Shown: positions 1-64,000 of the stretch, piece after piece
Numbering within the stretch: the stretch's first letter is position 1
How the letters are laid out: each line of letters opens with the position of its first letter
Source: a virus
Length of the DNA: 64,000 nt
Reading direction: 5' to 3' (one strand)
IMG/VR virus record: IMGVR_UViG_3300032249_000861
Location: 32,001 to 96,000 of that record
Program-made: the position numbers and the translations under genes
The notes under the pieces: model-generated
Told to the model about the DNA's origin: nothing
Seen by the model: only the letters and a program-made list of their open reading frames with translations
The model's database searches: none

Positions 1-2
1 CT

Positions 3-881
3 GATGATGGAACTACCAAGCGAGTATTTTCTAGTGGAGCAAATGCTAATTACAATATTAATGATTGGTCTATCGTTGGAGATAATAGGGGATTAATTAG
101 ATTTAGAATAGCTGCCAACCTCACTAAAGCTTTCACTTTTAATACTGCTGTTTATGATTTAGATATTATTTCTCCAGGAGATAGATTAAGAAGTATAAGG
201 CTTTCTACTGGAATTATTACTTTAGCAAAAAGAAATACTGAATTATTAGACACTTGCCCATCTGATGTTGATTCTAATATAGACCTAGTAACTCCAACAT
301 TAACCGCTCCAGGTACAACCCCCGGAATCACCCCTACTGTAACAGTAACCTCTGGTCAGGTTGAAGATCTCTGTTTGCCAGAAGACTGTTTAAATCTAGA
401 TATATATTCAGTAGTATACACTGGGAATAGATTAAATCTGCCTGATCTATCAACAGTTAGCGGTTCTGTTACAACAACTGACACTAGATTAATAGAAAAT
501 ATAGAAGTGGCAATAAACAAACTTCAACATAACAGCCCATCTGATCTATGGTTCATATTAAGTCCTCCATCTGGAAATAAAATTCTATTATCTGCCAATA
601 GTAAAATACCAGCATTCAATAATAATTTTAGTTTTATGTTTTCTAATAAAGCCAAGCCTTCTGATTATTTACATAATATATCTAATGGTGGATTGTCTAA
701 TATATATAATAAAACAAATATTATAAACTATAGTAATGAAACACTAACTTCTGGGTTTGGTCATTTGCTTGGAGCTTCTGTTACAGGAAACTGGAATCTT
801 GTGGTTAAGGACACTGATCCGATAGGATCAGGATTAATTGACTCCTGGAAACTAATAATAACATACGCACCACGAGAGTAA
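3..881 (+). CDS. 5'-truncated virion structural protein with C-terminal proprotein-convertase P-domain
   Basis: The frame is open from nt 3 (DDGTTKRVFSS...AVYDLDIISPG...), so the TTG at 375 is not the real start. A T/P linker follows, then a P-domain pattern: IENIEVAI..LQHNSPSDLWFILSPPSG...GNWNLVVKD...GSGLIDSWKLII. Confidence 0.7.
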   Translation, partial: DDGTTKRVFSSGANANYNINDWSIVGDNRGLIRFRIAANLTKAFTFNTAVYDLDIISPGDRLRSIRLSTGIITLAKRNTELLDTCPSDVDSNIDLVTPTLTAPGTTPGITPTVTVTSGQVEDLCLPEDCLNLDIYSVVYTGNRLNLPDLSTVSGSVTTTDTRLIENIEVAINKLQHNSPSDLWFILSPPSGNKILLSANSKIPAFNNNFSFMFSNKAKPSDYLHNISNGGLSNIYNKTNIINYSNETLTSGFGHLLGASVTGNWNLVVKDTDPIGSGLIDSWKLIITYAPRE

Positions 882-885
882 TACA

Positions 886-1095
886 ATGATATTGTTTTCA
901 GAATTTAAATCCGGATCAAATGTAACAATAACTACTCCTAGTAGAGTACTATTCTCTGTTCCTGGCTTCGGAGGGAATGGTGAGCAAATTGTAACAATAA
1001 ACAATGAAATAATTTCATATTCAGCAAATCTATTTAATTCTGGATCCGAAATAAGAGAAGAATCCCCATTAGTTTATGGTATTATATCATCATGA
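886..1095 (+). CDS. small hypothetical protein
   Basis: Fills the gap in the operon; ATGA overlap with the next gene. Confidence 0.6.
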   Translation: MILFSEFKSGSNVTITTPSRVLFSVPGFGGNGEQIVTINNEIISYSANLFNSGSEIREESPLVYGIISS

Positions 1096-1625
1096 GCAAT
1101 AATCCATATATCAATATAATTTCTCCAGAACTCAAAGCAGTATTCAATAACGCAATAGATGCACTACTGCAACAAAACGCACTAACTGTTCAGTGTCGAT
1201 TAAGATACTCTGGACAACAAAACTCAAAATTCTGTTCAAATTGTATTTTTGATGCTATATCTCAGCTATCTTCAAACATTTATAATGGAACAGGATCTAA
1301 TCCATTTTCAGAAGGATCAATTTGTCCAGTATGTATGGGTATGGGCATGATGCTTAGTGACAGTTCTGAGATTGTTTCTTTAGCTTGTATTTTTGATAGT
1401 AAATACTTTGTAAATTATTCTTCTAAAACAATCAATATTCCAGCCGGAACAATTCAAACAATTTGTCATTCTTCTCTTCTTCCTAAAATCCGTAATGCTA
1501 ATGATGTTGTTGTAGATACAACTCTTGAACAATACGGTAATTATATTTATCAAAGGGCTGGAGATCCAGAACCAATAGGATTCGGAGACAACAGATATAT
1601 AGCAACAATATGGAGTAGAAAATGA
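1092..1625 (+). CDS. putative head-closure/head-tail connector protein with CxxC..CxxC zinc finger
   Basis: CSNC and CPVCMGMG motifs; beta-rich C-terminus (YIYQRAGDPEPIGFGDNRYIATIW); position upstream of terminator and tube genes. Confidence 0.5.
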   Translation: MSNNPYINIISPELKAVFNNAIDALLQQNALTVQCRLRYSGQQNSKFCSNCIFDAISQLSSNIYNGTGSNPFSEGSICPVCMGMGMMLSDSSEIVSLACIFDSKYFVNYSSKTINIPAGTIQTICHSSLLPKIRNANDVVVDTTLEQYGNYIYQRAGDPEPIGFGDNRYIATIWSRK

Positions 1626-2263
1626 AATTTGATATTACCATATTAGAAAGTAACAGCCAAATCGCCTCTGCTATTATCCATAGCATAAAAGATGTTATTA
1701 GTGGAGCTATTAAAAAGTCTATGAATAAAATTATAGATGGTGCCAAAGAGATTATATCAGAATCTTTAAGACAAGAACCAGAGTATGGATCTTTGATGTC
1801 TGGTAAGTTGAAAGCAGACTTTGGTATACCTAATTCCTCTGTTGTTCAAAGAGTGGTAGATGCTTTGGTTAATACCGTAATTATGACTGATATGCCTATT
1901 ACCGCAAATAAGAATGGATTGCACGGAGGATTCGTTCTTACAATGATGAAGTCTAGTGATCTTAATGGTGTTATATATCAAGATATCGCTAGTGTATCAG
2001 ATGTTAAAGGCTATACGTTACCGTGGCTAGAATGGCTATTATTACAAAATAATTCTCCAATAATTAAAAACTATGAAGTTAAATACGGTCCGTCTCCATA
2101 CTCTAGATCTGGTTTAGGAATTATGGTTCCATCAGATAGTGACTGGAGAGTTCCTCCGGAATTTGCAGGATCACAAGATAATAACTGGACTACTAGAGCT
2201 GTTGATCGTTCAGAAACCCAAATATATAAACTTATCCAACAGGCTATTGAAAAAAATATATGA
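1622..2263 (+). CDS. putative neck/tail-completion protein
   Basis: Synteny between the connector and terminator genes; ATGA overlaps at both ends; function inferred from position only. Confidence 0.4.
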   Translation: MKFDITILESNSQIASAIIHSIKDVISGAIKKSMNKIIDGAKEIISESLRQEPEYGSLMSGKLKADFGIPNSSVVQRVVDALVNTVIMTDMPITANKNGLHGGFVLTMMKSSDLNGVIYQDIASVSDVKGYTLPWLEWLLLQNNSPIIKNYEVKYGPSPYSRSGLGIMVPSDSDWRVPPEFAGSQDNNWTTRAVDRSETQIYKLIQQAIEKNI

Positions 2264-3249
2264 CAACACAGTTTAACCATGTAGAATCAATAGGTAAAAA
2301 AGACAGATTATCAGGATTAGAAGATAATCTTAAAAGCTTTTTAGACTGGTCATTTTTACAAATTGGTGGATTCGTTAATGTGAATATTCCGACCTCTGGT
2401 ATTGAGACTACTAAAGGTACGGGATTTCATATTATGAAATGTGTTAACGAACCATCAAAGCCATCAAAAACCTGGGAAGCTCCAAGAAAAGACTGGGTTT
2501 ACGAAAACAATAGTCTGCTAAACAATCCAGCATCAATATCATATAATCCATATGGCTCTGTAGCTTCGGGACTAAAAACATCTCCAATATCTTTTTCTGG
2601 AGTTCATCTCAATAATACTTTTTTACCAGCTCCATCAGGTAGCGGCAACTATACATATTCTGTTAATTATCCATTAGGACATATTGTTTTTAATAATAAT
2701 GTAGCGCCCACTAGTACAGTATCAGTATCGTATAGTCACAGATATATTCAAGTATATAAAGCTAGTGATTCAGTATGGTGGAAAGAAATCCAAAAAGAGA
2801 CTTATACTCCACAAATTAAAACCAATGGCGACTACAGTATAACTTCAAATCATAGAGCCCAGCTACCCTGTATAATTGTTGAATTAATTCCTCGTACTGA
2901 GATGATACCATACCAGTTAGGAACAACTGAAAACATTGTTATTCAAGATGTATTCCTACATATTTTTGCTCAAACGGCCAATCAAAGAAATAATATAATA
3001 GATACTTTATTACTTCAAAAAGATAATAGCTTTTGGTTATACGATGTTAGTGCAGTAATAAAAAATAATGCCTACTTGCTAAGTCGTAACGGAGATATTA
3101 ATATTGGTGGACAGAACTATAATACTCTAGTTTCCAACTTTAAGGATCATTGGAGTACTATTAAGAATGCTACTCTCAGTGAATTAAATAATATGAGTGC
3201 TAGTTTATACAATGGCATAGTGAGATGGTCAATAGAAATTTTTCCATAA
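2260..3249 (+). CDS. putative tail terminator protein
   Basis: C-terminal QLPCIIVE...QDVFLHIFA...QRNNIIDTL pattern resembles lambda gpU/SPP1 gp17-like terminators; lies upstream of the tube genes. Confidence 0.5.
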   Translation: MTTQFNHVESIGKKDRLSGLEDNLKSFLDWSFLQIGGFVNVNIPTSGIETTKGTGFHIMKCVNEPSKPSKTWEAPRKDWVYENNSLLNNPASISYNPYGSVASGLKTSPISFSGVHLNNTFLPAPSGSGNYTYSVNYPLGHIVFNNNVAPTSTVSVSYSHRYIQVYKASDSVWWKEIQKETYTPQIKTNGDYSITSNHRAQLPCIIVELIPRTEMIPYQLGTTENIVIQDVFLHIFAQTANQRNNIIDTLLLQKDNSFWLYDVSAVIKNNAYLLSRNGDINIGGQNYNTLVSNFKDHWSTIKNATLSELNNMSASLYNGIVRWSIEIFP

Positions 3250-3283
3250 CAGACAATTTATTTAGGACAAGATAGGAAACAGT

Positions 3284-4027
3284 ATGATTAATACAAAATG
3301 TAAAGAGTGTATGTTTGCACACTCTAACGATAAAAATAATAGTAACCCAATATGTTCTAAAAATATAATAGAACAAATAAAAAATCTTAAAAAGATTACA
3401 CAAGAAGATGGATTTAATATAATAGAAAATTATGCTTGTAGATATGGTTTTTCTAAAGACATTTATGAAAAACACAAGGATAACTGGGATCCACAAGATT
3501 TCGAAAACAGATTACAAGAAAATAGTAAAATTAGATATTACTTATTATTAGACTGTTATGATCCTGATTTAAATTTTAACGATATTATACAAAAAATACC
3601 ACAGCTCAATATACCTCCTAAATCTGTATCTTTTATGTTTAGGAGCTTAAATTTTAGACCATTTATTCAAGAGCACCAAGATTTTTTGTTATCAAACTAT
3701 AAAGATATTCGTTGGAAAGCTCATAATTTTTTGGAAGAGATGCCCCTTGAAGGTGGAATCGATCACATTTTGTCAACCAATGCAAAAAATAATAATACAT
3801 CAATTTTTTTGGTGTATAATGCTAAAGATATCCAGTTTCTAGATAATGATATTCGTACCATTAACGATAATATGATTTTATATCAATCTCCAACGATAGC
3901 AGTAATTGATCGCAACAATAGCTTATATAGGTTAGCCATGTCTTTTGAAAATTATAAACTGGCTAAAACATTGGGTCCAGAATTGATTCCGGTACTAATC
4001 CAAGAAAGTGGTATCGTATACTATTAA
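3284..4027 (+). CDS. hypothetical protein with N-terminal Cys cluster
   Basis: 247-aa ORF with AGGA upstream; CKEC..C..C at the N-terminus. Confidence 0.7.
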   Translation: MINTKCKECMFAHSNDKNNSNPICSKNIIEQIKNLKKITQEDGFNIIENYACRYGFSKDIYEKHKDNWDPQDFENRLQENSKIRYYLLLDCYDPDLNFNDIIQKIPQLNIPPKSVSFMFRSLNFRPFIQEHQDFLLSNYKDIRWKAHNFLEEMPLEGGIDHILSTNAKNNNTSIFLVYNAKDIQFLDNDIRTINDNMILYQSPTIAVIDRNNSLYRLAMSFENYKLAKTLGPELIPVLIQESGIVYY

Positions 4028-4041
4028 TTTTATGTATCATT

Positions 4042-4060
4042 TGGTGTAAGTCTTAATACA
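4042..4060 (+). promoter_or_regulatory. candidate late-promoter motif TGGTGTAA
   Basis: Same 8-mer at nearly the same distance (43 vs 42 nt) before the ATG as at 40503. Confidence 0.35.
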
Positions 4061-4084
4061 CGCACAATACAATGGGAGTTTCAA

Positions 4085-5338
4085 ATGTCTATTAATAACA
4101 GAGTTTACTACGCATCACAAGCAGTACAGTTAAGACCAACTAGTGCAGAAGGAACATCGTTTGGGTACTGGTATCACCCGTTAGCCGTTCAAAGTGTTGG
4201 CATGCAAACCAACTTTACTACTGAGCAAACTTTTCAATTAGGAACAGTAGAACTTTACGATAATGTTGAAACTATTCCAGAAGTAGAAGTAACCATTAAT
4301 AAGGTTATAGATAGTACAGCTCCTCTATATCTAATGTGCATGGGTGGAAGTGCTGGAATACCAGGAGCAGATAACAAGTCATTAGTATCATTATCAAATA
4401 ATAGAGTTCATTTCCGTTTAGGTATTTACGGCGATGATCAACAATACGTCACAGGATCTGCAAAATCTAGTGTTCTCTGTTCTGGTATGTACTTATCTAG
4501 TTTTAATTATACTTTTCCCGTTGATGGTAATGCTACAGAAGAAGTGACTTTAGTAGGCAATAGTAAATTGTGGAATACCGGAAATATTCCGGGAGTACAG
4601 TCTAATAACTTTGCTGCTGGTACAATGTTTGAACCAACTACTGTAGTTAATGGTATAAAGCCGTCAACAAGCAGTGGCATTGTAACTAGACAATATCTTA
4701 ACATTATTGACTCGGTTCTTCCTACTGGAGTGGGAGGAATTAGAACTCCTGACGGAACACATCAACTTCCTCACGTTCAAAATATTACAATTAGTGCTGA
4801 TCTTGGTCGCGAAACCATTAATCAATTAGGTAAATTTGGACCATATTGTCGCTATGCTACTTTCCCAATTGAGGTTACTAGCGAATTTGAAGTTATTGCT
4901 CAAGATGGTGATGGAGTAGATGCTAACGACTTTAAGACTGATGCGTTCTGTGGATCATTAAAGAAAAATTTACATAATAAAACAATCACTTTATCTGTAT
5001 GTGATAAAGAGAGCGGCAATAATGATAATAGTATGACTTTTAATTTGGGAGATAAAAATACATTAACATCAATTAATTATACCGGCGGAGATACTGGTGG
5101 TGGTAATGCCACAGTTTCATATAGCTTCAGAAATTTTAATACCTTTTCTATAACTGCTGTAGGAAAATATAAAAAGGGTATTGCTTTTGCTGATTCCAAT
5201 GGTGCCATATCTACGCAGTCAGTAGTTGTTGATAGTTCAAAACCAGTTGCTCTTGATAAGCCAAAATCAGTCGCTCTTGATAATTCAGAGCCAGTACCAT
5301 ATTTAGATTATAATTCTGGAGATAACAACAATGTCTAA
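4085..5338 (+). CDS. tail tube protein paralog 1
   Basis: Beta-rich; shares YASQ, PL.VQS.G, MYLSS.NYTFPVDGNATEE.TLVG, QN.TI.AD, FP.EVTSEFE and LTS.NYTGGDT.GGN motifs with the next two genes; lies upstream of chaperones and TMP. Confidence 0.7.
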   Translation: MSINNRVYYASQAVQLRPTSAEGTSFGYWYHPLAVQSVGMQTNFTTEQTFQLGTVELYDNVETIPEVEVTINKVIDSTAPLYLMCMGGSAGIPGADNKSLVSLSNNRVHFRLGIYGDDQQYVTGSAKSSVLCSGMYLSSFNYTFPVDGNATEEVTLVGNSKLWNTGNIPGVQSNNFAAGTMFEPTTVVNGIKPSTSSGIVTRQYLNIIDSVLPTGVGGIRTPDGTHQLPHVQNITISADLGRETINQLGKFGPYCRYATFPIEVTSEFEVIAQDGDGVDANDFKTDAFCGSLKKNLHNKTITLSVCDKESGNNDNSMTFNLGDKNTLTSINYTGGDTGGGNATVSYSFRNFNTFSITAVGKYKKGIAFADSNGAISTQSVVVDSSKPVALDKPKSVALDNSEPVPYLDYNSGDNNNV

Positions 5339-6560
5339 TAAAAGAATTTTTTATGCTTCACAAAGTATCAACATTCAGCCAGTTTCAACGGGTACTGCTG
5401 ATCCGATAAACTACAGAGACCCTACTCATTATACTCAGTTTGGAAACGGAAGTAGTTGGGTGGTTCCACTGGGTTTACAAAGTGCTGGTGTTTCAACAAC
5501 ATTCAACTCTGAGCCAGTATCTCAACTTGGTACTCTTCAGGTTTATTCTCAAACAGAAACTTCTCCAGAAGTTGAAGTTACTTTGTCAAAAGTACTAGAT
5601 GGAACAGCTCCATTATATTCTATTTGCACAGCCAAAGTTAATGAGAGCGATACTAGTGAATTAAAGTCAATTAATGCAGATATTACCGAAGTGTCGTCTA
5701 ATATGGTTAATGTTCGCATAGCAGTAACCAAGGATACAGGAGCAGCAGCAACCGGTACTGCCAACTACTATACTCTTTGTGAAAGAATGTACTTATCTAG
5801 TGTTTCTTTTACTTTTCCTGTTGATGGAAATGCTACAGAAGAAATCACATTAGTTGGAACTAATAAGTCATGGAATAGTGGCCCATTAACTCTACCAGGA
5901 GATAATAATGGTACTCCTTATGGAACTGGTACAGAGGCTGTTGTAAGTAGGCAGTATATTTCAGTTACGGGAACAGATACAGCTGCCACTCGTGATAGTA
6001 ATGGAAAAATAAGCGTAAATCCAGCGAACAGTATTCTTCCAACCAGATTGCCTAAATATATTATTAATGGAGTTAGTCAACCTCATTTACAAAATATTAC
6101 AATTAATGCTAATTTTAATCGTGAAAATATTAATGAGCTGGGTTTCTTTGGTCCATACTATAAGTATACCAGCTTCCCTCTTGAGGTGACTAGTGAATTT
6201 GAGGTTATTGCTGTTAGTGGAGATCTAGTATCCGCTAATGATTTTGAATATAAAGATAACGAAGGTAATGACATGACCACTTTTAGCTGCACAACTAAAT
6301 ATGATAATGTTAAGGATGAAGAAATTGTAGTTAAAGTTTGTGGTAATATAGCTGGTAGTAATCTCTATCTTGATCTTGGCAAAAAGAATAAATTAACATC
6401 TGTTAACTATACTGGTGGAGATACTGGTGGCGGTAATGCTACTGTAACTTATAGTTATCAAACATTTAATAAGTTTAATGTAATTCCAGAAGGATCATAC
6501 GCTGACTATGTGACCCATGACGGAACATCCTCATCAACAGAGACACTGGCAAATTACTAA
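5331..6560 (+). CDS. tail tube protein paralog 2
   Basis: Same conserved motif set as paralogs 1 and 3; GGAG SD. Confidence 0.7.
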   Translation: MSNKRIFYASQSINIQPVSTGTADPINYRDPTHYTQFGNGSSWVVPLGLQSAGVSTTFNSEPVSQLGTLQVYSQTETSPEVEVTLSKVLDGTAPLYSICTAKVNESDTSELKSINADITEVSSNMVNVRIAVTKDTGAAATGTANYYTLCERMYLSSVSFTFPVDGNATEEITLVGTNKSWNSGPLTLPGDNNGTPYGTGTEAVVSRQYISVTGTDTAATRDSNGKISVNPANSILPTRLPKYIINGVSQPHLQNITINANFNRENINELGFFGPYYKYTSFPLEVTSEFEVIAVSGDLVSANDFEYKDNEGNDMTTFSCTTKYDNVKDEEIVVKVCGNIAGSNLYLDLGKKNKLTSVNYTGGDTGGGNATVTYSYQTFNKFNVIPEGSYADYVTHDGTSSSTETLANY

Positions 6561-6583
6561 TTCATAAATATAGGAGATTTTAA

Positions 6584-7675
6584 ATGGCCAATAATAATAG
6601 AGTTTTTTACGGTTCTCAGGTAGCCCAACTAAAGCCAGCCACTACTGGCAATAACTATAGCGCTTGGTATCAACCTCTAGGCGTACAAAGTGTTGGATTT
6701 AATACCACTTTTGAAACAGAGCAAGCGTTTCAGTTAGGGGCTCTAGATATTTATGCCATTTCAGAAAATGTTCCTAATGTAGAAACAACAATGTCTAAGG
6801 TTCTTGATGGAACATGTCCACTATATTTAATGTGCATGGGCGGGGAGAACGGCATTAGTGGCGCAAACCTAACAGATTTCTCAGATGACCAAAAGAATAA
6901 TAAGGGGCTTGGTGCTTTAGCTAATAATACTGTTACTTTTAGACTTGGTATATATAATGATACAAAATCCAATGTTGCTGGAGAAACTAGCGACTGGGTT
7001 CAATGTTCTGGTATGTACTTATCAAGTTTAAACTACACCTTCCCTGTTGATGGTAATGCTACAGAAGAAATAACTTTAGTTGGAAACAACAAAAGATGGA
7101 GTCAGAATAATGCAGGCACTATGGGTAATATGACTGCTGTTGCCCCAACAGGAGAATATGCCATAGCCAAAAAACTAGCTCGTCGTCAATTTATTAATGT
7201 AAATGGTTCTACTATGCCTACTGGTAGTGGCGGTCTGCCGACCGGCGTAGCAACCAATGTTGACTTACATTTACAAAATGTTACCATTAGTGCTGATCTT
7301 GGAAGAGATCAAATTAATGAGTTAGGATCATTTGCTCCCTATCACCGCTACGCAACATTTCCTGTAGAAGTTACTAGCGAATTTGAAATGATTGCTACAG
7401 AAGGAGATTGGATTAGTGCTAATGACTTTTTATTCCAAAGCGGATGTGGAGTTAATTACACAAATACTGAGTCTCTACCAATTCAACTGCAAGTATGTGG
7501 CAGTGGTGACGCTACTTTAGAGATTTTCCTTGGTAGTGGTAATCAATTAACTTCCGTTAATTATACTGGGGGAGATACTAGTGGTGGAAACGTATCAGTA
7601 ACATATAGTTTCAGAAATTATAATGATTTCTATATGAAGGCTTCTGGTACATATGCTAGTGTTCCTTCGTTATAA
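6584..7675 (+). CDS. tail tube protein paralog 3
   Basis: Same motif set; strong AGGAG SD; shortest of the three. Confidence 0.7.
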   Translation: MANNNRVFYGSQVAQLKPATTGNNYSAWYQPLGVQSVGFNTTFETEQAFQLGALDIYAISENVPNVETTMSKVLDGTCPLYLMCMGGENGISGANLTDFSDDQKNNKGLGALANNTVTFRLGIYNDTKSNVAGETSDWVQCSGMYLSSLNYTFPVDGNATEEITLVGNNKRWSQNNAGTMGNMTAVAPTGEYAIAKKLARRQFINVNGSTMPTGSGGLPTGVATNVDLHLQNVTISADLGRDQINELGSFAPYHRYATFPVEVTSEFEMIATEGDWISANDFLFQSGCGVNYTNTESLPIQLQVCGSGDATLEIFLGSGNQLTSVNYTGGDTSGGNVSVTYSFRNYNDFYMKASGTYASVPSL

Positions 7676-7747
7676 GATTGGTTTACTATAGAAAAGTAGA
7701 TTGTTGATTTATCAAAGAGACTAAAGGACCAATAAAAGGACACAGGA

Positions 7748-7921
7748 ATGGAAGAGCTATATAATATAGTCGGTCGGTTATATGTCGATATACTTCATGC
7801 TCAGAAGTATGTTGAAAGCATACAAAATCAATTAAAAGACAAAGACACAGAGATCATATTACTAAAATCAAAATTAGTAGGTTTACCAAAAGATAAGGAC
7901 AAAAATGCTGAATCGGTATGA
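7748..7921 (+). CDS. small coiled-coil hypothetical protein (57 aa, not in ORF track)
   Basis: MEELYNIVGRLYVDILHAQKYVESIQNQLKDKDTEIILLKSKLVGLPKDKDKNAESV*; AGGA motifs upstream; ATGA overlap with the 7918 gene. Confidence 0.65.
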   Translation: MEELYNIVGRLYVDILHAQKYVESIQNQLKDKDTEIILLKSKLVGLPKDKDKNAESV

Positions 7922-8928
7922 GTCAGGAACTAGAACAATTTATATATCGTATTATAAGTGCTAAATTATTATTTACCTATAATAACAAAACATATGTTCT
8001 TGTTTCTACTAAACCGATAACTAAATATAGAGCTAATTTATTATATATTTCTATCTTAAATGATGAAAAATATGATGAGTGGATAAGGGCTGAAAATTTG
8101 GACAGATACATGATGTTTCTAGAAGTTTGGAATAGTGATATGTCTAGTTTTATGGAAAAATCAGAGAAACAGATAGAAGACTTAAAAATATCACTTTATA
8201 ATAACAGACTGAATAGTAAGATGACAACGAAAACAAGAAATCAACTAGCACATTTAAGAAAAAGAATATCTGATCTTCAACTTATAAAACAAACATATTA
8301 TGCTCAAACCTTGGAAGGATATGCAGAGAGTATAAAATACGAATATATTATTACGAATACATTATTTCATAATAAAAAAAGAGTGTTTAAAAAATTTGGA
8401 TCAGTACAAACATCATATCAAGAATTTACATCAGTAGTGTCAGAGATAAATAAATATGCACTACAAACATCGGATTACAGAAGAATTGCAAGATCAGATT
8501 TATGGAGATCTTTTTGGACTATAGATAAGACTAACATCTTCCCTGGACCAGTTTCATTATGGACAGAAGAACAACGAACATTGGCAGGATATAGTTCCAT
8601 GTATGATAGTGTATACGAACATCCCGAAAAACCTAATGATTCTGTAATTGATGATGATGATATGCTTGATGGTTGGATGATTAGTCAACGTAGAGCAATA
8701 GAAAAGAGTAAACAACAAGAGTCTATACTCAAGAGCAATTCCAAGCTTGGTAAAGCACAAGAAGTATTTATCTTTACCGATAATGAGCAAGGAATTAAAG
8801 AGGTTATGAGTATGAACTCCGATGAAGCTAACCTAGCCATTGCACAACGATCTAATATACTAAATAATACGCAATCAATAGATCATGCTCGCTTGCCAGA
8901 CGTTCAAAAAGATTTACTAAATAAATAG
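7918..8928 (+). CDS. putative tail assembly chaperone (long form)
   Basis: Lies between tubes and TMP; N-terminal two-thirds align by eye with the 9223 protein; extra C-terminal YDSVYEHPEKP..VIDDDDMLDGW segment. Confidence 0.5.
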   Translation: MSQELEQFIYRIISAKLLFTYNNKTYVLVSTKPITKYRANLLYISILNDEKYDEWIRAENLDRYMMFLEVWNSDMSSFMEKSEKQIEDLKISLYNNRLNSKMTTKTRNQLAHLRKRISDLQLIKQTYYAQTLEGYAESIKYEYIITNTLFHNKKRVFKKFGSVQTSYQEFTSVVSEINKYALQTSDYRRIARSDLWRSFWTIDKTNIFPGPVSLWTEEQRTLAGYSSMYDSVYEHPEKPNDSVIDDDDMLDGWMISQRRAIEKSKQQESILKSNSKLGKAQEVFIFTDNEQGIKEVMSMNSDEANLAIAQRSNILNNTQSIDHARLPDVQKDLLNK

Positions 8929-8938
8929 GATACAATAT

Positions 8939-9226
8939 ATGTCAAATTATCAACAACTACTCTACGACGTAGAAACAAAATTTAAAACAACAATGATTGG
9001 CTCATTGGCCAGATTTGAAGAAACATTTGGTCACTTATGGGAAGAAGAAGGGCCTGATCAACAGGAATATTTAGAATCTTGGGAATATACTCGAAATGCT
9101 ATTCTAAACAATGGAAACAAGCAAATGAGAGCAGCTTTGGATGATTTATCAGATGCTTTATTGGGGTCATATAAAACAAAATATACTTATAAGTTCAACA
9201 ACAGGAATAATGGAGATAAACAATGA
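8939..9226 (+). CDS. hypothetical helical protein
   Basis: 95-aa ORF with AGGA SD; ATGA overlap with the next gene. Confidence 0.7.
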   Translation: MSNYQQLLYDVETKFKTTMIGSLARFEETFGHLWEEEGPDQQEYLESWEYTRNAILNNGNKQMRAALDDLSDALLGSYKTKYTYKFNNRNNGDKQ

Positions 9227-10131
9227 AGACAAAGACTTTCAAAGCTACTATTGACGGTAAGGAAAGAGAATTTTTAGTTAAGACACCTTCTTTGACCGAT
9301 CAAAGAGAAGGACAAAAGGTTTATAACCAAGCTTTTACAGACGCTATTAAGAGCAAGAGTGTTGTTAGGGCTAAATTGGATGATCTATTAGAAGATCAAG
9401 GACTATGGAATGATGAGAAACAGGCTAAGTTCACAGCACTACAAAGAGAACTATTAGACGGCGAGAAAAAGCTAGCTAAGGGCGGGTTTAGTTTAAACGA
9501 AGCCAAAGACCTTGCTATTAAAATGAAGGGCGTGAGAGACGAAATCAGAGATCTAATCAGTGTTAGAACTTCTTTGGACAATCATAGTGCTGAAGGTCAA
9601 GCTGATAATGCTAGATTTAATTATCTTGTATCAGTATGTGTGGTGTATAGTGATAACAAAGAGCCATATTTTAGGAATATGGAAGATTATTTAAATCGAG
9701 CTACTGAAGAAGTTTCTTTATTGGGTGCTCAGAATTTGGCTAATATGATTTACGGATTGGATAATGACTATGAGACTAATTTGCCTGAAAATAAGTTTTT
9801 GAAAAAGTATAGGTTTGTTGATGACAAACTAAGACTAATTGACAAAAAGGGTAGATTAGTAGATGGTGATGGTAGACTAATTGATAGCAGTGGCAGATTT
9901 ATTGATGAAGAAGGCAATTTTGTTGATAAATATGGCAATAAGGTTACTTCAGACGGAGATTATATTGTTGAGCCACAACCGTTTTTGGACGACAATGGAA
10001 ATCCAGTTGTTCTAGAGGAAGAGAAAAAAGATGCACCAGCAAACACTGAGACACCACCAACACCTCTCCCAGTACAACCAGCAGCACCAGCACCAGAGGC
10101 TCAACCGCCAACTCCTCCAACTAATAGTTAG
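9223..10131 (+). CDS. putative tail assembly chaperone with DxxG beta-hairpin repeats and Pro-rich tail
   Basis: Last gene before the TMP; GGAG SD; 7-aa D-x-x-G-(R/N)-(L/F)-(I/V) repeats at about 9820-9960. Confidence 0.55.
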   Translation: MKTKTFKATIDGKEREFLVKTPSLTDQREGQKVYNQAFTDAIKSKSVVRAKLDDLLEDQGLWNDEKQAKFTALQRELLDGEKKLAKGGFSLNEAKDLAIKMKGVRDEIRDLISVRTSLDNHSAEGQADNARFNYLVSVCVVYSDNKEPYFRNMEDYLNRATEEVSLLGAQNLANMIYGLDNDYETNLPENKFLKKYRFVDDKLRLIDKKGRLVDGDGRLIDSSGRFIDEEGNFVDKYGNKVTSDGDYIVEPQPFLDDNGNPVVLEEEKKDAPANTETPPTPLPVQPAAPAPEAQPPTPPTNS

Positions 10132-10156
10132 TGTTTTTTGTTTTATCTTGATTCCT

Positions 10157-10203
10157 AAAAGTATTCCCTGCTCAGACATTGTTTTGGGCCGGGAATATTT
10201 TTT
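10157..10203. terminator. Rho-independent, possibly bidirectional terminator
   Basis: aaaagtattccc...gggaatatttttt inverted repeat with an inner gctcag/ttgggc stem; A-run before and T-run after. Confidence 0.75.
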
Positions 10204-10242
10204 ATTATTACCAATATCCATCTAACTTAATAATATAATTTT

Positions 10243-13200
10243 ATGGCTACAGCTTTTAATTTGACAGCACAACTTAATTTACGCGGTCCAAATAATGTTA
10301 ACAAGATTGTTGCAGACATTAAAAAGCAACTAACTGGTATAACTGCTAATGTTAATTTAAAACTAGACCCTAACGTTGCTAAAAATGTTAAAGCTATTGA
10401 TTATTCGCTAAAATCATTAAATGCTACATTATCTAAAACAACTACAAATGCTGGTTCCGCAGCAGCTGCTATAGCCGCTTTTGGTAAAGCTGTTAATGCT
10501 ATTAGTATAAAAAATGTATCGCCGCAAATTAATGCTGCTGTAGCCAGCATGAATAAGCTAAATAAGTCAAGCAGCAATGTTTCTCAGTCATTAACTGAAT
10601 CAGCAACAGAAATGCAAGAGTTTGGAAAACAAGCAGGATTAGCTATTAGACGTTTTGCGGCATTTAGTGCTGTTACTGGAGTTATCTATAGTTTAAGTAA
10701 TAGTATTACTCAAGGAATTCAAGCATATATAGATTATGATAAAGAACTAGTTCGTTTACAACAAGTTACAGGCGAGACCGCTGGAGGTCTACAATTACTA
10801 CAAGACTCAATTTCTCAACTAGCAACAGGTTTCGGCGTTAGCTCAAAAGAATTAACAACAGTATCAGTTACACTAGCACAGGCCGGTTTAAGTGCTAAAG
10901 ATACCGAAAGAGCCTTAAGAGCACTAGCATTAAGTTCATTGGCCCCATCGTTCGATGATATGAATGAAACTGTAGAAGGTTCTATTGCTTTGATGAGACA
11001 GTTTGGAATTAGTGCTGGACAACTAGAACCAGCTTTAGGTTCCATCAATGCTGTTGCTGCTGCGTTTGCTGTAGAAGCCGATGACTTAATTACTGCTATT
11101 CAACGTACCGGTGGTGTATTCGCCACTGCTAGTAAAGGCGTTAGTGAGGGAACAGATGCTCTTAATGAGTTCATTGCTGTATTTACTAGTGTTAGAGCAA
11201 CTACTCGTGAAAGCGCAGAAACTATTGCTACTGGTTTACGTACTATTTTTACACGTATTCAACGAGGAAGCACCATTGATGCTCTCAAAGAATTCGGCGT
11301 TACTTTAACAGACTCAGAAGGTAAATTTGTTGGAGCGTATAAAGCTGTTCAGTTATTAAGTGAAGGACTGTCTAAAATAGACACAAGAGATATTAAATTC
11401 TCTAGAATAGTAGAAGAGCTTGGTGGTTTTAGACAGATTGGTAAGGTTATTCCTCTTATTCAACAATTCTCTGTTGCACAAAATGCTCTTAAGATAGCTC
11501 AAACAGGACAATCTTCTTTGGCTAAAGACGCATCAACAGCGCAACTATCATTAGCAAATCAAATTCAAAAAGTTCGTGAAGAATTCTTCGCACTATTCCG
11601 TGAAATTGGACAAAGTAAAGGATTCCAGTCATTGCTTACTGGGGTATTAACATTAACAAGAGGTCTAATTAAGCTTGCTGATGTCTCTAAGAGCCTACTT
11701 CCTGCATTAAGTGTTGTACTAGCGTTTAAAGGAGCTAGTGCTTTAACTCAGTTTGCTAGTGGTTTCAGTAAAGGCTTTAGACCTGGCGGCGGCAAACCAG
11801 AAAAAGAAAGACCGCGATTTGCAGATGGTGGACAAGTTAGATACTATGCTAAGGGAGGACATGTTGCTGGTAGTGGAAATTCTGATACGATACCCGCCAT
11901 GCTAACTCCTGGCGAGTTTGTCATAAATAAAAAAGCCGCACGAGCTGTCGGCTCTAAGAATTTAAATAGGATTAATAGATATGCTTCTGGTGGTAAAGTT
12001 AAAGATTTAGTTAATGATCCTAATGGTAAAAAATCTCTTAAAAAGGTCTATGATATAAATAAAGATTTTGATAGTTATGAAGATCCTACAATAGATAGAG
12101 TAGACCTCGACAAAACATATGATCAGTATACACAACAATCTAAACAGATTTGGTTAGAGGCTAATAAAAAATACAAACAAGATTTAGCTCAAGGATACAA
12201 ACCCCAAAAAGGAGACGTCCCCCAATTAGCAAATGCATATATAAAAAGAGAAACTGGTGGACTAGCTCAGAATCTTGGATTCAAAGAACTAAGAGAGCCT
12301 CAGACGGCTAAAAAATTAAATAAAATTCGTGGAGCTTTAGCTGAAAATGAAGTTAAGAAAAGATATAAATTAGGAAATCCTCTCGCTTTACAAGATGGGG
12401 CTGATTTTTATGATGCTAAAAATGACAGATTCGTAGAAATCAAAAATCAGAAAAAACAATTAAAAGATTCTACTCTGATATCAAAAACATTGCTAGCATT
12501 TGCTGCGAGAAAAGGAAACAAGTTAAATAATCAACCAGATTATGTTCCTAGTTTAAAAATTCTTGCTGTTGAAGCTCCAAGCCCAGACAAATATGATGAA
12601 TTTGAAGAAAAAAAACTTGGCGGACCAATTAATAAAAGAGTTAAACAAGCTGTTGACTTCAAGAACCTGCACAAGATTAATGGGTATGCTAAAGGTGGGC
12701 CTATTGCAGCAAATATTACTGATACTACAACAAGCGATGGAGATACATTAAATGTAAATTTTACACCAGAACAAAAACCATTTAATACTTTGAGCAGATT
12801 AGAAAATTGGGATGCTTTTGAAACAGATGATGTTCAAGGTTTCAAAATACCCGAATGGCAAAGAAAATTGGGTAGAGCGGCAGCGAAGGTTACTTCTGAA
12901 GAATACAATAAACAAGATGACAAAGCTTTGAAAGCGTTTAGGTCGTCAAACGGAGCTATGGATAATTATGGTCGCCCAATGTTTAAAGATGATAATTTGG
13001 GGTCAAAATTAAAAAACTTAGGATTAGCTATGCCATATAAAGGTAAAGGCAAAGCTCCTACCAAACAGCTATCAACATGGGGAGACTATAGAAATATTTT
13101 TGGATATGCTCCTTCACAAGCACCAGGATTACAAGGAGAAGAGATATCAGAAGATAAGGCTGTAAAAAAAGCTTTGGGAGGAATGATTCAAAAGTTTGAA

Positions 13201-16200
13201 GAAGGTGGAGTAGCTCAAAGAAAAGTTGGATATATTGATTATGATGTTATAGCTAATGAAGCTAATAAAGATATTGTAGAAAAAGGAATGAAAGAAACAG
13301 GATCTGATGGTCCTAGAATCTATTCAGACTATCTTACCAAATTAGCTGTTAATGCTAGGAAATCTTCTAGTATTCAAAAACTAAGAGCAATCTATGGTGT
13401 TGCTGGTAGTGGTAAAACAACACTAGCTCGCGGTCAAGGAACAGATAATGCTAGACTAAGAAAGACAGAAAGATTTCCAATTCTTAGTCCAGAAGATATT
13501 CAAAAAGCTACTGAAATATTAATCCTAACTAGTAGTGTAAGTCAAACTAAAATGGATGATTTCTTTGGTGATGTTGATAGAGCATATACATTAAGTTCGA
13601 CTACTGATGCAGAAAGAAGCAGAGTAAGGGATCAAAGAGGATCAAGAGATGTTACGGGGATTGGTTTAGAGGGTCGTCAGCCAGGAACTACTATGGGCGT
13701 TTCAGCAGATACTGCTGTTGGAGAGGCTTTATTATCAGATAAACTAGGAGCTAAATCTACAGTATTAGGAAGAAGTGGCTCTGGTAGACTAAGAAGAAAG
13801 AGCGGAAATGAATTAGTAGACATTGTCAAGAAGAGAATTGGTTTTACATGGGGTGGATTTGCCCCAACAACAGCTGGTCATGAATCAATTATGGATGCTG
13901 CTGCTGCTATGGGTATTCCTCCAGAAGACTTTATAGCACTAGTTGGAGCTAACGAAGCCGTAGACGCATCATCTTATCGCACAGCAATATTTGATCAAGA
14001 TTCCAGAGTATTGCTAGCCAAGGCTGGTTTTGGAGCAAAAGGAGCTACTGTACTTCCCAAGCCAAGAGATTTTGAAGTTCCTCAAGGTTTTGATATAACT
14101 CAACAGGGTTCTGATAGAAGACAAGTACTAATTCCCAGCCAAGGTAGTACAGCATTTGTTGCAGATAAAACAGAAGACCAGACAGCAAAATATAGACAAG
14201 CTGGATATGATGTTAAGAACATAGAACGAACCGGTGGTATTAGTGGCACAATGGTTAGAGATTTAATTATAGCTGGAGATATGGCTAAACTTCAATCAGT
14301 ATTGTCTCCTGGCGTATATGATCTTGTCTCGAATAACATAGGAAGAATACAAAATAGAGCTAGTGTTTTACCATCTCTTATAGAACAAGCTCAAAAAGAA
14401 GCACAAGCTGAAATGGGTCAGGTGGATCAACAGATAGAAGCTCTTGGAATCAAGAGAATAGATTCTAAAAAGTTGGAGAGTGACCCAGAATATGCAGCTA
14501 AAGTAGAAGTTCTTAAAGAGTTAAGAGCTAAAAAACAAAAGATCAAATCAGCTGCGGGATTCACCCCATATAAATTATTAGATGCTTTAGCCGAAAAAGA
14601 TCCGCAAAATTATGCATTGGACTTCTCCACATCATCTAACCTGGGTAATGTTCCAGACATGAGGGTCATGGGACAAAACTCACAAGCTTCAATACCAGCT
14701 GGTAGAGTTGCTCAATTAGCTCAAGAAAAAAATAAAAGTATTCAAGACGTTATACTAGAACAGCTAGGCGGATTGGGTGGTCCTGCTGGAGTTAAAAAAA
14801 TACTTGGCATAGGTAGTGGAGATAGAACATTAAGCTCATTATTACAAGCAGGAAATATTAAGGGAGGTAAAGGTCTAGACGAAGCAGCAGACTATGTTAA
14901 CAGAGCTTTAGCCGCTAGGGGTATAAGAGATGCTGCAGAAGCCAAAAGATTAGAGGAGTATCAAGCTAAGGCTCTTCATTTTGGTATTGCTGGTTTATTG
15001 CCAATGGATTACTCAAAAGAATTCGAATGGGATATTGGCGGTACCGATGTTTACGCTACTGCCAGAGGTTTTGGTAGTACGTATTTGGAAGAAGCAAAAC
15101 AAATGCAGAAGGAGTCATCAGAACTAGCTCAAAGATTTGCAGAAAATGTGCAAAATAAAAATATCTTTGGTGGTGGTGAAAAATTGGCTTTTGATTTTGA
15201 CAAAACATTAGTTGAGGATGCAGATATTCTTGATGCTAAGGGCAAGCCAGATATTGCAAAATATTCAAATAGAGAGGCTGTACAAGAAGCTCTCAAAAGT
15301 GCAAGACCAACCAGACTAGCAACTAAATTAAAATCACTCATAGAGCAAGATCCCCCATTTATTAAGAAAACCAGAATACTAACAGCTAGGCCACAAAGCA
15401 CAGCAGACCTTCTTGCACAATCATTACAAAGCTTTGGTCTTCCCTATGCCGAAACAGATATTACTGGAGTTAGTGGTGGCGTTAGTAGCAATATTCCTGC
15501 ATTAAAAGCTGCTAATTTACAGAAAGAAGAGAAACTTATTGATGATAGTTTAGATAATATTATGGCTGTTCGTAAAGCTGGTAAAAAAGGATTTCAATAT
15601 ACTGAACCCAAATCCACAACATCAGAACTAGACGAAAAAATGGGTCAGGGTAATATCGAGGGTGCTATAATAGAAAAAGCTTTGGCTGTTTTGGGTGCTC
15701 CAGTAAGGCCGGATGCTAAACAAAATAGAGCCATAGACTATCCAGACGGTTTAGGTAGTGCATCTCAATTCTTTCCTGGTATTGATCCTGGTATTCCAAC
15801 AGAAGTTAAAAGAACAATTGACGGTAGTAGTTTAGAGAAAGTTAGAGAAGAGATTGGAAGATACATAACAGGAGGAGCCCAAGCTGTTAAATTAGCTAGA
15901 GGTGGAGCCGTTCAAAGCTTTATGGCCGGTGGAGCAGCAACCAAAACCAGAAAAACAAAAGAGCCTTTCGGAACTGGTGAAACAGAATTTCCAACAAGAA
16001 TATCAAAAAAATATGCCGAAGAACAAAAAACTGCTGATGAATTTGCTAAATCTAAATTAGCATGGGATAAGTATCCTAAAGACGAAAGAATAATGGTTGA
16101 CGATACAAAAGTGCAAGAAGCTTATCAGCAACCATTCGATAGAGAAAGATTTGCTTCATCATTCAAAGAAAAAATTAGTCGCGACTCACTATTCCAAAGA

Positions 16201-19200
16201 ATGTCAGATTTTGCTAAGTTTGTAGGACTTCCAGAAGAAGACCTATCAGTAGCATTACCCCTACAATTAGATTTCGGCGCTAGCAAAAGAGGCGGTGGTC
16301 TAGGCATGTTCGCTGCTGCTCAATTTGAAAAAGGAGCAACCGGAATTAGGCCATATGAAGGCTATGATTTATCTAAATTTGGATATGGAGAAAAACAAAA
16401 ACAAGAAGCTTATGGATTAGAGAAGCTTATAACAGCAAAAGAAAAAGAAATAGCAAAGATTAGAAAAACACCAACTGAAACTTATGATGATGGTAGTTTC
16501 TCTTTTGATAGTGAAGCATTCCAGAAAACCAGTATTGAGTTAGATAGCCTTAAAAATAGATTATTTAAACTAAAAGATTTAAAACGTGACGCAGAAAAAG
16601 CGGCACTGTCTGAGCAAAATACTACTTCATCAGCTGCCGGTCGAGGAACTATCAGCTTTGCTTCTTCTATGGGTTACTCTAGCGATACCAAGAACAGCAC
16701 CCTATACCACGAAATGACTCATCAGCTATTTCAAGGACTAAGAACAAAATCAGCAGGGAGTTTTGATAAATATCGAGATAGAGTATCGTCATTATTTTCT
16801 GGAGATAATGATGATTTAGCAGACGCTTTTGACTCCTTAACGGCTGGGGGCGGATATTCTAGTGCTGATGTTGTATATGGTAGAAGCTATAAGTCAAATA
16901 ACTTAAGTCAAATACTTTCGAGCTATTATCGTCAGAATCTTGATTTTTCTAGAAGTGCTGCTACTATTCCCCAAGATACGACAAAAAATCTTGCTAGTTT
17001 AAGTACCCAAAGCACAGCCGCCAAAAGAGCCAGAGAGTATAGACCAATAAATCCTAGAGTTAACGAAGCTTTACTTCAAGCTGGCGATAAGTTTGGAATG
17101 ACTCAAGAGAAGATTGATAGAATGGAAGATAATGGTAAAGAAGAGTTCTTAACAACCTTAATGGAAAAAGCCCCTCAGCTTGATCAAAATTTACAAGGAA
17201 TTTTAGACTCTACTTTAACAGAACTATTGAGTGGAGCTGGAATTCAGAGACAAAAATATGCAGCAGGAAGAAAAGTAGATTACGAATCTGGTGTTGGAGT
17301 ATCACCATTCGGAGGTTCGATATCAAAAAGATTAAGCGAGTCAGTTTATAATCTGCAAAAGGGTACCGGACTAAGTGATCCAGAATTCAATGAGATCAAA
17401 AAGACAGCAGATACATACGGATATAATGAAGAAGAATTTAAAGAATATTTAGCAAAAAGAATACAAGAGAAAAAGAATAAACAGGGACTAAGAGCCAGTC
17501 CATCAGCCTTGGCACAGCAGTTGATGCAACAAAAAACAGTATCAACACCCAAACAGCTAGCATTAGCAGAAACACTAAAGGGTGAGCCAGATGCTGGTTA
17601 TAGACCCATACCAACAGCAGCCGAAAGAATAGCTTCAGATCGAATGGCTGTTCAGAATGCCACAAGAAGATTTGCTAGTGGAGGCACTGTCTCGGCTTTA
17701 GTTAGTAACGGCGAAGCTTATGTTCCGCCAAAAATAGCCAAGAGAATTGGTTATGGTAATCTTAATCGTATGAATCAAGCTGATCGTAACGGGATGAGCA
17801 AGTTCTCTAGCGGTGGTATTAGTGTGTTTAAAGGTCCTGGGACTGGCACTAGTGACAGTATTCCTGCTAATTTACCAGTTGGTAGTTTTATTATTAGAGA
17901 AAAGGCTACGAAGGCTTTAGGTCTTAATAAGGGAGGTGCTGTACCAGCACAAAGATTTGCTACTGGGGGTAGCGTAACAAGCATGATTATGGAATGGTTG
18001 TCATCAGACATGACTGCTGGGACTAAGCCTAAAATGCCTCAAAGACCTGATATTGTTAGTAGGGCTACTGTTACAGCTTCTTCTGATACAACAAAAGAGT
18101 TGGATAATCTAGTTAAATCTCTTAATGCTGTCGGGTTTAGTGCAAAAGAATCTGCAGACATATTGAATAGGGGCGGGCAGGTTAGTTATAAAACTATAGA
18201 AAAAGCTTTGGTTAAAGATATTGAGAGATTAAAAAAATCTACAGCAGGTATAGATCAAATTACTCAAGCAGAAACAACTTTAGCAAGAATTCGTAATCAG
18301 ACAAAAAAAGATGTTGGTAGTAAACAAAAAATGGAGGAAGCTTTCAGAGGATCAGGAAGATCATCCGGCTCTGTGCAGCAAGAAATTTATTCTACAGCCA
18401 TGTCTATGGGCGAACAGAATATAGAAGCAAAAGAAGCTGCGAGAAGAAAGAAAATACCACAAATAGAAAAAAGAGAAAGAAAAAAGCTTATAGAAAGTAA
18501 GCGAGAAGATTTTATTGAGAAAGAATATAAAAATCAAGTAGCTAAAGAACAAAAAACTAAAGGTAGAAAATTAACAAGTACAGAAAAAGATAAAGTTAGA
18601 TCTGATGCAGAGCTTAAGGGAAATACAAAAACTTTTAAATTAACTACAGAAGAAAAAACCAATGTTAAAGCAACAGCACAAGCCAAAACCACATTATCTG
18701 CTGAAGAAAGAACAAAAGAATACAATAAAGCAGCGTTAAGGGCGACAACCTCGGTTACAGGAGCAAGTAAATCAGAATTAGCAGCTAAAAACGTTAAAGG
18801 TTCTGATATCTTAAGATATGCTCAAGAGAGTATGAGAGATCGTAAAACCCTAGCCGAAATGGATAAACAGTTTGTGGCTATGGCAATGGATGAGTATAAA
18901 AATCGTGGCACTGTAAATGGTATAGTTGTTAAGAGTGCGGCTGAAGCTAAAAAAGCTGCTGAAGAGGAGATCTCAAAGAGAAGAGAAGCTATTAATGCGA
19001 GAGCTTCACAGAATGGAGAAAAAGGAGTCGGTGCTGCTGGGTTGAGAGACTATAGAAATAGTCCCATACTTAATCAGATAAAGGGATTTATAAAATCTCC
19101 TGGAAGAGTAATGGGTGGAGTGTCTGTTGCTGCTGGGCTAGCTGCTGGCTCTTCCGATATGATTGCTAAAAATATGTATGATATGAGTACAACAGAGGGC

Positions 19201-22200
19201 CAAGGGAAAGCTGCTAAAACTTCTGCAGCTATTCAGTCTTCTGGTACTATTCTTAGTACTGGATTAGCAGCAGCATCACAGATGGCAACCATACCAGTTA
19301 TTGGTCCTTATGTTGCTGCTCTTACTGCTGTGGGAACAGCTGCTGCAGCTGCTGCTGATTATTTTTATGATTTTACAGGAGCTCAAAAGGCTGCTACTGT
19401 AGAATTCGAAAGATCAGTAAGGGCCAAAGAAATTGGAATTGCTATGGATGGTTTAGATAGAGCATTCCAAAATTTTGAAAAAGACATGGGTAATATTGAT
19501 TTACAAAACGCTTTAGAAAAATCCCTCGGCGGCGCATCCTCTTTGCAAATTAAAGATAATATGGCAGAAAGAGACAATGCTAAAGCAGAGTTCTCTTTAA
19601 AGAATAGAAGTTGGTCGGATATTTTTAGTGGAAACTTCAAAGGTTCCGCCAAGATGGACGCTCTTCAGCAAGGTGCTATGGATAGTGAAATGTCTCAAAA
19701 GATAACACCAATAGCAGATAAGGCTATGTCGTTATATGAGAAACAAATTAGTAGCGGTAAGAGTATACAAGATATTGTTAATAATGTTCGTACAGGAAAT
19801 AAAGAGGCTGGAGCTGCTGGTTTTGCTGTTGCTGCAAGTGTAAATCCCAAGTTGTGGTCAGAGTTAGAAGCCAAGATAGCAAAATCAGGAGATACTTCAG
19901 AGCAGAATAGAGAAAAAATTCAAAAAGAAATAGCTGCTAGAGAATTACTGACCAATGTTCAATTACAGTCAATTGAAAGAATGGCTAAACTAAATAAAGA
20001 GATGGATGCTGCTGATAGAGCTGGTCGCAGATTGGCTGAAACTTTTGAACACATAGGTGAAACTATTGATCAGTCAATTCAGAGAATGCAAAGAGAGTCG
20101 CAAATTCGTCAAGCTCAAGCTAACGACAGAGTAGAAGCTAGAAGAGGAAATGCTGGTTTTGATGAGAGGGCTGTTAATAACAGAAATGTTGGAGTACTAA
20201 CCAGTCCAAAAGCATATCAAAATGATCCTGGGCGCATAGAAGAAGCTATCAGAGCAGGAACTACCGGCATGTCCCCGGAACTTGCTCAAAAAATGGCTGG
20301 TGGAGCTAGATTAGAAGCTACTTTACCTAATGTGATGAGAAATGCAGTATCTTCAGAGCTTAAAACAAATGCCAATTTAGATCTTGCTGAAGCAGCAGAT
20401 GCCGCCAGGAAAAAAGGAACAGAAGCTATTCAAAGGTCTGGATTATCAGAAGCTGACCAAAAAGTTGCTATAGATAAATTAAACACAAAATTAAATAGTG
20501 AACAAGAAAAAGCACAAAAAGAAGGAGGAGATAGTCCAAGACAGAAAGTTGACTTTTTTATTGATTCTGTTAGTGAGCTTGGTCCAGAAATAGCTAATAT
20601 ATTTGGTAATGCTGGTAAGAGACTAGATGATATTATTCAAGCCAGACAAGGAATCTATGATACTTTTGCAAAGAATCTTCAAGCCGCCTCAGAAGCTGCT
20701 AAAAAAGCACGAGAATTTTTCAGTAAAGCAAGAGACATAAGATATAATGCTGGAATGGATTTGAGAGAAGCTCAAACGGGCGTAGGAGAAAGTTATGCTG
20801 AAGCAAAAGCTAAATCTGATAGTAGTATTGCACGATTAACTGGCGGGGTTACCGATCCTCAAGCTATTGGTAGAAATATTGATGCTTTAACGGCTCGTCG
20901 TGATCAGCAAATGAAAGCTAGAGATGCCGCAGCATCTGATCCAAATCTAACTCCAAAACAACAAGAAGATGCGGCCATAAAATTTGCTAAAGATATTCAA
21001 GCTACTAATAATGCTTTAAACGATAATAGAGAAGCACTAGATAAGCTAGCTAATAGTGCTGAAGTAGCACAAAAAGCTTTAGACGAAGTTAAGAACATTA
21101 GAGGACTACAACAAGATAGAGAGAACTTTGTTAATCAATTACTAACAAATACTCCAGCAGAAGCAGACAAACTTAATCAATCATTTATTAGACTTCAGCG
21201 TAACTTGTCTGGTGGGTTAAATAATGCTTCTAATCAAAGAGATGCCCGAAATGCTTTTAATGATACGTTACGTCGTACAGGTAATCTAAGAGAAGCTACT
21301 CGCGCTGGAAATACTGTATTAGCAGATCAAAGAAAACAAACCCTACAGCTGATGCAAGATCCTGGATTTAGGGGTATGATGACCCTTAATATGAAAAATC
21401 AGGGAATGAATGATCAACAGATAGATAAGAAATTCAGAGATCAAGAGAGTATGCTGATGCAGCAGATGGCTGTTGAAAGTGGAATGATCAATAATCCAAT
21501 GGTCAGACAAGCACTAGCCGCAAAACAAGATCCTAATGCTGATCCTGCCATGAAACGTGCTGCTGAACAATTTTTACAGTCAACGGGCTTACAGGCAAAA
21601 GCTACTGAGGAGCAAGGTCGATTAGAATTAGCTAATGTGCAAAGCTTATTAATAACATCTACTGATGATTTAAGAACGTCTATAGATGCTTTAACAACAA
21701 GTATTAATGCTTCGTTAGGTCCAGACGGAGAAAGAGTTCCTGGCGCTGTTGGGCCTATGGTGCCTGTTCCAGCCGGGGCCAGAGGAGCAGGTCCTATTGG
21801 ACGTCCTATTAGACGAGCTACTGGTGGTAAAGTCAATACTCAATATGCTAGTACTGGTAAATTAATAGACTTTTCTCCCAAGGGTACCGACACTGTTCCC
21901 GCCATGTTAACCCCCGGTGAATTTGTTGTTAATGCCAAAGCAACGGCAGACAATTACCCACTGCTAAAAGCTATTAATAATGGAACTAATCTAGTTGGTA
22001 ATACGGCTATGATGAGTAAGGGTGGAGTTGTTTATTTAGATAATGGCGGATTAATAGATGAGTTTAGAAGAATAGATTCTAATAGTTCCAACTTTTTAGA
22101 AGTTGGTGAAATAGATCTTAAAATGATGCAATTATTAGATACAGATAAAGATAATAAAGTTTCATTTAGAGAATATTCTGCAAGAGCAAAGAGCGGTGGT

Positions 22201-25200
22201 AGTGGATCTTCAAGATCTGGTCAAAGATCACCAGTTAATAGTAGTTTTAAAGCCGACAATCTAAGCTTTAAAGCGTATTCTAATGCTAGAGAAGAAAAAT
22301 ACTCAAAAAGATACGAAGGCACCAGAGATCGATTCCCTAGAGAAACAGAGAAATTTTCTAGTGGGGGCTTAGTTACTCCATACTATTTACAGGACGGAAC
22401 AGAAAAACCACTATCTAAAAGACCCTTTATGGTAAAGATGGAGAAACCAGAAGACCCTCTTGAGGCTGCTGAACGCCGTCGTGCCCGTGCTCTTAAAGCG
22501 TCCCATCCAGAGATTACTAGAGTCAGACAACCATCTTTGGTTCCTGGGGATCCTAGAGCATTAAGACACAAAGAAAGCTTCTATAGACTAGATGTTAATA
22601 GTGATGGTGTTCTAGATGCAAAAGAAGGCAGACCACATCCTGAACTTGATAGAGATTTAGATCGAAGAATAACACTAGAAGAATGGGACGGAATCGATCC
22701 TGGTGAATTTGACCCAGATGATTCAAGCCATGTTCTGCGAGACAGTAAAGGCAATCCTTTAACTCCTGGACTTATGGGAAGCCCATTTGAAAAAAGGCAT
22801 CGTTCTTTAATGGCTTCTGTTGCTATGGATGAAGAAAAACTTGCTAAGGGTGAACCTTTAGTGGACTCTAATGGAAAACCCATAGACTTAGCAAGTAAAA
22901 GGAAAGAACTAGCCATATTTAATGCTCAGTCTGGTCTATATAATACTAGTCAATCACTTATAGCAAGACAAAAAAATATTGACGATAGTCTAACCAAACG
23001 ATTAACTGGTGGCGGTTCTCTTCGTAATCCTGATAGTTCTTATGCTGTTACGAGAGAATTTAATAAGATTCGTGATCGGAGATCTGCTTTTGAAGAAGAA
23101 AGAAGAGGTCAAAGAGCCAAAGATGAGAACGCAACAGATGAAGAGATATTTGATCGCACAGTAGAAGCCTATGGGCAGGGAGATTCAGATTATTGGCGTA
23201 GTATGGGCGTTACTGAAGCACCAAACTCTTATGATGAATCTAATACTCTGAATTTTATTCGCTCAGGTGATCGTCTTGCAAGCAGAGGAGATCCTTATGG
23301 AGACAAGGCCAGAGCATATATAGACGGATATATCGCATCACAAGGTGCTAGACAACAGCAGGACAGAGTAGATATTGGCATGGGAAGACCTACCATATCT
23401 CCGGACAAAGCTGTAGTAGGTACTCAAGGTCCAGTAGACGATCTTAATTATTTGATAGACCGAAATGAAGTAGGTAGAGCGGTAAAGTATAAAGCAGAAC
23501 AAGCAAAGACTGAGGAAGAGAATAAGCAGAGAGATGATGCTCAGGTAAAACAAGCAGAAAAACAAGCAAGCTTAGAAAAAAGAGATAAAGAACTAGGCAT
23601 AGACACTAGCGGCATTAATCGAGATATATATGAGAGTGGTGGGGGTTTTTCAAATCAGCCAGGAAGTGGCAGAAAAGTTACAGTAGAAGAACAAACACAA
23701 AGAAAAAGAGAAAGGGCTATAGCAGATAGATTTTCGTTCACAGATAAAACAGGAAAATACTCTACTGCTGGTACTATTGATAAGGTTGATTTTGAAAAAG
23801 GTACAGTTAAAATAGCTAAGATGGATCCGAAAACTGGGGAGCCTATTACCAGAACGGTTCCGGTTTTTGCTGGTGGTGAAACAGAAGAAGCGATTAAGGC
23901 TTCTGGTAGAGATCCCAGAAGATTCAAGGTTGGGGAGAAAGAAGAACAAGTATACACTACTGTACCACTAGATAAGCTTAGTGATAAATCTAGAGATAAA
24001 GTTAGATCTTATGGCTTAGAGAAAGAAGCAGACAAAGCTAAGACTGGTGAAAATTTTACAGTTGGCACTAGTTTTGAAGATTATAAAGGTAAAATATTTA
24101 GAGTAGATGAAAAATCTGAAAAAGTTATTGTTCAAAAGGAAGATGGCAAACTAGTTAGTGTTCCTATGGGAATAATAGATCCCGAAACAAAAAATATAGC
24201 ACTAGATCAAGCCAAGACAGCTACTACAGTTACTGATTTAACACAGAAACAGATGGATGCAGATATCGGTAATATTGATTTCACTTCATCATTACCAGAA
24301 CCTCAGGTTCCATTAATTGAGGACTTTACTGATAGAGCAAATGAAGTTCGTCAAGAGACTATGAACAATGCTGCTTTAGAACAGACAAAGATGGATCAGT
24401 TACCGGTGATGTCTGAACCAGTACCAACTTCAGGTACTATTGATCCTCTTACTGGCAAAGTTGTTGGGAATAATGTTTCTATGGACTTGAATCCAGACGG
24501 AACTCGCACTCCAGAACAATTAAACATATTAAACCAACAAGCTACCAGAGATGCAGACAGACGTAATTCTAACGCAAGATACGAGGAGCTTAGAGCTCGA
24601 TCAAAAGCAGAGTCTTCATATGACAGATCATGGTTTGGAGAAAACTGGCCCAAAGAATGGGGAGGAGTATCAAAGCCCGAAAAAAGATTAACAAGAAAAG
24701 AATTAGAAGAACTTGGGGCTATGGAAAGTGAAAGAGGTGTTCCTGCATTATCAAGATTAGGAGCCAACACAAGAGTAGAACAAACAAGGAGAAATGCTGG
24801 GTTAGACGAAGCACAAATTGAAAGTTTGAGTCAACAAAAAACAGAACAGTTTAAAGCTGAACTTGAGAAAAAAAATGACGCAGAAGGTGGGGTGGCTGTT
24901 GGACTAGCTGCTCAAAGAGCAGTAGTTCCATTATTAGCTGGTGCTACCGCTGTTGCTGCTGCGCCTGCTTTAGTTCCAGCAGGAGTAATTGGTGCTGGAC
25001 TTACCATTGCTGGCGGTGTTGGTTTTAGTTTGGGTGCTAATAAACTACAAGATGTGGCATTAGAAGGTACAGATTTTGACAAGAGGCAAAAAGAATTGGC
25101 AGAAAAAAGGCCAGGAGCAACTGCTGTTGGGTCTTTATTACCAGGATTATTAACGGGCAATCCACTGACTGGTGCAACTACTCTGCGACAAGCACTAGCA

Positions 25201-28200
25201 ACAAGAGCTGCTAGCGGAGCTACTGAAGCAGCACTAGGGGCGGGCATCAGAGGAGCAACTAGTGGTGGAGATTTCGGTACCGTACAAGATGTTGGAATGG
25301 ACTTTATCTCTGGAGCTATTCTTCCGTCTCCTAATTTTGGAGGTAAGGGATCAAAAAACTATAATATTCCAGAAGGTCCAGCAAAACCCAAAACAGAAGC
25401 AGTCGCTTTAAAAGAACTTGCTAAAACAGTTAAGGCTGAACAACGAGCAATCACAGAAGAAAATGTTCTTGATGGTGCTGAAATATTAGCAACAAAAAGA
25501 AAACAAGAAGAAGTTAGAAGAGCAGCACAAGAAAAACAAAGAGTCAGAGATGAAGCAGAAGCAGTGAAAGAATCAGGAAGAGAAAAGGCTGTTTTTGATG
25601 TTTTCACTATTGGAGGAAGATTAAGTGATGATAATATAGCCAGTGCCCTAAAGTCAGCCAAGGAAAAAACTGTAACAGGAACCAAGTTACTAACCGGCAA
25701 AGTTACCGGCAAGCCTAGGGGAGATTTAATAGAGCAGAATCCTACACTAGCTAGTAGACTAGGGGTGTCAACTCCAGGATTAGATGCTGTCAAGAATGGA
25801 CAAAATATAACAGCAAAAGATTTAGTTGCAAAACTAAAAGATGAAGGTTTTAGTGAAGAATATGCTAAGAAGGTCTCAAGAGAGCGTACTCTTAAGATGG
25901 TATCAGATCTTGCTACCGAACGATCAAAAAGAAAAGATGAATCAATACAACAAGTGGCTTCTGAATATAAAGACGCTGTAACTGGTGTTGAAGATCCTAA
26001 TAAGCGAGCCAAAATTAAGGCTAAATTTCAAACCAGACTGCAAAAAGAACTATCGTCTATAGTATCTGACACTAACGACAGAGCAGAAGCATTTGATTCT
26101 GGTATGACGGTTCAAGAACTTAAAAAACAAAGAGCAGCAGAAGCTCAAGCCAAAGATAAAGCAGAGTCTGATAAATTAATACAAGAGTTTGATTCTACTC
26201 TAGGATCAAGTAAGCCAATAACTATTGATAATCCGCCCATCGGAGAACCTCTCGATCTAGGAGTAGACCCACTCGCACCAATAACGTCTGCCAGGGATAA
26301 TGCCGCTACTACGGCAGCTAGTACAAAACCGATATCAACAGAAGAACAGTCTCCGGTTGGAGAAACCACAATTCCTCAGCCTAATAAAGATGCTGCTGAT
26401 ACCGTAACTGCCGGTACAAAACCAGTCGATGCTGCAACAGTAGCAGCAAAAAACCAGACAGTAGTCAAGGCAGCAGAACAAGAAAATACATCTTCGCTAC
26501 AAACATCAGCGATACCGCAGCCCAAACCCTATAATCCTACAGATTATCCTATTATGGATAGTATTATGAGAGGAGGAAAGAACGGCCATTATGGTCCGAT
26601 GGGTACTACTAATATAACAGGTAAACAAAATATTCATGGAATAAGCGGATGGAAAACTAGACTCATACCAAAAGACGACGCGTCTGCAGCAAAAATTAAA
26701 GAATTTTTAGATACTCATCCAGATATAGGGTCATATAAGTTAGCATTAAATGAGGGACCAGTACCAGTATTTAGTGTCTATTTCAAAAAAGGCACCAAAG
26801 ATGAAGCACTATCTTTTGCACAAGCTAGTGAAAAAGGACTAAAAGATAGTTTAGATCCTCGTTTATATCAGGGTGCTGATACTCTGCTAGAAGGGACAAA
26901 TATTTCCGCAAGATTTGATGCTAGAGATCTAAAGAATAAATCAGCATCATCAATTATAGATAGACAACTAGAGAATTCTCCTTTTAGTAGAGGATTTTTA
27001 AAAGCTGAAGAACTGAATCTACAAATACTTCCATCAAATACGGCACCTGGGTCAACGGCTAGCAGAGCAATGCCAAACATTACTGCTGGCACCAGAGGAG
27101 TACCAGATACCGGGTATGTTGATTGGTTAAAAACAAAAAAGTTTTTGGCGAAAGATCCTAAAAAGATAGCTAGTCTAGATGCAGAGATACAAAGAGCTAC
27201 TAACGTAGCAGATGATTGGCTAAAAGAAAATATGTCCGACATCTACAGCGCATCTGCTGAACGAACAGCTAGAGAATCAACAGGCCCACAACAACAAGCA
27301 GTAGTTGAAACAGCAACAAGAGACGCTACGAGCAGGCCAACCAAATCCGGTTTTGTTCGAGATAAATCATTACCGATAAACGAAGTAGACGATCTAGCTT
27401 CTGCCGGATTTGGAGTTATAAGCCCAGACCAAGAAGTAGAAAGTGTTATAAGGGGTGCAAGAGAAAATTTTCTTGGCTCTTTAACTAAACCAGCAGCATT
27501 ATTACAGCCAGAAACATACCAAAAATATGCAGACCAACTATTAGAACTAGAAAAATCAGGAAAAATAAAAATAACCAAAGGCGCTTCATTTGGTACTAGT
27601 GGCCAACCAAGTATATTTGTAGGAAAACCAGAAAATGTAGATATTCTTGCAAAAGCTTTTGAATCTGAAACAGCAAGGACACGAGAAACGAGAGGTTCAA
27701 CATCAAATGAATTTAAAGAAACGGTAGGAAAAGCATTAGGATATAGTAAAGATAGTATAGCCCTACATATATTAGAAAAAGATTGGGATAAAGCAGGATT
27801 AGATATAGACACTATTCAAGATAGATTACAAGTTAGTCGTGGTGCTGCTGCTCGGTATATGGTATCAGAAATTAATAAAGCTAAAGAACAAGCATCAGTT
27901 GAGCAAGGAGTAAAAGAATCAATAAACCCGCCCATCAAAGATCCTATTACTGGAGATGAATTTGAATTAGGACCTGGAGATGATTTTCAATTAGGAGGTC
28001 TTGGAGAAGATCCGTTGGCACCGGCTCCTATAATAAAACCAGAAAATGTATTACCTGAAGCAAGAGCAGAATCAGAAGCTCGTAGAGCCGAAACAGCAAC
28101 CTCACGAACTAAATCTAGTATTGTTGATGAAGATGAGTTTGTTTTAGGAGACATGGAAGATGATAGTACTGTCGTAGCTGTTGAGCCTGACGATGGTTCG

Positions 28201-31200
28201 AACTTTTTTGGAGAAGCATTCGCTGCCGCCGCACAAGAAGCCAGAGCCATAGAAGCAACAAGGGCTCAGATTGAAACCAACGATAAGTTTGTTGTTGACC
28301 AGCCTGATATGATGACAGCTTCAGAGCTTGACCCAATAACAAGAGCTTCTAGTAGGAGGGTTTGGGGATCTGATAAGGCTTTTGAAAATATGCCCAAACC
28401 CAAAATTTCTAGAGAAAAAGTCAAAGCACTAGACACTGGCGAGCCTGACGAGATGACAGCTTCAGAGCTTACTCCTCTACAGAGGGCCGTTATTAATAAG
28501 TCATTCGGACTTGATTCTGATAAAGGTTTCGAATTGCGAGAACAACTTATAGCTCAAAAAAGAGAAGCAGATATACTTCCAGAAGACTTTTTTCCAAACG
28601 GTTCATCAAGAACAGAAACTCCATTATCTTCAGCTAGAACAGAAGCAGAAGCTAAGAATCCTGGTACCGTATTTGAAGGACAGTTAGAAGCAGCATTAAC
28701 CGATGCTTCTTCTCCAGAAGCTTTAAAAGCTTCTGCAGAAGCTCAACAAAGATTAGCAGCACAAAAATTAGCAGCAAAATCTCCAGAACAAATATCTGTA
28801 GAAAAAACATATGGTCCTTTATATAGAGAAGCTAAAAAAGCTAATGATACAGCGGAGATGGCCAGAATACGATTAGAAGCTAATGCAGAATTTAAGAAAC
28901 GCTCTCAAGAAGCTTCTACAAGATCTGAAGATAAAAAGAACAATTTCCTTCCTGTTATGGGTAGGGTCTTAAAGATAGCCGCCCCAATCGGATCAGCTAT
29001 TGGTTATGGACTAGGATCGTTATTAAGTGGTTCTATGGGCAGAAAAAAAGAAGAACCTCAAGATTTAGCTTCTAGGTTAGAAAATGCTTCTGATCTACAA
29101 GAAGTTTTTGATCTTTTAAAACTAGCAGAAAAAGACAAGATAGGAAACCCGACTAATCCTTTAAGAGAAATAGGCGGATCATCCCCACTTATTGCTAAAT
29201 TACAAAAACTAGCTCCAGAAATATATGGTAAAAAAGGTAGTGACTATTTTAGCTCTCAAGACTTAGCAGCTATGCCGGAAGACGCATATAATGAGAATTT
29301 TCTAGAAAGATTAAAAGATAATGCAACATTCGAGAAGATGAAAAGAGAACAAAAGGTAGCTGAACCTGCTCGCTTAAAGAGTGATGAGGCTGCACGGGCT
29401 ACAACAAGAGATCTTATAACGCAATGGTCTCAAGACTTTGCTATGGCGGGTAATGATGTCCGAACTCCTCCAGGTTCTGATCCTAAAAAAGCTAGAAATC
29501 CGTTAAAAGCCATGTCACGAGAAATGGCAGAAAGAGCACAAGAAAGAAGAAGTGGATTCCCCACAGACGATCAAGGAAACGATCTACAGATAGGCACTAT
29601 GATTCCCGCCCCGATATCGGTTTTAGATCGTACAAAAAATGATGCTGCAGCGATGAGAGAAATTGACGAAAAAGATAATAATGCTGCTCCGATGCTGGAA
29701 GTTAAGAAACCAGTAAAGAAATCTCTTGGGGGTTTAATTTATGCGTCGAAAGGAACCTTAGTAAACTACCAACCTCGTGGAACTGACACAGTACCAGCAA
29801 TGTTAACTCCGGGCGAGTTTGTTGTTAATGCCAGAGCAACAGCAGATAACTACCCATTACTAAAAGCTATTAATAGCGGAACTAACGTTGATACTACTGC
29901 TAATATGAGTAAGGGCGGTGTGGTTTATGCTCAAGAAGGAGCATTAGTACCTAGCTTCGGAATGCATATTCCATCTTTAGATCCAGACAAAAATACTAAA
30001 TTAACCCTATTACCAGAAAGCTCTTTAGATCAAGCAAATACAAAAGAAGCTTTTCGAGAATATGGAAACGCTCGACCTTCCTATCAATCAAGACCACAAC
30101 TACCAAAGCCAACTGTTCAATCAGGATCTTTTAAAGAAGGAGTTCATGATAGAAATTCTGTTATAAAAGATAGTGAATATTCTAGAAGTTTAAAGAGAAT
30201 GGGTATTCCACACGTATCACAGAGTGGTGGATCTAAAACCTATTTGGATCAAAATGGCAGAGAAATTTCAGCAAATGAATTTAAACTTTTACCAGAAACG
30301 TCTTTTAATCATCCAGAATATGCAGTCATGCGTAGCAGAGCAGCTTTTGCTGCTGGAGCTGCTAAGTCTGTTGTTCCTCAAATGGGGGCTACGTCTGGGG
30401 CTATAGCAGGAGCAGCTGCCGGAGCCGTATTAGGACCTCCCGGAGTAATTGCCGGAGGCTTGATTGGAGGTTTGACTGGTGGTATAATGGGATCGGCATT
30501 ACAAGAAACAGCATTAGATATAGCAAATCCAGAGGCTAACGCTATAGCTAATCAACTAATGGATCAAAATCCCGTATCAGCAATGGCAGGATCAGCAGCA
30601 GGAGACATTGCAACAGGAGGATTACTATCATTAGCCTTGCCTTCTATACCAACACCAACAAGGGCTGGAGATTCAATGGTTGGTCCCGGAGGACTAACAC
30701 CAAAACAAATAAAACATGCTGAAAAAGGATTAAATAGACCCATATCAGAAGCGATTACTCCGTTTACAGGAATGAAAGGATTTGGAGGTCGTTATGTTGA
30801 CGGTCCAATAAGTGTTGATCAGTTAGTATATAAATCCAGAGACAACTTGGCTGAGAGTATTCATTACTCTGGGGCAGATCCCAAAACATTTGATTCATTA
30901 ACAACAAGATTAACAGAACCTGTTCCTGGAGCTCTTGGTGATTATTACCAGGGACTAAGCAGGATATCTCCTAAAGCTCCTCCAGAACATATTATTGGAA
31001 CAATAGCTCATGAGGCTGGCCATCATTATCAAACAATGAAGGACCCTACTGGAAGATTCGTAAAAACTTGGATGTCAGATAATAGAGATCAAGCAAGTGA
31101 CTGGATTTTAAAAAGAACATCCTCTCCTCAATATCTTGAAACTGCAACTCCAAGAAACCAGGTGAATTATGGAGTTAATGATATGCTGAGTGGGGATTTT

Positions 31201-32967
31201 TATAAACAGAGACAAATGGAACAATTAAGAAAAGAGTTTGGAGAGGATGGTTTTAAGACTTTATTAGAAGACTCGTTAGCACATACTCTAGGGGCTGGTA
31301 AAAAAGGCATAGCTGGAGATGTAAATTCAGCACTAAGATTTGAGTCTCAAAACTATATTCGCGGCAGAACTGGTGGCAGATATGGCGAAGCAGGACTAGC
31401 ATTTGGAGGCGAAGACCTGTCTCGCATAGATCCCGATATAATGGCAAAGGTTGGAGTAAGAGCTCCACAAACCTTAACAGGTCACGACAGAGTTTTAGAC
31501 GCTATGACAAGATATGGTCAGGATAAGGGTTTTGCATTTCCTAATTTTGTAGATAATGCAGAAGTGTCTGGTAGACAAGAATTTCTTACGTCTATGTTCC
31601 AGGATTTAGGAGGAGCAGATAAAGAAGCCAGAGGATTATCTCAAGGATTAGTCAAATTTATCGAAACTAAGGGTGGAGAAGGCGTAAAAATGACTCCACC
31701 GCCACTTCCTCCATCTCCACCACCACTTCCTGTTAATAGATACGCAAATGGCGGAATGGTCAATATGTCTGAAGGTAACAAGATTCCATCCGAAGTATGG
31801 GCAATAGGTACAAAATATACAAATGTTATGTCTCCTGAAGATTTTGAAAAACGCAAAGTCATTAGACCAAAATTATCTGATGATAGTACCTATGATACCC
31901 CCAAGGTTTTTAAAGACTATCACGAAGCACATAAAAAACCTATTAGTATTGATCCAGCATTACTAGATAAACAATCTTCTTTCTCTAAGTATTTACAGTC
32001 TGGCGGTCGAAGAATGTCTAATAATGTTGAAATTGCACCAAAATTAACCACAGATGAAGTATTACAATATTTTCAAAATATAAAAGCAAAAGAACGTCGT
32101 GAAGGTTCTCCTCCTGCTGGTGGTAGGGTTCAATATGCAACTGGTGGAATAGTTTATGCAAATAATGGTGCCCTCATAGCTGCACAACCAATGGGAACTG
32201 ATACTGTTCCAGCGATGCTAACTCCAGGAGAATTTGTTGTCAAAAAAGAACAAGCTCAAAAACACGCTCCAATATTACATGCTATAAATAGTGGAGCTTA
32301 TAGTAGGGGTGGTATTGTTAATTATTTGGCTAATGGTGGTATTGTTAATCCAAACTATTTATCTTATGGTGGCTATGCCAAAATGGGAGAGCAAGATCGT
32401 CGAGATCCATTAAAAGAGATGAGTCAGAGAGTAGCAGAATATAACGCCGCTGCAGCACCTCAACCAGTACCACTTCCTGCTCCAGCCCCAGTTCAAGTTC
32501 CATCTCCAGCACCAGTTGGTGGTGTATCTAATAATATTGGTATAGATTTAGCTGGTTTGCAATCAATAGTGGCTAATTTCCAGAAAACGGTCAATGATTT
32601 TGGAGCATCGGTGCCTTCGCTTTCACAAGTGGCAGAGAGTATGAATACTGGTTTTAGTTCTTTCGTAACAGGAGGATCTCAAATAGGAGAGATGTTAAAT
32701 AGTGCAACAGCTGGTTTACAACAAGTTAATCTTCCTGATAGGATTAGACTAGAAGGTTCAGTAAGTAATAATGTAAATATTAACGGTGCTGAAGCAGCCG
32801 CTAGGGTTATGGATACTATGGGCGGTGCTATTCAACAGGGCGCAAATGAACAAATAGGCAGATTCGCCGGAGCTATTAATAGAGGTATTGGTAATTTGGG
32901 TGAAGGAGCATTAGGTCCAGATACTGGTCAAATTATGGGTCAAATAGGTGGTTCAAATTATGCTTAA
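10243..32967 (+). CDS. giant (7574 aa) tape measure protein / multi-enzyme polyprotein
   Basis: N-terminal TP901-type tape-measure core (YDKELVRLQQVTG...LAQAGL...ETIATGLRTIFTRI...LKEFGV), long helical stretches, five DT.PA.L.PGEF modules, and many embedded enzyme motifs. Confidence 0.9.
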   Translation: MATAFNLTAQLNLRGPNNVNKIVADIKKQLTGITANVNLKLDPNVAKNVKAIDYSLKSLNATLSKTTTNAGSAAAAIAAFGKAVNAISIKNVSPQINAAVASMNKLNKSSSNVSQSLTESATEMQEFGKQAGLAIRRFAAFSAVTGVIYSLSNSITQGIQAYIDYDKELVRLQQVTGETAGGLQLLQDSISQLATGFGVSSKELTTVSVTLAQAGLSAKDTERALRALALSSLAPSFDDMNETVEGSIALMRQFGISAGQLEPALGSINAVAAAFAVEADDLITAIQRTGGVFATASKGVSEGTDALNEFIAVFTSVRATTRESAETIATGLRTIFTRIQRGSTIDALKEFGVTLTDSEGKFVGAYKAVQLLSEGLSKIDTRDIKFSRIVEELGGFRQIGKVIPLIQQFSVAQNALKIAQTGQSSLAKDASTAQLSLANQIQKVREEFFALFREIGQSKGFQSLLTGVLTLTRGLIKLADVSKSLLPALSVVLAFKGASALTQFASGFSKGFRPGGGKPEKERPRFADGGQVRYYAKGGHVAGSGNSDTIPAMLTPGEFVINKKAARAVGSKNLNRINRYASGGKVKDLVNDPNGKKSLKKVYDINKDFDSYEDPTIDRVDLDKTYDQYTQQSKQIWLEANKKYKQDLAQGYKPQKGDVPQLANAYIKRETGGLAQNLGFKELREPQTAKKLNKIRGALAENEVKKRYKLGNPLALQDGADFYDAKNDRFVEIKNQKKQLKDSTLISKTLLAFAARKGNKLNNQPDYVPSLKILAVEAPSPDKYDEFEEKKLGGPINKRVKQAVDFKNLHKINGYAKGGPIAANITDTTTSDGDTLNVNFTPEQKPFNTLSRLENWDAFETDDVQGFKIPEWQRKLGRAAAKVTSEEYNKQDDKALKAFRSSNGAMDNYGRPMFKDDNLGSKLKNLGLAMPYKGKGKAPTKQLSTWGDYRNIFGYAPSQAPGLQGEEISEDKAVKKALGGMIQKFEEGGVAQRKVGYIDYDVIANEANKDIVEKGMKETGSDGPRIYSDYLTKLAVNARKSSSIQKLRAIYGVAGSGKTTLARGQGTDNARLRKTERFPILSPEDIQKATEILILTSSVSQTKMDDFFGDVDRAYTLSSTTDAERSRVRDQRGSRDVTGIGLEGRQPGTTMGVSADTAVGEALLSDKLGAKSTVLGRSGSGRLRRKSGNELVDIVKKRIGFTWGGFAPTTAGHESIMDAAAAMGIPPEDFIALVGANEAVDASSYRTAIFDQDSRVLLAKAGFGAKGATVLPKPRDFEVPQGFDITQQGSDRRQVLIPSQGSTAFVADKTEDQTAKYRQAGYDVKNIERTGGISGTMVRDLIIAGDMAKLQSVLSPGVYDLVSNNIGRIQNRASVLPSLIEQAQKEAQAEMGQVDQQIEALGIKRIDSKKLESDPEYAAKVEVLKELRAKKQKIKSAAGFTPYKLLDALAEKDPQNYALDFSTSSNLGNVPDMRVMGQNSQASIPAGRVAQLAQEKNKSIQDVILEQLGGLGGPAGVKKILGIGSGDRTLSSLLQAGNIKGGKGLDEAADYVNRALAARGIRDAAEAKRLEEYQAKALHFGIAGLLPMDYSKEFEWDIGGTDVYATARGFGSTYLEEAKQMQKESSELAQRFAENVQNKNIFGGGEKLAFDFDKTLVEDADILDAKGKPDIAKYSNREAVQEALKSARPTRLATKLKSLIEQDPPFIKKTRILTARPQSTADLLAQSLQSFGLPYAETDITGVSGGVSSNIPALKAANLQKEEKLIDDSLDNIMAVRKAGKKGFQYTEPKSTTSELDEKMGQGNIEGAIIEKALAVLGAPVRPDAKQNRAIDYPDGLGSASQFFPGIDPGIPTEVKRTIDGSSLEKVREEIGRYITGGAQAVKLARGGAVQSFMAGGAATKTRKTKEPFGTGETEFPTRISKKYAEEQKTADEFAKSKLAWDKYPKDERIMVDDTKVQEAYQQPFDRERFASSFKEKISRDSLFQRMSDFAKFVGLPEEDLSVALPLQLDFGASKRGGGLGMFAAAQFEKGATGIRPYEGYDLSKFGYGEKQKQEAYGLEKLITAKEKEIAKIRKTPTETYDDGSFSFDSEAFQKTSIELDSLKNRLFKLKDLKRDAEKAALSEQNTTSSAAGRGTISFASSMGYSSDTKNSTLYHEMTHQLFQGLRTKSAGSFDKYRDRVSSLFSGDNDDLADAFDSLTAGGGYSSADVVYGRSYKSNNLSQILSSYYRQNLDFSRSAATIPQDTTKNLASLSTQSTAAKRAREYRPINPRVNEALLQAGDKFGMTQEKIDRMEDNGKEEFLTTLMEKAPQLDQNLQGILDSTLTELLSGAGIQRQKYAAGRKVDYESGVGVSPFGGSISKRLSESVYNLQKGTGLSDPEFNEIKKTADTYGYNEEEFKEYLAKRIQEKKNKQGLRASPSALAQQLMQQKTVSTPKQLALAETLKGEPDAGYRPIPTAAERIASDRMAVQNATRRFASGGTVSALVSNGEAYVPPKIAKRIGYGNLNRMNQADRNGMSKFSSGGISVFKGPGTGTSDSIPANLPVGSFIIREKATKALGLNKGGAVPAQRFATGGSVTSMIMEWLSSDMTAGTKPKMPQRPDIVSRATVTASSDTTKELDNLVKSLNAVGFSAKESADILNRGGQVSYKTIEKALVKDIERLKKSTAGIDQITQAETTLARIRNQTKKDVGSKQKMEEAFRGSGRSSGSVQQEIYSTAMSMGEQNIEAKEAARRKKIPQIEKRERKKLIESKREDFIEKEYKNQVAKEQKTKGRKLTSTEKDKVRSDAELKGNTKTFKLTTEEKTNVKATAQAKTTLSAEERTKEYNKAALRATTSVTGASKSELAAKNVKGSDILRYAQESMRDRKTLAEMDKQFVAMAMDEYKNRGTVNGIVVKSAAEAKKAAEEEISKRREAINARASQNGEKGVGAAGLRDYRNSPILNQIKGFIKSPGRVMGGVSVAAGLAAGSSDMIAKNMYDMSTTEGQGKAAKTSAAIQSSGTILSTGLAAASQMATIPVIGPYVAALTAVGTAAAAAADYFYDFTGAQKAATVEFERSVRAKEIGIAMDGLDRAFQNFEKDMGNIDLQNALEKSLGGASSLQIKDNMAERDNAKAEFSLKNRSWSDIFSGNFKGSAKMDALQQGAMDSEMSQKITPIADKAMSLYEKQISSGKSIQDIVNNVRTGNKEAGAAGFAVAASVNPKLWSELEAKIAKSGDTSEQNREKIQKEIAARELLTNVQLQSIERMAKLNKEMDAADRAGRRLAETFEHIGETIDQSIQRMQRESQIRQAQANDRVEARRGNAGFDERAVNNRNVGVLTSPKAYQNDPGRIEEAIRAGTTGMSPELAQKMAGGARLEATLPNVMRNAVSSELKTNANLDLAEAADAARKKGTEAIQRSGLSEADQKVAIDKLNTKLNSEQEKAQKEGGDSPRQKVDFFIDSVSELGPEIANIFGNAGKRLDDIIQARQGIYDTFAKNLQAASEAAKKAREFFSKARDIRYNAGMDLREAQTGVGESYAEAKAKSDSSIARLTGGVTDPQAIGRNIDALTARRDQQMKARDAAASDPNLTPKQQEDAAIKFAKDIQATNNALNDNREALDKLANSAEVAQKALDEVKNIRGLQQDRENFVNQLLTNTPAEADKLNQSFIRLQRNLSGGLNNASNQRDARNAFNDTLRRTGNLREATRAGNTVLADQRKQTLQLMQDPGFRGMMTLNMKNQGMNDQQIDKKFRDQESMLMQQMAVESGMINNPMVRQALAAKQDPNADPAMKRAAEQFLQSTGLQAKATEEQGRLELANVQSLLITSTDDLRTSIDALTTSINASLGPDGERVPGAVGPMVPVPAGARGAGPIGRPIRRATGGKVNTQYASTGKLIDFSPKGTDTVPAMLTPGEFVVNAKATADNYPLLKAINNGTNLVGNTAMMSKGGVVYLDNGGLIDEFRRIDSNSSNFLEVGEIDLKMMQLLDTDKDNKVSFREYSARAKSGGSGSSRSGQRSPVNSSFKADNLSFKAYSNAREEKYSKRYEGTRDRFPRETEKFSSGGLVTPYYLQDGTEKPLSKRPFMVKMEKPEDPLEAAERRRARALKASHPEITRVRQPSLVPGDPRALRHKESFYRLDVNSDGVLDAKEGRPHPELDRDLDRRITLEEWDGIDPGEFDPDDSSHVLRDSKGNPLTPGLMGSPFEKRHRSLMASVAMDEEKLAKGEPLVDSNGKPIDLASKRKELAIFNAQSGLYNTSQSLIARQKNIDDSLTKRLTGGGSLRNPDSSYAVTREFNKIRDRRSAFEEERRGQRAKDENATDEEIFDRTVEAYGQGDSDYWRSMGVTEAPNSYDESNTLNFIRSGDRLASRGDPYGDKARAYIDGYIASQGARQQQDRVDIGMGRPTISPDKAVVGTQGPVDDLNYLIDRNEVGRAVKYKAEQAKTEEENKQRDDAQVKQAEKQASLEKRDKELGIDTSGINRDIYESGGGFSNQPGSGRKVTVEEQTQRKRERAIADRFSFTDKTGKYSTAGTIDKVDFEKGTVKIAKMDPKTGEPITRTVPVFAGGETEEAIKASGRDPRRFKVGEKEEQVYTTVPLDKLSDKSRDKVRSYGLEKEADKAKTGENFTVGTSFEDYKGKIFRVDEKSEKVIVQKEDGKLVSVPMGIIDPETKNIALDQAKTATTVTDLTQKQMDADIGNIDFTSSLPEPQVPLIEDFTDRANEVRQETMNNAALEQTKMDQLPVMSEPVPTSGTIDPLTGKVVGNNVSMDLNPDGTRTPEQLNILNQQATRDADRRNSNARYEELRARSKAESSYDRSWFGENWPKEWGGVSKPEKRLTRKELEELGAMESERGVPALSRLGANTRVEQTRRNAGLDEAQIESLSQQKTEQFKAELEKKNDAEGGVAVGLAAQRAVVPLLAGATAVAAAPALVPAGVIGAGLTIAGGVGFSLGANKLQDVALEGTDFDKRQKELAEKRPGATAVGSLLPGLLTGNPLTGATTLRQALATRAASGATEAALGAGIRGATSGGDFGTVQDVGMDFISGAILPSPNFGGKGSKNYNIPEGPAKPKTEAVALKELAKTVKAEQRAITEENVLDGAEILATKRKQEEVRRAAQEKQRVRDEAEAVKESGREKAVFDVFTIGGRLSDDNIASALKSAKEKTVTGTKLLTGKVTGKPRGDLIEQNPTLASRLGVSTPGLDAVKNGQNITAKDLVAKLKDEGFSEEYAKKVSRERTLKMVSDLATERSKRKDESIQQVASEYKDAVTGVEDPNKRAKIKAKFQTRLQKELSSIVSDTNDRAEAFDSGMTVQELKKQRAAEAQAKDKAESDKLIQEFDSTLGSSKPITIDNPPIGEPLDLGVDPLAPITSARDNAATTAASTKPISTEEQSPVGETTIPQPNKDAADTVTAGTKPVDAATVAAKNQTVVKAAEQENTSSLQTSAIPQPKPYNPTDYPIMDSIMRGGKNGHYGPMGTTNITGKQNIHGISGWKTRLIPKDDASAAKIKEFLDTHPDIGSYKLALNEGPVPVFSVYFKKGTKDEALSFAQASEKGLKDSLDPRLYQGADTLLEGTNISARFDARDLKNKSASSIIDRQLENSPFSRGFLKAEELNLQILPSNTAPGSTASRAMPNITAGTRGVPDTGYVDWLKTKKFLAKDPKKIASLDAEIQRATNVADDWLKENMSDIYSASAERTARESTGPQQQAVVETATRDATSRPTKSGFVRDKSLPINEVDDLASAGFGVISPDQEVESVIRGARENFLGSLTKPAALLQPETYQKYADQLLELEKSGKIKITKGASFGTSGQPSIFVGKPENVDILAKAFESETARTRETRGSTSNEFKETVGKALGYSKDSIALHILEKDWDKAGLDIDTIQDRLQVSRGAAARYMVSEINKAKEQASVEQGVKESINPPIKDPITGDEFELGPGDDFQLGGLGEDPLAPAPIIKPENVLPEARAESEARRAETATSRTKSSIVDEDEFVLGDMEDDSTVVAVEPDDGSNFFGEAFAAAAQEARAIEATRAQIETNDKFVVDQPDMMTASELDPITRASSRRVWGSDKAFENMPKPKISREKVKALDTGEPDEMTASELTPLQRAVINKSFGLDSDKGFELREQLIAQKREADILPEDFFPNGSSRTETPLSSARTEAEAKNPGTVFEGQLEAALTDASSPEALKASAEAQQRLAAQKLAAKSPEQISVEKTYGPLYREAKKANDTAEMARIRLEANAEFKKRSQEASTRSEDKKNNFLPVMGRVLKIAAPIGSAIGYGLGSLLSGSMGRKKEEPQDLASRLENASDLQEVFDLLKLAEKDKIGNPTNPLREIGGSSPLIAKLQKLAPEIYGKKGSDYFSSQDLAAMPEDAYNENFLERLKDNATFEKMKREQKVAEPARLKSDEAARATTRDLITQWSQDFAMAGNDVRTPPGSDPKKARNPLKAMSREMAERAQERRSGFPTDDQGNDLQIGTMIPAPISVLDRTKNDAAAMREIDEKDNNAAPMLEVKKPVKKSLGGLIYASKGTLVNYQPRGTDTVPAMLTPGEFVVNARATADNYPLLKAINSGTNVDTTANMSKGGVVYAQEGALVPSFGMHIPSLDPDKNTKLTLLPESSLDQANTKEAFREYGNARPSYQSRPQLPKPTVQSGSFKEGVHDRNSVIKDSEYSRSLKRMGIPHVSQSGGSKTYLDQNGREISANEFKLLPETSFNHPEYAVMRSRAAFAAGAAKSVVPQMGATSGAIAGAAAGAVLGPPGVIAGGLIGGLTGGIMGSALQETALDIANPEANAIANQLMDQNPVSAMAGSAAGDIATGGLLSLALPSIPTPTRAGDSMVGPGGLTPKQIKHAEKGLNRPISEAITPFTGMKGFGGRYVDGPISVDQLVYKSRDNLAESIHYSGADPKTFDSLTTRLTEPVPGALGDYYQGLSRISPKAPPEHIIGTIAHEAGHHYQTMKDPTGRFVKTWMSDNRDQASDWILKRTSSPQYLETATPRNQVNYGVNDMLSGDFYKQRQMEQLRKEFGEDGFKTLLEDSLAHTLGAGKKGIAGDVNSALRFESQNYIRGRTGGRYGEAGLAFGGEDLSRIDPDIMAKVGVRAPQTLTGHDRVLDAMTRYGQDKGFAFPNFVDNAEVSGRQEFLTSMFQDLGGADKEARGLSQGLVKFIETKGGEGVKMTPPPLPPSPPPLPVNRYANGGMVNMSEGNKIPSEVWAIGTKYTNVMSPEDFEKRKVIRPKLSDDSTYDTPKVFKDYHEAHKKPISIDPALLDKQSSFSKYLQSGGRRMSNNVEIAPKLTTDEVLQYFQNIKAKERREGSPPAGGRVQYATGGIVYANNGALIAAQPMGTDTVPAMLTPGEFVVKKEQAQKHAPILHAINSGAYSRGGIVNYLANGGIVNPNYLSYGGYAKMGEQDRRDPLKEMSQRVAEYNAAAAPQPVPLPAPAPVQVPSPAPVGGVSNNIGIDLAGLQSIVANFQKTVNDFGASVPSLSQVAESMNTGFSSFVTGGSQIGEMLNSATAGLQQVNLPDRIRLEGSVSNNVNINGAEAAARVMDTMGGAIQQGANEQIGRFAGAINRGIGNLGEGALGPDTGQIMGQIGGSNYA
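12300..12600 (+). other. TMP cassette: PD-(D/E)xK-like nuclease domain 1
   Basis: G..AE (GALAENEV), ADF, VEIK motif order. Confidence 0.55.
12700..13040 (+). other. TMP cassette: staphylococcal-nuclease-like (thermonuclease) domain
   Basis: DGDT...RLENWDAFE...G.AA...DNYGR...L.N.GLA. Confidence 0.8.
13380..13700 (+). other. TMP cassette: P-loop nucleotide-kinase-like domain
   Basis: Hydrophobic strand followed by GVAGSGKTTLA; later RxxxR-like lid (RSRVRDQRGSR). Confidence 0.7.
13830..14340 (+). other. TMP cassette: HIGH-superfamily (cytidylyltransferase-like) nucleotidyltransferase
   Basis: GGFAPTTAGH (TxGH) and ISGTMVRDLI (ISxTxxR) signature motifs. Confidence 0.8.
15181..15600 (+). other. 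TMP cassette: HAD-family phosphatase
   Basis: Motif I LAFDFDKTL, motif II ILTARP, motif III K (ALKAA), motif IV LIDDSLDNI. Confidence 0.8.
15640..15870 (+). other. TMP cassette: PD-(D/E)xK-like nuclease domain 2
   Basis: EGAIIE, AIDYP, TEVKRT motif order. Confidence 0.45.
16240..17250 (+). other. TMP cassette: zincin-like metallopeptidase 1
   Basis: GTISF strand, TLYHEMTHQLF at 16708, downstream EEFLT helix. Confidence 0.65.
21883..22035 (+). repeat. conserved TMP junction module, near-identical in protein to the copy at 29779-29928
   Basis: GTDTVPAMLTPGEFVVNA(K/R)ATADNYPLLKAIN.GTN....TA.MSKGGVVY in both; other copies at about 11880, 17850 and 32195. Confidence 0.9.
22060..22690 (+). other. 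TMP cassette: two EF-hand pairs
   Basis: DSNSSNFLEVGE / DTDKDNKVSFRE and DVNSDGVLDAKE / DRDLDRRITLEE loops. Confidence 0.7.
23731..24210 (+). other. TMP cassette: two SHD1 (SLA1 homology domain 1)-like domains
   Basis: FSFTDKTGKYSTAG...TVKI.K...VPLDKLSDKSRDKV; second copy YKGKI.RVD..KVIVQKEDGKLVSVPMGIIDPET. Confidence 0.65.
30900..31670 (+). other. TMP cassette: zincin-like metallopeptidase 2
   Basis: LGDYY, TIAHEAGHHY at 31009, downstream QEFLT helix matching EEFLT in peptidase 1. Confidence 0.65.
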
Positions 32968-32987
32968 TCAATATATGAGAATTTATT

Positions 32988-35900
32988 ATGGCAAATAAAC
33001 TGGTAAAAGTTTTTGATAATATAGGATTTAATTTTCAAATCATTAATGGGAAGATTAGTCCTATAAAAACCCTAGTTGGATTTAATGGGTTAAATCAAAA
33101 ACATGTAGGTTATTATATACCGTATATATGTCGTAATAAAAAACTAAACTTATTAGAGATTGGTATAGGAGATGTTCAAAACGACGATTCTGGTAACGTA
33201 ATTATTAATAAGCATAAAATAGTAGTATCCTCAAATAATAATAATGCTGTTAATTTTGAAAATGATAGTAATAATGAATTTTTTGTTTTTGCCAATCAGA
33301 ATATTTTTAATAGTAGCATTAGTAATGTTGTTGTAATAGACTCTAATACCTTTATAGACAATGTCTCTGCTATTTATCTAGCAGATTGCTCGAACCAATC
33401 AGTATCGGTCACATTACCAGAAATATCTCAAGCAGAAAACTTGGTACTAGAATTTAAGAACATTTCACCTAATCATGATTTAATTATTAGAGATAGTAAG
33501 GGTGGTTCAGTAACTATACTAGATGGTCAAAAAAGTTATTCTAAACTAGTTACCACCAATGACCAATGGATATCTTTAGATAACAATAATAGTACAGAAT
33601 ATCTAAATACTCAATCATCAGAACCAATACTATCTGCTCAAAGTTCTCCTGTTGGCGATGATTTCTCACTACAATATAAACAAGGCAGTAATTTTGCTGA
33701 CTCTAATATGTACTGGGATTCAGTCAATAACGATTTATTATTAGGCGCAGACAATAGTACTGATGCTTACTCAGTCATTCCAACATCTGGTAATAGACCT
33801 CTATATATTAATCAGAAAAAGTTAAATAGTGATTTAGTTGTTTATGGTAGTGGTAATAGGAATCTATTCTTTTCTTATGATGGTAGATTAGGTCTGAATA
33901 TTCCATCAGGATCTAGACCATCTACCATATTTCATATTGTAAATACTGTGTGTCAAGAAGGTTTCAGACTAGAAAATCGTAATGCTTGTCATCCAGCAGA
34001 CATTACTTTATTTCATAAGCCCAACTCAGCTATTGTTAATGGATCTATCATATCTCAAATTAATTTAGCTGGTAAGAATACTAGTGGAAATAAAACAGAT
34101 TACGGAAGCATAGAGGCTTTGGCAATTAATACGACAGCAAATCTTGAAGAAGGAGGATTGCAGTTTAAGATTGCTGCTGCGTCTACTGGAGTAAAAGTTT
34201 TTGACAGTAATTATTCAGCCACAACGGTAGGCTATAGTGGTAATAGTCTAACTATTAATCGTACAGGATCAACAGTATTACAAAATAACAACACCTCTGT
34301 TACTTTGTCTTCTAGTAGTGTGAATATAAGCGGATCAGCAGTAACACTAAATACATCTAATTTAGTTCTTGGTGGTGCGGGATCTTCTGTTAGTGTTCCT
34401 GGTGCAATTGCCGCTGGACCAATATCAGCAACCTCATTACAGTCAAATACTATAATTGCTCCAAATATTGGTAGCGGCAGTTTTATTACAACCAACGGAG
34501 ATAATAGGCTTGTCGGCAGTACCACAATGTCTGTTAATTCTTTGGGTACTCTTAATTTACCCATTACGCCAAACAAACTATTACAAACAACAACAAACGG
34601 TGCCATAACTGGTATATATTCTACAGATGATTATTTCAGAACAGATGGAGATATTGTTTGGAATAAGTACACGCAGAGACTAGCATCAGCCTGTTTAAAA
34701 CAAATAACATTCGTTAACCCCGTATCTGTGGATGAATATAGTGTTGGGGATCAGTTAGCAATTGTATCATCTTCATCTACTTTTTACAGAAGAATTGCGG
34801 ATGTTTATGTTGAGAATAATGCTATCACAGGACTACTAGTTGATCAGGATGTTTCTCCTACAGATATTGATGGAATAACAGTGTACTCTGTTACCAAAGG
34901 AGGATATCTTGATATACAAGTGTCTACCGAAGAAGGAGTAATATCTGATTCTACAAAAAATGTTATTAGCGCTAGACCAGGAACAAGTACGCTATTTAAT
35001 ACTCTACAAAAAGATATAGATTTTTCAGTATACGGCATAGACTCTACCCCAGCATTAAAGATTAAAGCTAACTCTGGTAAAATCAGCATAATTTCTGGTA
35101 TGTATCGCGCCTTTTCTCCAAAGCATGAATTGCCAGCATTTCCAATTGTTGTAACTACTGGTGGTGTCGGTATATCTAATTTATATTCTTCAGCTAATTT
35201 TAATTATAGTAATACCCAAAATTTATTTTCTGGCATAGTATCTGATGTTGGGTCTAATGGACTACCTTCTCATTACGGAACATATGATCAAAATGGTAAT
35301 GCTTCGGAATGGATAGAAAAACCAGGAATGTTAGAAAGTAGAGATAAAGAAGAATTTGTTGCTGGTGGTTCTTATTCTACATCAAATGCTATTGAAGGGA
35401 AAGTCCTAAAACATGTAGAAACATTAATCAGAGCAACTGGATACTCTTACGTCGGCTTTAGAGTAGCATCTCTTTATAACACAACAGATCCCACTAACAT
35501 ATCAGCACCAGACAAATTATCAATGAGCTTTGTTGGCGTTGTTGATCCTCAGAATACTGAAGATGTTTCTACAACCTATATCCGAAGTACTACCGGTGGT
35601 ATTGAACAATTTAATTCAATAGTTATAAATAATCTGGGCGTTGTCGATAGTATGTACAGGATTGGAAAGTATGAAGTAACAAATAAACAATATTGTCAAT
35701 TCTTAAATGTTGTTGCTAAGAATAACGATAGAAGATTATATGATTCTAAAATGGGTAGTGATGCTGTTGGGGGTATTGATCGTATATTTGATGCTGAATA
35801 CATATATATTGTTAAACCTAATATGGATAATAAGCCAGCAGTATTTGTAAGTTATTTAAGTGCTATTAGATTTATTAATTGGCTTCATAATGGAGCTGCT

Positions 35901-36518
35901 ACAAGTATAATTGAATCAAATATTGATTATACTCTAGATATTGGTGCTTATACAATTATACCCATTGGTACAGATTCTTATAATGTTGTCCAGTCTTCTT
36001 ATAGAAAATATTGGCTACCCAACCTTAATGAGTGGCATAAGGCAGCTTATTTTGAACCAGTAGATGTTAATGCTTATGCTGGTACGTCAACAGTTATGGT
36101 TAAGAGAGATGATCCTTATCTTGTTGGTTCTGGTGTTGATACAGATACCAAAAAATTTAAGGAGCTATTTGCTAATCTAAGCATTAGTGGATGGTTGTAT
36201 GTTGACCATTTAATAGTTGGAGATGGAACAATACGGTCATCTAAAAAATTTACCGGCTTAGTCCCTCCGACTGGTAATCCTGCTACTACCCAAGGCGAAG
36301 ACACGACAACACAGTCTACTGGTGGTATCAGGTTGCCACCTACCTCATTAGATGATATTATTAATAAAGACAATAATGCTGCAGAATCAACATCTGCAAC
36401 AACATCTGTTGGAACAAGTATACCTGGCATTCCGTTAAGAAGAGTTCAAGATACTGATTGTGCTGAAAATCCACCTTGGTTCTGTAATCCTAACAATACT
36501 GGTCCAAGCTTATTTTAG
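32988..36518 (+). CDS. tail fibre-like protein with permuted FGE-sulfatase (CLec-fold) domain
   Basis: Fibre-type motifs (SLQYKQG.NFA, GRLGLN..P...FHIV); FGE half-motifs YDQNGNASEW..GFRVA followed by YRIGKYEVTN..WLP..NEW.KAAY. Confidence 0.7.
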   Translation: MANKLVKVFDNIGFNFQIINGKISPIKTLVGFNGLNQKHVGYYIPYICRNKKLNLLEIGIGDVQNDDSGNVIINKHKIVVSSNNNNAVNFENDSNNEFFVFANQNIFNSSISNVVVIDSNTFIDNVSAIYLADCSNQSVSVTLPEISQAENLVLEFKNISPNHDLIIRDSKGGSVTILDGQKSYSKLVTTNDQWISLDNNNSTEYLNTQSSEPILSAQSSPVGDDFSLQYKQGSNFADSNMYWDSVNNDLLLGADNSTDAYSVIPTSGNRPLYINQKKLNSDLVVYGSGNRNLFFSYDGRLGLNIPSGSRPSTIFHIVNTVCQEGFRLENRNACHPADITLFHKPNSAIVNGSIISQINLAGKNTSGNKTDYGSIEALAINTTANLEEGGLQFKIAAASTGVKVFDSNYSATTVGYSGNSLTINRTGSTVLQNNNTSVTLSSSSVNISGSAVTLNTSNLVLGGAGSSVSVPGAIAAGPISATSLQSNTIIAPNIGSGSFITTNGDNRLVGSTTMSVNSLGTLNLPITPNKLLQTTTNGAITGIYSTDDYFRTDGDIVWNKYTQRLASACLKQITFVNPVSVDEYSVGDQLAIVSSSSTFYRRIADVYVENNAITGLLVDQDVSPTDIDGITVYSVTKGGYLDIQVSTEEGVISDSTKNVISARPGTSTLFNTLQKDIDFSVYGIDSTPALKIKANSGKISIISGMYRAFSPKHELPAFPIVVTTGGVGISNLYSSANFNYSNTQNLFSGIVSDVGSNGLPSHYGTYDQNGNASEWIEKPGMLESRDKEEFVAGGSYSTSNAIEGKVLKHVETLIRATGYSYVGFRVASLYNTTDPTNISAPDKLSMSFVGVVDPQNTEDVSTTYIRSTTGGIEQFNSIVINNLGVVDSMYRIGKYEVTNKQYCQFLNVVAKNNDRRLYDSKMGSDAVGGIDRIFDAEYIYIVKPNMDNKPAVFVSYLSAIRFINWLHNGAATSIIESNIDYTLDIGAYTIIPIGTDSYNVVQSSYRKYWLPNLNEWHKAAYFEPVDVNAYAGTSTVMVKRDDPYLVGSGVDTDTKKFKELFANLSISGWLYVDHLIVGDGTIRSSKKFTGLVPPTGNPATTQGEDTTTQSTGGIRLPPTSLDDIINKDNNAAESTSATTSVGTSIPGIPLRRVQDTDCAENPPWFCNPNNTGPSLF

Positions 36519-36537
36519 AAAGCATTAAGGAATAATT

Positions 36538-39021
36538 ATGAGTACTCCATGGTACACAATATTCGGTCCTAGGTCTTGGCCAGGAGTAGAAATCAATACC
36601 GGCAATAAAAAAATAGATGCTGTGTATTATAACCTTTTGAGTGATAACAATGTTCAATTAGCTGCTAGCGGAGTAATGTGGTTAGTTGCTGGTACTGGTA
36701 TCAGAATGATTACTCCTGGTTATGTTGATGTTAGCGGACTAAGAGCACATACTATGCTTTTTAAGGAAGCTAAGAGAATTGATAATAGTGGACAGATTAT
36801 ACCTACTTATATCGGAAGCACAGGATCTGTAGTATATAAATATGATGATCATAATCTTGCTGGTATTCCTAGTAATGAATTAGTATATAATACTGGTATT
36901 GGTAAATTAACAATGCCATCTAAACCGCTAGGAATGTTATATGTTAGTAAAGGGAATACTATAGAGGGAGAAGCTCCTACAAAAGAATTTGGATCATTTG
37001 AAGAGATCGTTCCGGTACCAACAATAGTTGTCCCAGGCGAAGACGGTGCTCCTCCAACCATAGTTCCTTCATATGTTACAGTAAATACTCATGCTATATT
37101 TACCAGCGGCATATCTATATATCCTAATTTAGATAGCTATAAGGGAAGTATTCTAACCCATATGGGTTCTGGAAATAAAGTAGAATGGTCTAATGCTCCG
37201 TACTTAAAAGCAGATGGGGCCACATGGACAAGGTTTCCTAAAAGGCCAATATTTATTGACGGAGATAGAATAATATTTTATAGAGACCAGCCAGCATGGG
37301 CACAAGACTGGGTTAATAGTCCAACACCAGAAATACTTAAAAAAGAATTTGGTATTGGTGAGGATACTATAGAATTGATAACGTTAAAGGACAGATCTGT
37401 TACACAAGTTAAGTTTGCTACCACAATTCTTTACGGTGTTGGAGATGTTCAAACAGAAGATGGTCCAGACTTATTGACTCCATTAACATCTCTATTTACT
37501 ACCGTATCATTTATTGATCCTGATGACACGGCTTCTGGACTAGAAAAAATAGGCTACGCTGTTAAAATCTGTAGTCCAAAACCATGGGATGGAACAGCAA
37601 AAACTAATACTAATGGATATGCATTTTCTGTTACTAAGGGAGCTTATCTTAGTATGCAGTTGTCTCCAGATGCTACTAAGAGATTTAATTGTATTGATGG
37701 GTTTCCTAACAGCCCATTCAGATTTAAACCAAGCACATCAAATAATATTAGCATAAGACCAAATGTTAATACTGGTTTTAATTTACTAGCAGAAAATATT
37801 GACTTCATGGTTTTTGGTCAACGCCAAACAAAGTTCAATAATTATGAAGAAGAGTTATTTGATTTAGACGACTCTCTTACGCCTAGTGGTTTAATTCCAG
37901 CGTTTAAGATAGATGCCAATATACCCAATGCTGCTAGTGGTACTGTAGAGTCAGGGGTTTACTATGTTAAATACTTAGATAGAGCTAGACTTAATCCTTC
38001 GGGATGGAGTTATGACAGTAATCCAAAAATTACTATAAACTCTAAGACAGCATATCAGATATCTTCATTAGCTACTGGAATTAATGCTGGACTAGGTCTA
38101 TATGCTGATTTAACAGTAAGCGGAATAACCTACAGCACTCAGCTTATAGCAGATAAAATATTCTTGAATCCAAAGCCAACAGATGATAACTCTGGTGGGT
38201 ATATTGCTAATTCATTGCTTACTCTCGACAGATCCGGAAGGGTCATCTCTCGTGTTCCTAGACAAAATCCCACAGTTCCATCAGCACCAAGTGGCATAAG
38301 ACTAGATCCTGGTCATACTAATGGAATAGGAAACACAGAAGTTTCTCTCGTATGGATATCGCCAGAGAATGATGGTAGAAGTGCTTTGTTAGGTTATTCT
38401 CTACAGTTCTCTAGTAACGACGGAGAAACATGGACAGACTTACCGAATACCTTATATAGTATTGACAGAGCGTCAGAAGTTACTCCATTAGCAACTATTG
38501 TTGGATTATCTCCTCTTATCTCATATAGATTTAGAGTTGCTGCACAAAATGGAATTGGTGTTGGAGATTATTCAAGTGGTTCTGCTCCTATTGTTCCTGG
38601 TTCTGAAGTTCCCAAAAGACCAGATAATTTCACTTCTAGTAGAGTATTTGATGAAACACTGTATTCTAATATACTTCTTTCTTGGGATCCTCCTCAAGCC
38701 GGAGCAGATTCTGTATTGGGATATGTTATCGAAGAGTCAACAGATGGCGGAGCAACTTGGCAATACTACAATTTACCAACAGCACTAATATCCTCAGATT
38801 CAGAGTTAATATCAGCAACAGAGTCTGTTGTAGATTATGTATATAAAATATCAGCATGGAATTCTTACGGTCAGAGTGCTTTTGCCTATACTTATGTTCA
38901 GGGTAATGCTATTGATGAAGCTGATCCTGAGGAAGAAGCTAGACAAGAAGAAACAGCAAATGACGTTTTAAGTAATTGGGATTTCGGAAAAGTACTATTT
39001 ACAGGAGTATGCCCCACATGA
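36538..39021 (+). CDS. tail-associated protein with two C-terminal fibronectin type III domains
   Basis: PSAP...VSLVW.SP..DG..L.GY...W...GL.P...YRFRVAAQNGIG.G.YS, followed by a second FN3 domain (about 38270-38900). Confidence 0.8.
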   Translation: MSTPWYTIFGPRSWPGVEINTGNKKIDAVYYNLLSDNNVQLAASGVMWLVAGTGIRMITPGYVDVSGLRAHTMLFKEAKRIDNSGQIIPTYIGSTGSVVYKYDDHNLAGIPSNELVYNTGIGKLTMPSKPLGMLYVSKGNTIEGEAPTKEFGSFEEIVPVPTIVVPGEDGAPPTIVPSYVTVNTHAIFTSGISIYPNLDSYKGSILTHMGSGNKVEWSNAPYLKADGATWTRFPKRPIFIDGDRIIFYRDQPAWAQDWVNSPTPEILKKEFGIGEDTIELITLKDRSVTQVKFATTILYGVGDVQTEDGPDLLTPLTSLFTTVSFIDPDDTASGLEKIGYAVKICSPKPWDGTAKTNTNGYAFSVTKGAYLSMQLSPDATKRFNCIDGFPNSPFRFKPSTSNNISIRPNVNTGFNLLAENIDFMVFGQRQTKFNNYEEELFDLDDSLTPSGLIPAFKIDANIPNAASGTVESGVYYVKYLDRARLNPSGWSYDSNPKITINSKTAYQISSLATGINAGLGLYADLTVSGITYSTQLIADKIFLNPKPTDDNSGGYIANSLLTLDRSGRVISRVPRQNPTVPSAPSGIRLDPGHTNGIGNTEVSLVWISPENDGRSALLGYSLQFSSNDGETWTDLPNTLYSIDRASEVTPLATIVGLSPLISYRFRVAAQNGIGVGDYSSGSAPIVPGSEVPKRPDNFTSSRVFDETLYSNILLSWDPPQAGADSVLGYVIEESTDGGATWQYYNLPTALISSDSELISATESVVDYVYKISAWNSYGQSAFAYTYVQGNAIDEADPEEEARQEETANDVLSNWDFGKVLFTGVCPT

Positions 39022-39587
39022 GCCTTCTACTATTTAAAAGAGACGAAACAGGATTCGGTCATCCATCACCAGAACAGTTATCTGTCGGAGAAATTGTTAT
39101 CAATAGCGTCACAGGCAAACTATATACTAAGTTAGTAGATGGTTCTGTTATAGAGTTTATAGGACAAAAAATTTGTTTTGATCCTCTTCCAGAAATATTT
39201 ACACTGTATGAAAATTCATTAATATCCAATGATATTGTTACTAATTTTTGTTGTACTGGTGCTTTATTAGAATTTGAGGTTAAAAAACTAAAGTTAGAAC
39301 CAACACCGTATTCTTTTAGATTTATAGAACTAACGAATAATGCTGACCCGCAAGATATAACAATCCAAGCCCCTAAATTTTCTATATACGAAGAGATTAC
39401 CCCTGCAACACCACCGAGTACAACAGTGACTACTCTAACATACAGAAAAGCTATTGTTCCAATTAACTTAGCTATAAATCTAAGCACTCAAGGGATTAGT
39501 TTGTTTAAGTTTGGTGTTATAGGAGATCCTAGTAGACCACCAATATTAGAAAAAATTGTAACCATCAGATGTCAAGAATCAATATAG
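39018..39587 (+). CDS. short protein with long-tail-fibre-type N-terminal attachment motif
   Basis: Start reassigned to ATG 39018 (ATGA overlap); LFKR...P...QL..GEIVIN...GKLYTK resembles the T4 gp34-type N-terminus. Confidence 0.6.
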   Translation: MSLLLFKRDETGFGHPSPEQLSVGEIVINSVTGKLYTKLVDGSVIEFIGQKICFDPLPEIFTLYENSLISNDIVTNFCCTGALLEFEVKKLKLEPTPYSFRFIELTNNADPQDITIQAPKFSIYEEITPATPPSTTVTTLTYRKAIVPINLAINLSTQGISLFKFGVIGDPSRPPILEKIVTIRCQESI

Positions 39588-39597
39588 GACAACCTTT

Positions 39598-40485
39598 ATG
39601 ATAAATACTATTAATCACAGTCTAGAAGAAGGTGAAGCTGGATTACTACTTCGTTTTAATGTTGATTTAGCACAGCTCAAAAAGAGAGACCAGTATATCG
39701 TTCAGTTTGATTCTCCTGTTTCGTTGCCATATGATCCTCCTGTTACTCTGTCTTTCACACCAGACCCACCATCCTATTCGATTATAAATAGTGGCGGAAT
39801 TATTCCACAAATTTTTGTTAAAATCAAATCTCTTCACAGAGCAGAAACTAAAACTTTACTAAGATTAACTATTAAAGACGTATATAATAATATTTTATAT
39901 ATTGACTATTTGTTAATAGTTTGTTCACCACAGTCCACACTAAAATTTGACGCATCACTATTACCGTCAAATATTGCTGGTAATATCGGAGATAATGGCG
40001 GTAGTAGAATTAAATTATCTCAACCAAATACCATTAGATTAGATAAGGGAATGTCAGTTAAAGGTCCTGGTCTATCTGATAGTATATCATATACTATTAG
40101 AACCATAGAAACTAATGACACTATTGAATTAGATAAATTAATACCAACATTTGATAATAGAACAATAACTGGAACATTTATTTTTACTAGAATTACAGGA
40201 TGTGTCGATCCTGGCTTACTATCTCTAAGATCGTCTCAGCCAGTATATACGATTTTAGATTTTAGTAATAATTGGACATACGAAATTGGTAATAGAATTA
40301 TTGCTCAGTTTATTGTAGAGAATAAAAACGATAATCTAGATACTCTCGTATTATTGCCAATTAAAAATGCTTCTTTGTTAAATAATTCTGACAACTCGGC
40401 TTCAATACCAAGCATCTCTGTAATTAAAGGTGCGGGTAGAGTTATAGGCGATTCTCAGTGTTTATCCGAACTAGTTTTTAGTTAA
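39598..40485 (+). CDS. beta-rich tail-associated hypothetical protein
   Basis: GMSVKGPGL..I..I...TIEL motif seen in phage structural proteins; operon context. Confidence 0.55.
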   Translation: MINTINHSLEEGEAGLLLRFNVDLAQLKKRDQYIVQFDSPVSLPYDPPVTLSFTPDPPSYSIINSGGIIPQIFVKIKSLHRAETKTLLRLTIKDVYNNILYIDYLLIVCSPQSTLKFDASLLPSNIAGNIGDNGGSRIKLSQPNTIRLDKGMSVKGPGLSDSISYTIRTIETNDTIELDKLIPTFDNRTITGTFIFTRITGCVDPGLLSLRSSQPVYTILDFSNNWTYEIGNRIIAQFIVENKNDNLDTLVLLPIKNASLLNNSDNSASIPSISVIKGAGRVIGDSQCLSELVFS

Positions 40486-40502
40486 TTGATAAAATAATAG
40501 CA

Positions 40503-40520
40503 TGGTGTAATTAATTATGA
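40503..40520 (+). promoter_or_regulatory. candidate late-promoter motif TGGTGTAA
   Basis: Second intergenic copy, 42 nt before ATG 40545. Confidence 0.35.
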
Positions 40521-40544
40521 GTTTCCATATTTTGAGTAAATAAT

Positions 40545-41744
40545 ATGATTATAAATAGCCAGTTTTTTATTACATACTACATAGGCACAGAGCCACTTCC
40601 GCTCAAAACCGTACCACCATCACTACCTATCAATAGTGTTGGTCGCATAGAATACGACACTTTCATACAAGCCATAGACACAATTTACGGCAGTCAAACT
40701 CTGGATGGTTCGATTCCAAAATTCTGGACTAGAAGAACCCAGTCCGTTGATCGATTAGGAAATATCAGATATTTTTATGAACCACACCCTGATTCTACAT
40801 TATCTCAATTAGATAGTAAGTCTTCTTATTATTTTATTATTAGAGATACTACAGAAATTCCACTTAGAGTTCCTTCTGTTGGTGGATTATTATTAGGGTT
40901 TACAGATGCTAATAAATTACCAAATGTTCTACCAAGCAGCATACCAAACACAGGACTGTCTACCGATAGTAAATATGCTTTCTCTCCAAAGATCGAAAAT
41001 TTACAACCTTACGAACAATACAGATACGAATTTAAAACAGTTAACTCTAATTGGCCAGTAAGTATTAGCTCCATATCTGGCATAATTAAACCATCAACCG
41101 ACAGAGCTTCTATAGAGAGCAGTATCGGTTTCTGTCCCAGTACTGGAAATTGTGATACTAATATCATGCCTTTTACACTACCAGAAGAATGTACCTTATC
41201 TGGTTCTGATAATAAAACAATTACTATGCAGTTGTCAATAATGCCAGTATCTTACAATGGTATGGAAGTATTGAGTAATCAGTTTACAATTGAGTGTAAA
41301 GACTGTTTGCCAAAACCTTCCATAGTCATTTCTGGAAAATCTTCTCCTCTTGTAGTAGAACCCACAGGAGATGATGCAGAGCCTGCGTCTTATTCCTTTG
41401 AGTTGCTTACCAAAAATTTAGAATTAGATAAAAGCTATTCCTATAATATTGAAGTATTGAGATCAGAGTGGCCATTCCTATTTACTACTCCGACATCTGG
41501 TAATATAATAATTAAATCTTCAACAGACAAGCCTTCACTAGATGGTAAAATATTTTTCTGTCCAACAACTGGGCTATGTCCACCAAATATTAATGGTGTT
41601 GGTAGCTACTCTGTTCCATCATATCCAAAATTCTTAACCGGAGCAGCGTCCTATAATGTTACTCTAAGAGCCGTATTAAATTCTGCTGAGTGCGATACAG
41701 AAACCATATATAGTTTACCTATCACCATATCATATAAAAATTAA
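40545..41744 (+). CDS. Cys-rich repeat protein (2 repeats)
   Basis: Y.Y.F....NWP..IS..SG...FCP.TG.C...C..CLP repeat unit. Confidence 0.75.
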   Translation: MIINSQFFITYYIGTEPLPLKTVPPSLPINSVGRIEYDTFIQAIDTIYGSQTLDGSIPKFWTRRTQSVDRLGNIRYFYEPHPDSTLSQLDSKSSYYFIIRDTTEIPLRVPSVGGLLLGFTDANKLPNVLPSSIPNTGLSTDSKYAFSPKIENLQPYEQYRYEFKTVNSNWPVSISSISGIIKPSTDRASIESSIGFCPSTGNCDTNIMPFTLPEECTLSGSDNKTITMQLSIMPVSYNGMEVLSNQFTIECKDCLPKPSIVISGKSSPLVVEPTGDDAEPASYSFELLTKNLELDKSYSYNIEVLRSEWPFLFTTPTSGNIIIKSSTDKPSLDGKIFFCPTTGLCPPNINGVGSYSVPSYPKFLTGAASYNVTLRAVLNSAECDTETIYSLPITISYKN

Positions 41745-41747
41745 ACC

Positions 41748-43940
41748 ATGAATACAGAACAACCATCTTCACAAACTAACTTTGTATCTTTAGCTGATAC
41801 AACAGAACCAACAAAAGGCCATATCCAAGATCTATCTGCATCGGTTAAAGGATTAATAAAAAGATTAGAATATAAATATGAAATAGAGGGATTGGGAGCA
41901 AATTGGCCATTGGCCATAGTGCCTATTTCTGGTACGTTTATTGCCGCTTCAAGAACAGCAGAGATCAAAGTTAAAGCAGTTTTCTGTCCGAGTATTGCTT
42001 TGTGTCCTTCTGGCAGTCCTGATGTTTTAGACTATAGTTCTAATTATAGCTATGGTATTGATAAAACAAAAAATCTACTATTTTCTACAGTTAGAGCTAA
42101 AGTGTCTGAAGTAAATTCTAATAGTGATTTTCTATATAGCGAACCAGTCACACTCTCTTGTTCAAATTGCTTACCTCAAGTTGGTCCGAGAGTTATATTA
42201 CCGGATACTATGATATTAAATACTGGCACCAAAAATACTATTACCGTTAGTGGTGTTGCTAGTGGTATCTCTCCTGATATTAGATACTCTTACATATTTA
42301 AAGTACTAGATTCTACATGGCCTGTTGATCTGTATCCTATAAGCGGCACTGCCCAGAGCAATACCAATGAGCTTAAGCTATTTACTCAACTAGTATTTTG
42401 TAAAACTTCCGGACTATACGATTCTGGTATGTGTAGCGATTCAGATAAAAGAGCTACTGTTAGTTTAGAGCTATTGCCGTTGTCAGATGATTTTGAAACA
42501 GTGTCTATACTAGCTGTCAACGATACTGAAAAATTAGTCAGTAATAATAGTCTAATACATTGTAATAATTGTTTACCCTCAAATCCAAAAATTACTCTAC
42601 CAGAAACCCTAACATTGAATAGCAGTACTAAAAATACTATCGCTATTACTGGAACAATAAGTGGAATATCTCCCTACACAAGATACTCTTACGTGTTTAA
42701 AACACTAGATACTACTTGGCCAATTGAACTATATCCCATAAGTGGTACAGCATATACTAATGGTGAAGAGTGTAAAGTTTCCACCCAGGTGGTATTCTGT
42801 AAAAATTCTGGATCATATGATTCTGATGCTTGCGGTACTATTAAAAGCAAAAGAGCTACTATTAATTTAGAGGTAAGCTCTTTAAATAATGCTATTAAAT
42901 TAATAAGTAACGATAGTCTAATTTCATGTGATAATTGTATATCTTATCCTAAGGTTACTTTACCAGATATTGTCTTATTAGATGATAAAACCCAAAATAT
43001 CATTACTGTTAGTGGTGTTGCTAGTGGTATATCCCCAGATATTCGTTACTCATATAGATATAAGGTACTAGATGCCACATGGCCAGTTTCTCTTTATCCT
43101 TTGAGCGGAACTATTAAAAGTGCTACCGAAGTAGTATCAATACCAAGTCAGTTAGTATTTTGTGAAACATCAGGGAATTACCAAACTGACATGTGTGGCA
43201 CTCCTAAAGAGAAGAGAGCAACACTAAGTCTGGAACTAACGCCACTAGCATCAGATACTGAAACAGTATCAATTCTGTCTATTAATAATAGTAAGATTAT
43301 CAGCAACGACATGATTGCAGAATGTGACGGTTGTATACTATATCCCAACGTTTCCCTAGTCGCATTATCTTCAAATACCAAAGCTGTTACCTCTGGAGTC
43401 ATTCCTAATAGCGGAGTAAATCCGGCTGTGTCAGGATCAGGAGTATCAGCACTTGGAGATTTACAGCAGATGAGTTCTTCTGTACCGACTGTAGGTATAA
43501 CAACCTCTTCTACCAGTGTCCTACCAATAAGTACAAATAAGGCTAATAGAATAAATATTGCTGCTTCTATTCAAAATGTAAAAATTAATCGTACCTATAA
43601 TTATAGTTTAGAAAATATTGACTCTAATTGGCCGTTGTATGTAGGTTCTATATCTGGTCAAATTACCCCTGTTTCTAGTACCACCACACTAAATTTTGTT
43701 GGAGAGTTTTGTCCAGCTCCGTCGGTATGTCCATCTGGATCATCTGCTGTAATACCATATTCTACAGTTATTAGTCATACTAACTCTTATACATCATCAT
43801 CATTTAGACTTAAGCTGGTTGACCCGATCATTACAGGCTCTTATTATAGTAATAACATTAGGGTCTACTGTAGTGACTGCTCTCAGAATTTTGCCCCAAC
43901 TGTGGTGTCGTCTCAGGTTTCGGAAAACCCCTCTTGTTAA
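41748..43940 (+). CDS. Cys-rich repeat protein (5 repeats)
   Basis: Five WP-centred units joined by CxxC; DNA similarity between 42241-42290 and 43003-43051. Confidence 0.8.
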   Translation: MNTEQPSSQTNFVSLADTTEPTKGHIQDLSASVKGLIKRLEYKYEIEGLGANWPLAIVPISGTFIAASRTAEIKVKAVFCPSIALCPSGSPDVLDYSSNYSYGIDKTKNLLFSTVRAKVSEVNSNSDFLYSEPVTLSCSNCLPQVGPRVILPDTMILNTGTKNTITVSGVASGISPDIRYSYIFKVLDSTWPVDLYPISGTAQSNTNELKLFTQLVFCKTSGLYDSGMCSDSDKRATVSLELLPLSDDFETVSILAVNDTEKLVSNNSLIHCNNCLPSNPKITLPETLTLNSSTKNTIAITGTISGISPYTRYSYVFKTLDTTWPIELYPISGTAYTNGEECKVSTQVVFCKNSGSYDSDACGTIKSKRATINLEVSSLNNAIKLISNDSLISCDNCISYPKVTLPDIVLLDDKTQNIITVSGVASGISPDIRYSYRYKVLDATWPVSLYPLSGTIKSATEVVSIPSQLVFCETSGNYQTDMCGTPKEKRATLSLELTPLASDTETVSILSINNSKIISNDMIAECDGCILYPNVSLVALSSNTKAVTSGVIPNSGVNPAVSGSGVSALGDLQQMSSSVPTVGITTSSTSVLPISTNKANRINIAASIQNVKINRTYNYSLENIDSNWPLYVGSISGQITPVSSTTTLNFVGEFCPAPSVCPSGSSAVIPYSTVISHTNSYTSSSFRLKLVDPIITGSYYSNNIRVYCSDCSQNFAPTVVSSQVSENPSC

Positions 43941-43958
43941 ATAAATAAGGTATATATA

Positions 43959-46274
43959 ATGTCAAATGTTAAAAGCATAGGAATTAAAGTTAGTGGCTTA
44001 AGTCCACTAGAAACATATAATTATCAATTTTCTAATAAGGGCGGAAACTGGCCTGTAAGAGTATCTCCAATTTCTGGAATATTCAAGCCTAATTCTCTAG
44101 ATAATGTATATGAAATTAGATCCTATGTAGAATTTTGTCCCACCACAGGCTTATGTCCAGCAACAGACCCAAATGTTCTGTACAATGCCCCGCCAGTGGA
44201 CGTTAATTCTGGTGCGTCTGTTGATAGAACAGCATTATATTCTGTGGTAGGGTTGTCTGTTACTTCTCACACAACATCAGAAAATGTTTTAGAAAATCAA
44301 ACACTAGTACAATGCGATAACTGTTTGCCAAACATTACTCTAGCTACTGAAGAAACTATATTATTGAATGATTCTTCATTAAATACCAAACAAATAGCTA
44401 CTTCTGTTAATGGCTTAATTCCAAATCAAATATATAACTATGAATTTTCTGCTATTGATAGTAATTGGCCAATAAGAATATCTCCTAGAACAGGATCTAT
44501 AAGATCAGCATCTGATTCTGCAACTATTAGATCCTTAATAACAGTATGTAATAGTGCTGATGATTGTGTAAATTCACTGGAATATAATCCTACTCAAAAT
44601 TGTGATATCGGACAAAATCCTTTTGCTGCCATTAAATTAACGATAACTCCAGAAGGGGGTTATCAGTCTCCAGTATCTTCTGATTTTACTGTTGTTTGCG
44701 AAGATTGTATTCCAAAATTATCTCTAGTATTACCATCAACAATACAATTAGATAGAATATCAAAAAATAAAACTTCTATGAATATGGTAGCATCTAATTT
44801 AAAAATTGGAAAACAATATGTATATAAGATTAATAGTGTAGATGCTAATTGGCCAGCAATTGTTACCCCAATGAGTGGGAAATTAACAGCACACTATGAT
44901 CGTATGGATATTCCAGTTAAAGTTACTCTTTGTTCTTCCACAGGACTATGTCCATCAAATAATCAAGACGTTATAGATTATAGTATAGATGATACTTGTT
45001 TATTAAATTATTCTAATCTAGATAGATTTGTCAGGTTTAATGCGGATATTTCCGCAGATAATTGTGTGGAGTCATTAGATAGAGTTTATAGTAATGATGT
45101 CCTTATTAGCTGCGTAGACTGCTTACCAAAAGTCAAAGTCTACATCCCTAATACTACATTATTATCTTCAGACTCTACTACAAATGTAACTATTTTTAAT
45201 GCTGACTTAACTGATCTTACGCCCAGACAACAATATGAGTACAAATTTAAATCAGTAGATGGCAATTGGCCTATCTTAATATCTCCAATAAGTGGAACAA
45301 TAGTATCAGACAGTACTAGTGCAAGCATATCATCAAGACTAACATTTTGCAGATCAACTGGATTGTGTGATGGGGTAGATAATTTACTAGATTATACATA
45401 TGATACTAGTAGCTTATACACAGAGGGACTAGAAAGATATGGATCTATAGTTTTAGAAGTTAATCCAACGGATTGTTTCGATATGTCTAAGAGTACTAGC
45501 AATACTATGTTGGTTAGATGCGACAATTGTCTGCCAAACCCGACCTTGACCCATCAAACCAATTCATCAACATTATCTGTGCCAGGAGTCAGTCGCTATC
45601 AGCTCTCAACGTCTGCACAAAATTTGATTGTTGGTGAAACATATAGGTACAATATCAATTATATAGACAGCAACTGGCCAACCATAGTATCAAAACAATC
45701 TGGACAATTCGTTGCTGTTGCTGCTAATAAAAACATAACAACAGAACTACAGTTTTGTTTTCCTAGCGGAACCTGTTCGCAAAATCCAATAGACGTGATG
45801 CCATATAGAGTAAGTCCGATTACCAGCAACACAAATAAATATGCAATTATTAATTTATCTATAACAGATATTACTAGCAATAATACTCCTGTTATTAGTG
45901 ATGATTTTTCTCTAACTTGTTCTAATTGCTTACCAGACATTAATTACACTATAGCCTTCTCTGGTAGCCCAACTCTAGTATTACCAAGCAACTGCTGTTC
46001 TGGTAATCAGGTTATGAGAGTTAATATTGGTGGTGCTGTGCCTGGAGATATACACAATTATGTATTATCTTCATCAACACCGAACGTGTCTTTTATGCCA
46101 TCAACTGGTCAGATCGTCTTTAAGCAAGGGGGGTCTGGAACAATTATTAGTATGATGAGCACAGCACTAAGTGACCAAACATCAGCTATAGCACAATGCA
46201 AGCTGACTAATATTAGTTCAAACATAGAAGCTGTTGACTTTTTGGTTATAAAATGTGGATCCAGTGCTTGCTAA
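43959..46274 (+). CDS. Cys-rich repeat protein (5 repeats plus 1 degenerate)
   Basis: Five NWP units, each ending in C-(D/E/V/S)-(N/D)-C-(L/I)-P. Confidence 0.8.
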   Translation: MSNVKSIGIKVSGLSPLETYNYQFSNKGGNWPVRVSPISGIFKPNSLDNVYEIRSYVEFCPTTGLCPATDPNVLYNAPPVDVNSGASVDRTALYSVVGLSVTSHTTSENVLENQTLVQCDNCLPNITLATEETILLNDSSLNTKQIATSVNGLIPNQIYNYEFSAIDSNWPIRISPRTGSIRSASDSATIRSLITVCNSADDCVNSLEYNPTQNCDIGQNPFAAIKLTITPEGGYQSPVSSDFTVVCEDCIPKLSLVLPSTIQLDRISKNKTSMNMVASNLKIGKQYVYKINSVDANWPAIVTPMSGKLTAHYDRMDIPVKVTLCSSTGLCPSNNQDVIDYSIDDTCLLNYSNLDRFVRFNADISADNCVESLDRVYSNDVLISCVDCLPKVKVYIPNTTLLSSDSTTNVTIFNADLTDLTPRQQYEYKFKSVDGNWPILISPISGTIVSDSTSASISSRLTFCRSTGLCDGVDNLLDYTYDTSSLYTEGLERYGSIVLEVNPTDCFDMSKSTSNTMLVRCDNCLPNPTLTHQTNSSTLSVPGVSRYQLSTSAQNLIVGETYRYNINYIDSNWPTIVSKQSGQFVAVAANKNITTELQFCFPSGTCSQNPIDVMPYRVSPITSNTNKYAIINLSITDITSNNTPVISDDFSLTCSNCLPDINYTIAFSGSPTLVLPSNCCSGNQVMRVNIGGAVPGDIHNYVLSSSTPNVSFMPSTGQIVFKQGGSGTIISMMSTALSDQTSAIAQCKLTNISSNIEAVDFLVIKCGSSAC

Positions 46275-46293
46275 ATCTAAGATATAAGAGGAT

Positions 46294-49200
46294 TTGATAA
46301 TGCTAGATATTATAGGACTAAATACTGCCAACTATAAAAATTGTGTAGAGTGGAGATATTTACCTGGAGACTTAACAACCGTTGGCTATAATGGTGGTCC
46401 TAGTTCATATTATACTTATGATCAGTCTGGTAATGTATGGGAATGGACAGATAGTTTAGATACTATTACATACAATAATACTGATTATTATTATCGAAAA
46501 ATCCGTGGCGGGTCTTTTAAAGAGAGTGCTCAAAAATTAAGTTCATTATATAATCATAGTAGATATGTTAGTGATCAACCAGATTCTGATAATGGTCTGG
46601 TTCTGAAAGATGATGTAGGCTTTAGGGTTGTATCAAGAACTAATCCCTTGTCTCTTTCTTATTTTGTAACTGTTTCTGATCCTGGTAATCAGCCTTTAGT
46701 TTTAACCGAAGACTATGCTGGATCATATGGTTCTGTTGATTATGAATATGCAATTAGTCAATTAGAAATTACTAATGATGATTATGTGATGTTTTTAAAT
46801 GCTGTTGACCCAAATGGCTCTAGAACCCAATTGTCTCCAACATCTAATACTTATGGTCAGCCAACAGCCAACAATCAGAATATTCTATATCATTTTTATA
46901 TGTCGTCTGATCCTAGAGGTGGGATTGACTTTAATCCTGGAGAAGCTGTAGGTAGAAAATATTTTTCCAAAAATAATACTGGAAATAAACCCGTTAATTT
47001 TATTACATGGTATATGGCAGCTAGTTATTGTAACTGGCTACACAATAAAGTCTCGGATCCAAATACTACAACCACCAATAGTGGAGCATATAATTTATCT
47101 TTGGACGACAACTTAATAGTACGTGATCCAAATAGTTATTATAGTTTACCTTCGGATGATGAGTGGTTTAAAGCAGCTTATTATAAGGGAGGGTCCGCCG
47201 ATGCAGGATACTGGACATATGCAACAGGTTCCGATGATGCTCCATCGTGTATTGATATTGATGAAAATGGAATAGGTCCATGGCAAAAATCACAAGATTA
47301 TGTTAATATATCCTTAAAAAATCTCAATATTGGACACTCCTATACTGTCTCATTCTCCGTCTCTAAGAACTCTCTATATTCAGTAGAATTAGACAAAAGC
47401 GAATATACATTCATAGCTTCTGCTATAACAGAAAATGTTTTAATATGTGTTACTAAGTATTTGGTAGTTGATTTTTGTATAGTAACATCAACATTATTTA
47501 ATAATACAACAAATACTATTGAATCTGTAGAACCAACAGTCATACAATGTTCTTCAAGAAATGTTTGCAAACTAACTAGAACTCCTACTCCAACAAAAAC
47601 TGTTACTCCAACACCAGCAGCAAGTCAGAGTCCTACTCCAACAACAACTCCTACTCCTACGATAACTCCAACAATAACACCAACAATCACAGTTACCTCA
47701 ACTGCTACTCCAACAGTAACCAGAACAGCAACGCAGACCCCGTCTCTTACAGCTTCTGAAACTGCTACTCCGACAGCCACAAGAACATCCACTCCAACAC
47801 CCACGCCTACAATTACTGTAACAAGAACAGTTACCCCGTCTATTACTGCCACAGCTTCATTAACTCCAACTATAACAGTAACAAGAAGCGAAACACCTAC
47901 TCCAACAGTAACCAAAACAACAACACCAACACCAGCAGCTAGTCAAACACCAACGCCAACCGTTACTCCAACAATAACAGCATCTAGAACGCCAACCGCT
48001 ACAGTTACTCCAACAATCACCATTACTCCTAGTATTACTATAACCAGAAGCTCAACTCCAACGCCAACAGTTACTCGAACAAGTACTGCTACTCCTACGG
48101 TAACACCATCGGTAACGACCTCATTAACTCCGACTATAACAGTAACTAGCACAAATACAAGAACACCAACACCAACAAGAACAACAACACCAACAGTTAC
48201 TCCAACATTGACCCCTACTCCATCAAGACCTTTTGCTTTTGTCAGCACATGGAATACATTAAGTACTAGCACTGGTAGTAGTGGGTCTAATCAAATTAGA
48301 CTACCATTAATATTAGGAGGAACTTATAATTTTACTGTTAATTGGGGAGATGGAACTAGTAATAATATAACTTCTTGGAACCAAACCGAGACAACTCATA
48401 CATATACTAGTACTGGTAGTAAAACTATAACTATTACTGGAACTATCAAAGGATGGGAATTTAATAATAGTGGAGATAGATTAAAGATTACTAATATTAG
48501 TAATTGGGGTCCGGTAGATCTGCATGTGGCTGGCAGTTCCAGAAACTTTAGTGGTTGTGCTAATTTAAATATTACTACTGGAGGATCTCCAGGTATGCCA
48601 GTTCTTTGTACTGGCATGTTTGAGGGTTGTAGTGCTCTTGTTGGAGTTGGTATTAACGATTTTAATATGGCGAATGTAATCAATACTTCATATATGTTCT
48701 CTTCTTGTCCATTCTTTAACGCTCCAATTAATAATTGGAATACTAGTAACATAACCAATATGAGTGGCATGTTCTTTGGAGCTACTAGCTTTAATCAGCA
48801 AATAGGAACTTGGAATACTAGTAAGGTTACTAATATGAGCAGCATGTTTAATGGGGCTGCAAGTTTTAATCAGCCATTAAATACTTGGAATACTTCAGCA
48901 GTTACTAATATGAGTAGTATGTTTGCCAATACGGGCCAGTATAATCAAAGCATGAGTAGTTGGGACACCAGTAAGGTTACTAATATGAGTAGCATGTTTT
49001 TAAACGCTCTTGCTATGGACCAGGACATTAGCATGTGGAATATATCTTTGGTAACGTCTATGGATGTAATCTTAAGAGGTGCAGTTAAGTTTAGTCAAAC
49101 CAATTACCATGCTTTACTTAATTCTTGGGGTAATGGTACTACACCTACTCAAAATAACATTAATTTTACTGTTGATCAAGAATATTCCTCAACAAATGCT

Positions 49201-50085
49201 ACAATAGTAAGCAGAAGACTATATTTAATAAATAATAGGGGTTGGAATATTATTGATCATGGTAATGAAACTAGTATGATATTAAAATATAATAATACTA
49301 ACGATAGTAGATATAATGTTAATAGTGGTTGGTATAGCACTAATGAATTCTTTACTATACTTAGGCCAACAGCAAACGATACCATAGTAGAAGTTAACTG
49401 GGGAAATGGACAAAATTTTGTATATAATATAGGCAACAACGTATTAGCAGGAGTCTATGCTCCTGCTTATTCTACAAATACTACATATACTATTAGAATA
49501 ACAAAAAGAAGTGGGTCTGGAAATATTCGACTGTCTCCTTTTCAATTTTATAATTATGGCGCTAGTTACGGTAACCCACAGTATTATACTCCATTTCAAA
49601 ATAGCGTAACTTCCATAGATAGATTTGGAAGTAACATCATCCTTAGCGATAACGGAAGTCATTTTGCTTATTATTACAATCTTGTTTCGGTGTCAAATAT
49701 AGATGCGCCAATCAATCCACCAGACAATTCCTATCGTAATATCTTTCTTGGTTGTTCAAAGTTTGTTGGAACTGGTTTGAACAATTGGAATACTAGCTCT
49801 ATAACTGATATGTATGCTGCATTTCAGAATAATACTAGTTTCACTTTTGATTTGAGAAACTGGAATTTATCTAATGTTGCAAATATGGATTATATGCTAA
49901 CTGGCGCTAATAATTTTGGTACGACAAACTATAGTAATCTGTTAATATATTTAAATGATAATAATATTAAAAGTAATGTTCCTTTAAGAAGTAGTTCTAG
50001 ATATTTTAACCAAGCCAGCGTAATTTCTGCTAGAGCTAGTTTAGTATCAAGAGGATGGACTATTATAGATAGCGGAGCAATATAA
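46294..50085 (+). CDS. multidomain adhesin: permuted FGE/CLec domain, T/P-rich stalk, BspA/DUF285 repeats
   Basis: FGE motifs at about 46320-47250; TPT repeats 47575-48222; NWGDG..HTY PKD-like unit; FNQPL.TWNTS.VTNMSSMF repeats. The start may be ATG 46300. Confidence 0.85.
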   Translation: MIMLDIIGLNTANYKNCVEWRYLPGDLTTVGYNGGPSSYYTYDQSGNVWEWTDSLDTITYNNTDYYYRKIRGGSFKESAQKLSSLYNHSRYVSDQPDSDNGLVLKDDVGFRVVSRTNPLSLSYFVTVSDPGNQPLVLTEDYAGSYGSVDYEYAISQLEITNDDYVMFLNAVDPNGSRTQLSPTSNTYGQPTANNQNILYHFYMSSDPRGGIDFNPGEAVGRKYFSKNNTGNKPVNFITWYMAASYCNWLHNKVSDPNTTTTNSGAYNLSLDDNLIVRDPNSYYSLPSDDEWFKAAYYKGGSADAGYWTYATGSDDAPSCIDIDENGIGPWQKSQDYVNISLKNLNIGHSYTVSFSVSKNSLYSVELDKSEYTFIASAITENVLICVTKYLVVDFCIVTSTLFNNTTNTIESVEPTVIQCSSRNVCKLTRTPTPTKTVTPTPAASQSPTPTTTPTPTITPTITPTITVTSTATPTVTRTATQTPSLTASETATPTATRTSTPTPTPTITVTRTVTPSITATASLTPTITVTRSETPTPTVTKTTTPTPAASQTPTPTVTPTITASRTPTATVTPTITITPSITITRSSTPTPTVTRTSTATPTVTPSVTTSLTPTITVTSTNTRTPTPTRTTTPTVTPTLTPTPSRPFAFVSTWNTLSTSTGSSGSNQIRLPLILGGTYNFTVNWGDGTSNNITSWNQTETTHTYTSTGSKTITITGTIKGWEFNNSGDRLKITNISNWGPVDLHVAGSSRNFSGCANLNITTGGSPGMPVLCTGMFEGCSALVGVGINDFNMANVINTSYMFSSCPFFNAPINNWNTSNITNMSGMFFGATSFNQQIGTWNTSKVTNMSSMFNGAASFNQPLNTWNTSAVTNMSSMFANTGQYNQSMSSWDTSKVTNMSSMFLNALAMDQDISMWNISLVTSMDVILRGAVKFSQTNYHALLNSWGNGTTPTQNNINFTVDQEYSSTNATIVSRRLYLINNRGWNIIDHGNETSMILKYNNTNDSRYNVNSGWYSTNEFFTILRPTANDTIVEVNWGNGQNFVYNIGNNVLAGVYAPAYSTNTTYTIRITKRSGSGNIRLSPFQFYNYGASYGNPQYYTPFQNSVTSIDRFGSNIILSDNGSHFAYYYNLVSVSNIDAPINPPDNSYRNIFLGCSKFVGTGLNNWNTSSITDMYAAFQNNTSFTFDLRNWNLSNVANMDYMLTGANNFGTTNYSNLLIYLNDNNIKSNVPLRSSSRYFNQASVISARASLVSRGWTIIDSGAI
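47575..48222 (+). repeat. Thr/Pro low-complexity repeat (about 215 aa)
   Basis: TPTPT.T.TPTIT. units; ACTCCAACA-like DNA repeats. Confidence 0.9.
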
Positions 50086-50531
50086 TGAAACTAATTAATA
50101 ATACTAATAAACACATATACTATTATATCTCACAAGACCAAAGTTATGGATTCTTGAATTTTGGACAACAACTAGAAACAAACAGAAATGTTGTTTCTTT
50201 TTTATCGGCTGAAGAATGGAAAAATCATATTAATACTACACTAGGAACAGACACTTGGCTGAACGAAAATTTAAAAAAGGAACTAGAAGAGCAAAGTAAA
50301 GATACAGCAAAACATAGCGATGTTGGATATTTAACAGCTTACAACTTTAGACTACCAGTAAATGAAGAAACCGATTCTAAGCTTAATCAACTATTATCGT
50401 CCAACACAGATCCTGTGAGAATAACTGCTATGTCGGGTGACGTTTATACTTTAAGCAAAGATAATCTAGTATCTTTAATTGATCAATATACAAAAGACAA
50501 ACCCTTATATCTAGCTATGGTAGAGAAATAA
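50085..50531 (+). CDS. hypothetical protein, possible fibre assembly chaperone
   Basis: Directly follows the adhesin with a TAATG overlap; C-terminus loosely resembles DUF4376-type chaperones. Confidence 0.4.
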   Translation: MKLINNTNKHIYYYISQDQSYGFLNFGQQLETNRNVVSFLSAEEWKNHINTTLGTDTWLNENLKKELEEQSKDTAKHSDVGYLTAYNFRLPVNEETDSKLNQLLSSNTDPVRITAMSGDVYTLSKDNLVSLIDQYTKDKPLYLAMVEK

Positions 50532-50532
50532 T

Positions 50533-52035
50533 ATGTTATTAACTTGCAATAGTGCTAATTACGGAAGCAGAGCAGACTGGAATACGTTAGATGGTAATGT
50601 ATCAACAGTTGGTTCTAATGGCAAAAGTAGTTACTATGGCACTTTTGATCAAACGGGAAATGTTAATGAGCTATTAGACACTATTAGCGGTAGTTATCCT
50701 ATGATTCGCGGAGGTTCTTTTAATAATGAACAGACATATCTAACCAAAACATATTTTGGTACGCAAGCAGTAGACGGTAAGACTAGTAATATCGGATTTA
50801 GGGTGGCTAAAGCATCTTCAAGCATAGATGCTACTAATTATGTTTTAGTTGAAAATAAAGATAACGGTGGAGATGGTGGTGGTGTTTTTAGTCCTGGTAG
50901 AGTCAATTATGACTATCAAATAAAAAAATATTTAGTAACTAATAATGAGTATGTAGAATTTTTAAATGCAGTCTCTACTAAGCCTAATACTCTTGGATTA
51001 TGGGATATTAATATGACCGACCCTGTAAATCCTCCAGCCGGATGGATAAGAACAAGAGGTGGTATAAATCGTGCTCTGATTAGCGGATCATATGTCTACA
51101 CTGTTTCTCCAAACATGGGTAACAAACCCGTAAATTATATCAACTGGTTTTCTGCTGTTAGATATATTAATTGGTTGCATAATGGTAAACCAACTGGCGC
51201 TCCAGCAGCTAGTACTACAGAGGATGGAGTCTATACGTTACCCGGTTCTGTTATTCAAGGGACCAGCAAACCATCACCGAATAATAAAAATTCATACTGG
51301 CTTCCTTCGGAGGACGAATGGTATAAAGCCGCATACTACGATCCTAATAAAAACGGACTTGGTTTACCAGGATACTGGACTTATGCAACAATGTCTGATT
51401 CTATTCCTGATGCTGTTGTTGTTGATGCGACAGGAACAGCAAATAATACACATAGTAATCCTAATATTTGTATTAGTCCCACACCAACTCCAACAGTTAC
51501 TCCATCTATTACGGTGTCTCCAACAGTGACTCCTAGTATAACAGTGTCAGTATCTGCAACACTTACAGCCACTCCTACAACAACACCAACAATTACTATT
51601 ACATCTAGTGCTACTCCTACTAAAACACCGACTAAAACTCCAACCATGACTCGTAGCTTAACTCCGACTCCAAGCTTAACCGCTAGTGTTAGTCCTAGTG
51701 TTACTGTCTCAATATCTCCAACAAAAACCCCAACAATGACCAAAACACTAACTCCAACAGTTACTCCTACTGCTAGCGTAACTGTCACTCCTTCAAAGAG
51801 TTTGTGTGCGCAGAAGAAATTAGGAGAATTATTGTATCAGAGTTCTGTTTATGTAAATGACGATATTAAGATACTGCATAAAGGATTTTTATTACAGGGT
51901 AAATTATTGCCTAATATAAGTGTTTTATACGAAGTTCCAGAACCACCCTCAACAACCAGCACAACACCAAATCCAACAAGAACGCCCACACAGACTCCAA
52001 GTTTGTCGCCGTCGCCTACGCCTACTGGTACTTAG
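50533..52035 (+). CDS. permuted FGE/CLec-domain protein with T/P-rich linkers
   Basis: ANY..GTFDQTGNVNE..RGGSF..IGFRVA, then YQIKKYLVTNNEYVEFLNAV..WLPSEDEWYKAAYY; TP repeats at 51475-51795 and 51945-52030. Confidence 0.85.
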   Translation: MLLTCNSANYGSRADWNTLDGNVSTVGSNGKSSYYGTFDQTGNVNELLDTISGSYPMIRGGSFNNEQTYLTKTYFGTQAVDGKTSNIGFRVAKASSSIDATNYVLVENKDNGGDGGGVFSPGRVNYDYQIKKYLVTNNEYVEFLNAVSTKPNTLGLWDINMTDPVNPPAGWIRTRGGINRALISGSYVYTVSPNMGNKPVNYINWFSAVRYINWLHNGKPTGAPAASTTEDGVYTLPGSVIQGTSKPSPNNKNSYWLPSEDEWYKAAYYDPNKNGLGLPGYWTYATMSDSIPDAVVVDATGTANNTHSNPNICISPTPTPTVTPSITVSPTVTPSITVSVSATLTATPTTTPTITITSSATPTKTPTKTPTMTRSLTPTPSLTASVSPSVTVSISPTKTPTMTKTLTPTVTPTASVTVTPSKSLCAQKKLGELLYQSSVYVNDDIKILHKGFLLQGKLLPNISVLYEVPEPPSTTSTTPNPTRTPTQTPSLSPSPTPTGT

Positions 52036-52059
52036 TTAAATAAAAGGACTTAGGACTTT

Positions 52060-54066
52060 ATGGTATATTCCCAAGATTTTTTAGATTCAACATTAGATAA
52101 TATTAATAATATAACAGCTATGACAGCAGGATCAAGTAGTCCTGTTGTACAAGTTCTATTTAAAGGGAGTGGTGTTCATAGTGTTGGTGGACCAACTCCA
52201 TTTGTTGAATTATCAACGTCTGTTGAAAGTAATTCTGTTGGTATTCCAGAATCTACTACTACTAAAATTACATTAACTGGTAAAATTGTTAGACCCCAAG
52301 CTGCTAATGCTACTGGTAGCGGTATTAGCCATGTATTGAGTGGCATAAAACAATTAAATGATTTATTTAAGCCAGAGGAGTTTGGCGAGTTTAAAATACA
52401 GTGTAGCTCTAATGATATTTATAGTGTTACTGGAGTTAAAGTTGTTAGTGTAGATATTAGTAAAACTAGTGATAATTGGGTACAAACGGCCGATTATATA
52501 GTAGTGTTGGAAGGATATAAAAGTGCAATATCAGGATATTCTGTTAAAGGACTAGTTGATTCATGGAGCATAGAGTCTTTGGAAGATTATACATATAGTA
52601 GTTTTACAATTAATAATATTACTCAAAAACAAGAACATCATAATCCTAATTTAAAACCTACAGCACCATCAGTCGGTAATCCACAACCAGGAGGAACACA
52701 GTCCGGAGGTGGTGGAGGTATGAGTCCAAATGTTAATACTGCTACTCTAAATGTAGTGTCTATTCCACAATTTAAAGTTAGTCATACTGTTAGTGCTATC
52801 GGAGTGCCTAGTGGTACTGGAGGTACTCTCTCTAATACTGGCTTAATGAATTCTATTTACCTAAATGCTAAAGCTTGGGTAGATTATAGATTAAATTATA
52901 GCATAACAGCATCTTCAACATCTACTCCATCTGGCCTAATTTTTCTTAATAACCCAGGACAGACTCCTCCTTATCATTTAGCCACAGGATATTTGTATAA
53001 TCATATTCGTAATACAAATTTTAGTATGACAGAAGGTAAATACGAGGTAGTAGATAATTGGATAGCTATGCCAACAGGTATTGGTTTTATAGAAGACTAT
53101 AATATAGATATGTCTACTGATGAAAAGTATATTCATACCGTAAGCGTTAAAGGAGAAATTAGAGGATTATCTTTGGGAGGTGAGTTCGGCTCTGCTCACA
53201 CTCATGTTACAGGAACTAATATGAGTAGTTTAAATGCCCCTCCTTCATTAACAGGATATGGAGGAACCACAGGAGGAACACTCAACCATGATGTTCCAGA
53301 TGTAACTTCGTCAGTGAGTGCGGCAACAACTATAACAACAAATAAATATCAAAACGCACTAAGTGGATGGATATATGATATTAAACCATATTTATATCGT
53401 AGAGCTTGTGTATCTATGAGTACAGCAGATAGAACGGTCGGATATGTTGCTCCATACGCTGATAATGGCCCACAATCTCCTCCAAATAATCCCGTATATG
53501 CTATGCATAGTTTATTAAATATTATTCCAGTATCCACTTCAGAATCTCATAATACTCGTAAGGGCGTTATTTCTTATTCTTATGATTTTAATAATAAGTT
53601 TACAATGATTACAGGAGTAATTGCAGAAAACGTAAGCATAGAAGATACCGGTCCAGTTGATGTTATAGGAGAAGCATTCGTATTGGGTCGCGCTCTTGGT
53701 CCAGTTTTACAAAATCTTGGAACAAAAACCACAGCTAAAAAGAGTGTATCTATAGAAGTTACTGTTGTTCCACCATCTAGTTTAGCCGGATTCTTCATGC
53801 AGAATAGTGTTTGTCCATTATGGACAGGAGGAACAATATTTACTACTATTACAGGTATACTTGAGGCTTTAAAACCATTCGGAGATAGAGCATCATCATT
53901 TATTGGGGCCTCTCCTGTGACTCGTGGAAATGCAACTAATGATACTGGACAAGTGTTTGTTGCTCAAGACAACCAAAGTTGGGATCCTACTAATGGAAAA
54001 TATGTTCGCTCTGTTGCTTGGAATTATCAACAATGTACAAATTCTAGGAACTGGTTAAATCACTAA
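52060..54066 (+). CDS. putative distal tail (Dit-like) / tail-tip protein
   Basis: Beta-rich; PTPFV...KITLTGKIV N-terminus; directly upstream of the hub-like gene. Confidence 0.45.
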   Translation: MVYSQDFLDSTLDNINNITAMTAGSSSPVVQVLFKGSGVHSVGGPTPFVELSTSVESNSVGIPESTTTKITLTGKIVRPQAANATGSGISHVLSGIKQLNDLFKPEEFGEFKIQCSSNDIYSVTGVKVVSVDISKTSDNWVQTADYIVVLEGYKSAISGYSVKGLVDSWSIESLEDYTYSSFTINNITQKQEHHNPNLKPTAPSVGNPQPGGTQSGGGGGMSPNVNTATLNVVSIPQFKVSHTVSAIGVPSGTGGTLSNTGLMNSIYLNAKAWVDYRLNYSITASSTSTPSGLIFLNNPGQTPPYHLATGYLYNHIRNTNFSMTEGKYEVVDNWIAMPTGIGFIEDYNIDMSTDEKYIHTVSVKGEIRGLSLGGEFGSAHTHVTGTNMSSLNAPPSLTGYGGTTGGTLNHDVPDVTSSVSAATTITTNKYQNALSGWIYDIKPYLYRRACVSMSTADRTVGYVAPYADNGPQSPPNNPVYAMHSLLNIIPVSTSESHNTRKGVISYSYDFNNKFTMITGVIAENVSIEDTGPVDVIGEAFVLGRALGPVLQNLGTKTTAKKSVSIEVTVVPPSSLAGFFMQNSVCPLWTGGTIFTTITGILEALKPFGDRASSFIGASPVTRGNATNDTGQVFVAQDNQSWDPTNGKYVRSVAWNYQQCTNSRNWLNH

Positions 54067-54068
54067 TT

Positions 54069-57000
54069 ATGCCAACAAGACCGTGTAGTTCTGAACCTAA
54101 ACAGATTGCTCAAACACTATTTTTAGGAGCTAGCGTAGCTAGTTATAGCACTAATGCTGGTTGGGGTAGTCAACCATCTCAAATTACTGTTAATCTTATA
54201 GAAGATGAAGTTGCACCAAAATGTTTGCCAAGCACCAATGGTACTCCTACTGGACAAACATACAATCAGTTTGCTGCTTCTAGTCATGGTAGTGAAGATG
54301 ATCATTATACTACTTGTGAAGGAATTGGTTGCTATGTTGATAAATATAGTGGAGAAGCTGCCAGCAATACCACTCCTGTTGAAAATCGTATTCTCCCAGG
54401 AAAAGTTTATTATTTTTTAGATACCGATGGAGGCTTAAAGTCTCGTTATTGGAAAAAACCAGATCCTGGATTTTTTGGAAATAGCACAAAAATAGATGAT
54501 AATGGAGCTGATCAAACCGCAGGCACTACAACATATAAATATGATATTATTGATACTCCTGTTTATTTTAAAATGGGTAAATTTACTTTTGGAGGTTTTG
54601 TACAATCTTGGTCAAGAAATTTAAATAGTGGAGGAAAACAATATAGTGTTATAATTAATGGTCCATCAGCTATCTTAAAATCTTGTTATGTTATATTAGA
54701 TAAATTTGCTGGAGCAATTTTTAGTAAAGCCACTTTAGGCAATCCGTATTATGGTACTCCTAAAAATTATACCCAAGCTAATGGCAATGTTACTTATGAT
54801 AATACTGATTTAAACAGGGGAATTTTGCCTAATGTTTTTAATGTTTATGGTTTTTTAGAATCTTTTGGCACAAATAATTTTGGCGGTTCTGGTAAAAACG
54901 AAAATGGAGTTAGTCTTAACTATGTTTTAGACGCTCTGTCAATATTAACATCAATAGCTCCAGGGACTACTCAAGGATTGTGGGCTACTGGAACAACACT
55001 CCCTAGATCAGCATTTTCTCCATTTGGACGAATAATATCCAAATGTATGGCAAAAGATAAAGCAAATAGTGAGATATATAACACTATAGGAACTGGTTTT
55101 TCTTCGTTTGGAATTATTCCACCACAAGTAGCAAACATGGGCGCCCCAAACACCGAAGGAGGAAACAGATGTCAATTTGCTTTAGATTTGAACGAACTTA
55201 TCTACTCAGATCTTGCCAGAACAGTTAAACGAATGCCCGATGACATTAGAACAACTGGACCAGTAATGAGTATTATGGATCTTATTGATTTGGTTGCTGA
55301 AAAAACAGGACAAGACATTTTTATAGAGATGATTCCTACACTTATTAATGGTGTTGTTACGCACGTTATTAAGGTCAGGACTATTTCTCGTTTAAAGCAA
55401 CCTATTCCTAATGTTATTGAGAGCACTATAAAAAATATGCAATGTAATGGATATCACATATCCTCAAACACTTTTGGAAAAGAAAAAAACGAAACTCCAT
55501 CAAGAGCAATGATAATTGGTGGACAACAGCAAAGGCTATACCAGGTTAAAAGTTATAGATTAGCATATTCTCAGTCTAATTTTATTTATAATCCTAAAAC
55601 AGGTACTTTTGTTAACTACAGAGTATATAATCAACCCAATAGTAGTCCCTCTTCTCTGACCTTATTTAATTCAACCAACCAGTATGGTCACGGAAAGATA
55701 AAAACTGCTAATTTTTGTACCACTCGTAATAAACCATTAACAGACTACATAAATGCCAACAATGGATTTTCTTATCATGATATAGTGAGCGACGAAGATA
55801 AAATTGTTGGAACAGCAGCTAGTTTTACCTCCGGAGATGCCACATGGGCAGACACAAATGAAACAGGTAGCGGACTAGATTGTATTACTGGTAATTATAG
55901 TGGCACTATAAAACTAAGACCCAATGCTAGTCCAACCCCAGATCAAGACAGATGGATACCATTATATATGGATACTATTTGTCCATTTTTTGGATTTGTT
56001 AACGACGACACTGCTACGATTTCTGTTAACACAGCTAATTCTGACACCAATACTGACAGTAGACGAATTCGTCCCGTTTGGCTAGACTCATGGACTGGAC
56101 AAATAAACGTTGTAATAAACGTTAATGAATTACCAGAATTAAACGTTAATTTAACTAGAGCCAACCTTGTTGGAGGATCTTTTAATCTTCCATATACTGT
56201 TGCTCGACCTATTATTGGTCCACAACGCGTCTTTAATAATACCGGATCATTAGCGTCTCTACCAAACTCAGAATATTTCTATATTACAGAATCAGAGATA
56301 CGGGCAGCATTGGCTGGTTTTGATAATTTCTTAGTTTATTGTTTATCGAAAACATATAAACCAGATTTAATAGAAATGGTTAGAAGAGCATATTTTCTAC
56401 AAACAAGAAAGAAATTAACAGACTTAGGAGTTTCTACTACTGAAGCTGAAGCAATTGCTTTTAAAGAAACAGACTGGTATTGGAAATTAATGGGAGGTAA
56501 TATAGGCGGAGACTCGTTATATCCAGTACCAATTAGTCCAGACAAAACTGACGGAAGTCAGTATATCCAGGAAAAAGCATTACAAGACTTGAAACTATTA
56601 CATAAGTTTGTAAGCGGAGTTGGTAAACACTATGGTAAAAAATATATGGTTACAGCATGGAATTTACAGGCTTATAAAGACGAAAGTTTATTCGGTGCTG
56701 CTTTTAGTACAACACAGGGATATGGATATGTTTTTTCTGGAGATGGTAAGTTAACATATAACTATACTCCAACAAATGATGGAGCTTGGGAAGAATATGG
56801 TAATATTATTGATGATAGTATTGTTGTTGGAAGTCCTGAGTGGTATTCTATAACAGATGAACAAGGTAAGATCAAGCCTATACTAGGATATAATAATAAC
56901 TACAATTTTGACCATGTCAGATATGCAAAATGCATGGTTGCTAATAATACTAATTTTTCCAACACTAGTAACGAGTGGAATCAATCAAAAGCTAATCCAT

Positions 57001-60000
57001 ATTTTAGTTTTAATACTTGGTTAACTTTGCAAGAGGCTAAAAGAACTACTTGTTCAGATACTTATGTTTTTCCATCATTAGACACTTCGTCATTATCTAC
57101 TTCTGAATATATCGTAATTAATCAAAAGGGCCAACAAACAGCGACTCATGGTTTTGTTACTAGTGCTGGAGGAACGTTCGGTGCAATATCATTAAGTAAT
57201 GCGTTAAATTCTTATAATGCTTGGGGTGAACAGCTTAAAACAATAAATTCCGAGGGAACAACGGTAGCACTAACAAAATCCAAGGTATATATACCTACTA
57301 CAGTAGAAGAAGACTATATTTTCTTAGATCCTATCAACAGAGAGTATGCTAAAATACTTATTGATTCTCCAGGATTGAGTTTGTATTTATCTAGCGAAGA
57401 AAATGCTAAAGATCCTAATAGAACAGTTATCTCTAATGTTGCCTCAGAGGATCTGATTGTTTATTTAAAAACTCATAATGTTTATGATTATGATTGGATA
57501 AGATACATGTTGAGCTATATCGTCCCCATGAGTCCTACTAATGCTATTTTGGGCGGAGACATGTTATATGGTACTCTTGCTGCTAGTAGCAATACTACAG
57601 CCAACAATGTTGAACTGGCACCCAAAGCTGCTCATCCATTCTTTGCAGCAATACCTATAAAGTCTAATGTCTGTGTTTATGGTCCATGGACTAATTATCC
57701 AAATATACGAGGAGTAGATATTTTCCCCAATAGTACTACTGTTGAGCAAAATACTACAGTCTCTCCAATAACATGCACACCATCGTCTTTTGTTACAACT
57801 GCAGAAGCAGCAAAAAAAGCAATCAATAATATGATTACTTCTGTAGAAATTGATGTTCAAGAAGATTTTGTTCCATGGAATTATGGTGGAATGTATAGTC
57901 TAGATATTGCTGCATTTAAAGAAATTGAGACAAAAATAAACTATCAGTCCATAATAGAGACCGCACAAATAGAAATGCCAGGACTTCCATTGTTTAGTCT
58001 TGGTGGATCTTTTGTTTATGCTAATCTTAATTTAAATTATCAAGCATTAACAACTAGGAATATCTCATATACTGCAAGAAATTATACTCCTTCTGTTTTG
58101 GTTGATTTAACATATGCCGGTGGTGGTTTGGTTTATAATCCTAATTCTATTAACGATAATGCATTCACATATTCTGTTGTAGACCTTAAACCAAATGCTA
58201 ATACTGTTCAAGGTCCAATTATTACTAGTATTCAAACATCAATTGGACAACAGGGCATTAGTACAACTTATACTTTTAGAACATATACTAGAAAAATTGG
58301 ACTATTTAATAAAGAAGAAAATGATCGAATGAAAAAATTAGCTAAAATAAATATACAACGAAATAAGCAAATAGCTAATCTTCATACGCAAATGCAAAAT
58401 GTTAAGCAACAACAGCTTAAATTCATGACCGACGAAAGACTTAACAAGGCAGAATTTGGTAGTAGTGACTTATCTTCTAAGCTATATGGTTGGAGTCCTA
58501 GTATGGTAATTATTGGACAAGCAAGACCTTATATTGAAGAACCATTAAGAACTCCTAAGTATATTGAAGATTTTACCTTAAATAGTAATCCTGGTGGTCT
58601 GGGTACTCAACCAGGAACGCCTACAAACTGGAGCGTTCCATACGGAAGTGATCAGGGAGATTCATCGTCAGAAAAGAATGGATTTTTGACAGGCACGAAC
58701 AATGCCAGAACTTTTCTAAAGAGCACAGGAAGAATAACATCAACAGTTCAACTATATGAAAGAAAAGAAGTTAATGGACAATTAGACAAAGACTACGGTA
58801 TGCAATCTGCAATGAGTTTGGACGGTTTGTTATCTCCAATATCTTTTTATCCAACAGATAGAAATTCTACGTTCAGCTATTCTTTGCATGATACTGGTAG
58901 ATGTCCATTTTGTAAAGGTACAAAGGTTAGAAGTGTTGAGACTGTAGAATATTTGTCTAATGGAGCAAAAAATAAAGGAACTATCAACATAACTTGTGAT
59001 AAGTGTACATATCTTAATAAAAAATTAAATGCTGTTTTAAATATTGAAAATGCTGAAGTTCCAATCAATCTTATTACTTTAAATCCTATTATTGTTCCAA
59101 AAGGAGAATTTAAAAATAGTAATAGTCAAAACTATAGTGGTAATCATCCTGATAAATTACATACCGACCTATCTAATGTAGGAGGGTATTTAGGTCAAAC
59201 ACGATATTTTAGAGACAGATTAAGACATTGTATAGAAATTGTAGCACGAGGGTCTGTTCCTCAATCAAAAGCAGGATACGCTCTAGAAACTAGTCGGAAC
59301 GTTAATGAAGCTAGCAGTAATATTACTGCTGATAAATATAATTTAGATTATCATAATGAAGATATTATGCTTAGTCATATGAGAAGTAAGTATGGAGACA
59401 ATAATAATAATACTATAGTTCATGAAAATAATCAAAGATTTATTGGGTTGCGAGGCCCTCTAGTACTACACTCTTGGGGATATGATCAAGATGGATATCC
59501 AGCCCCTAATGCTGCTGATGAACCATATCAATTTGACTCTTATGGTCGCCCTATGAGATTTAAGATAAAGATTGTTCGTAATCCAACAACTAAAAAATAC
59601 AAATCATTAAGTGTTGGAGATGCTTTTTCGTTATCAACAGAAGCAAACGCAGCTGTTTATGCTAAAACTTTTAATAGTCAATATATTCCAAGTACAGTAA
59701 CAGATACCACAGATGTCTATCCTGTAGAACTAACAAATAATCTAAGGCTAGACGGAGGATTTGATCCTGCTCAGGGGTATACTGGAGACATTATTGGTAA
59801 AACACAAAAGTGGAATGGTAGTCGCTGGAGTGAAAAGGTTCTTACCAATGACTTTTATTTAAACTGGGCAGAAAGACCTGATTTATGGAAGGTTGGCCCA
59901 GTTGATTTGGTGTGGGACGAAGAAAGAAGAGTTTGGACAGGGGGTAGTGGAGGGGAGGAGTTGATGCCGCCATATGTTATGACCAATAGTAATGATATTA

Positions 60001-60482
60001 GTTCATTAGATGACTTTTTAAAGAAAAGAAAAAAGAAGAAGGCTTCATACCAGCATATTTATGCAACATTGGAAGAAGATTTAATTAAACAAACAGATTT
60101 TGATGAAACATATGCTACAAGAGCTTTTATCGATGATATAGAATATTCGAAAGACCCATTGCTAAGTGGATATAGGCGCTTAATATATATTAAAGATAAA
60201 TGTGGATATACTGCTCCAAGAGGAACCAAGCTTCTGTGCAGATACAATAGAGTCACGGGATTCTATGAACCAATTAGCAAACCAGTTATTATGGCCAAAG
60301 GATCAATTGTTAGTAGCAATAAAGCAACAATAGAGTTACATTATGTTCAAGGCAGAAGATCAAGTACGGTACCAACAGTTTTAATGGATTATACAAACCC
60401 AATGGCGTTTACAACAACTACAAAATCAATAGGAATGTTTACGTTTATTAATGGGATGTGGACTTTAATTTCTATCAAATAA
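54069..60482 (+). CDS. putative tail-tip hub / central fibre protein (2137 aa)
   Basis: N-terminal hub-like strands (QPSQITVNLIED..VYFKMGKFTFGGFVQSW); later AQIEMPGLP..ITSIQTSIGQQGISTTYTF plus a coiled coil; CxxC..CxxC at 58902-59006. Confidence 0.55.
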   Translation: MPTRPCSSEPKQIAQTLFLGASVASYSTNAGWGSQPSQITVNLIEDEVAPKCLPSTNGTPTGQTYNQFAASSHGSEDDHYTTCEGIGCYVDKYSGEAASNTTPVENRILPGKVYYFLDTDGGLKSRYWKKPDPGFFGNSTKIDDNGADQTAGTTTYKYDIIDTPVYFKMGKFTFGGFVQSWSRNLNSGGKQYSVIINGPSAILKSCYVILDKFAGAIFSKATLGNPYYGTPKNYTQANGNVTYDNTDLNRGILPNVFNVYGFLESFGTNNFGGSGKNENGVSLNYVLDALSILTSIAPGTTQGLWATGTTLPRSAFSPFGRIISKCMAKDKANSEIYNTIGTGFSSFGIIPPQVANMGAPNTEGGNRCQFALDLNELIYSDLARTVKRMPDDIRTTGPVMSIMDLIDLVAEKTGQDIFIEMIPTLINGVVTHVIKVRTISRLKQPIPNVIESTIKNMQCNGYHISSNTFGKEKNETPSRAMIIGGQQQRLYQVKSYRLAYSQSNFIYNPKTGTFVNYRVYNQPNSSPSSLTLFNSTNQYGHGKIKTANFCTTRNKPLTDYINANNGFSYHDIVSDEDKIVGTAASFTSGDATWADTNETGSGLDCITGNYSGTIKLRPNASPTPDQDRWIPLYMDTICPFFGFVNDDTATISVNTANSDTNTDSRRIRPVWLDSWTGQINVVINVNELPELNVNLTRANLVGGSFNLPYTVARPIIGPQRVFNNTGSLASLPNSEYFYITESEIRAALAGFDNFLVYCLSKTYKPDLIEMVRRAYFLQTRKKLTDLGVSTTEAEAIAFKETDWYWKLMGGNIGGDSLYPVPISPDKTDGSQYIQEKALQDLKLLHKFVSGVGKHYGKKYMVTAWNLQAYKDESLFGAAFSTTQGYGYVFSGDGKLTYNYTPTNDGAWEEYGNIIDDSIVVGSPEWYSITDEQGKIKPILGYNNNYNFDHVRYAKCMVANNTNFSNTSNEWNQSKANPYFSFNTWLTLQEAKRTTCSDTYVFPSLDTSSLSTSEYIVINQKGQQTATHGFVTSAGGTFGAISLSNALNSYNAWGEQLKTINSEGTTVALTKSKVYIPTTVEEDYIFLDPINREYAKILIDSPGLSLYLSSEENAKDPNRTVISNVASEDLIVYLKTHNVYDYDWIRYMLSYIVPMSPTNAILGGDMLYGTLAASSNTTANNVELAPKAAHPFFAAIPIKSNVCVYGPWTNYPNIRGVDIFPNSTTVEQNTTVSPITCTPSSFVTTAEAAKKAINNMITSVEIDVQEDFVPWNYGGMYSLDIAAFKEIETKINYQSIIETAQIEMPGLPLFSLGGSFVYANLNLNYQALTTRNISYTARNYTPSVLVDLTYAGGGLVYNPNSINDNAFTYSVVDLKPNANTVQGPIITSIQTSIGQQGISTTYTFRTYTRKIGLFNKEENDRMKKLAKINIQRNKQIANLHTQMQNVKQQQLKFMTDERLNKAEFGSSDLSSKLYGWSPSMVIIGQARPYIEEPLRTPKYIEDFTLNSNPGGLGTQPGTPTNWSVPYGSDQGDSSSEKNGFLTGTNNARTFLKSTGRITSTVQLYERKEVNGQLDKDYGMQSAMSLDGLLSPISFYPTDRNSTFSYSLHDTGRCPFCKGTKVRSVETVEYLSNGAKNKGTINITCDKCTYLNKKLNAVLNIENAEVPINLITLNPIIVPKGEFKNSNSQNYSGNHPDKLHTDLSNVGGYLGQTRYFRDRLRHCIEIVARGSVPQSKAGYALETSRNVNEASSNITADKYNLDYHNEDIMLSHMRSKYGDNNNNTIVHENNQRFIGLRGPLVLHSWGYDQDGYPAPNAADEPYQFDSYGRPMRFKIKIVRNPTTKKYKSLSVGDAFSLSTEANAAVYAKTFNSQYIPSTVTDTTDVYPVELTNNLRLDGGFDPAQGYTGDIIGKTQKWNGSRWSEKVLTNDFYLNWAERPDLWKVGPVDLVWDEERRVWTGGSGGEELMPPYVMTNSNDISSLDDFLKKRKKKKASYQHIYATLEEDLIKQTDFDETYATRAFIDDIEYSKDPLLSGYRRLIYIKDKCGYTAPRGTKLLCRYNRVTGFYEPISKPVIMAKGSIVSSNKATIELHYVQGRRSSTVPTVLMDYTNPMAFTTTTKSIGMFTFINGMWTLISIK

Positions 60483-60485
60483 TCA

Positions 60486-63400
60486 ATGCTATCATCTAGA
60501 CTCGTAGATACAACCGACAAGTGCGATATTATTAAAACATCACTAAAAGATGATTTGTATCCATACACAATATCTTCTGACGGCTCTATAATAAATTATA
60601 GCAATGGCTCTTCTCTAGTAATAAATTATAACCAACTTTCAGCAATAGGAACTTTAGCAAGTCAGTCTTATTCTTCTATTAATACTGACGCCATGGCCGA
60701 CTGTTGGTTGCCAGTTATCGTAGATAGTGACACGTATGTTAGTAATAAGATGCTTTCTGATGATGGTAGTTATGCAAACGCTAATCCCGCTTTATCAAGT
60801 GGTAGATTAGGAATAGAGAACTTTTTATCTTTTACTCCAAGCTTTCGTAATTTCTCTAATGTTGGACAAATGTCTATTGACTGGTTATTAAGTCGTCATA
60901 ATGTTCCATATGCAGTATATTACGGAATAATGTGTTGGGTAAGAAGAAATAGCACTTCTAATGTTATGACTATAGGAGGGTCTTCAGCAAAGCTAGAAAC
61001 TTTTCCAAAAGGCACAAGACTAAAACACTCATCAAGACCAAATGATATTTTAATTAAAATTGATAATAATACATTATTTGTTGTTAATAGTCAAAGATAT
61101 GTTGTGGGTACTTCTATAACGTATAACGATGAAAACACTTTTATACTTCAAGCGGGCACAATAACTCCAGATAACTATTCATTAGCAGATAAATCTATTA
61201 AAGAAACATGGACAACATTATCTACCACAACATCAACAGAGACATTGGACGGCTTTCCAATACAGGGCTTAACAAACAATGTTAGATTGTGGATTCCTGA
61301 TGGAGATTGTTTTTTTTACTACGAATCAGAGCCAGAAAAAATAGTAGCAGAGGCAGCTGGTGTACCAACCAACGGCTTTATTTCGCCTTGCCTAACAAGA
61401 TATTACACCTCTATATATAGAGTACTAACACTTGATCAACCAAGAAGTTTTGCTAAAAAGAATCTGAAAATTTCTAGATGCTATAGAAAAATAGCCCATG
61501 CATTGAGTACTAGTCCTTTTATTGGAGAATTTGCAATAAGAGCATTAGACTGCAAAGACATAAAAGGTATTGTTGATACGTATGTAAGCTCTAGTGCACT
61601 ATCCCGAGACATTAATCAAGAAAAAACTCTTTTAAAAACCGCACTTAAAGATATTAGCTTATACTTACAAAAAACTATTACTACAGGTAATGGAACTTCT
61701 AATACCGGTATATATATTGACACAAAGCCTTCTCCGTATAGTTTAAATAACAATTTAATAGCAAATAAAAGTCAACTGTTTAATAAACTAATTACAAAAT
61801 ATGGCGCTGGGCTATTGATCTCCTCTTCTTCGACGCTTATAGTTAATAATTCTCTATTTAAAGATAATACTGGCGTTGTTATTACTCAGGCAATGGACTA
61901 TTATTGTCCCAAAAACACAACCAATTCTTTGTTGTTTAATAATCAAAGAATATCCTATGACGGGACAACAATACAAACAGTAATGAGTAGTACAGAGTCT
62001 AAGCTTTCTATACAGAATACTATAGACAGAGAAGAGACTGTATCAATACCTCTTTATGATATTGCTAAACCAGATATCGATGGTAATAATTCATTAATCT
62101 GTCCCACACTACTGTATTTAGGATATATCGAGAAACGATATATGTCTAATGATGTATTATATCATCCTCCAAATACATTAATTAATGCCAGTTTGGTATA
62201 TAAGTATGCTATGAAAACCTCCTCATACATTGCTATCGACGGTACTATTAAAGATAATCCGGTATTGATAAAAGGAGAAGAGGCCGGGCCGGAATTAGAT
62301 GCTATGGATTTACTACTAAATGTAAGAGATGATGATAGTTTATTATTGCATGAGACATATATAGAAAATCAAATGTCCTTTTACTGGGAAAAGTTATCAG
62401 GTCCAGAGGACTGTGAATTTATAGAAAACAATGGGGGTTTCATAAATAGTGCCAAACCATCTAACACAACAGCCAATAGTAGGTTTATACAGCTAAAAAT
62501 TAAAAATTCTGGTAAATATGTTGTACAATGTACTGTAAACTCTCCTTATGGAACATTTAAAAAACAAAAAACTATATATGTTTATGATGGGGCTGATCTT
62601 ATAGAAAGGTATAACGACAATGGAGCACCTGCTACATATGTTCCCAATCCCATGATAAATAAGTGGTATGATGAAAATAATCAAATATGGACTACTGTTC
62701 CGGTAATACCAGAAAACGATCCAGAATTTCAACCTATTCCTCTTAATAGAGACAAATTAAGAGTTAGATGCAGTAAATTTAGTAGAGTTGCTATTAGTCA
62801 AGTGGGCGGAGTATTCGCTCCAATAAAAACGGGATTTACCGTTAAAGAATTTATTGGAATGGCAGGATCAGCACCTGCTAAAGAGGTTACTAAATTAGAT
62901 GAGTTATATAAGTTTTCAACAAAAAAAGCATTTACTCCGACAACATCTGCTAGTTTAAGTATAACATATACTCTAGAATCTAATACTATAGCTAAAATTT
63001 TATCAATATATATTGAAAAAGTAAGGAGTAATGCTACAGGATGCGAACAATGTTATAGTTTATATGAACCCAAATTACGGGCAGAAAAAACTACAGTATT
63101 TACAGGATCTAGCAGAGTGAATGCTGTACGGTACAATCGTATTAATAAATCTCCAGAAGGTTTTTTGTTTTATAAGTACAAGAGCAACATAGATGGAACA
63201 TCAGCTAATTCGATTGAAACAGTGTCCTTTGGATATCCGGAAATAACAACAAAAAACTCACCGCCGGTAAAAACATATGGAGGATATAATTTAAGTACTA
63301 TTAACAGTTTTAATATTCAAAACAATATTAATAATACTGTTTATAACTCTATTATTCCTGGTTTACCAACTCCTACTGTTAATGTGGGAGATACCAACTC

Positions 63401-64000
63401 TATAGCTGCTGCACAACCTTCAACGCTACCTCCTGTAACAGGTTTTCCATTAGACGTAGCTAATGACGAAATTCCAGGTAAGCACAAATTATGTTACCAG
63501 AGACAATTACCATATGTAGGTGGCGGACCTATAACATTTAATAAGGGAGTTTTACATCCAAACAGCGGATGGATACCACACACATCTGATGACTACGCCA
63601 TTCATGCTAATCGTAGTAGTGTTTTAAAGTTTAACCCAGGCGCTAGAAGTACCTTTAGTTTTATAGGCCCAAAACTATCTAATATTAGTTCAACGTCTGC
63701 AAATATTTCTAATAATGTTGTTGAGCCAAATATCTTATCTAGTTCTATCGATTTGAAAATATCTCCAGGTGTTCAGTGGGATCCAGATTGTGAATGTGCA
63801 TCTAGCCCGGGTGGCTCGGTACAAATGTATAATGATAATCAAAAACATAAAGAATATATTGATACAACAACAAATAGGTCATCTCATGGATATAGATATT
63901 TAAATGGTGGACAGCCTAAACCATTAGAAAGAACAGCACTAACTAATGAAGCAACATATAATGACGAATTTGGAACAGATCAAGATGAGGATACATTCTC
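60486..64000 (+). CDS. large 3'-truncated tail-associated protein (more than 1170 aa, not in ORF track) with a PKD/Ig-like domain
   Basis: ATG 4 nt after the previous stop (MLSSRLVDTTDKCDIIK...); frame open wherever spot-checked up to the window end; FYWEKLSGP...GKYVVQCTVNSPYG at about 62370-62590. Confidence 0.75.
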   Translation, partial: MLSSRLVDTTDKCDIIKTSLKDDLYPYTISSDGSIINYSNGSSLVINYNQLSAIGTLASQSYSSINTDAMADCWLPVIVDSDTYVSNKMLSDDGSYANANPALSSGRLGIENFLSFTPSFRNFSNVGQMSIDWLLSRHNVPYAVYYGIMCWVRRNSTSNVMTIGGSSAKLETFPKGTRLKHSSRPNDILIKIDNNTLFVVNSQRYVVGTSITYNDENTFILQAGTITPDNYSLADKSIKETWTTLSTTTSTETLDGFPIQGLTNNVRLWIPDGDCFFYYESEPEKIVAEAAGVPTNGFISPCLTRYYTSIYRVLTLDQPRSFAKKNLKISRCYRKIAHALSTSPFIGEFAIRALDCKDIKGIVDTYVSSSALSRDINQEKTLLKTALKDISLYLQKTITTGNGTSNTGIYIDTKPSPYSLNNNLIANKSQLFNKLITKYGAGLLISSSSTLIVNNSLFKDNTGVVITQAMDYYCPKNTTNSLLFNNQRISYDGTTIQTVMSSTESKLSIQNTIDREETVSIPLYDIAKPDIDGNNSLICPTLLYLGYIEKRYMSNDVLYHPPNTLINASLVYKYAMKTSSYIAIDGTIKDNPVLIKGEEAGPELDAMDLLLNVRDDDSLLLHETYIENQMSFYWEKLSGPEDCEFIENNGGFINSAKPSNTTANSRFIQLKIKNSGKYVVQCTVNSPYGTFKKQKTIYVYDGADLIERYNDNGAPATYVPNPMINKWYDENNQIWTTVPVIPENDPEFQPIPLNRDKLRVRCSKFSRVAISQVGGVFAPIKTGFTVKEFIGMAGSAPAKEVTKLDELYKFSTKKAFTPTTSASLSITYTLESNTIAKILSIYIEKVRSNATGCEQCYSLYEPKLRAEKTTVFTGSSRVNAVRYNRINKSPEGFLFYKYKSNIDGTSANSIETVSFGYPEITTKNSPPVKTYGGYNLSTINSFNIQNNINNTVYNSIIPGLPTPTVNVGDTNSIAAAQPSTLPPVTGFPLDVANDEIPGKHKLCYQRQLPYVGGGPITFNKGVLHPNSGWIPHTSDDYAIHANRSSVLKFNPGARSTFSFIGPKLSNISSTSANISNNVVEPNILSSSIDLKISPGVQWDPDCECASSPGGSVQMYNDNQKHKEYIDTTTNRSSHGYRYLNGGQPKPLERTALTNEATYNDEFGTDQDEDTF

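Follow-up and report, generated by a model that had tools for sequence, protein, structure and literature searches.

The locus and its tape measure gene

The window analysed here, meaning the whole stretch of DNA with its 64,000 nucleotides, covers positions 32,001 to 96,000 of the IMG/VR virus record IMGVR_UViG_3300032249_000861, which comprises 110,025 bp and was judged 73% complete. The region of interest, positions 13210-15600, lies in frame inside a single ORF encoding a giant tail tape measure protein (TMP) with embedded modules (Table 1). An N-terminal tape measure or minor tail domain heading a long ORF, a feature of TMPs, was found: the Pfam family PhageMin_Tail matches residues 188-382 with 78.8 bits (cut-off 33.2) and an E value of 6.5e-22, the same ORF is hit by ten PHROG tape measure families, and the tape measure domain occupies its first 500 residues. 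A minor tail protein is encoded downstream, and none of the ten ORFs upstream of the TMP ORF has a PHROG match.

A preliminary description of this DNA had reported the motifs of a P-loop kinase, a HIGH-type nucleotidyltransferase and a HAD phosphatase. All three motif sets were recovered where it had placed them, in the frame of this ORF. It had also observed that no GG pair of boundary type separates the three domains, and this holds, as the junction (F/Y)-x-x-GG-x-(V/I/L) does not occur between the FEEGG motif and the RYITGG, LARGG and FMAGG cluster. The region additionally takes in a helical tail and a domain of about 160 aa, and the PD-(D/E)xK-like partner of the HAD domain runs past its end, to position 15852.

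Table 1. Features of the TMP ORF in and around the enzyme region; nucleotide positions are those of the window.
Feature	Residues (aa)	Position (nt)	Strand	Basis or remark
Giant TMP with modules, single ORF	7,574 in total	10243-32967	+	ORF list, translation
FEEGG junction motif, just ahead of module A	985-989	13195-13209	+	F..GG conserved at module start in homologs
P-loop domain, putative hydroxyl kinase (module A)	990-1195	13210-13827	+	
Walker A, GVAGSGKT	1052-1059	13396-13419		
P1083-x-D1085	1083-1085	13489-13497		Invariant
HIGH-type nucleotidyltransferase domain (module A)	1195-1378	13825-14376	+	
GGFAPTTAGH	1204-1213	13852-13881		
ISGTMVR	1333-1339	14239-14259		R...ISGTMVR spans 14227-14259
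Helical tail (module A)	1379-1480	14377-14682	+	Always co-inherited with P-loop and nucleotidyltransferase domains
Domain of about 160 aa (module B)	1481-1640	14683-15162	+	Helices, three-strand meander, long helix; AF2 model, pLDDT 67-89
HAD phosphatase domain (module B)	1643-1788	15169-15606	+	
DFDKT	1651-1655	15193-15207		
TARP	1714-1717	15382-15393		
K1755	1755	15505-15507		
DD	1767-1768	15541-15546		
Small PD-(D/E)xK-like domain (module B)	1800-1870	15640-15852	+	Conservation map, co-occurrence tally, dN/dS
Three GG junction motifs, RYITGG, LARGG and FMAGG, closing module B	1868-1895	15844-15927	+	Regex scan of translation

No match was obtained when 50,697 deposited phage genomes were searched by tblastn and blastn, and the 886-aa region, used as a sequence query, matched nothing in the PDB. 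When the region and its sub-domains were compared with Pfam, NCBIfam and PHROGs, no HAD family and no kinase family exceeded the threshold, and the only matches were sub-threshold ones to CTP_transf_like, HIGH_NTase1_ass and generic Walker A families. Sequence-level membership was found in no characterised enzyme family, which counts against the functional reading proposed below. The Zeta_toxin, PNK3P, RNA_lig_T4_1, RNA_ligase, NAPRTase, NMN_transporter and Phage_sheath_1 HMMs gave no match in the record; given its 73% completeness, such absences are weak evidence.

Two modules on a tape measure scaffold

The homolog set was obtained by scanning 1.84 billion representatives in full with HMMER, which yielded 150 relatives (representatives at 50% identity), nearly all of them 2,000-7,300 aa long. 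For the architecture tally, the parts of the 886-aa query matched by each relative were recorded, and the 114 relatives of at least 2,000 aa were counted. The P-loop domain, the nucleotidyltransferase and the helical tail occur together in about 65 of these 114 long homologs, the P-loop domain being found with the nucleotidyltransferase in essentially all of the carriers. The HAD and PD-(D/E)xK-like domains, which are always paired, occur together in about 64 of the 114, and the poorly conserved domain of about 160 aa upstream of the HAD domain is present in about 49 of these 64. Both groups coincide in only about 20 long homologs, contiguously as here in 11 and in reversed order in two, while about 46 carry the first without a HAD domain and about 45 a HAD domain without the first.

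The preliminary description had treated the three domains as one cassette, and this has to be replaced by two separate modules: module A, residues 985-1480, which pairs the P-loop domain with the nucleotidyltransferase, and module B, residues 1481-1870, which pairs the HAD domain with the PD-(D/E)xK-like one. Since the architectures of the homologs show independent inheritance, the P-loop domain belongs with the nucleotidyltransferase and not with the HAD domain, from which it lies about 590 aa away. As a consequence, a kinase-phosphatase logic as in Pnkp is weakened and a kinase-adenylyltransferase logic as in NadR is favoured.

The same N-terminal tape measure domain starts 105 of the 114 long homologs, and the C-terminal region is common to 88 of them. 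A clade of large uncultured phages thus has the N- and C-terminal parts of the TMP in conserved form, with the enzyme cargo in the variable middle. Judged by these alignments, the protein appears to be a conserved tape measure scaffold fitted with interchangeable cargo modules.

Conservation, selection and structural models

When the 150 representatives were aligned locally by HMM, the Walker A lysine was present in 84 of 84 sequences, and the other catalytic motif residues are at least 95% conserved in about 65-90 distant homologs, down to about 26-30% identity. Measured against relatives that are 86-92% identical, dN/dS is about 0.02-0.23 in every domain, falling to 0.02-0.04 in the PD-(D/E)xK-like domain and the nucleotidyltransferase. 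Because the motifs are conserved in homologs and the domains are under purifying selection, the three motif sets are real, far beyond chance.

The AF2 model of module A (residues 985-1480; alignment of 20 sequences) reached a pLDDT of 86.8 and a pTM of 0.79, and that of module B (residues 1481-1870; 19 sequences) a pLDDT of 84.3 and a pTM of 0.61. Both models agree with the expected folds, and both enzyme modules look intact. These results bear on the idea that the domains are catalytically dead structural filler, adding length or bulk to the TMP. Tail length is set by the length of the TMP, and no family HMM passes its threshold, as might be expected of filler; the retention of all catalytic motif residues over such distances and the low dN/dS values, on the other hand, make this explanation very improbable.

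Module A

In the P-loop domain, the invariant P1083-x-D1085 follows predicted strand 2 (strand 89-95 of the AF2 model), and R1135, R1145 and E1161 are also invariant, the arginines lying in a flexible loop. Hydroxyl kinases of the zeta-toxin/Pnk/AAA_33 class, for example T4 Pnk, zeta toxin and chloramphenicol phosphotransferase, are built in this way, with a Walker A motif, a catalytic aspartate after strand 2 and lid arginines. By this analogy, from which the residue roles are also borrowed, the domain may tentatively be placed with the hydroxyl kinases. None of the kinase HMMs matches it, so that the designation kinase is likely yet unproven, and the fold-match lists for the module A model are taken up by matches of the nucleotidyltransferase domain.

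The nucleotidyltransferase has the (H/T)xGH and ISxTxxR features of the HIGH-signature superfamily, with key residues invariant in the alignments, and the Rossmann-like fold of its model matches solved members of this superfamily (cytidylyltransferase-like). The Pfam family CTP_transf_like aligns over its full length (2-132 of 133) with 13.4-17.4 bits, against a cut-off of 21. By the fold of the model, the domain resembles a minimal adenylyltransferase of the PPAT/NMNAT class, PPAT and NMNAT being among the enzymes with which the preliminary description had suggested a structural comparison. PPAT and NMNAT tie exactly in the fold comparison, so that it favours no one substrate for module A, and the earlier statement that the substrate cannot be read from the sequence holds. 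The pTM of the module A model indicates that the P-loop and nucleotidyltransferase domains pack in a fixed arrangement, and searches for free-standing relatives of either domain gave matches almost only to fragments of giant proteins.

The module A profile matches MJ0951 (E value 4.6e-6), in the ISGTxxR segment only, and the phage NadR-like protein Bas30_86 (PDB 9x6f; E value 0.0022), over the GxFxPxTxGH segment. Matches in BFVD were only to unnamed 'cytidyltransferase-like' phage proteins. TmcAL/CitC-type acetate ligases were considered because of the matches to MJ0951 and HIGH_NTase1_ass and were set aside: the similarity is confined to a 40-residue ISGTxxR segment, and the fold Z scores of 8.7-10.6 are lower than those for PPAT and NMNAT.

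The combination of nucleotidyltransferase and P-loop kinase had been likened to that of NadR. The pairing itself stands, but the order of the domains is reversed, and hhalign of the module A profile against E. coli NadR gave a probability of 3.7%, over the HIGH motif only. In VIA alignments to NadR (8x7f/6gye) only the nucleotidyltransferase is covered, and PnuC (PF04973), NadV or another NAD-salvage partner had no match in the 110-kb, 73%-complete record; a PnuC-like nicotinamide riboside transporter encoded next to the enzyme is a mark of the NARP3 pathway. Since the tests of membership gave motif-only matches, no partners and a reversed order, module A is not filed as NadR, as the NARP3 enzyme or as Pnkp, although it may function like one of them.

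With PPAT and NMNAT tied, the product of module A need not be NAD+. It could be dephospho-CoA or CoA (through PPAT and a step like that of dephospho-CoA kinase), FAD or another NDP-activated small molecule, or the module could modify a nucleotide immune signal. This alternative is rather unlikely in our estimation: all matches that might point to it are sub-threshold or tied, of the characterised two-domain enzymes, the profile matches only Bas30_86, which is NadR-like, and no partner genes indicate CoA or flavin metabolism.

Module B

The HAD domain displays the features of its superfamily, namely the four catalytic motifs, invariant in the homologs, a Rossmannoid fold and the nucleophile aspartate after strand 1; the fold together with DxDxT, (S/T)xR, K and DD corresponds to the Pnkp-type HAD phosphatases. 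In the fold comparison it is matched best by T4 Pnkp, Pnkp1 and AphA. The domain thus resembles a capless phosphomonoesterase of the Pnkp/AphA (class B/C acid phosphatase) kind, and the fold comparison, whose gradient is shallow, leans towards the nucleotide and nucleic-acid branch of the phosphomonoesterases, with the T4 Pnkp phosphatase, another of the enzymes named in the preliminary description, as the closest fold match. The homology search with the HAD domain gave 347 matches, among which complete free-standing HAD proteins of 150-290 aa, some carrying Pfam DUF2608, share the signature FDFDDTL...LTARPQ...ADD; the domain thus forms part of a wider family without a name.

The adjacent PD-(D/E)xK-like domain shows the pattern E1811, D1832-[FY]-P and [ED]1854-x-K1856, and its dN/dS of 0.015-0.03 is the strongest constraint of the region. 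It is a probable nuclease; the fold-match list for the module B model is taken up by matches of the HAD domain.

The presence of a P-loop domain and a Pnkp-like HAD domain in one protein had suggested the T4 Pnkp combination, in which the P-loop 5'-kinase and the HAD 3'-phosphatase would mend tRNA or DNA ends cut by anticodon nucleases of the host or by nucleases of the protein itself. The fold matches of the HAD domain agree with this, yet they exceed those to AphA by about 1 Z unit or less, and the remaining evidence goes against a Pnkp-like unit. The two domains are far apart, are not co-inherited and stand in reversed order in two homologs; hhalign to T4 Pnkp (PseT) is confined to the Walker A and DD motifs, with probabilities of 15% and 11%; and the PNK3P HMM (PF08645) finds nothing, nor does any RNA ligase HMM in the 73%-complete record. 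End healing of this type is therefore considered improbable, and the claim of a Pnkp combination is not upheld.

Proposed function

From the domains, their folds, the conservation of the active sites, the purifying selection and the modular inheritance, we infer the catalysis, substrates, delivery and timing of both modules as follows. In the preferred reading, to which a probability of about 0.5 is assigned, both modules would be active enzymes carried in the TMP and delivered ahead of the DNA, module A phosphorylating and adenylylating a substrate and module B removing phosphates. Since TMPs leave the tail before the DNA, expulsion of the tape measure would probably bring both modules into the host at infection. 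Within module A, phosphorylation would be coupled to a subsequent adenylylation, or the two steps would run in the reverse order, giving a cofactor of dinucleotide type; the leading guess for the product is NAD+ made from nicotinamide riboside, as in NadR and the NARP3 enzyme, and CoA-type or other products would be nearly as likely. Module B would most likely take phosphates off nucleotides or off the 3'-phosphate ends of nucleic acids, beside its probable nuclease.

The preliminary description had already proposed virion carriage and delivery, which is plausible because the domains sit in a TMP, by analogy with the TMP-fused RNA polymerase of phage P23-45; its further proposal, of action in the first minutes of infection, is conjecture. 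Only a few copies of the TMP are present per virion, and so small a number of enzyme molecules would be hard pressed to restore a metabolite to millimolar levels early in infection; the enzymes might instead act on scarce targets or late in the infected cell. This low number suits a bulk metabolic role poorly and is one reason to consider that the enzymes are not injected at all and do their work in the cell that produces the virions, in which the TMP is synthesised late and in large numbers, or in tail assembly, perhaps after release by proteolysis at the GG junctions. The junction motifs flanking both modules would fit such a release, but no evidence of processing was found, the P23-45 enzyme is able to work after delivery from its TMP, and the cargo lies between TMP ends conserved in 88-105 of 114 homologs; we regard action without injection as improbable.

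A more far-reaching version of the delivery reading, considered rather unlikely here, would see the TMP as a modular 'effector train' of functional enzymes that enter the host before the DNA, with the cassettes exchanged among phages. Module A would then serve in counter-defence as a pre-loaded enzyme, producing or changing a nucleotide cofactor or an immune signal at the entry site before phage genes are expressed, and module B a phosphatase-nuclease pair acting on nucleotides or nucleic acids.

Significance and comparison with known systems

The known phage enzymes for NAD+ rebuilding or RNA healing are produced after infection, as free proteins of the cytoplasm. Should the delivery of both modules be true, the single experimental precedent, the RNA polymerase of P23-45, would be extended to small-molecule and nucleotide enzymes in a TMP, and this would suggest that some phages arrive with their counter-defence chemistry pre-loaded; if the 'effector train' reading were also true, metabolic counter-defence would gain a new delivery route. 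As the TMP family is large and its modules are shuffled, it represents a natural system in which to study the passage of folded enzymes through the tail tube and the payoff of each cargo per host. Polyvalent virion proteins (PMC5512222), one tape-measure-fused enzyme and NadR-like enzymes of phages were already known, and the literature search found no paper on a tape measure protein that contains kinase, nucleotidyltransferase or HAD domains.

NadR-like enzymes have been described in phages (PMC9503650; PMC13464706), among them Bas30_86, the NadR-like phage enzyme of the NARP3 pathway, which serves in counter-defence (PDB 9X6F/9X6H; PMC13464706). With NadR and Bas30_86, module A shares the presence of a P-loop domain and a HIGH-type adenylyltransferase in one polypeptide, and with Bas30_86 also the TxGH form of the motif. 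It differs from NadR in that the P-loop domain precedes the nucleotidyltransferase, whereas in NadR the NMNAT domain is followed by an RNK-type P-loop kinase, and in that the P-loop domain is smaller and resembles ribosylnicotinamide kinase only at the Walker A motif. Moreover, module A is embedded in a TMP, while NadR and Bas30_86 are free cytoplasmic enzymes. Compared with bacterial PPAT (CoaD) and archaeal NMNAT, the nucleotidyltransferase has 17-20% identity, lies below the Pfam and NCBIfam thresholds and bears an extra helical tail and the fusion to the P-loop domain.

T4 Pnkp and Pnkp1 (Pnkp1/Rnl/Hen1) differ from the present arrangement, where the P-loop and phosphatase domains are neither adjacent nor one co-inherited unit, the sequence match comprises motifs only, and no RNA ligase was found in the record. 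The class B/C acid phosphatases AphA and e(P4) are periplasmic, secreted and oligomeric proteins with cap elements, and the identity of the HAD domain to them is about 15%.

At the level of the whole protein, the closest parallels are with enzymes carried by virions. The TMP gp96 of Thermus phage P23-45, of 5,002 aa, has an N-terminal RNA polymerase that is active after delivery (preprint 10.1101/2022.12.01.518664); both proteins are giant TMPs that carry an enzyme, and in the present case the cargo lies in the middle of the protein, consists of candidate small-molecule or nucleotide enzymes and is made up of cassettes that are shuffled. Many unrelated enzyme domains are also combined in the polyvalent proteins of phages and conjugative elements, each a single virion-associated polypeptide with predicted action at entry; the text describing them does not refer to tape measure proteins, to NMNAT or to polynucleotide kinase (PMC5512222). 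The TMP studied here shares their multi-domain nature and differs from them in its scaffold, which is the tape measure itself.

Domains accompanying the HAD phosphatase

The predicted HAD phosphatase domain of the tape measure (the 7,574-aa protein of ORF 10243-32967, + strand) was accompanied in its homologs, every time, by a small putative PD-(D/E)xK-like domain, for which dN/dS values of 0.015-0.03 were the lowest obtained in the region. This domain begins shortly past the 3' limit of the stretch covered by the preliminary description (13210-15600). The domain of about 160 aa between the P-loop/nucleotidyltransferase module and the HAD module shows low conservation, yet it was found in most of the homologs with HAD.

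Features of the tape measure and its downstream neighbours (residues numbered along the tape measure)
Feature	Positions	Remarks
Inter-module domain	14683-15162	Modelled as helices, three-strand meander, then long helix
PD-(D/E)xK-like domain	15640-15852	Predicted motif residues E1811, D1832-[FY]-P, [ED]1854-x-K1856
PAMLTPGEF box, four copies	11893, 21898, 29794, 32209	
Three large proteins 3' of the tape measure	32988-36515; 46294-50082; 50533-52032	Weak phrog_18508 match each

Other features of the tape measure and flanking genes

The PAMLTPGEF box region (aa 520-600) is shared by 102 of the 114 long homologs (at least 2,000 aa). The latter half of the tape measure gave weak matches to EF-hand_5 and EF-hand_1 at about 22120-22630 (Pfam, E 3e-4 to 8e-4, below the cut-off).

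Upstream, ten consecutive ORFs (1092-10131) had no PHROG match at E <= 0.001, and the sheath HMM search of the phage record gave no match. Downstream, phrog_18508, annotated as 'kinase', is the common match of all three proteins (E 1.7e-5 to 2.4e-7), and these matches probably reflect a shared repeat or structural domain, not a kinase.

Relatives of the P-loop and HAD domains

Another large ORF, in a different virus record (IMGVR_UViG_3300008012_000022, positions 301-1083), contains a distantly related version of the P-loop domain, which carries inserts and is 33% identical in the domain alignment. Since the match ends at residue 250 of the query, the nucleotidyltransferase may be absent from that ORF or replaced by something else. 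The HAD domain, in turn, is related to a large family of free-standing metagenomic HADs of 150-290 aa (347 matches; examples are P0158, P0165, P0209, P0267 and P0273), which bear the signature FDFDDTL...LTARPQ...ADD with a cap insert, and some of which are assigned to Pfam DUF2608.
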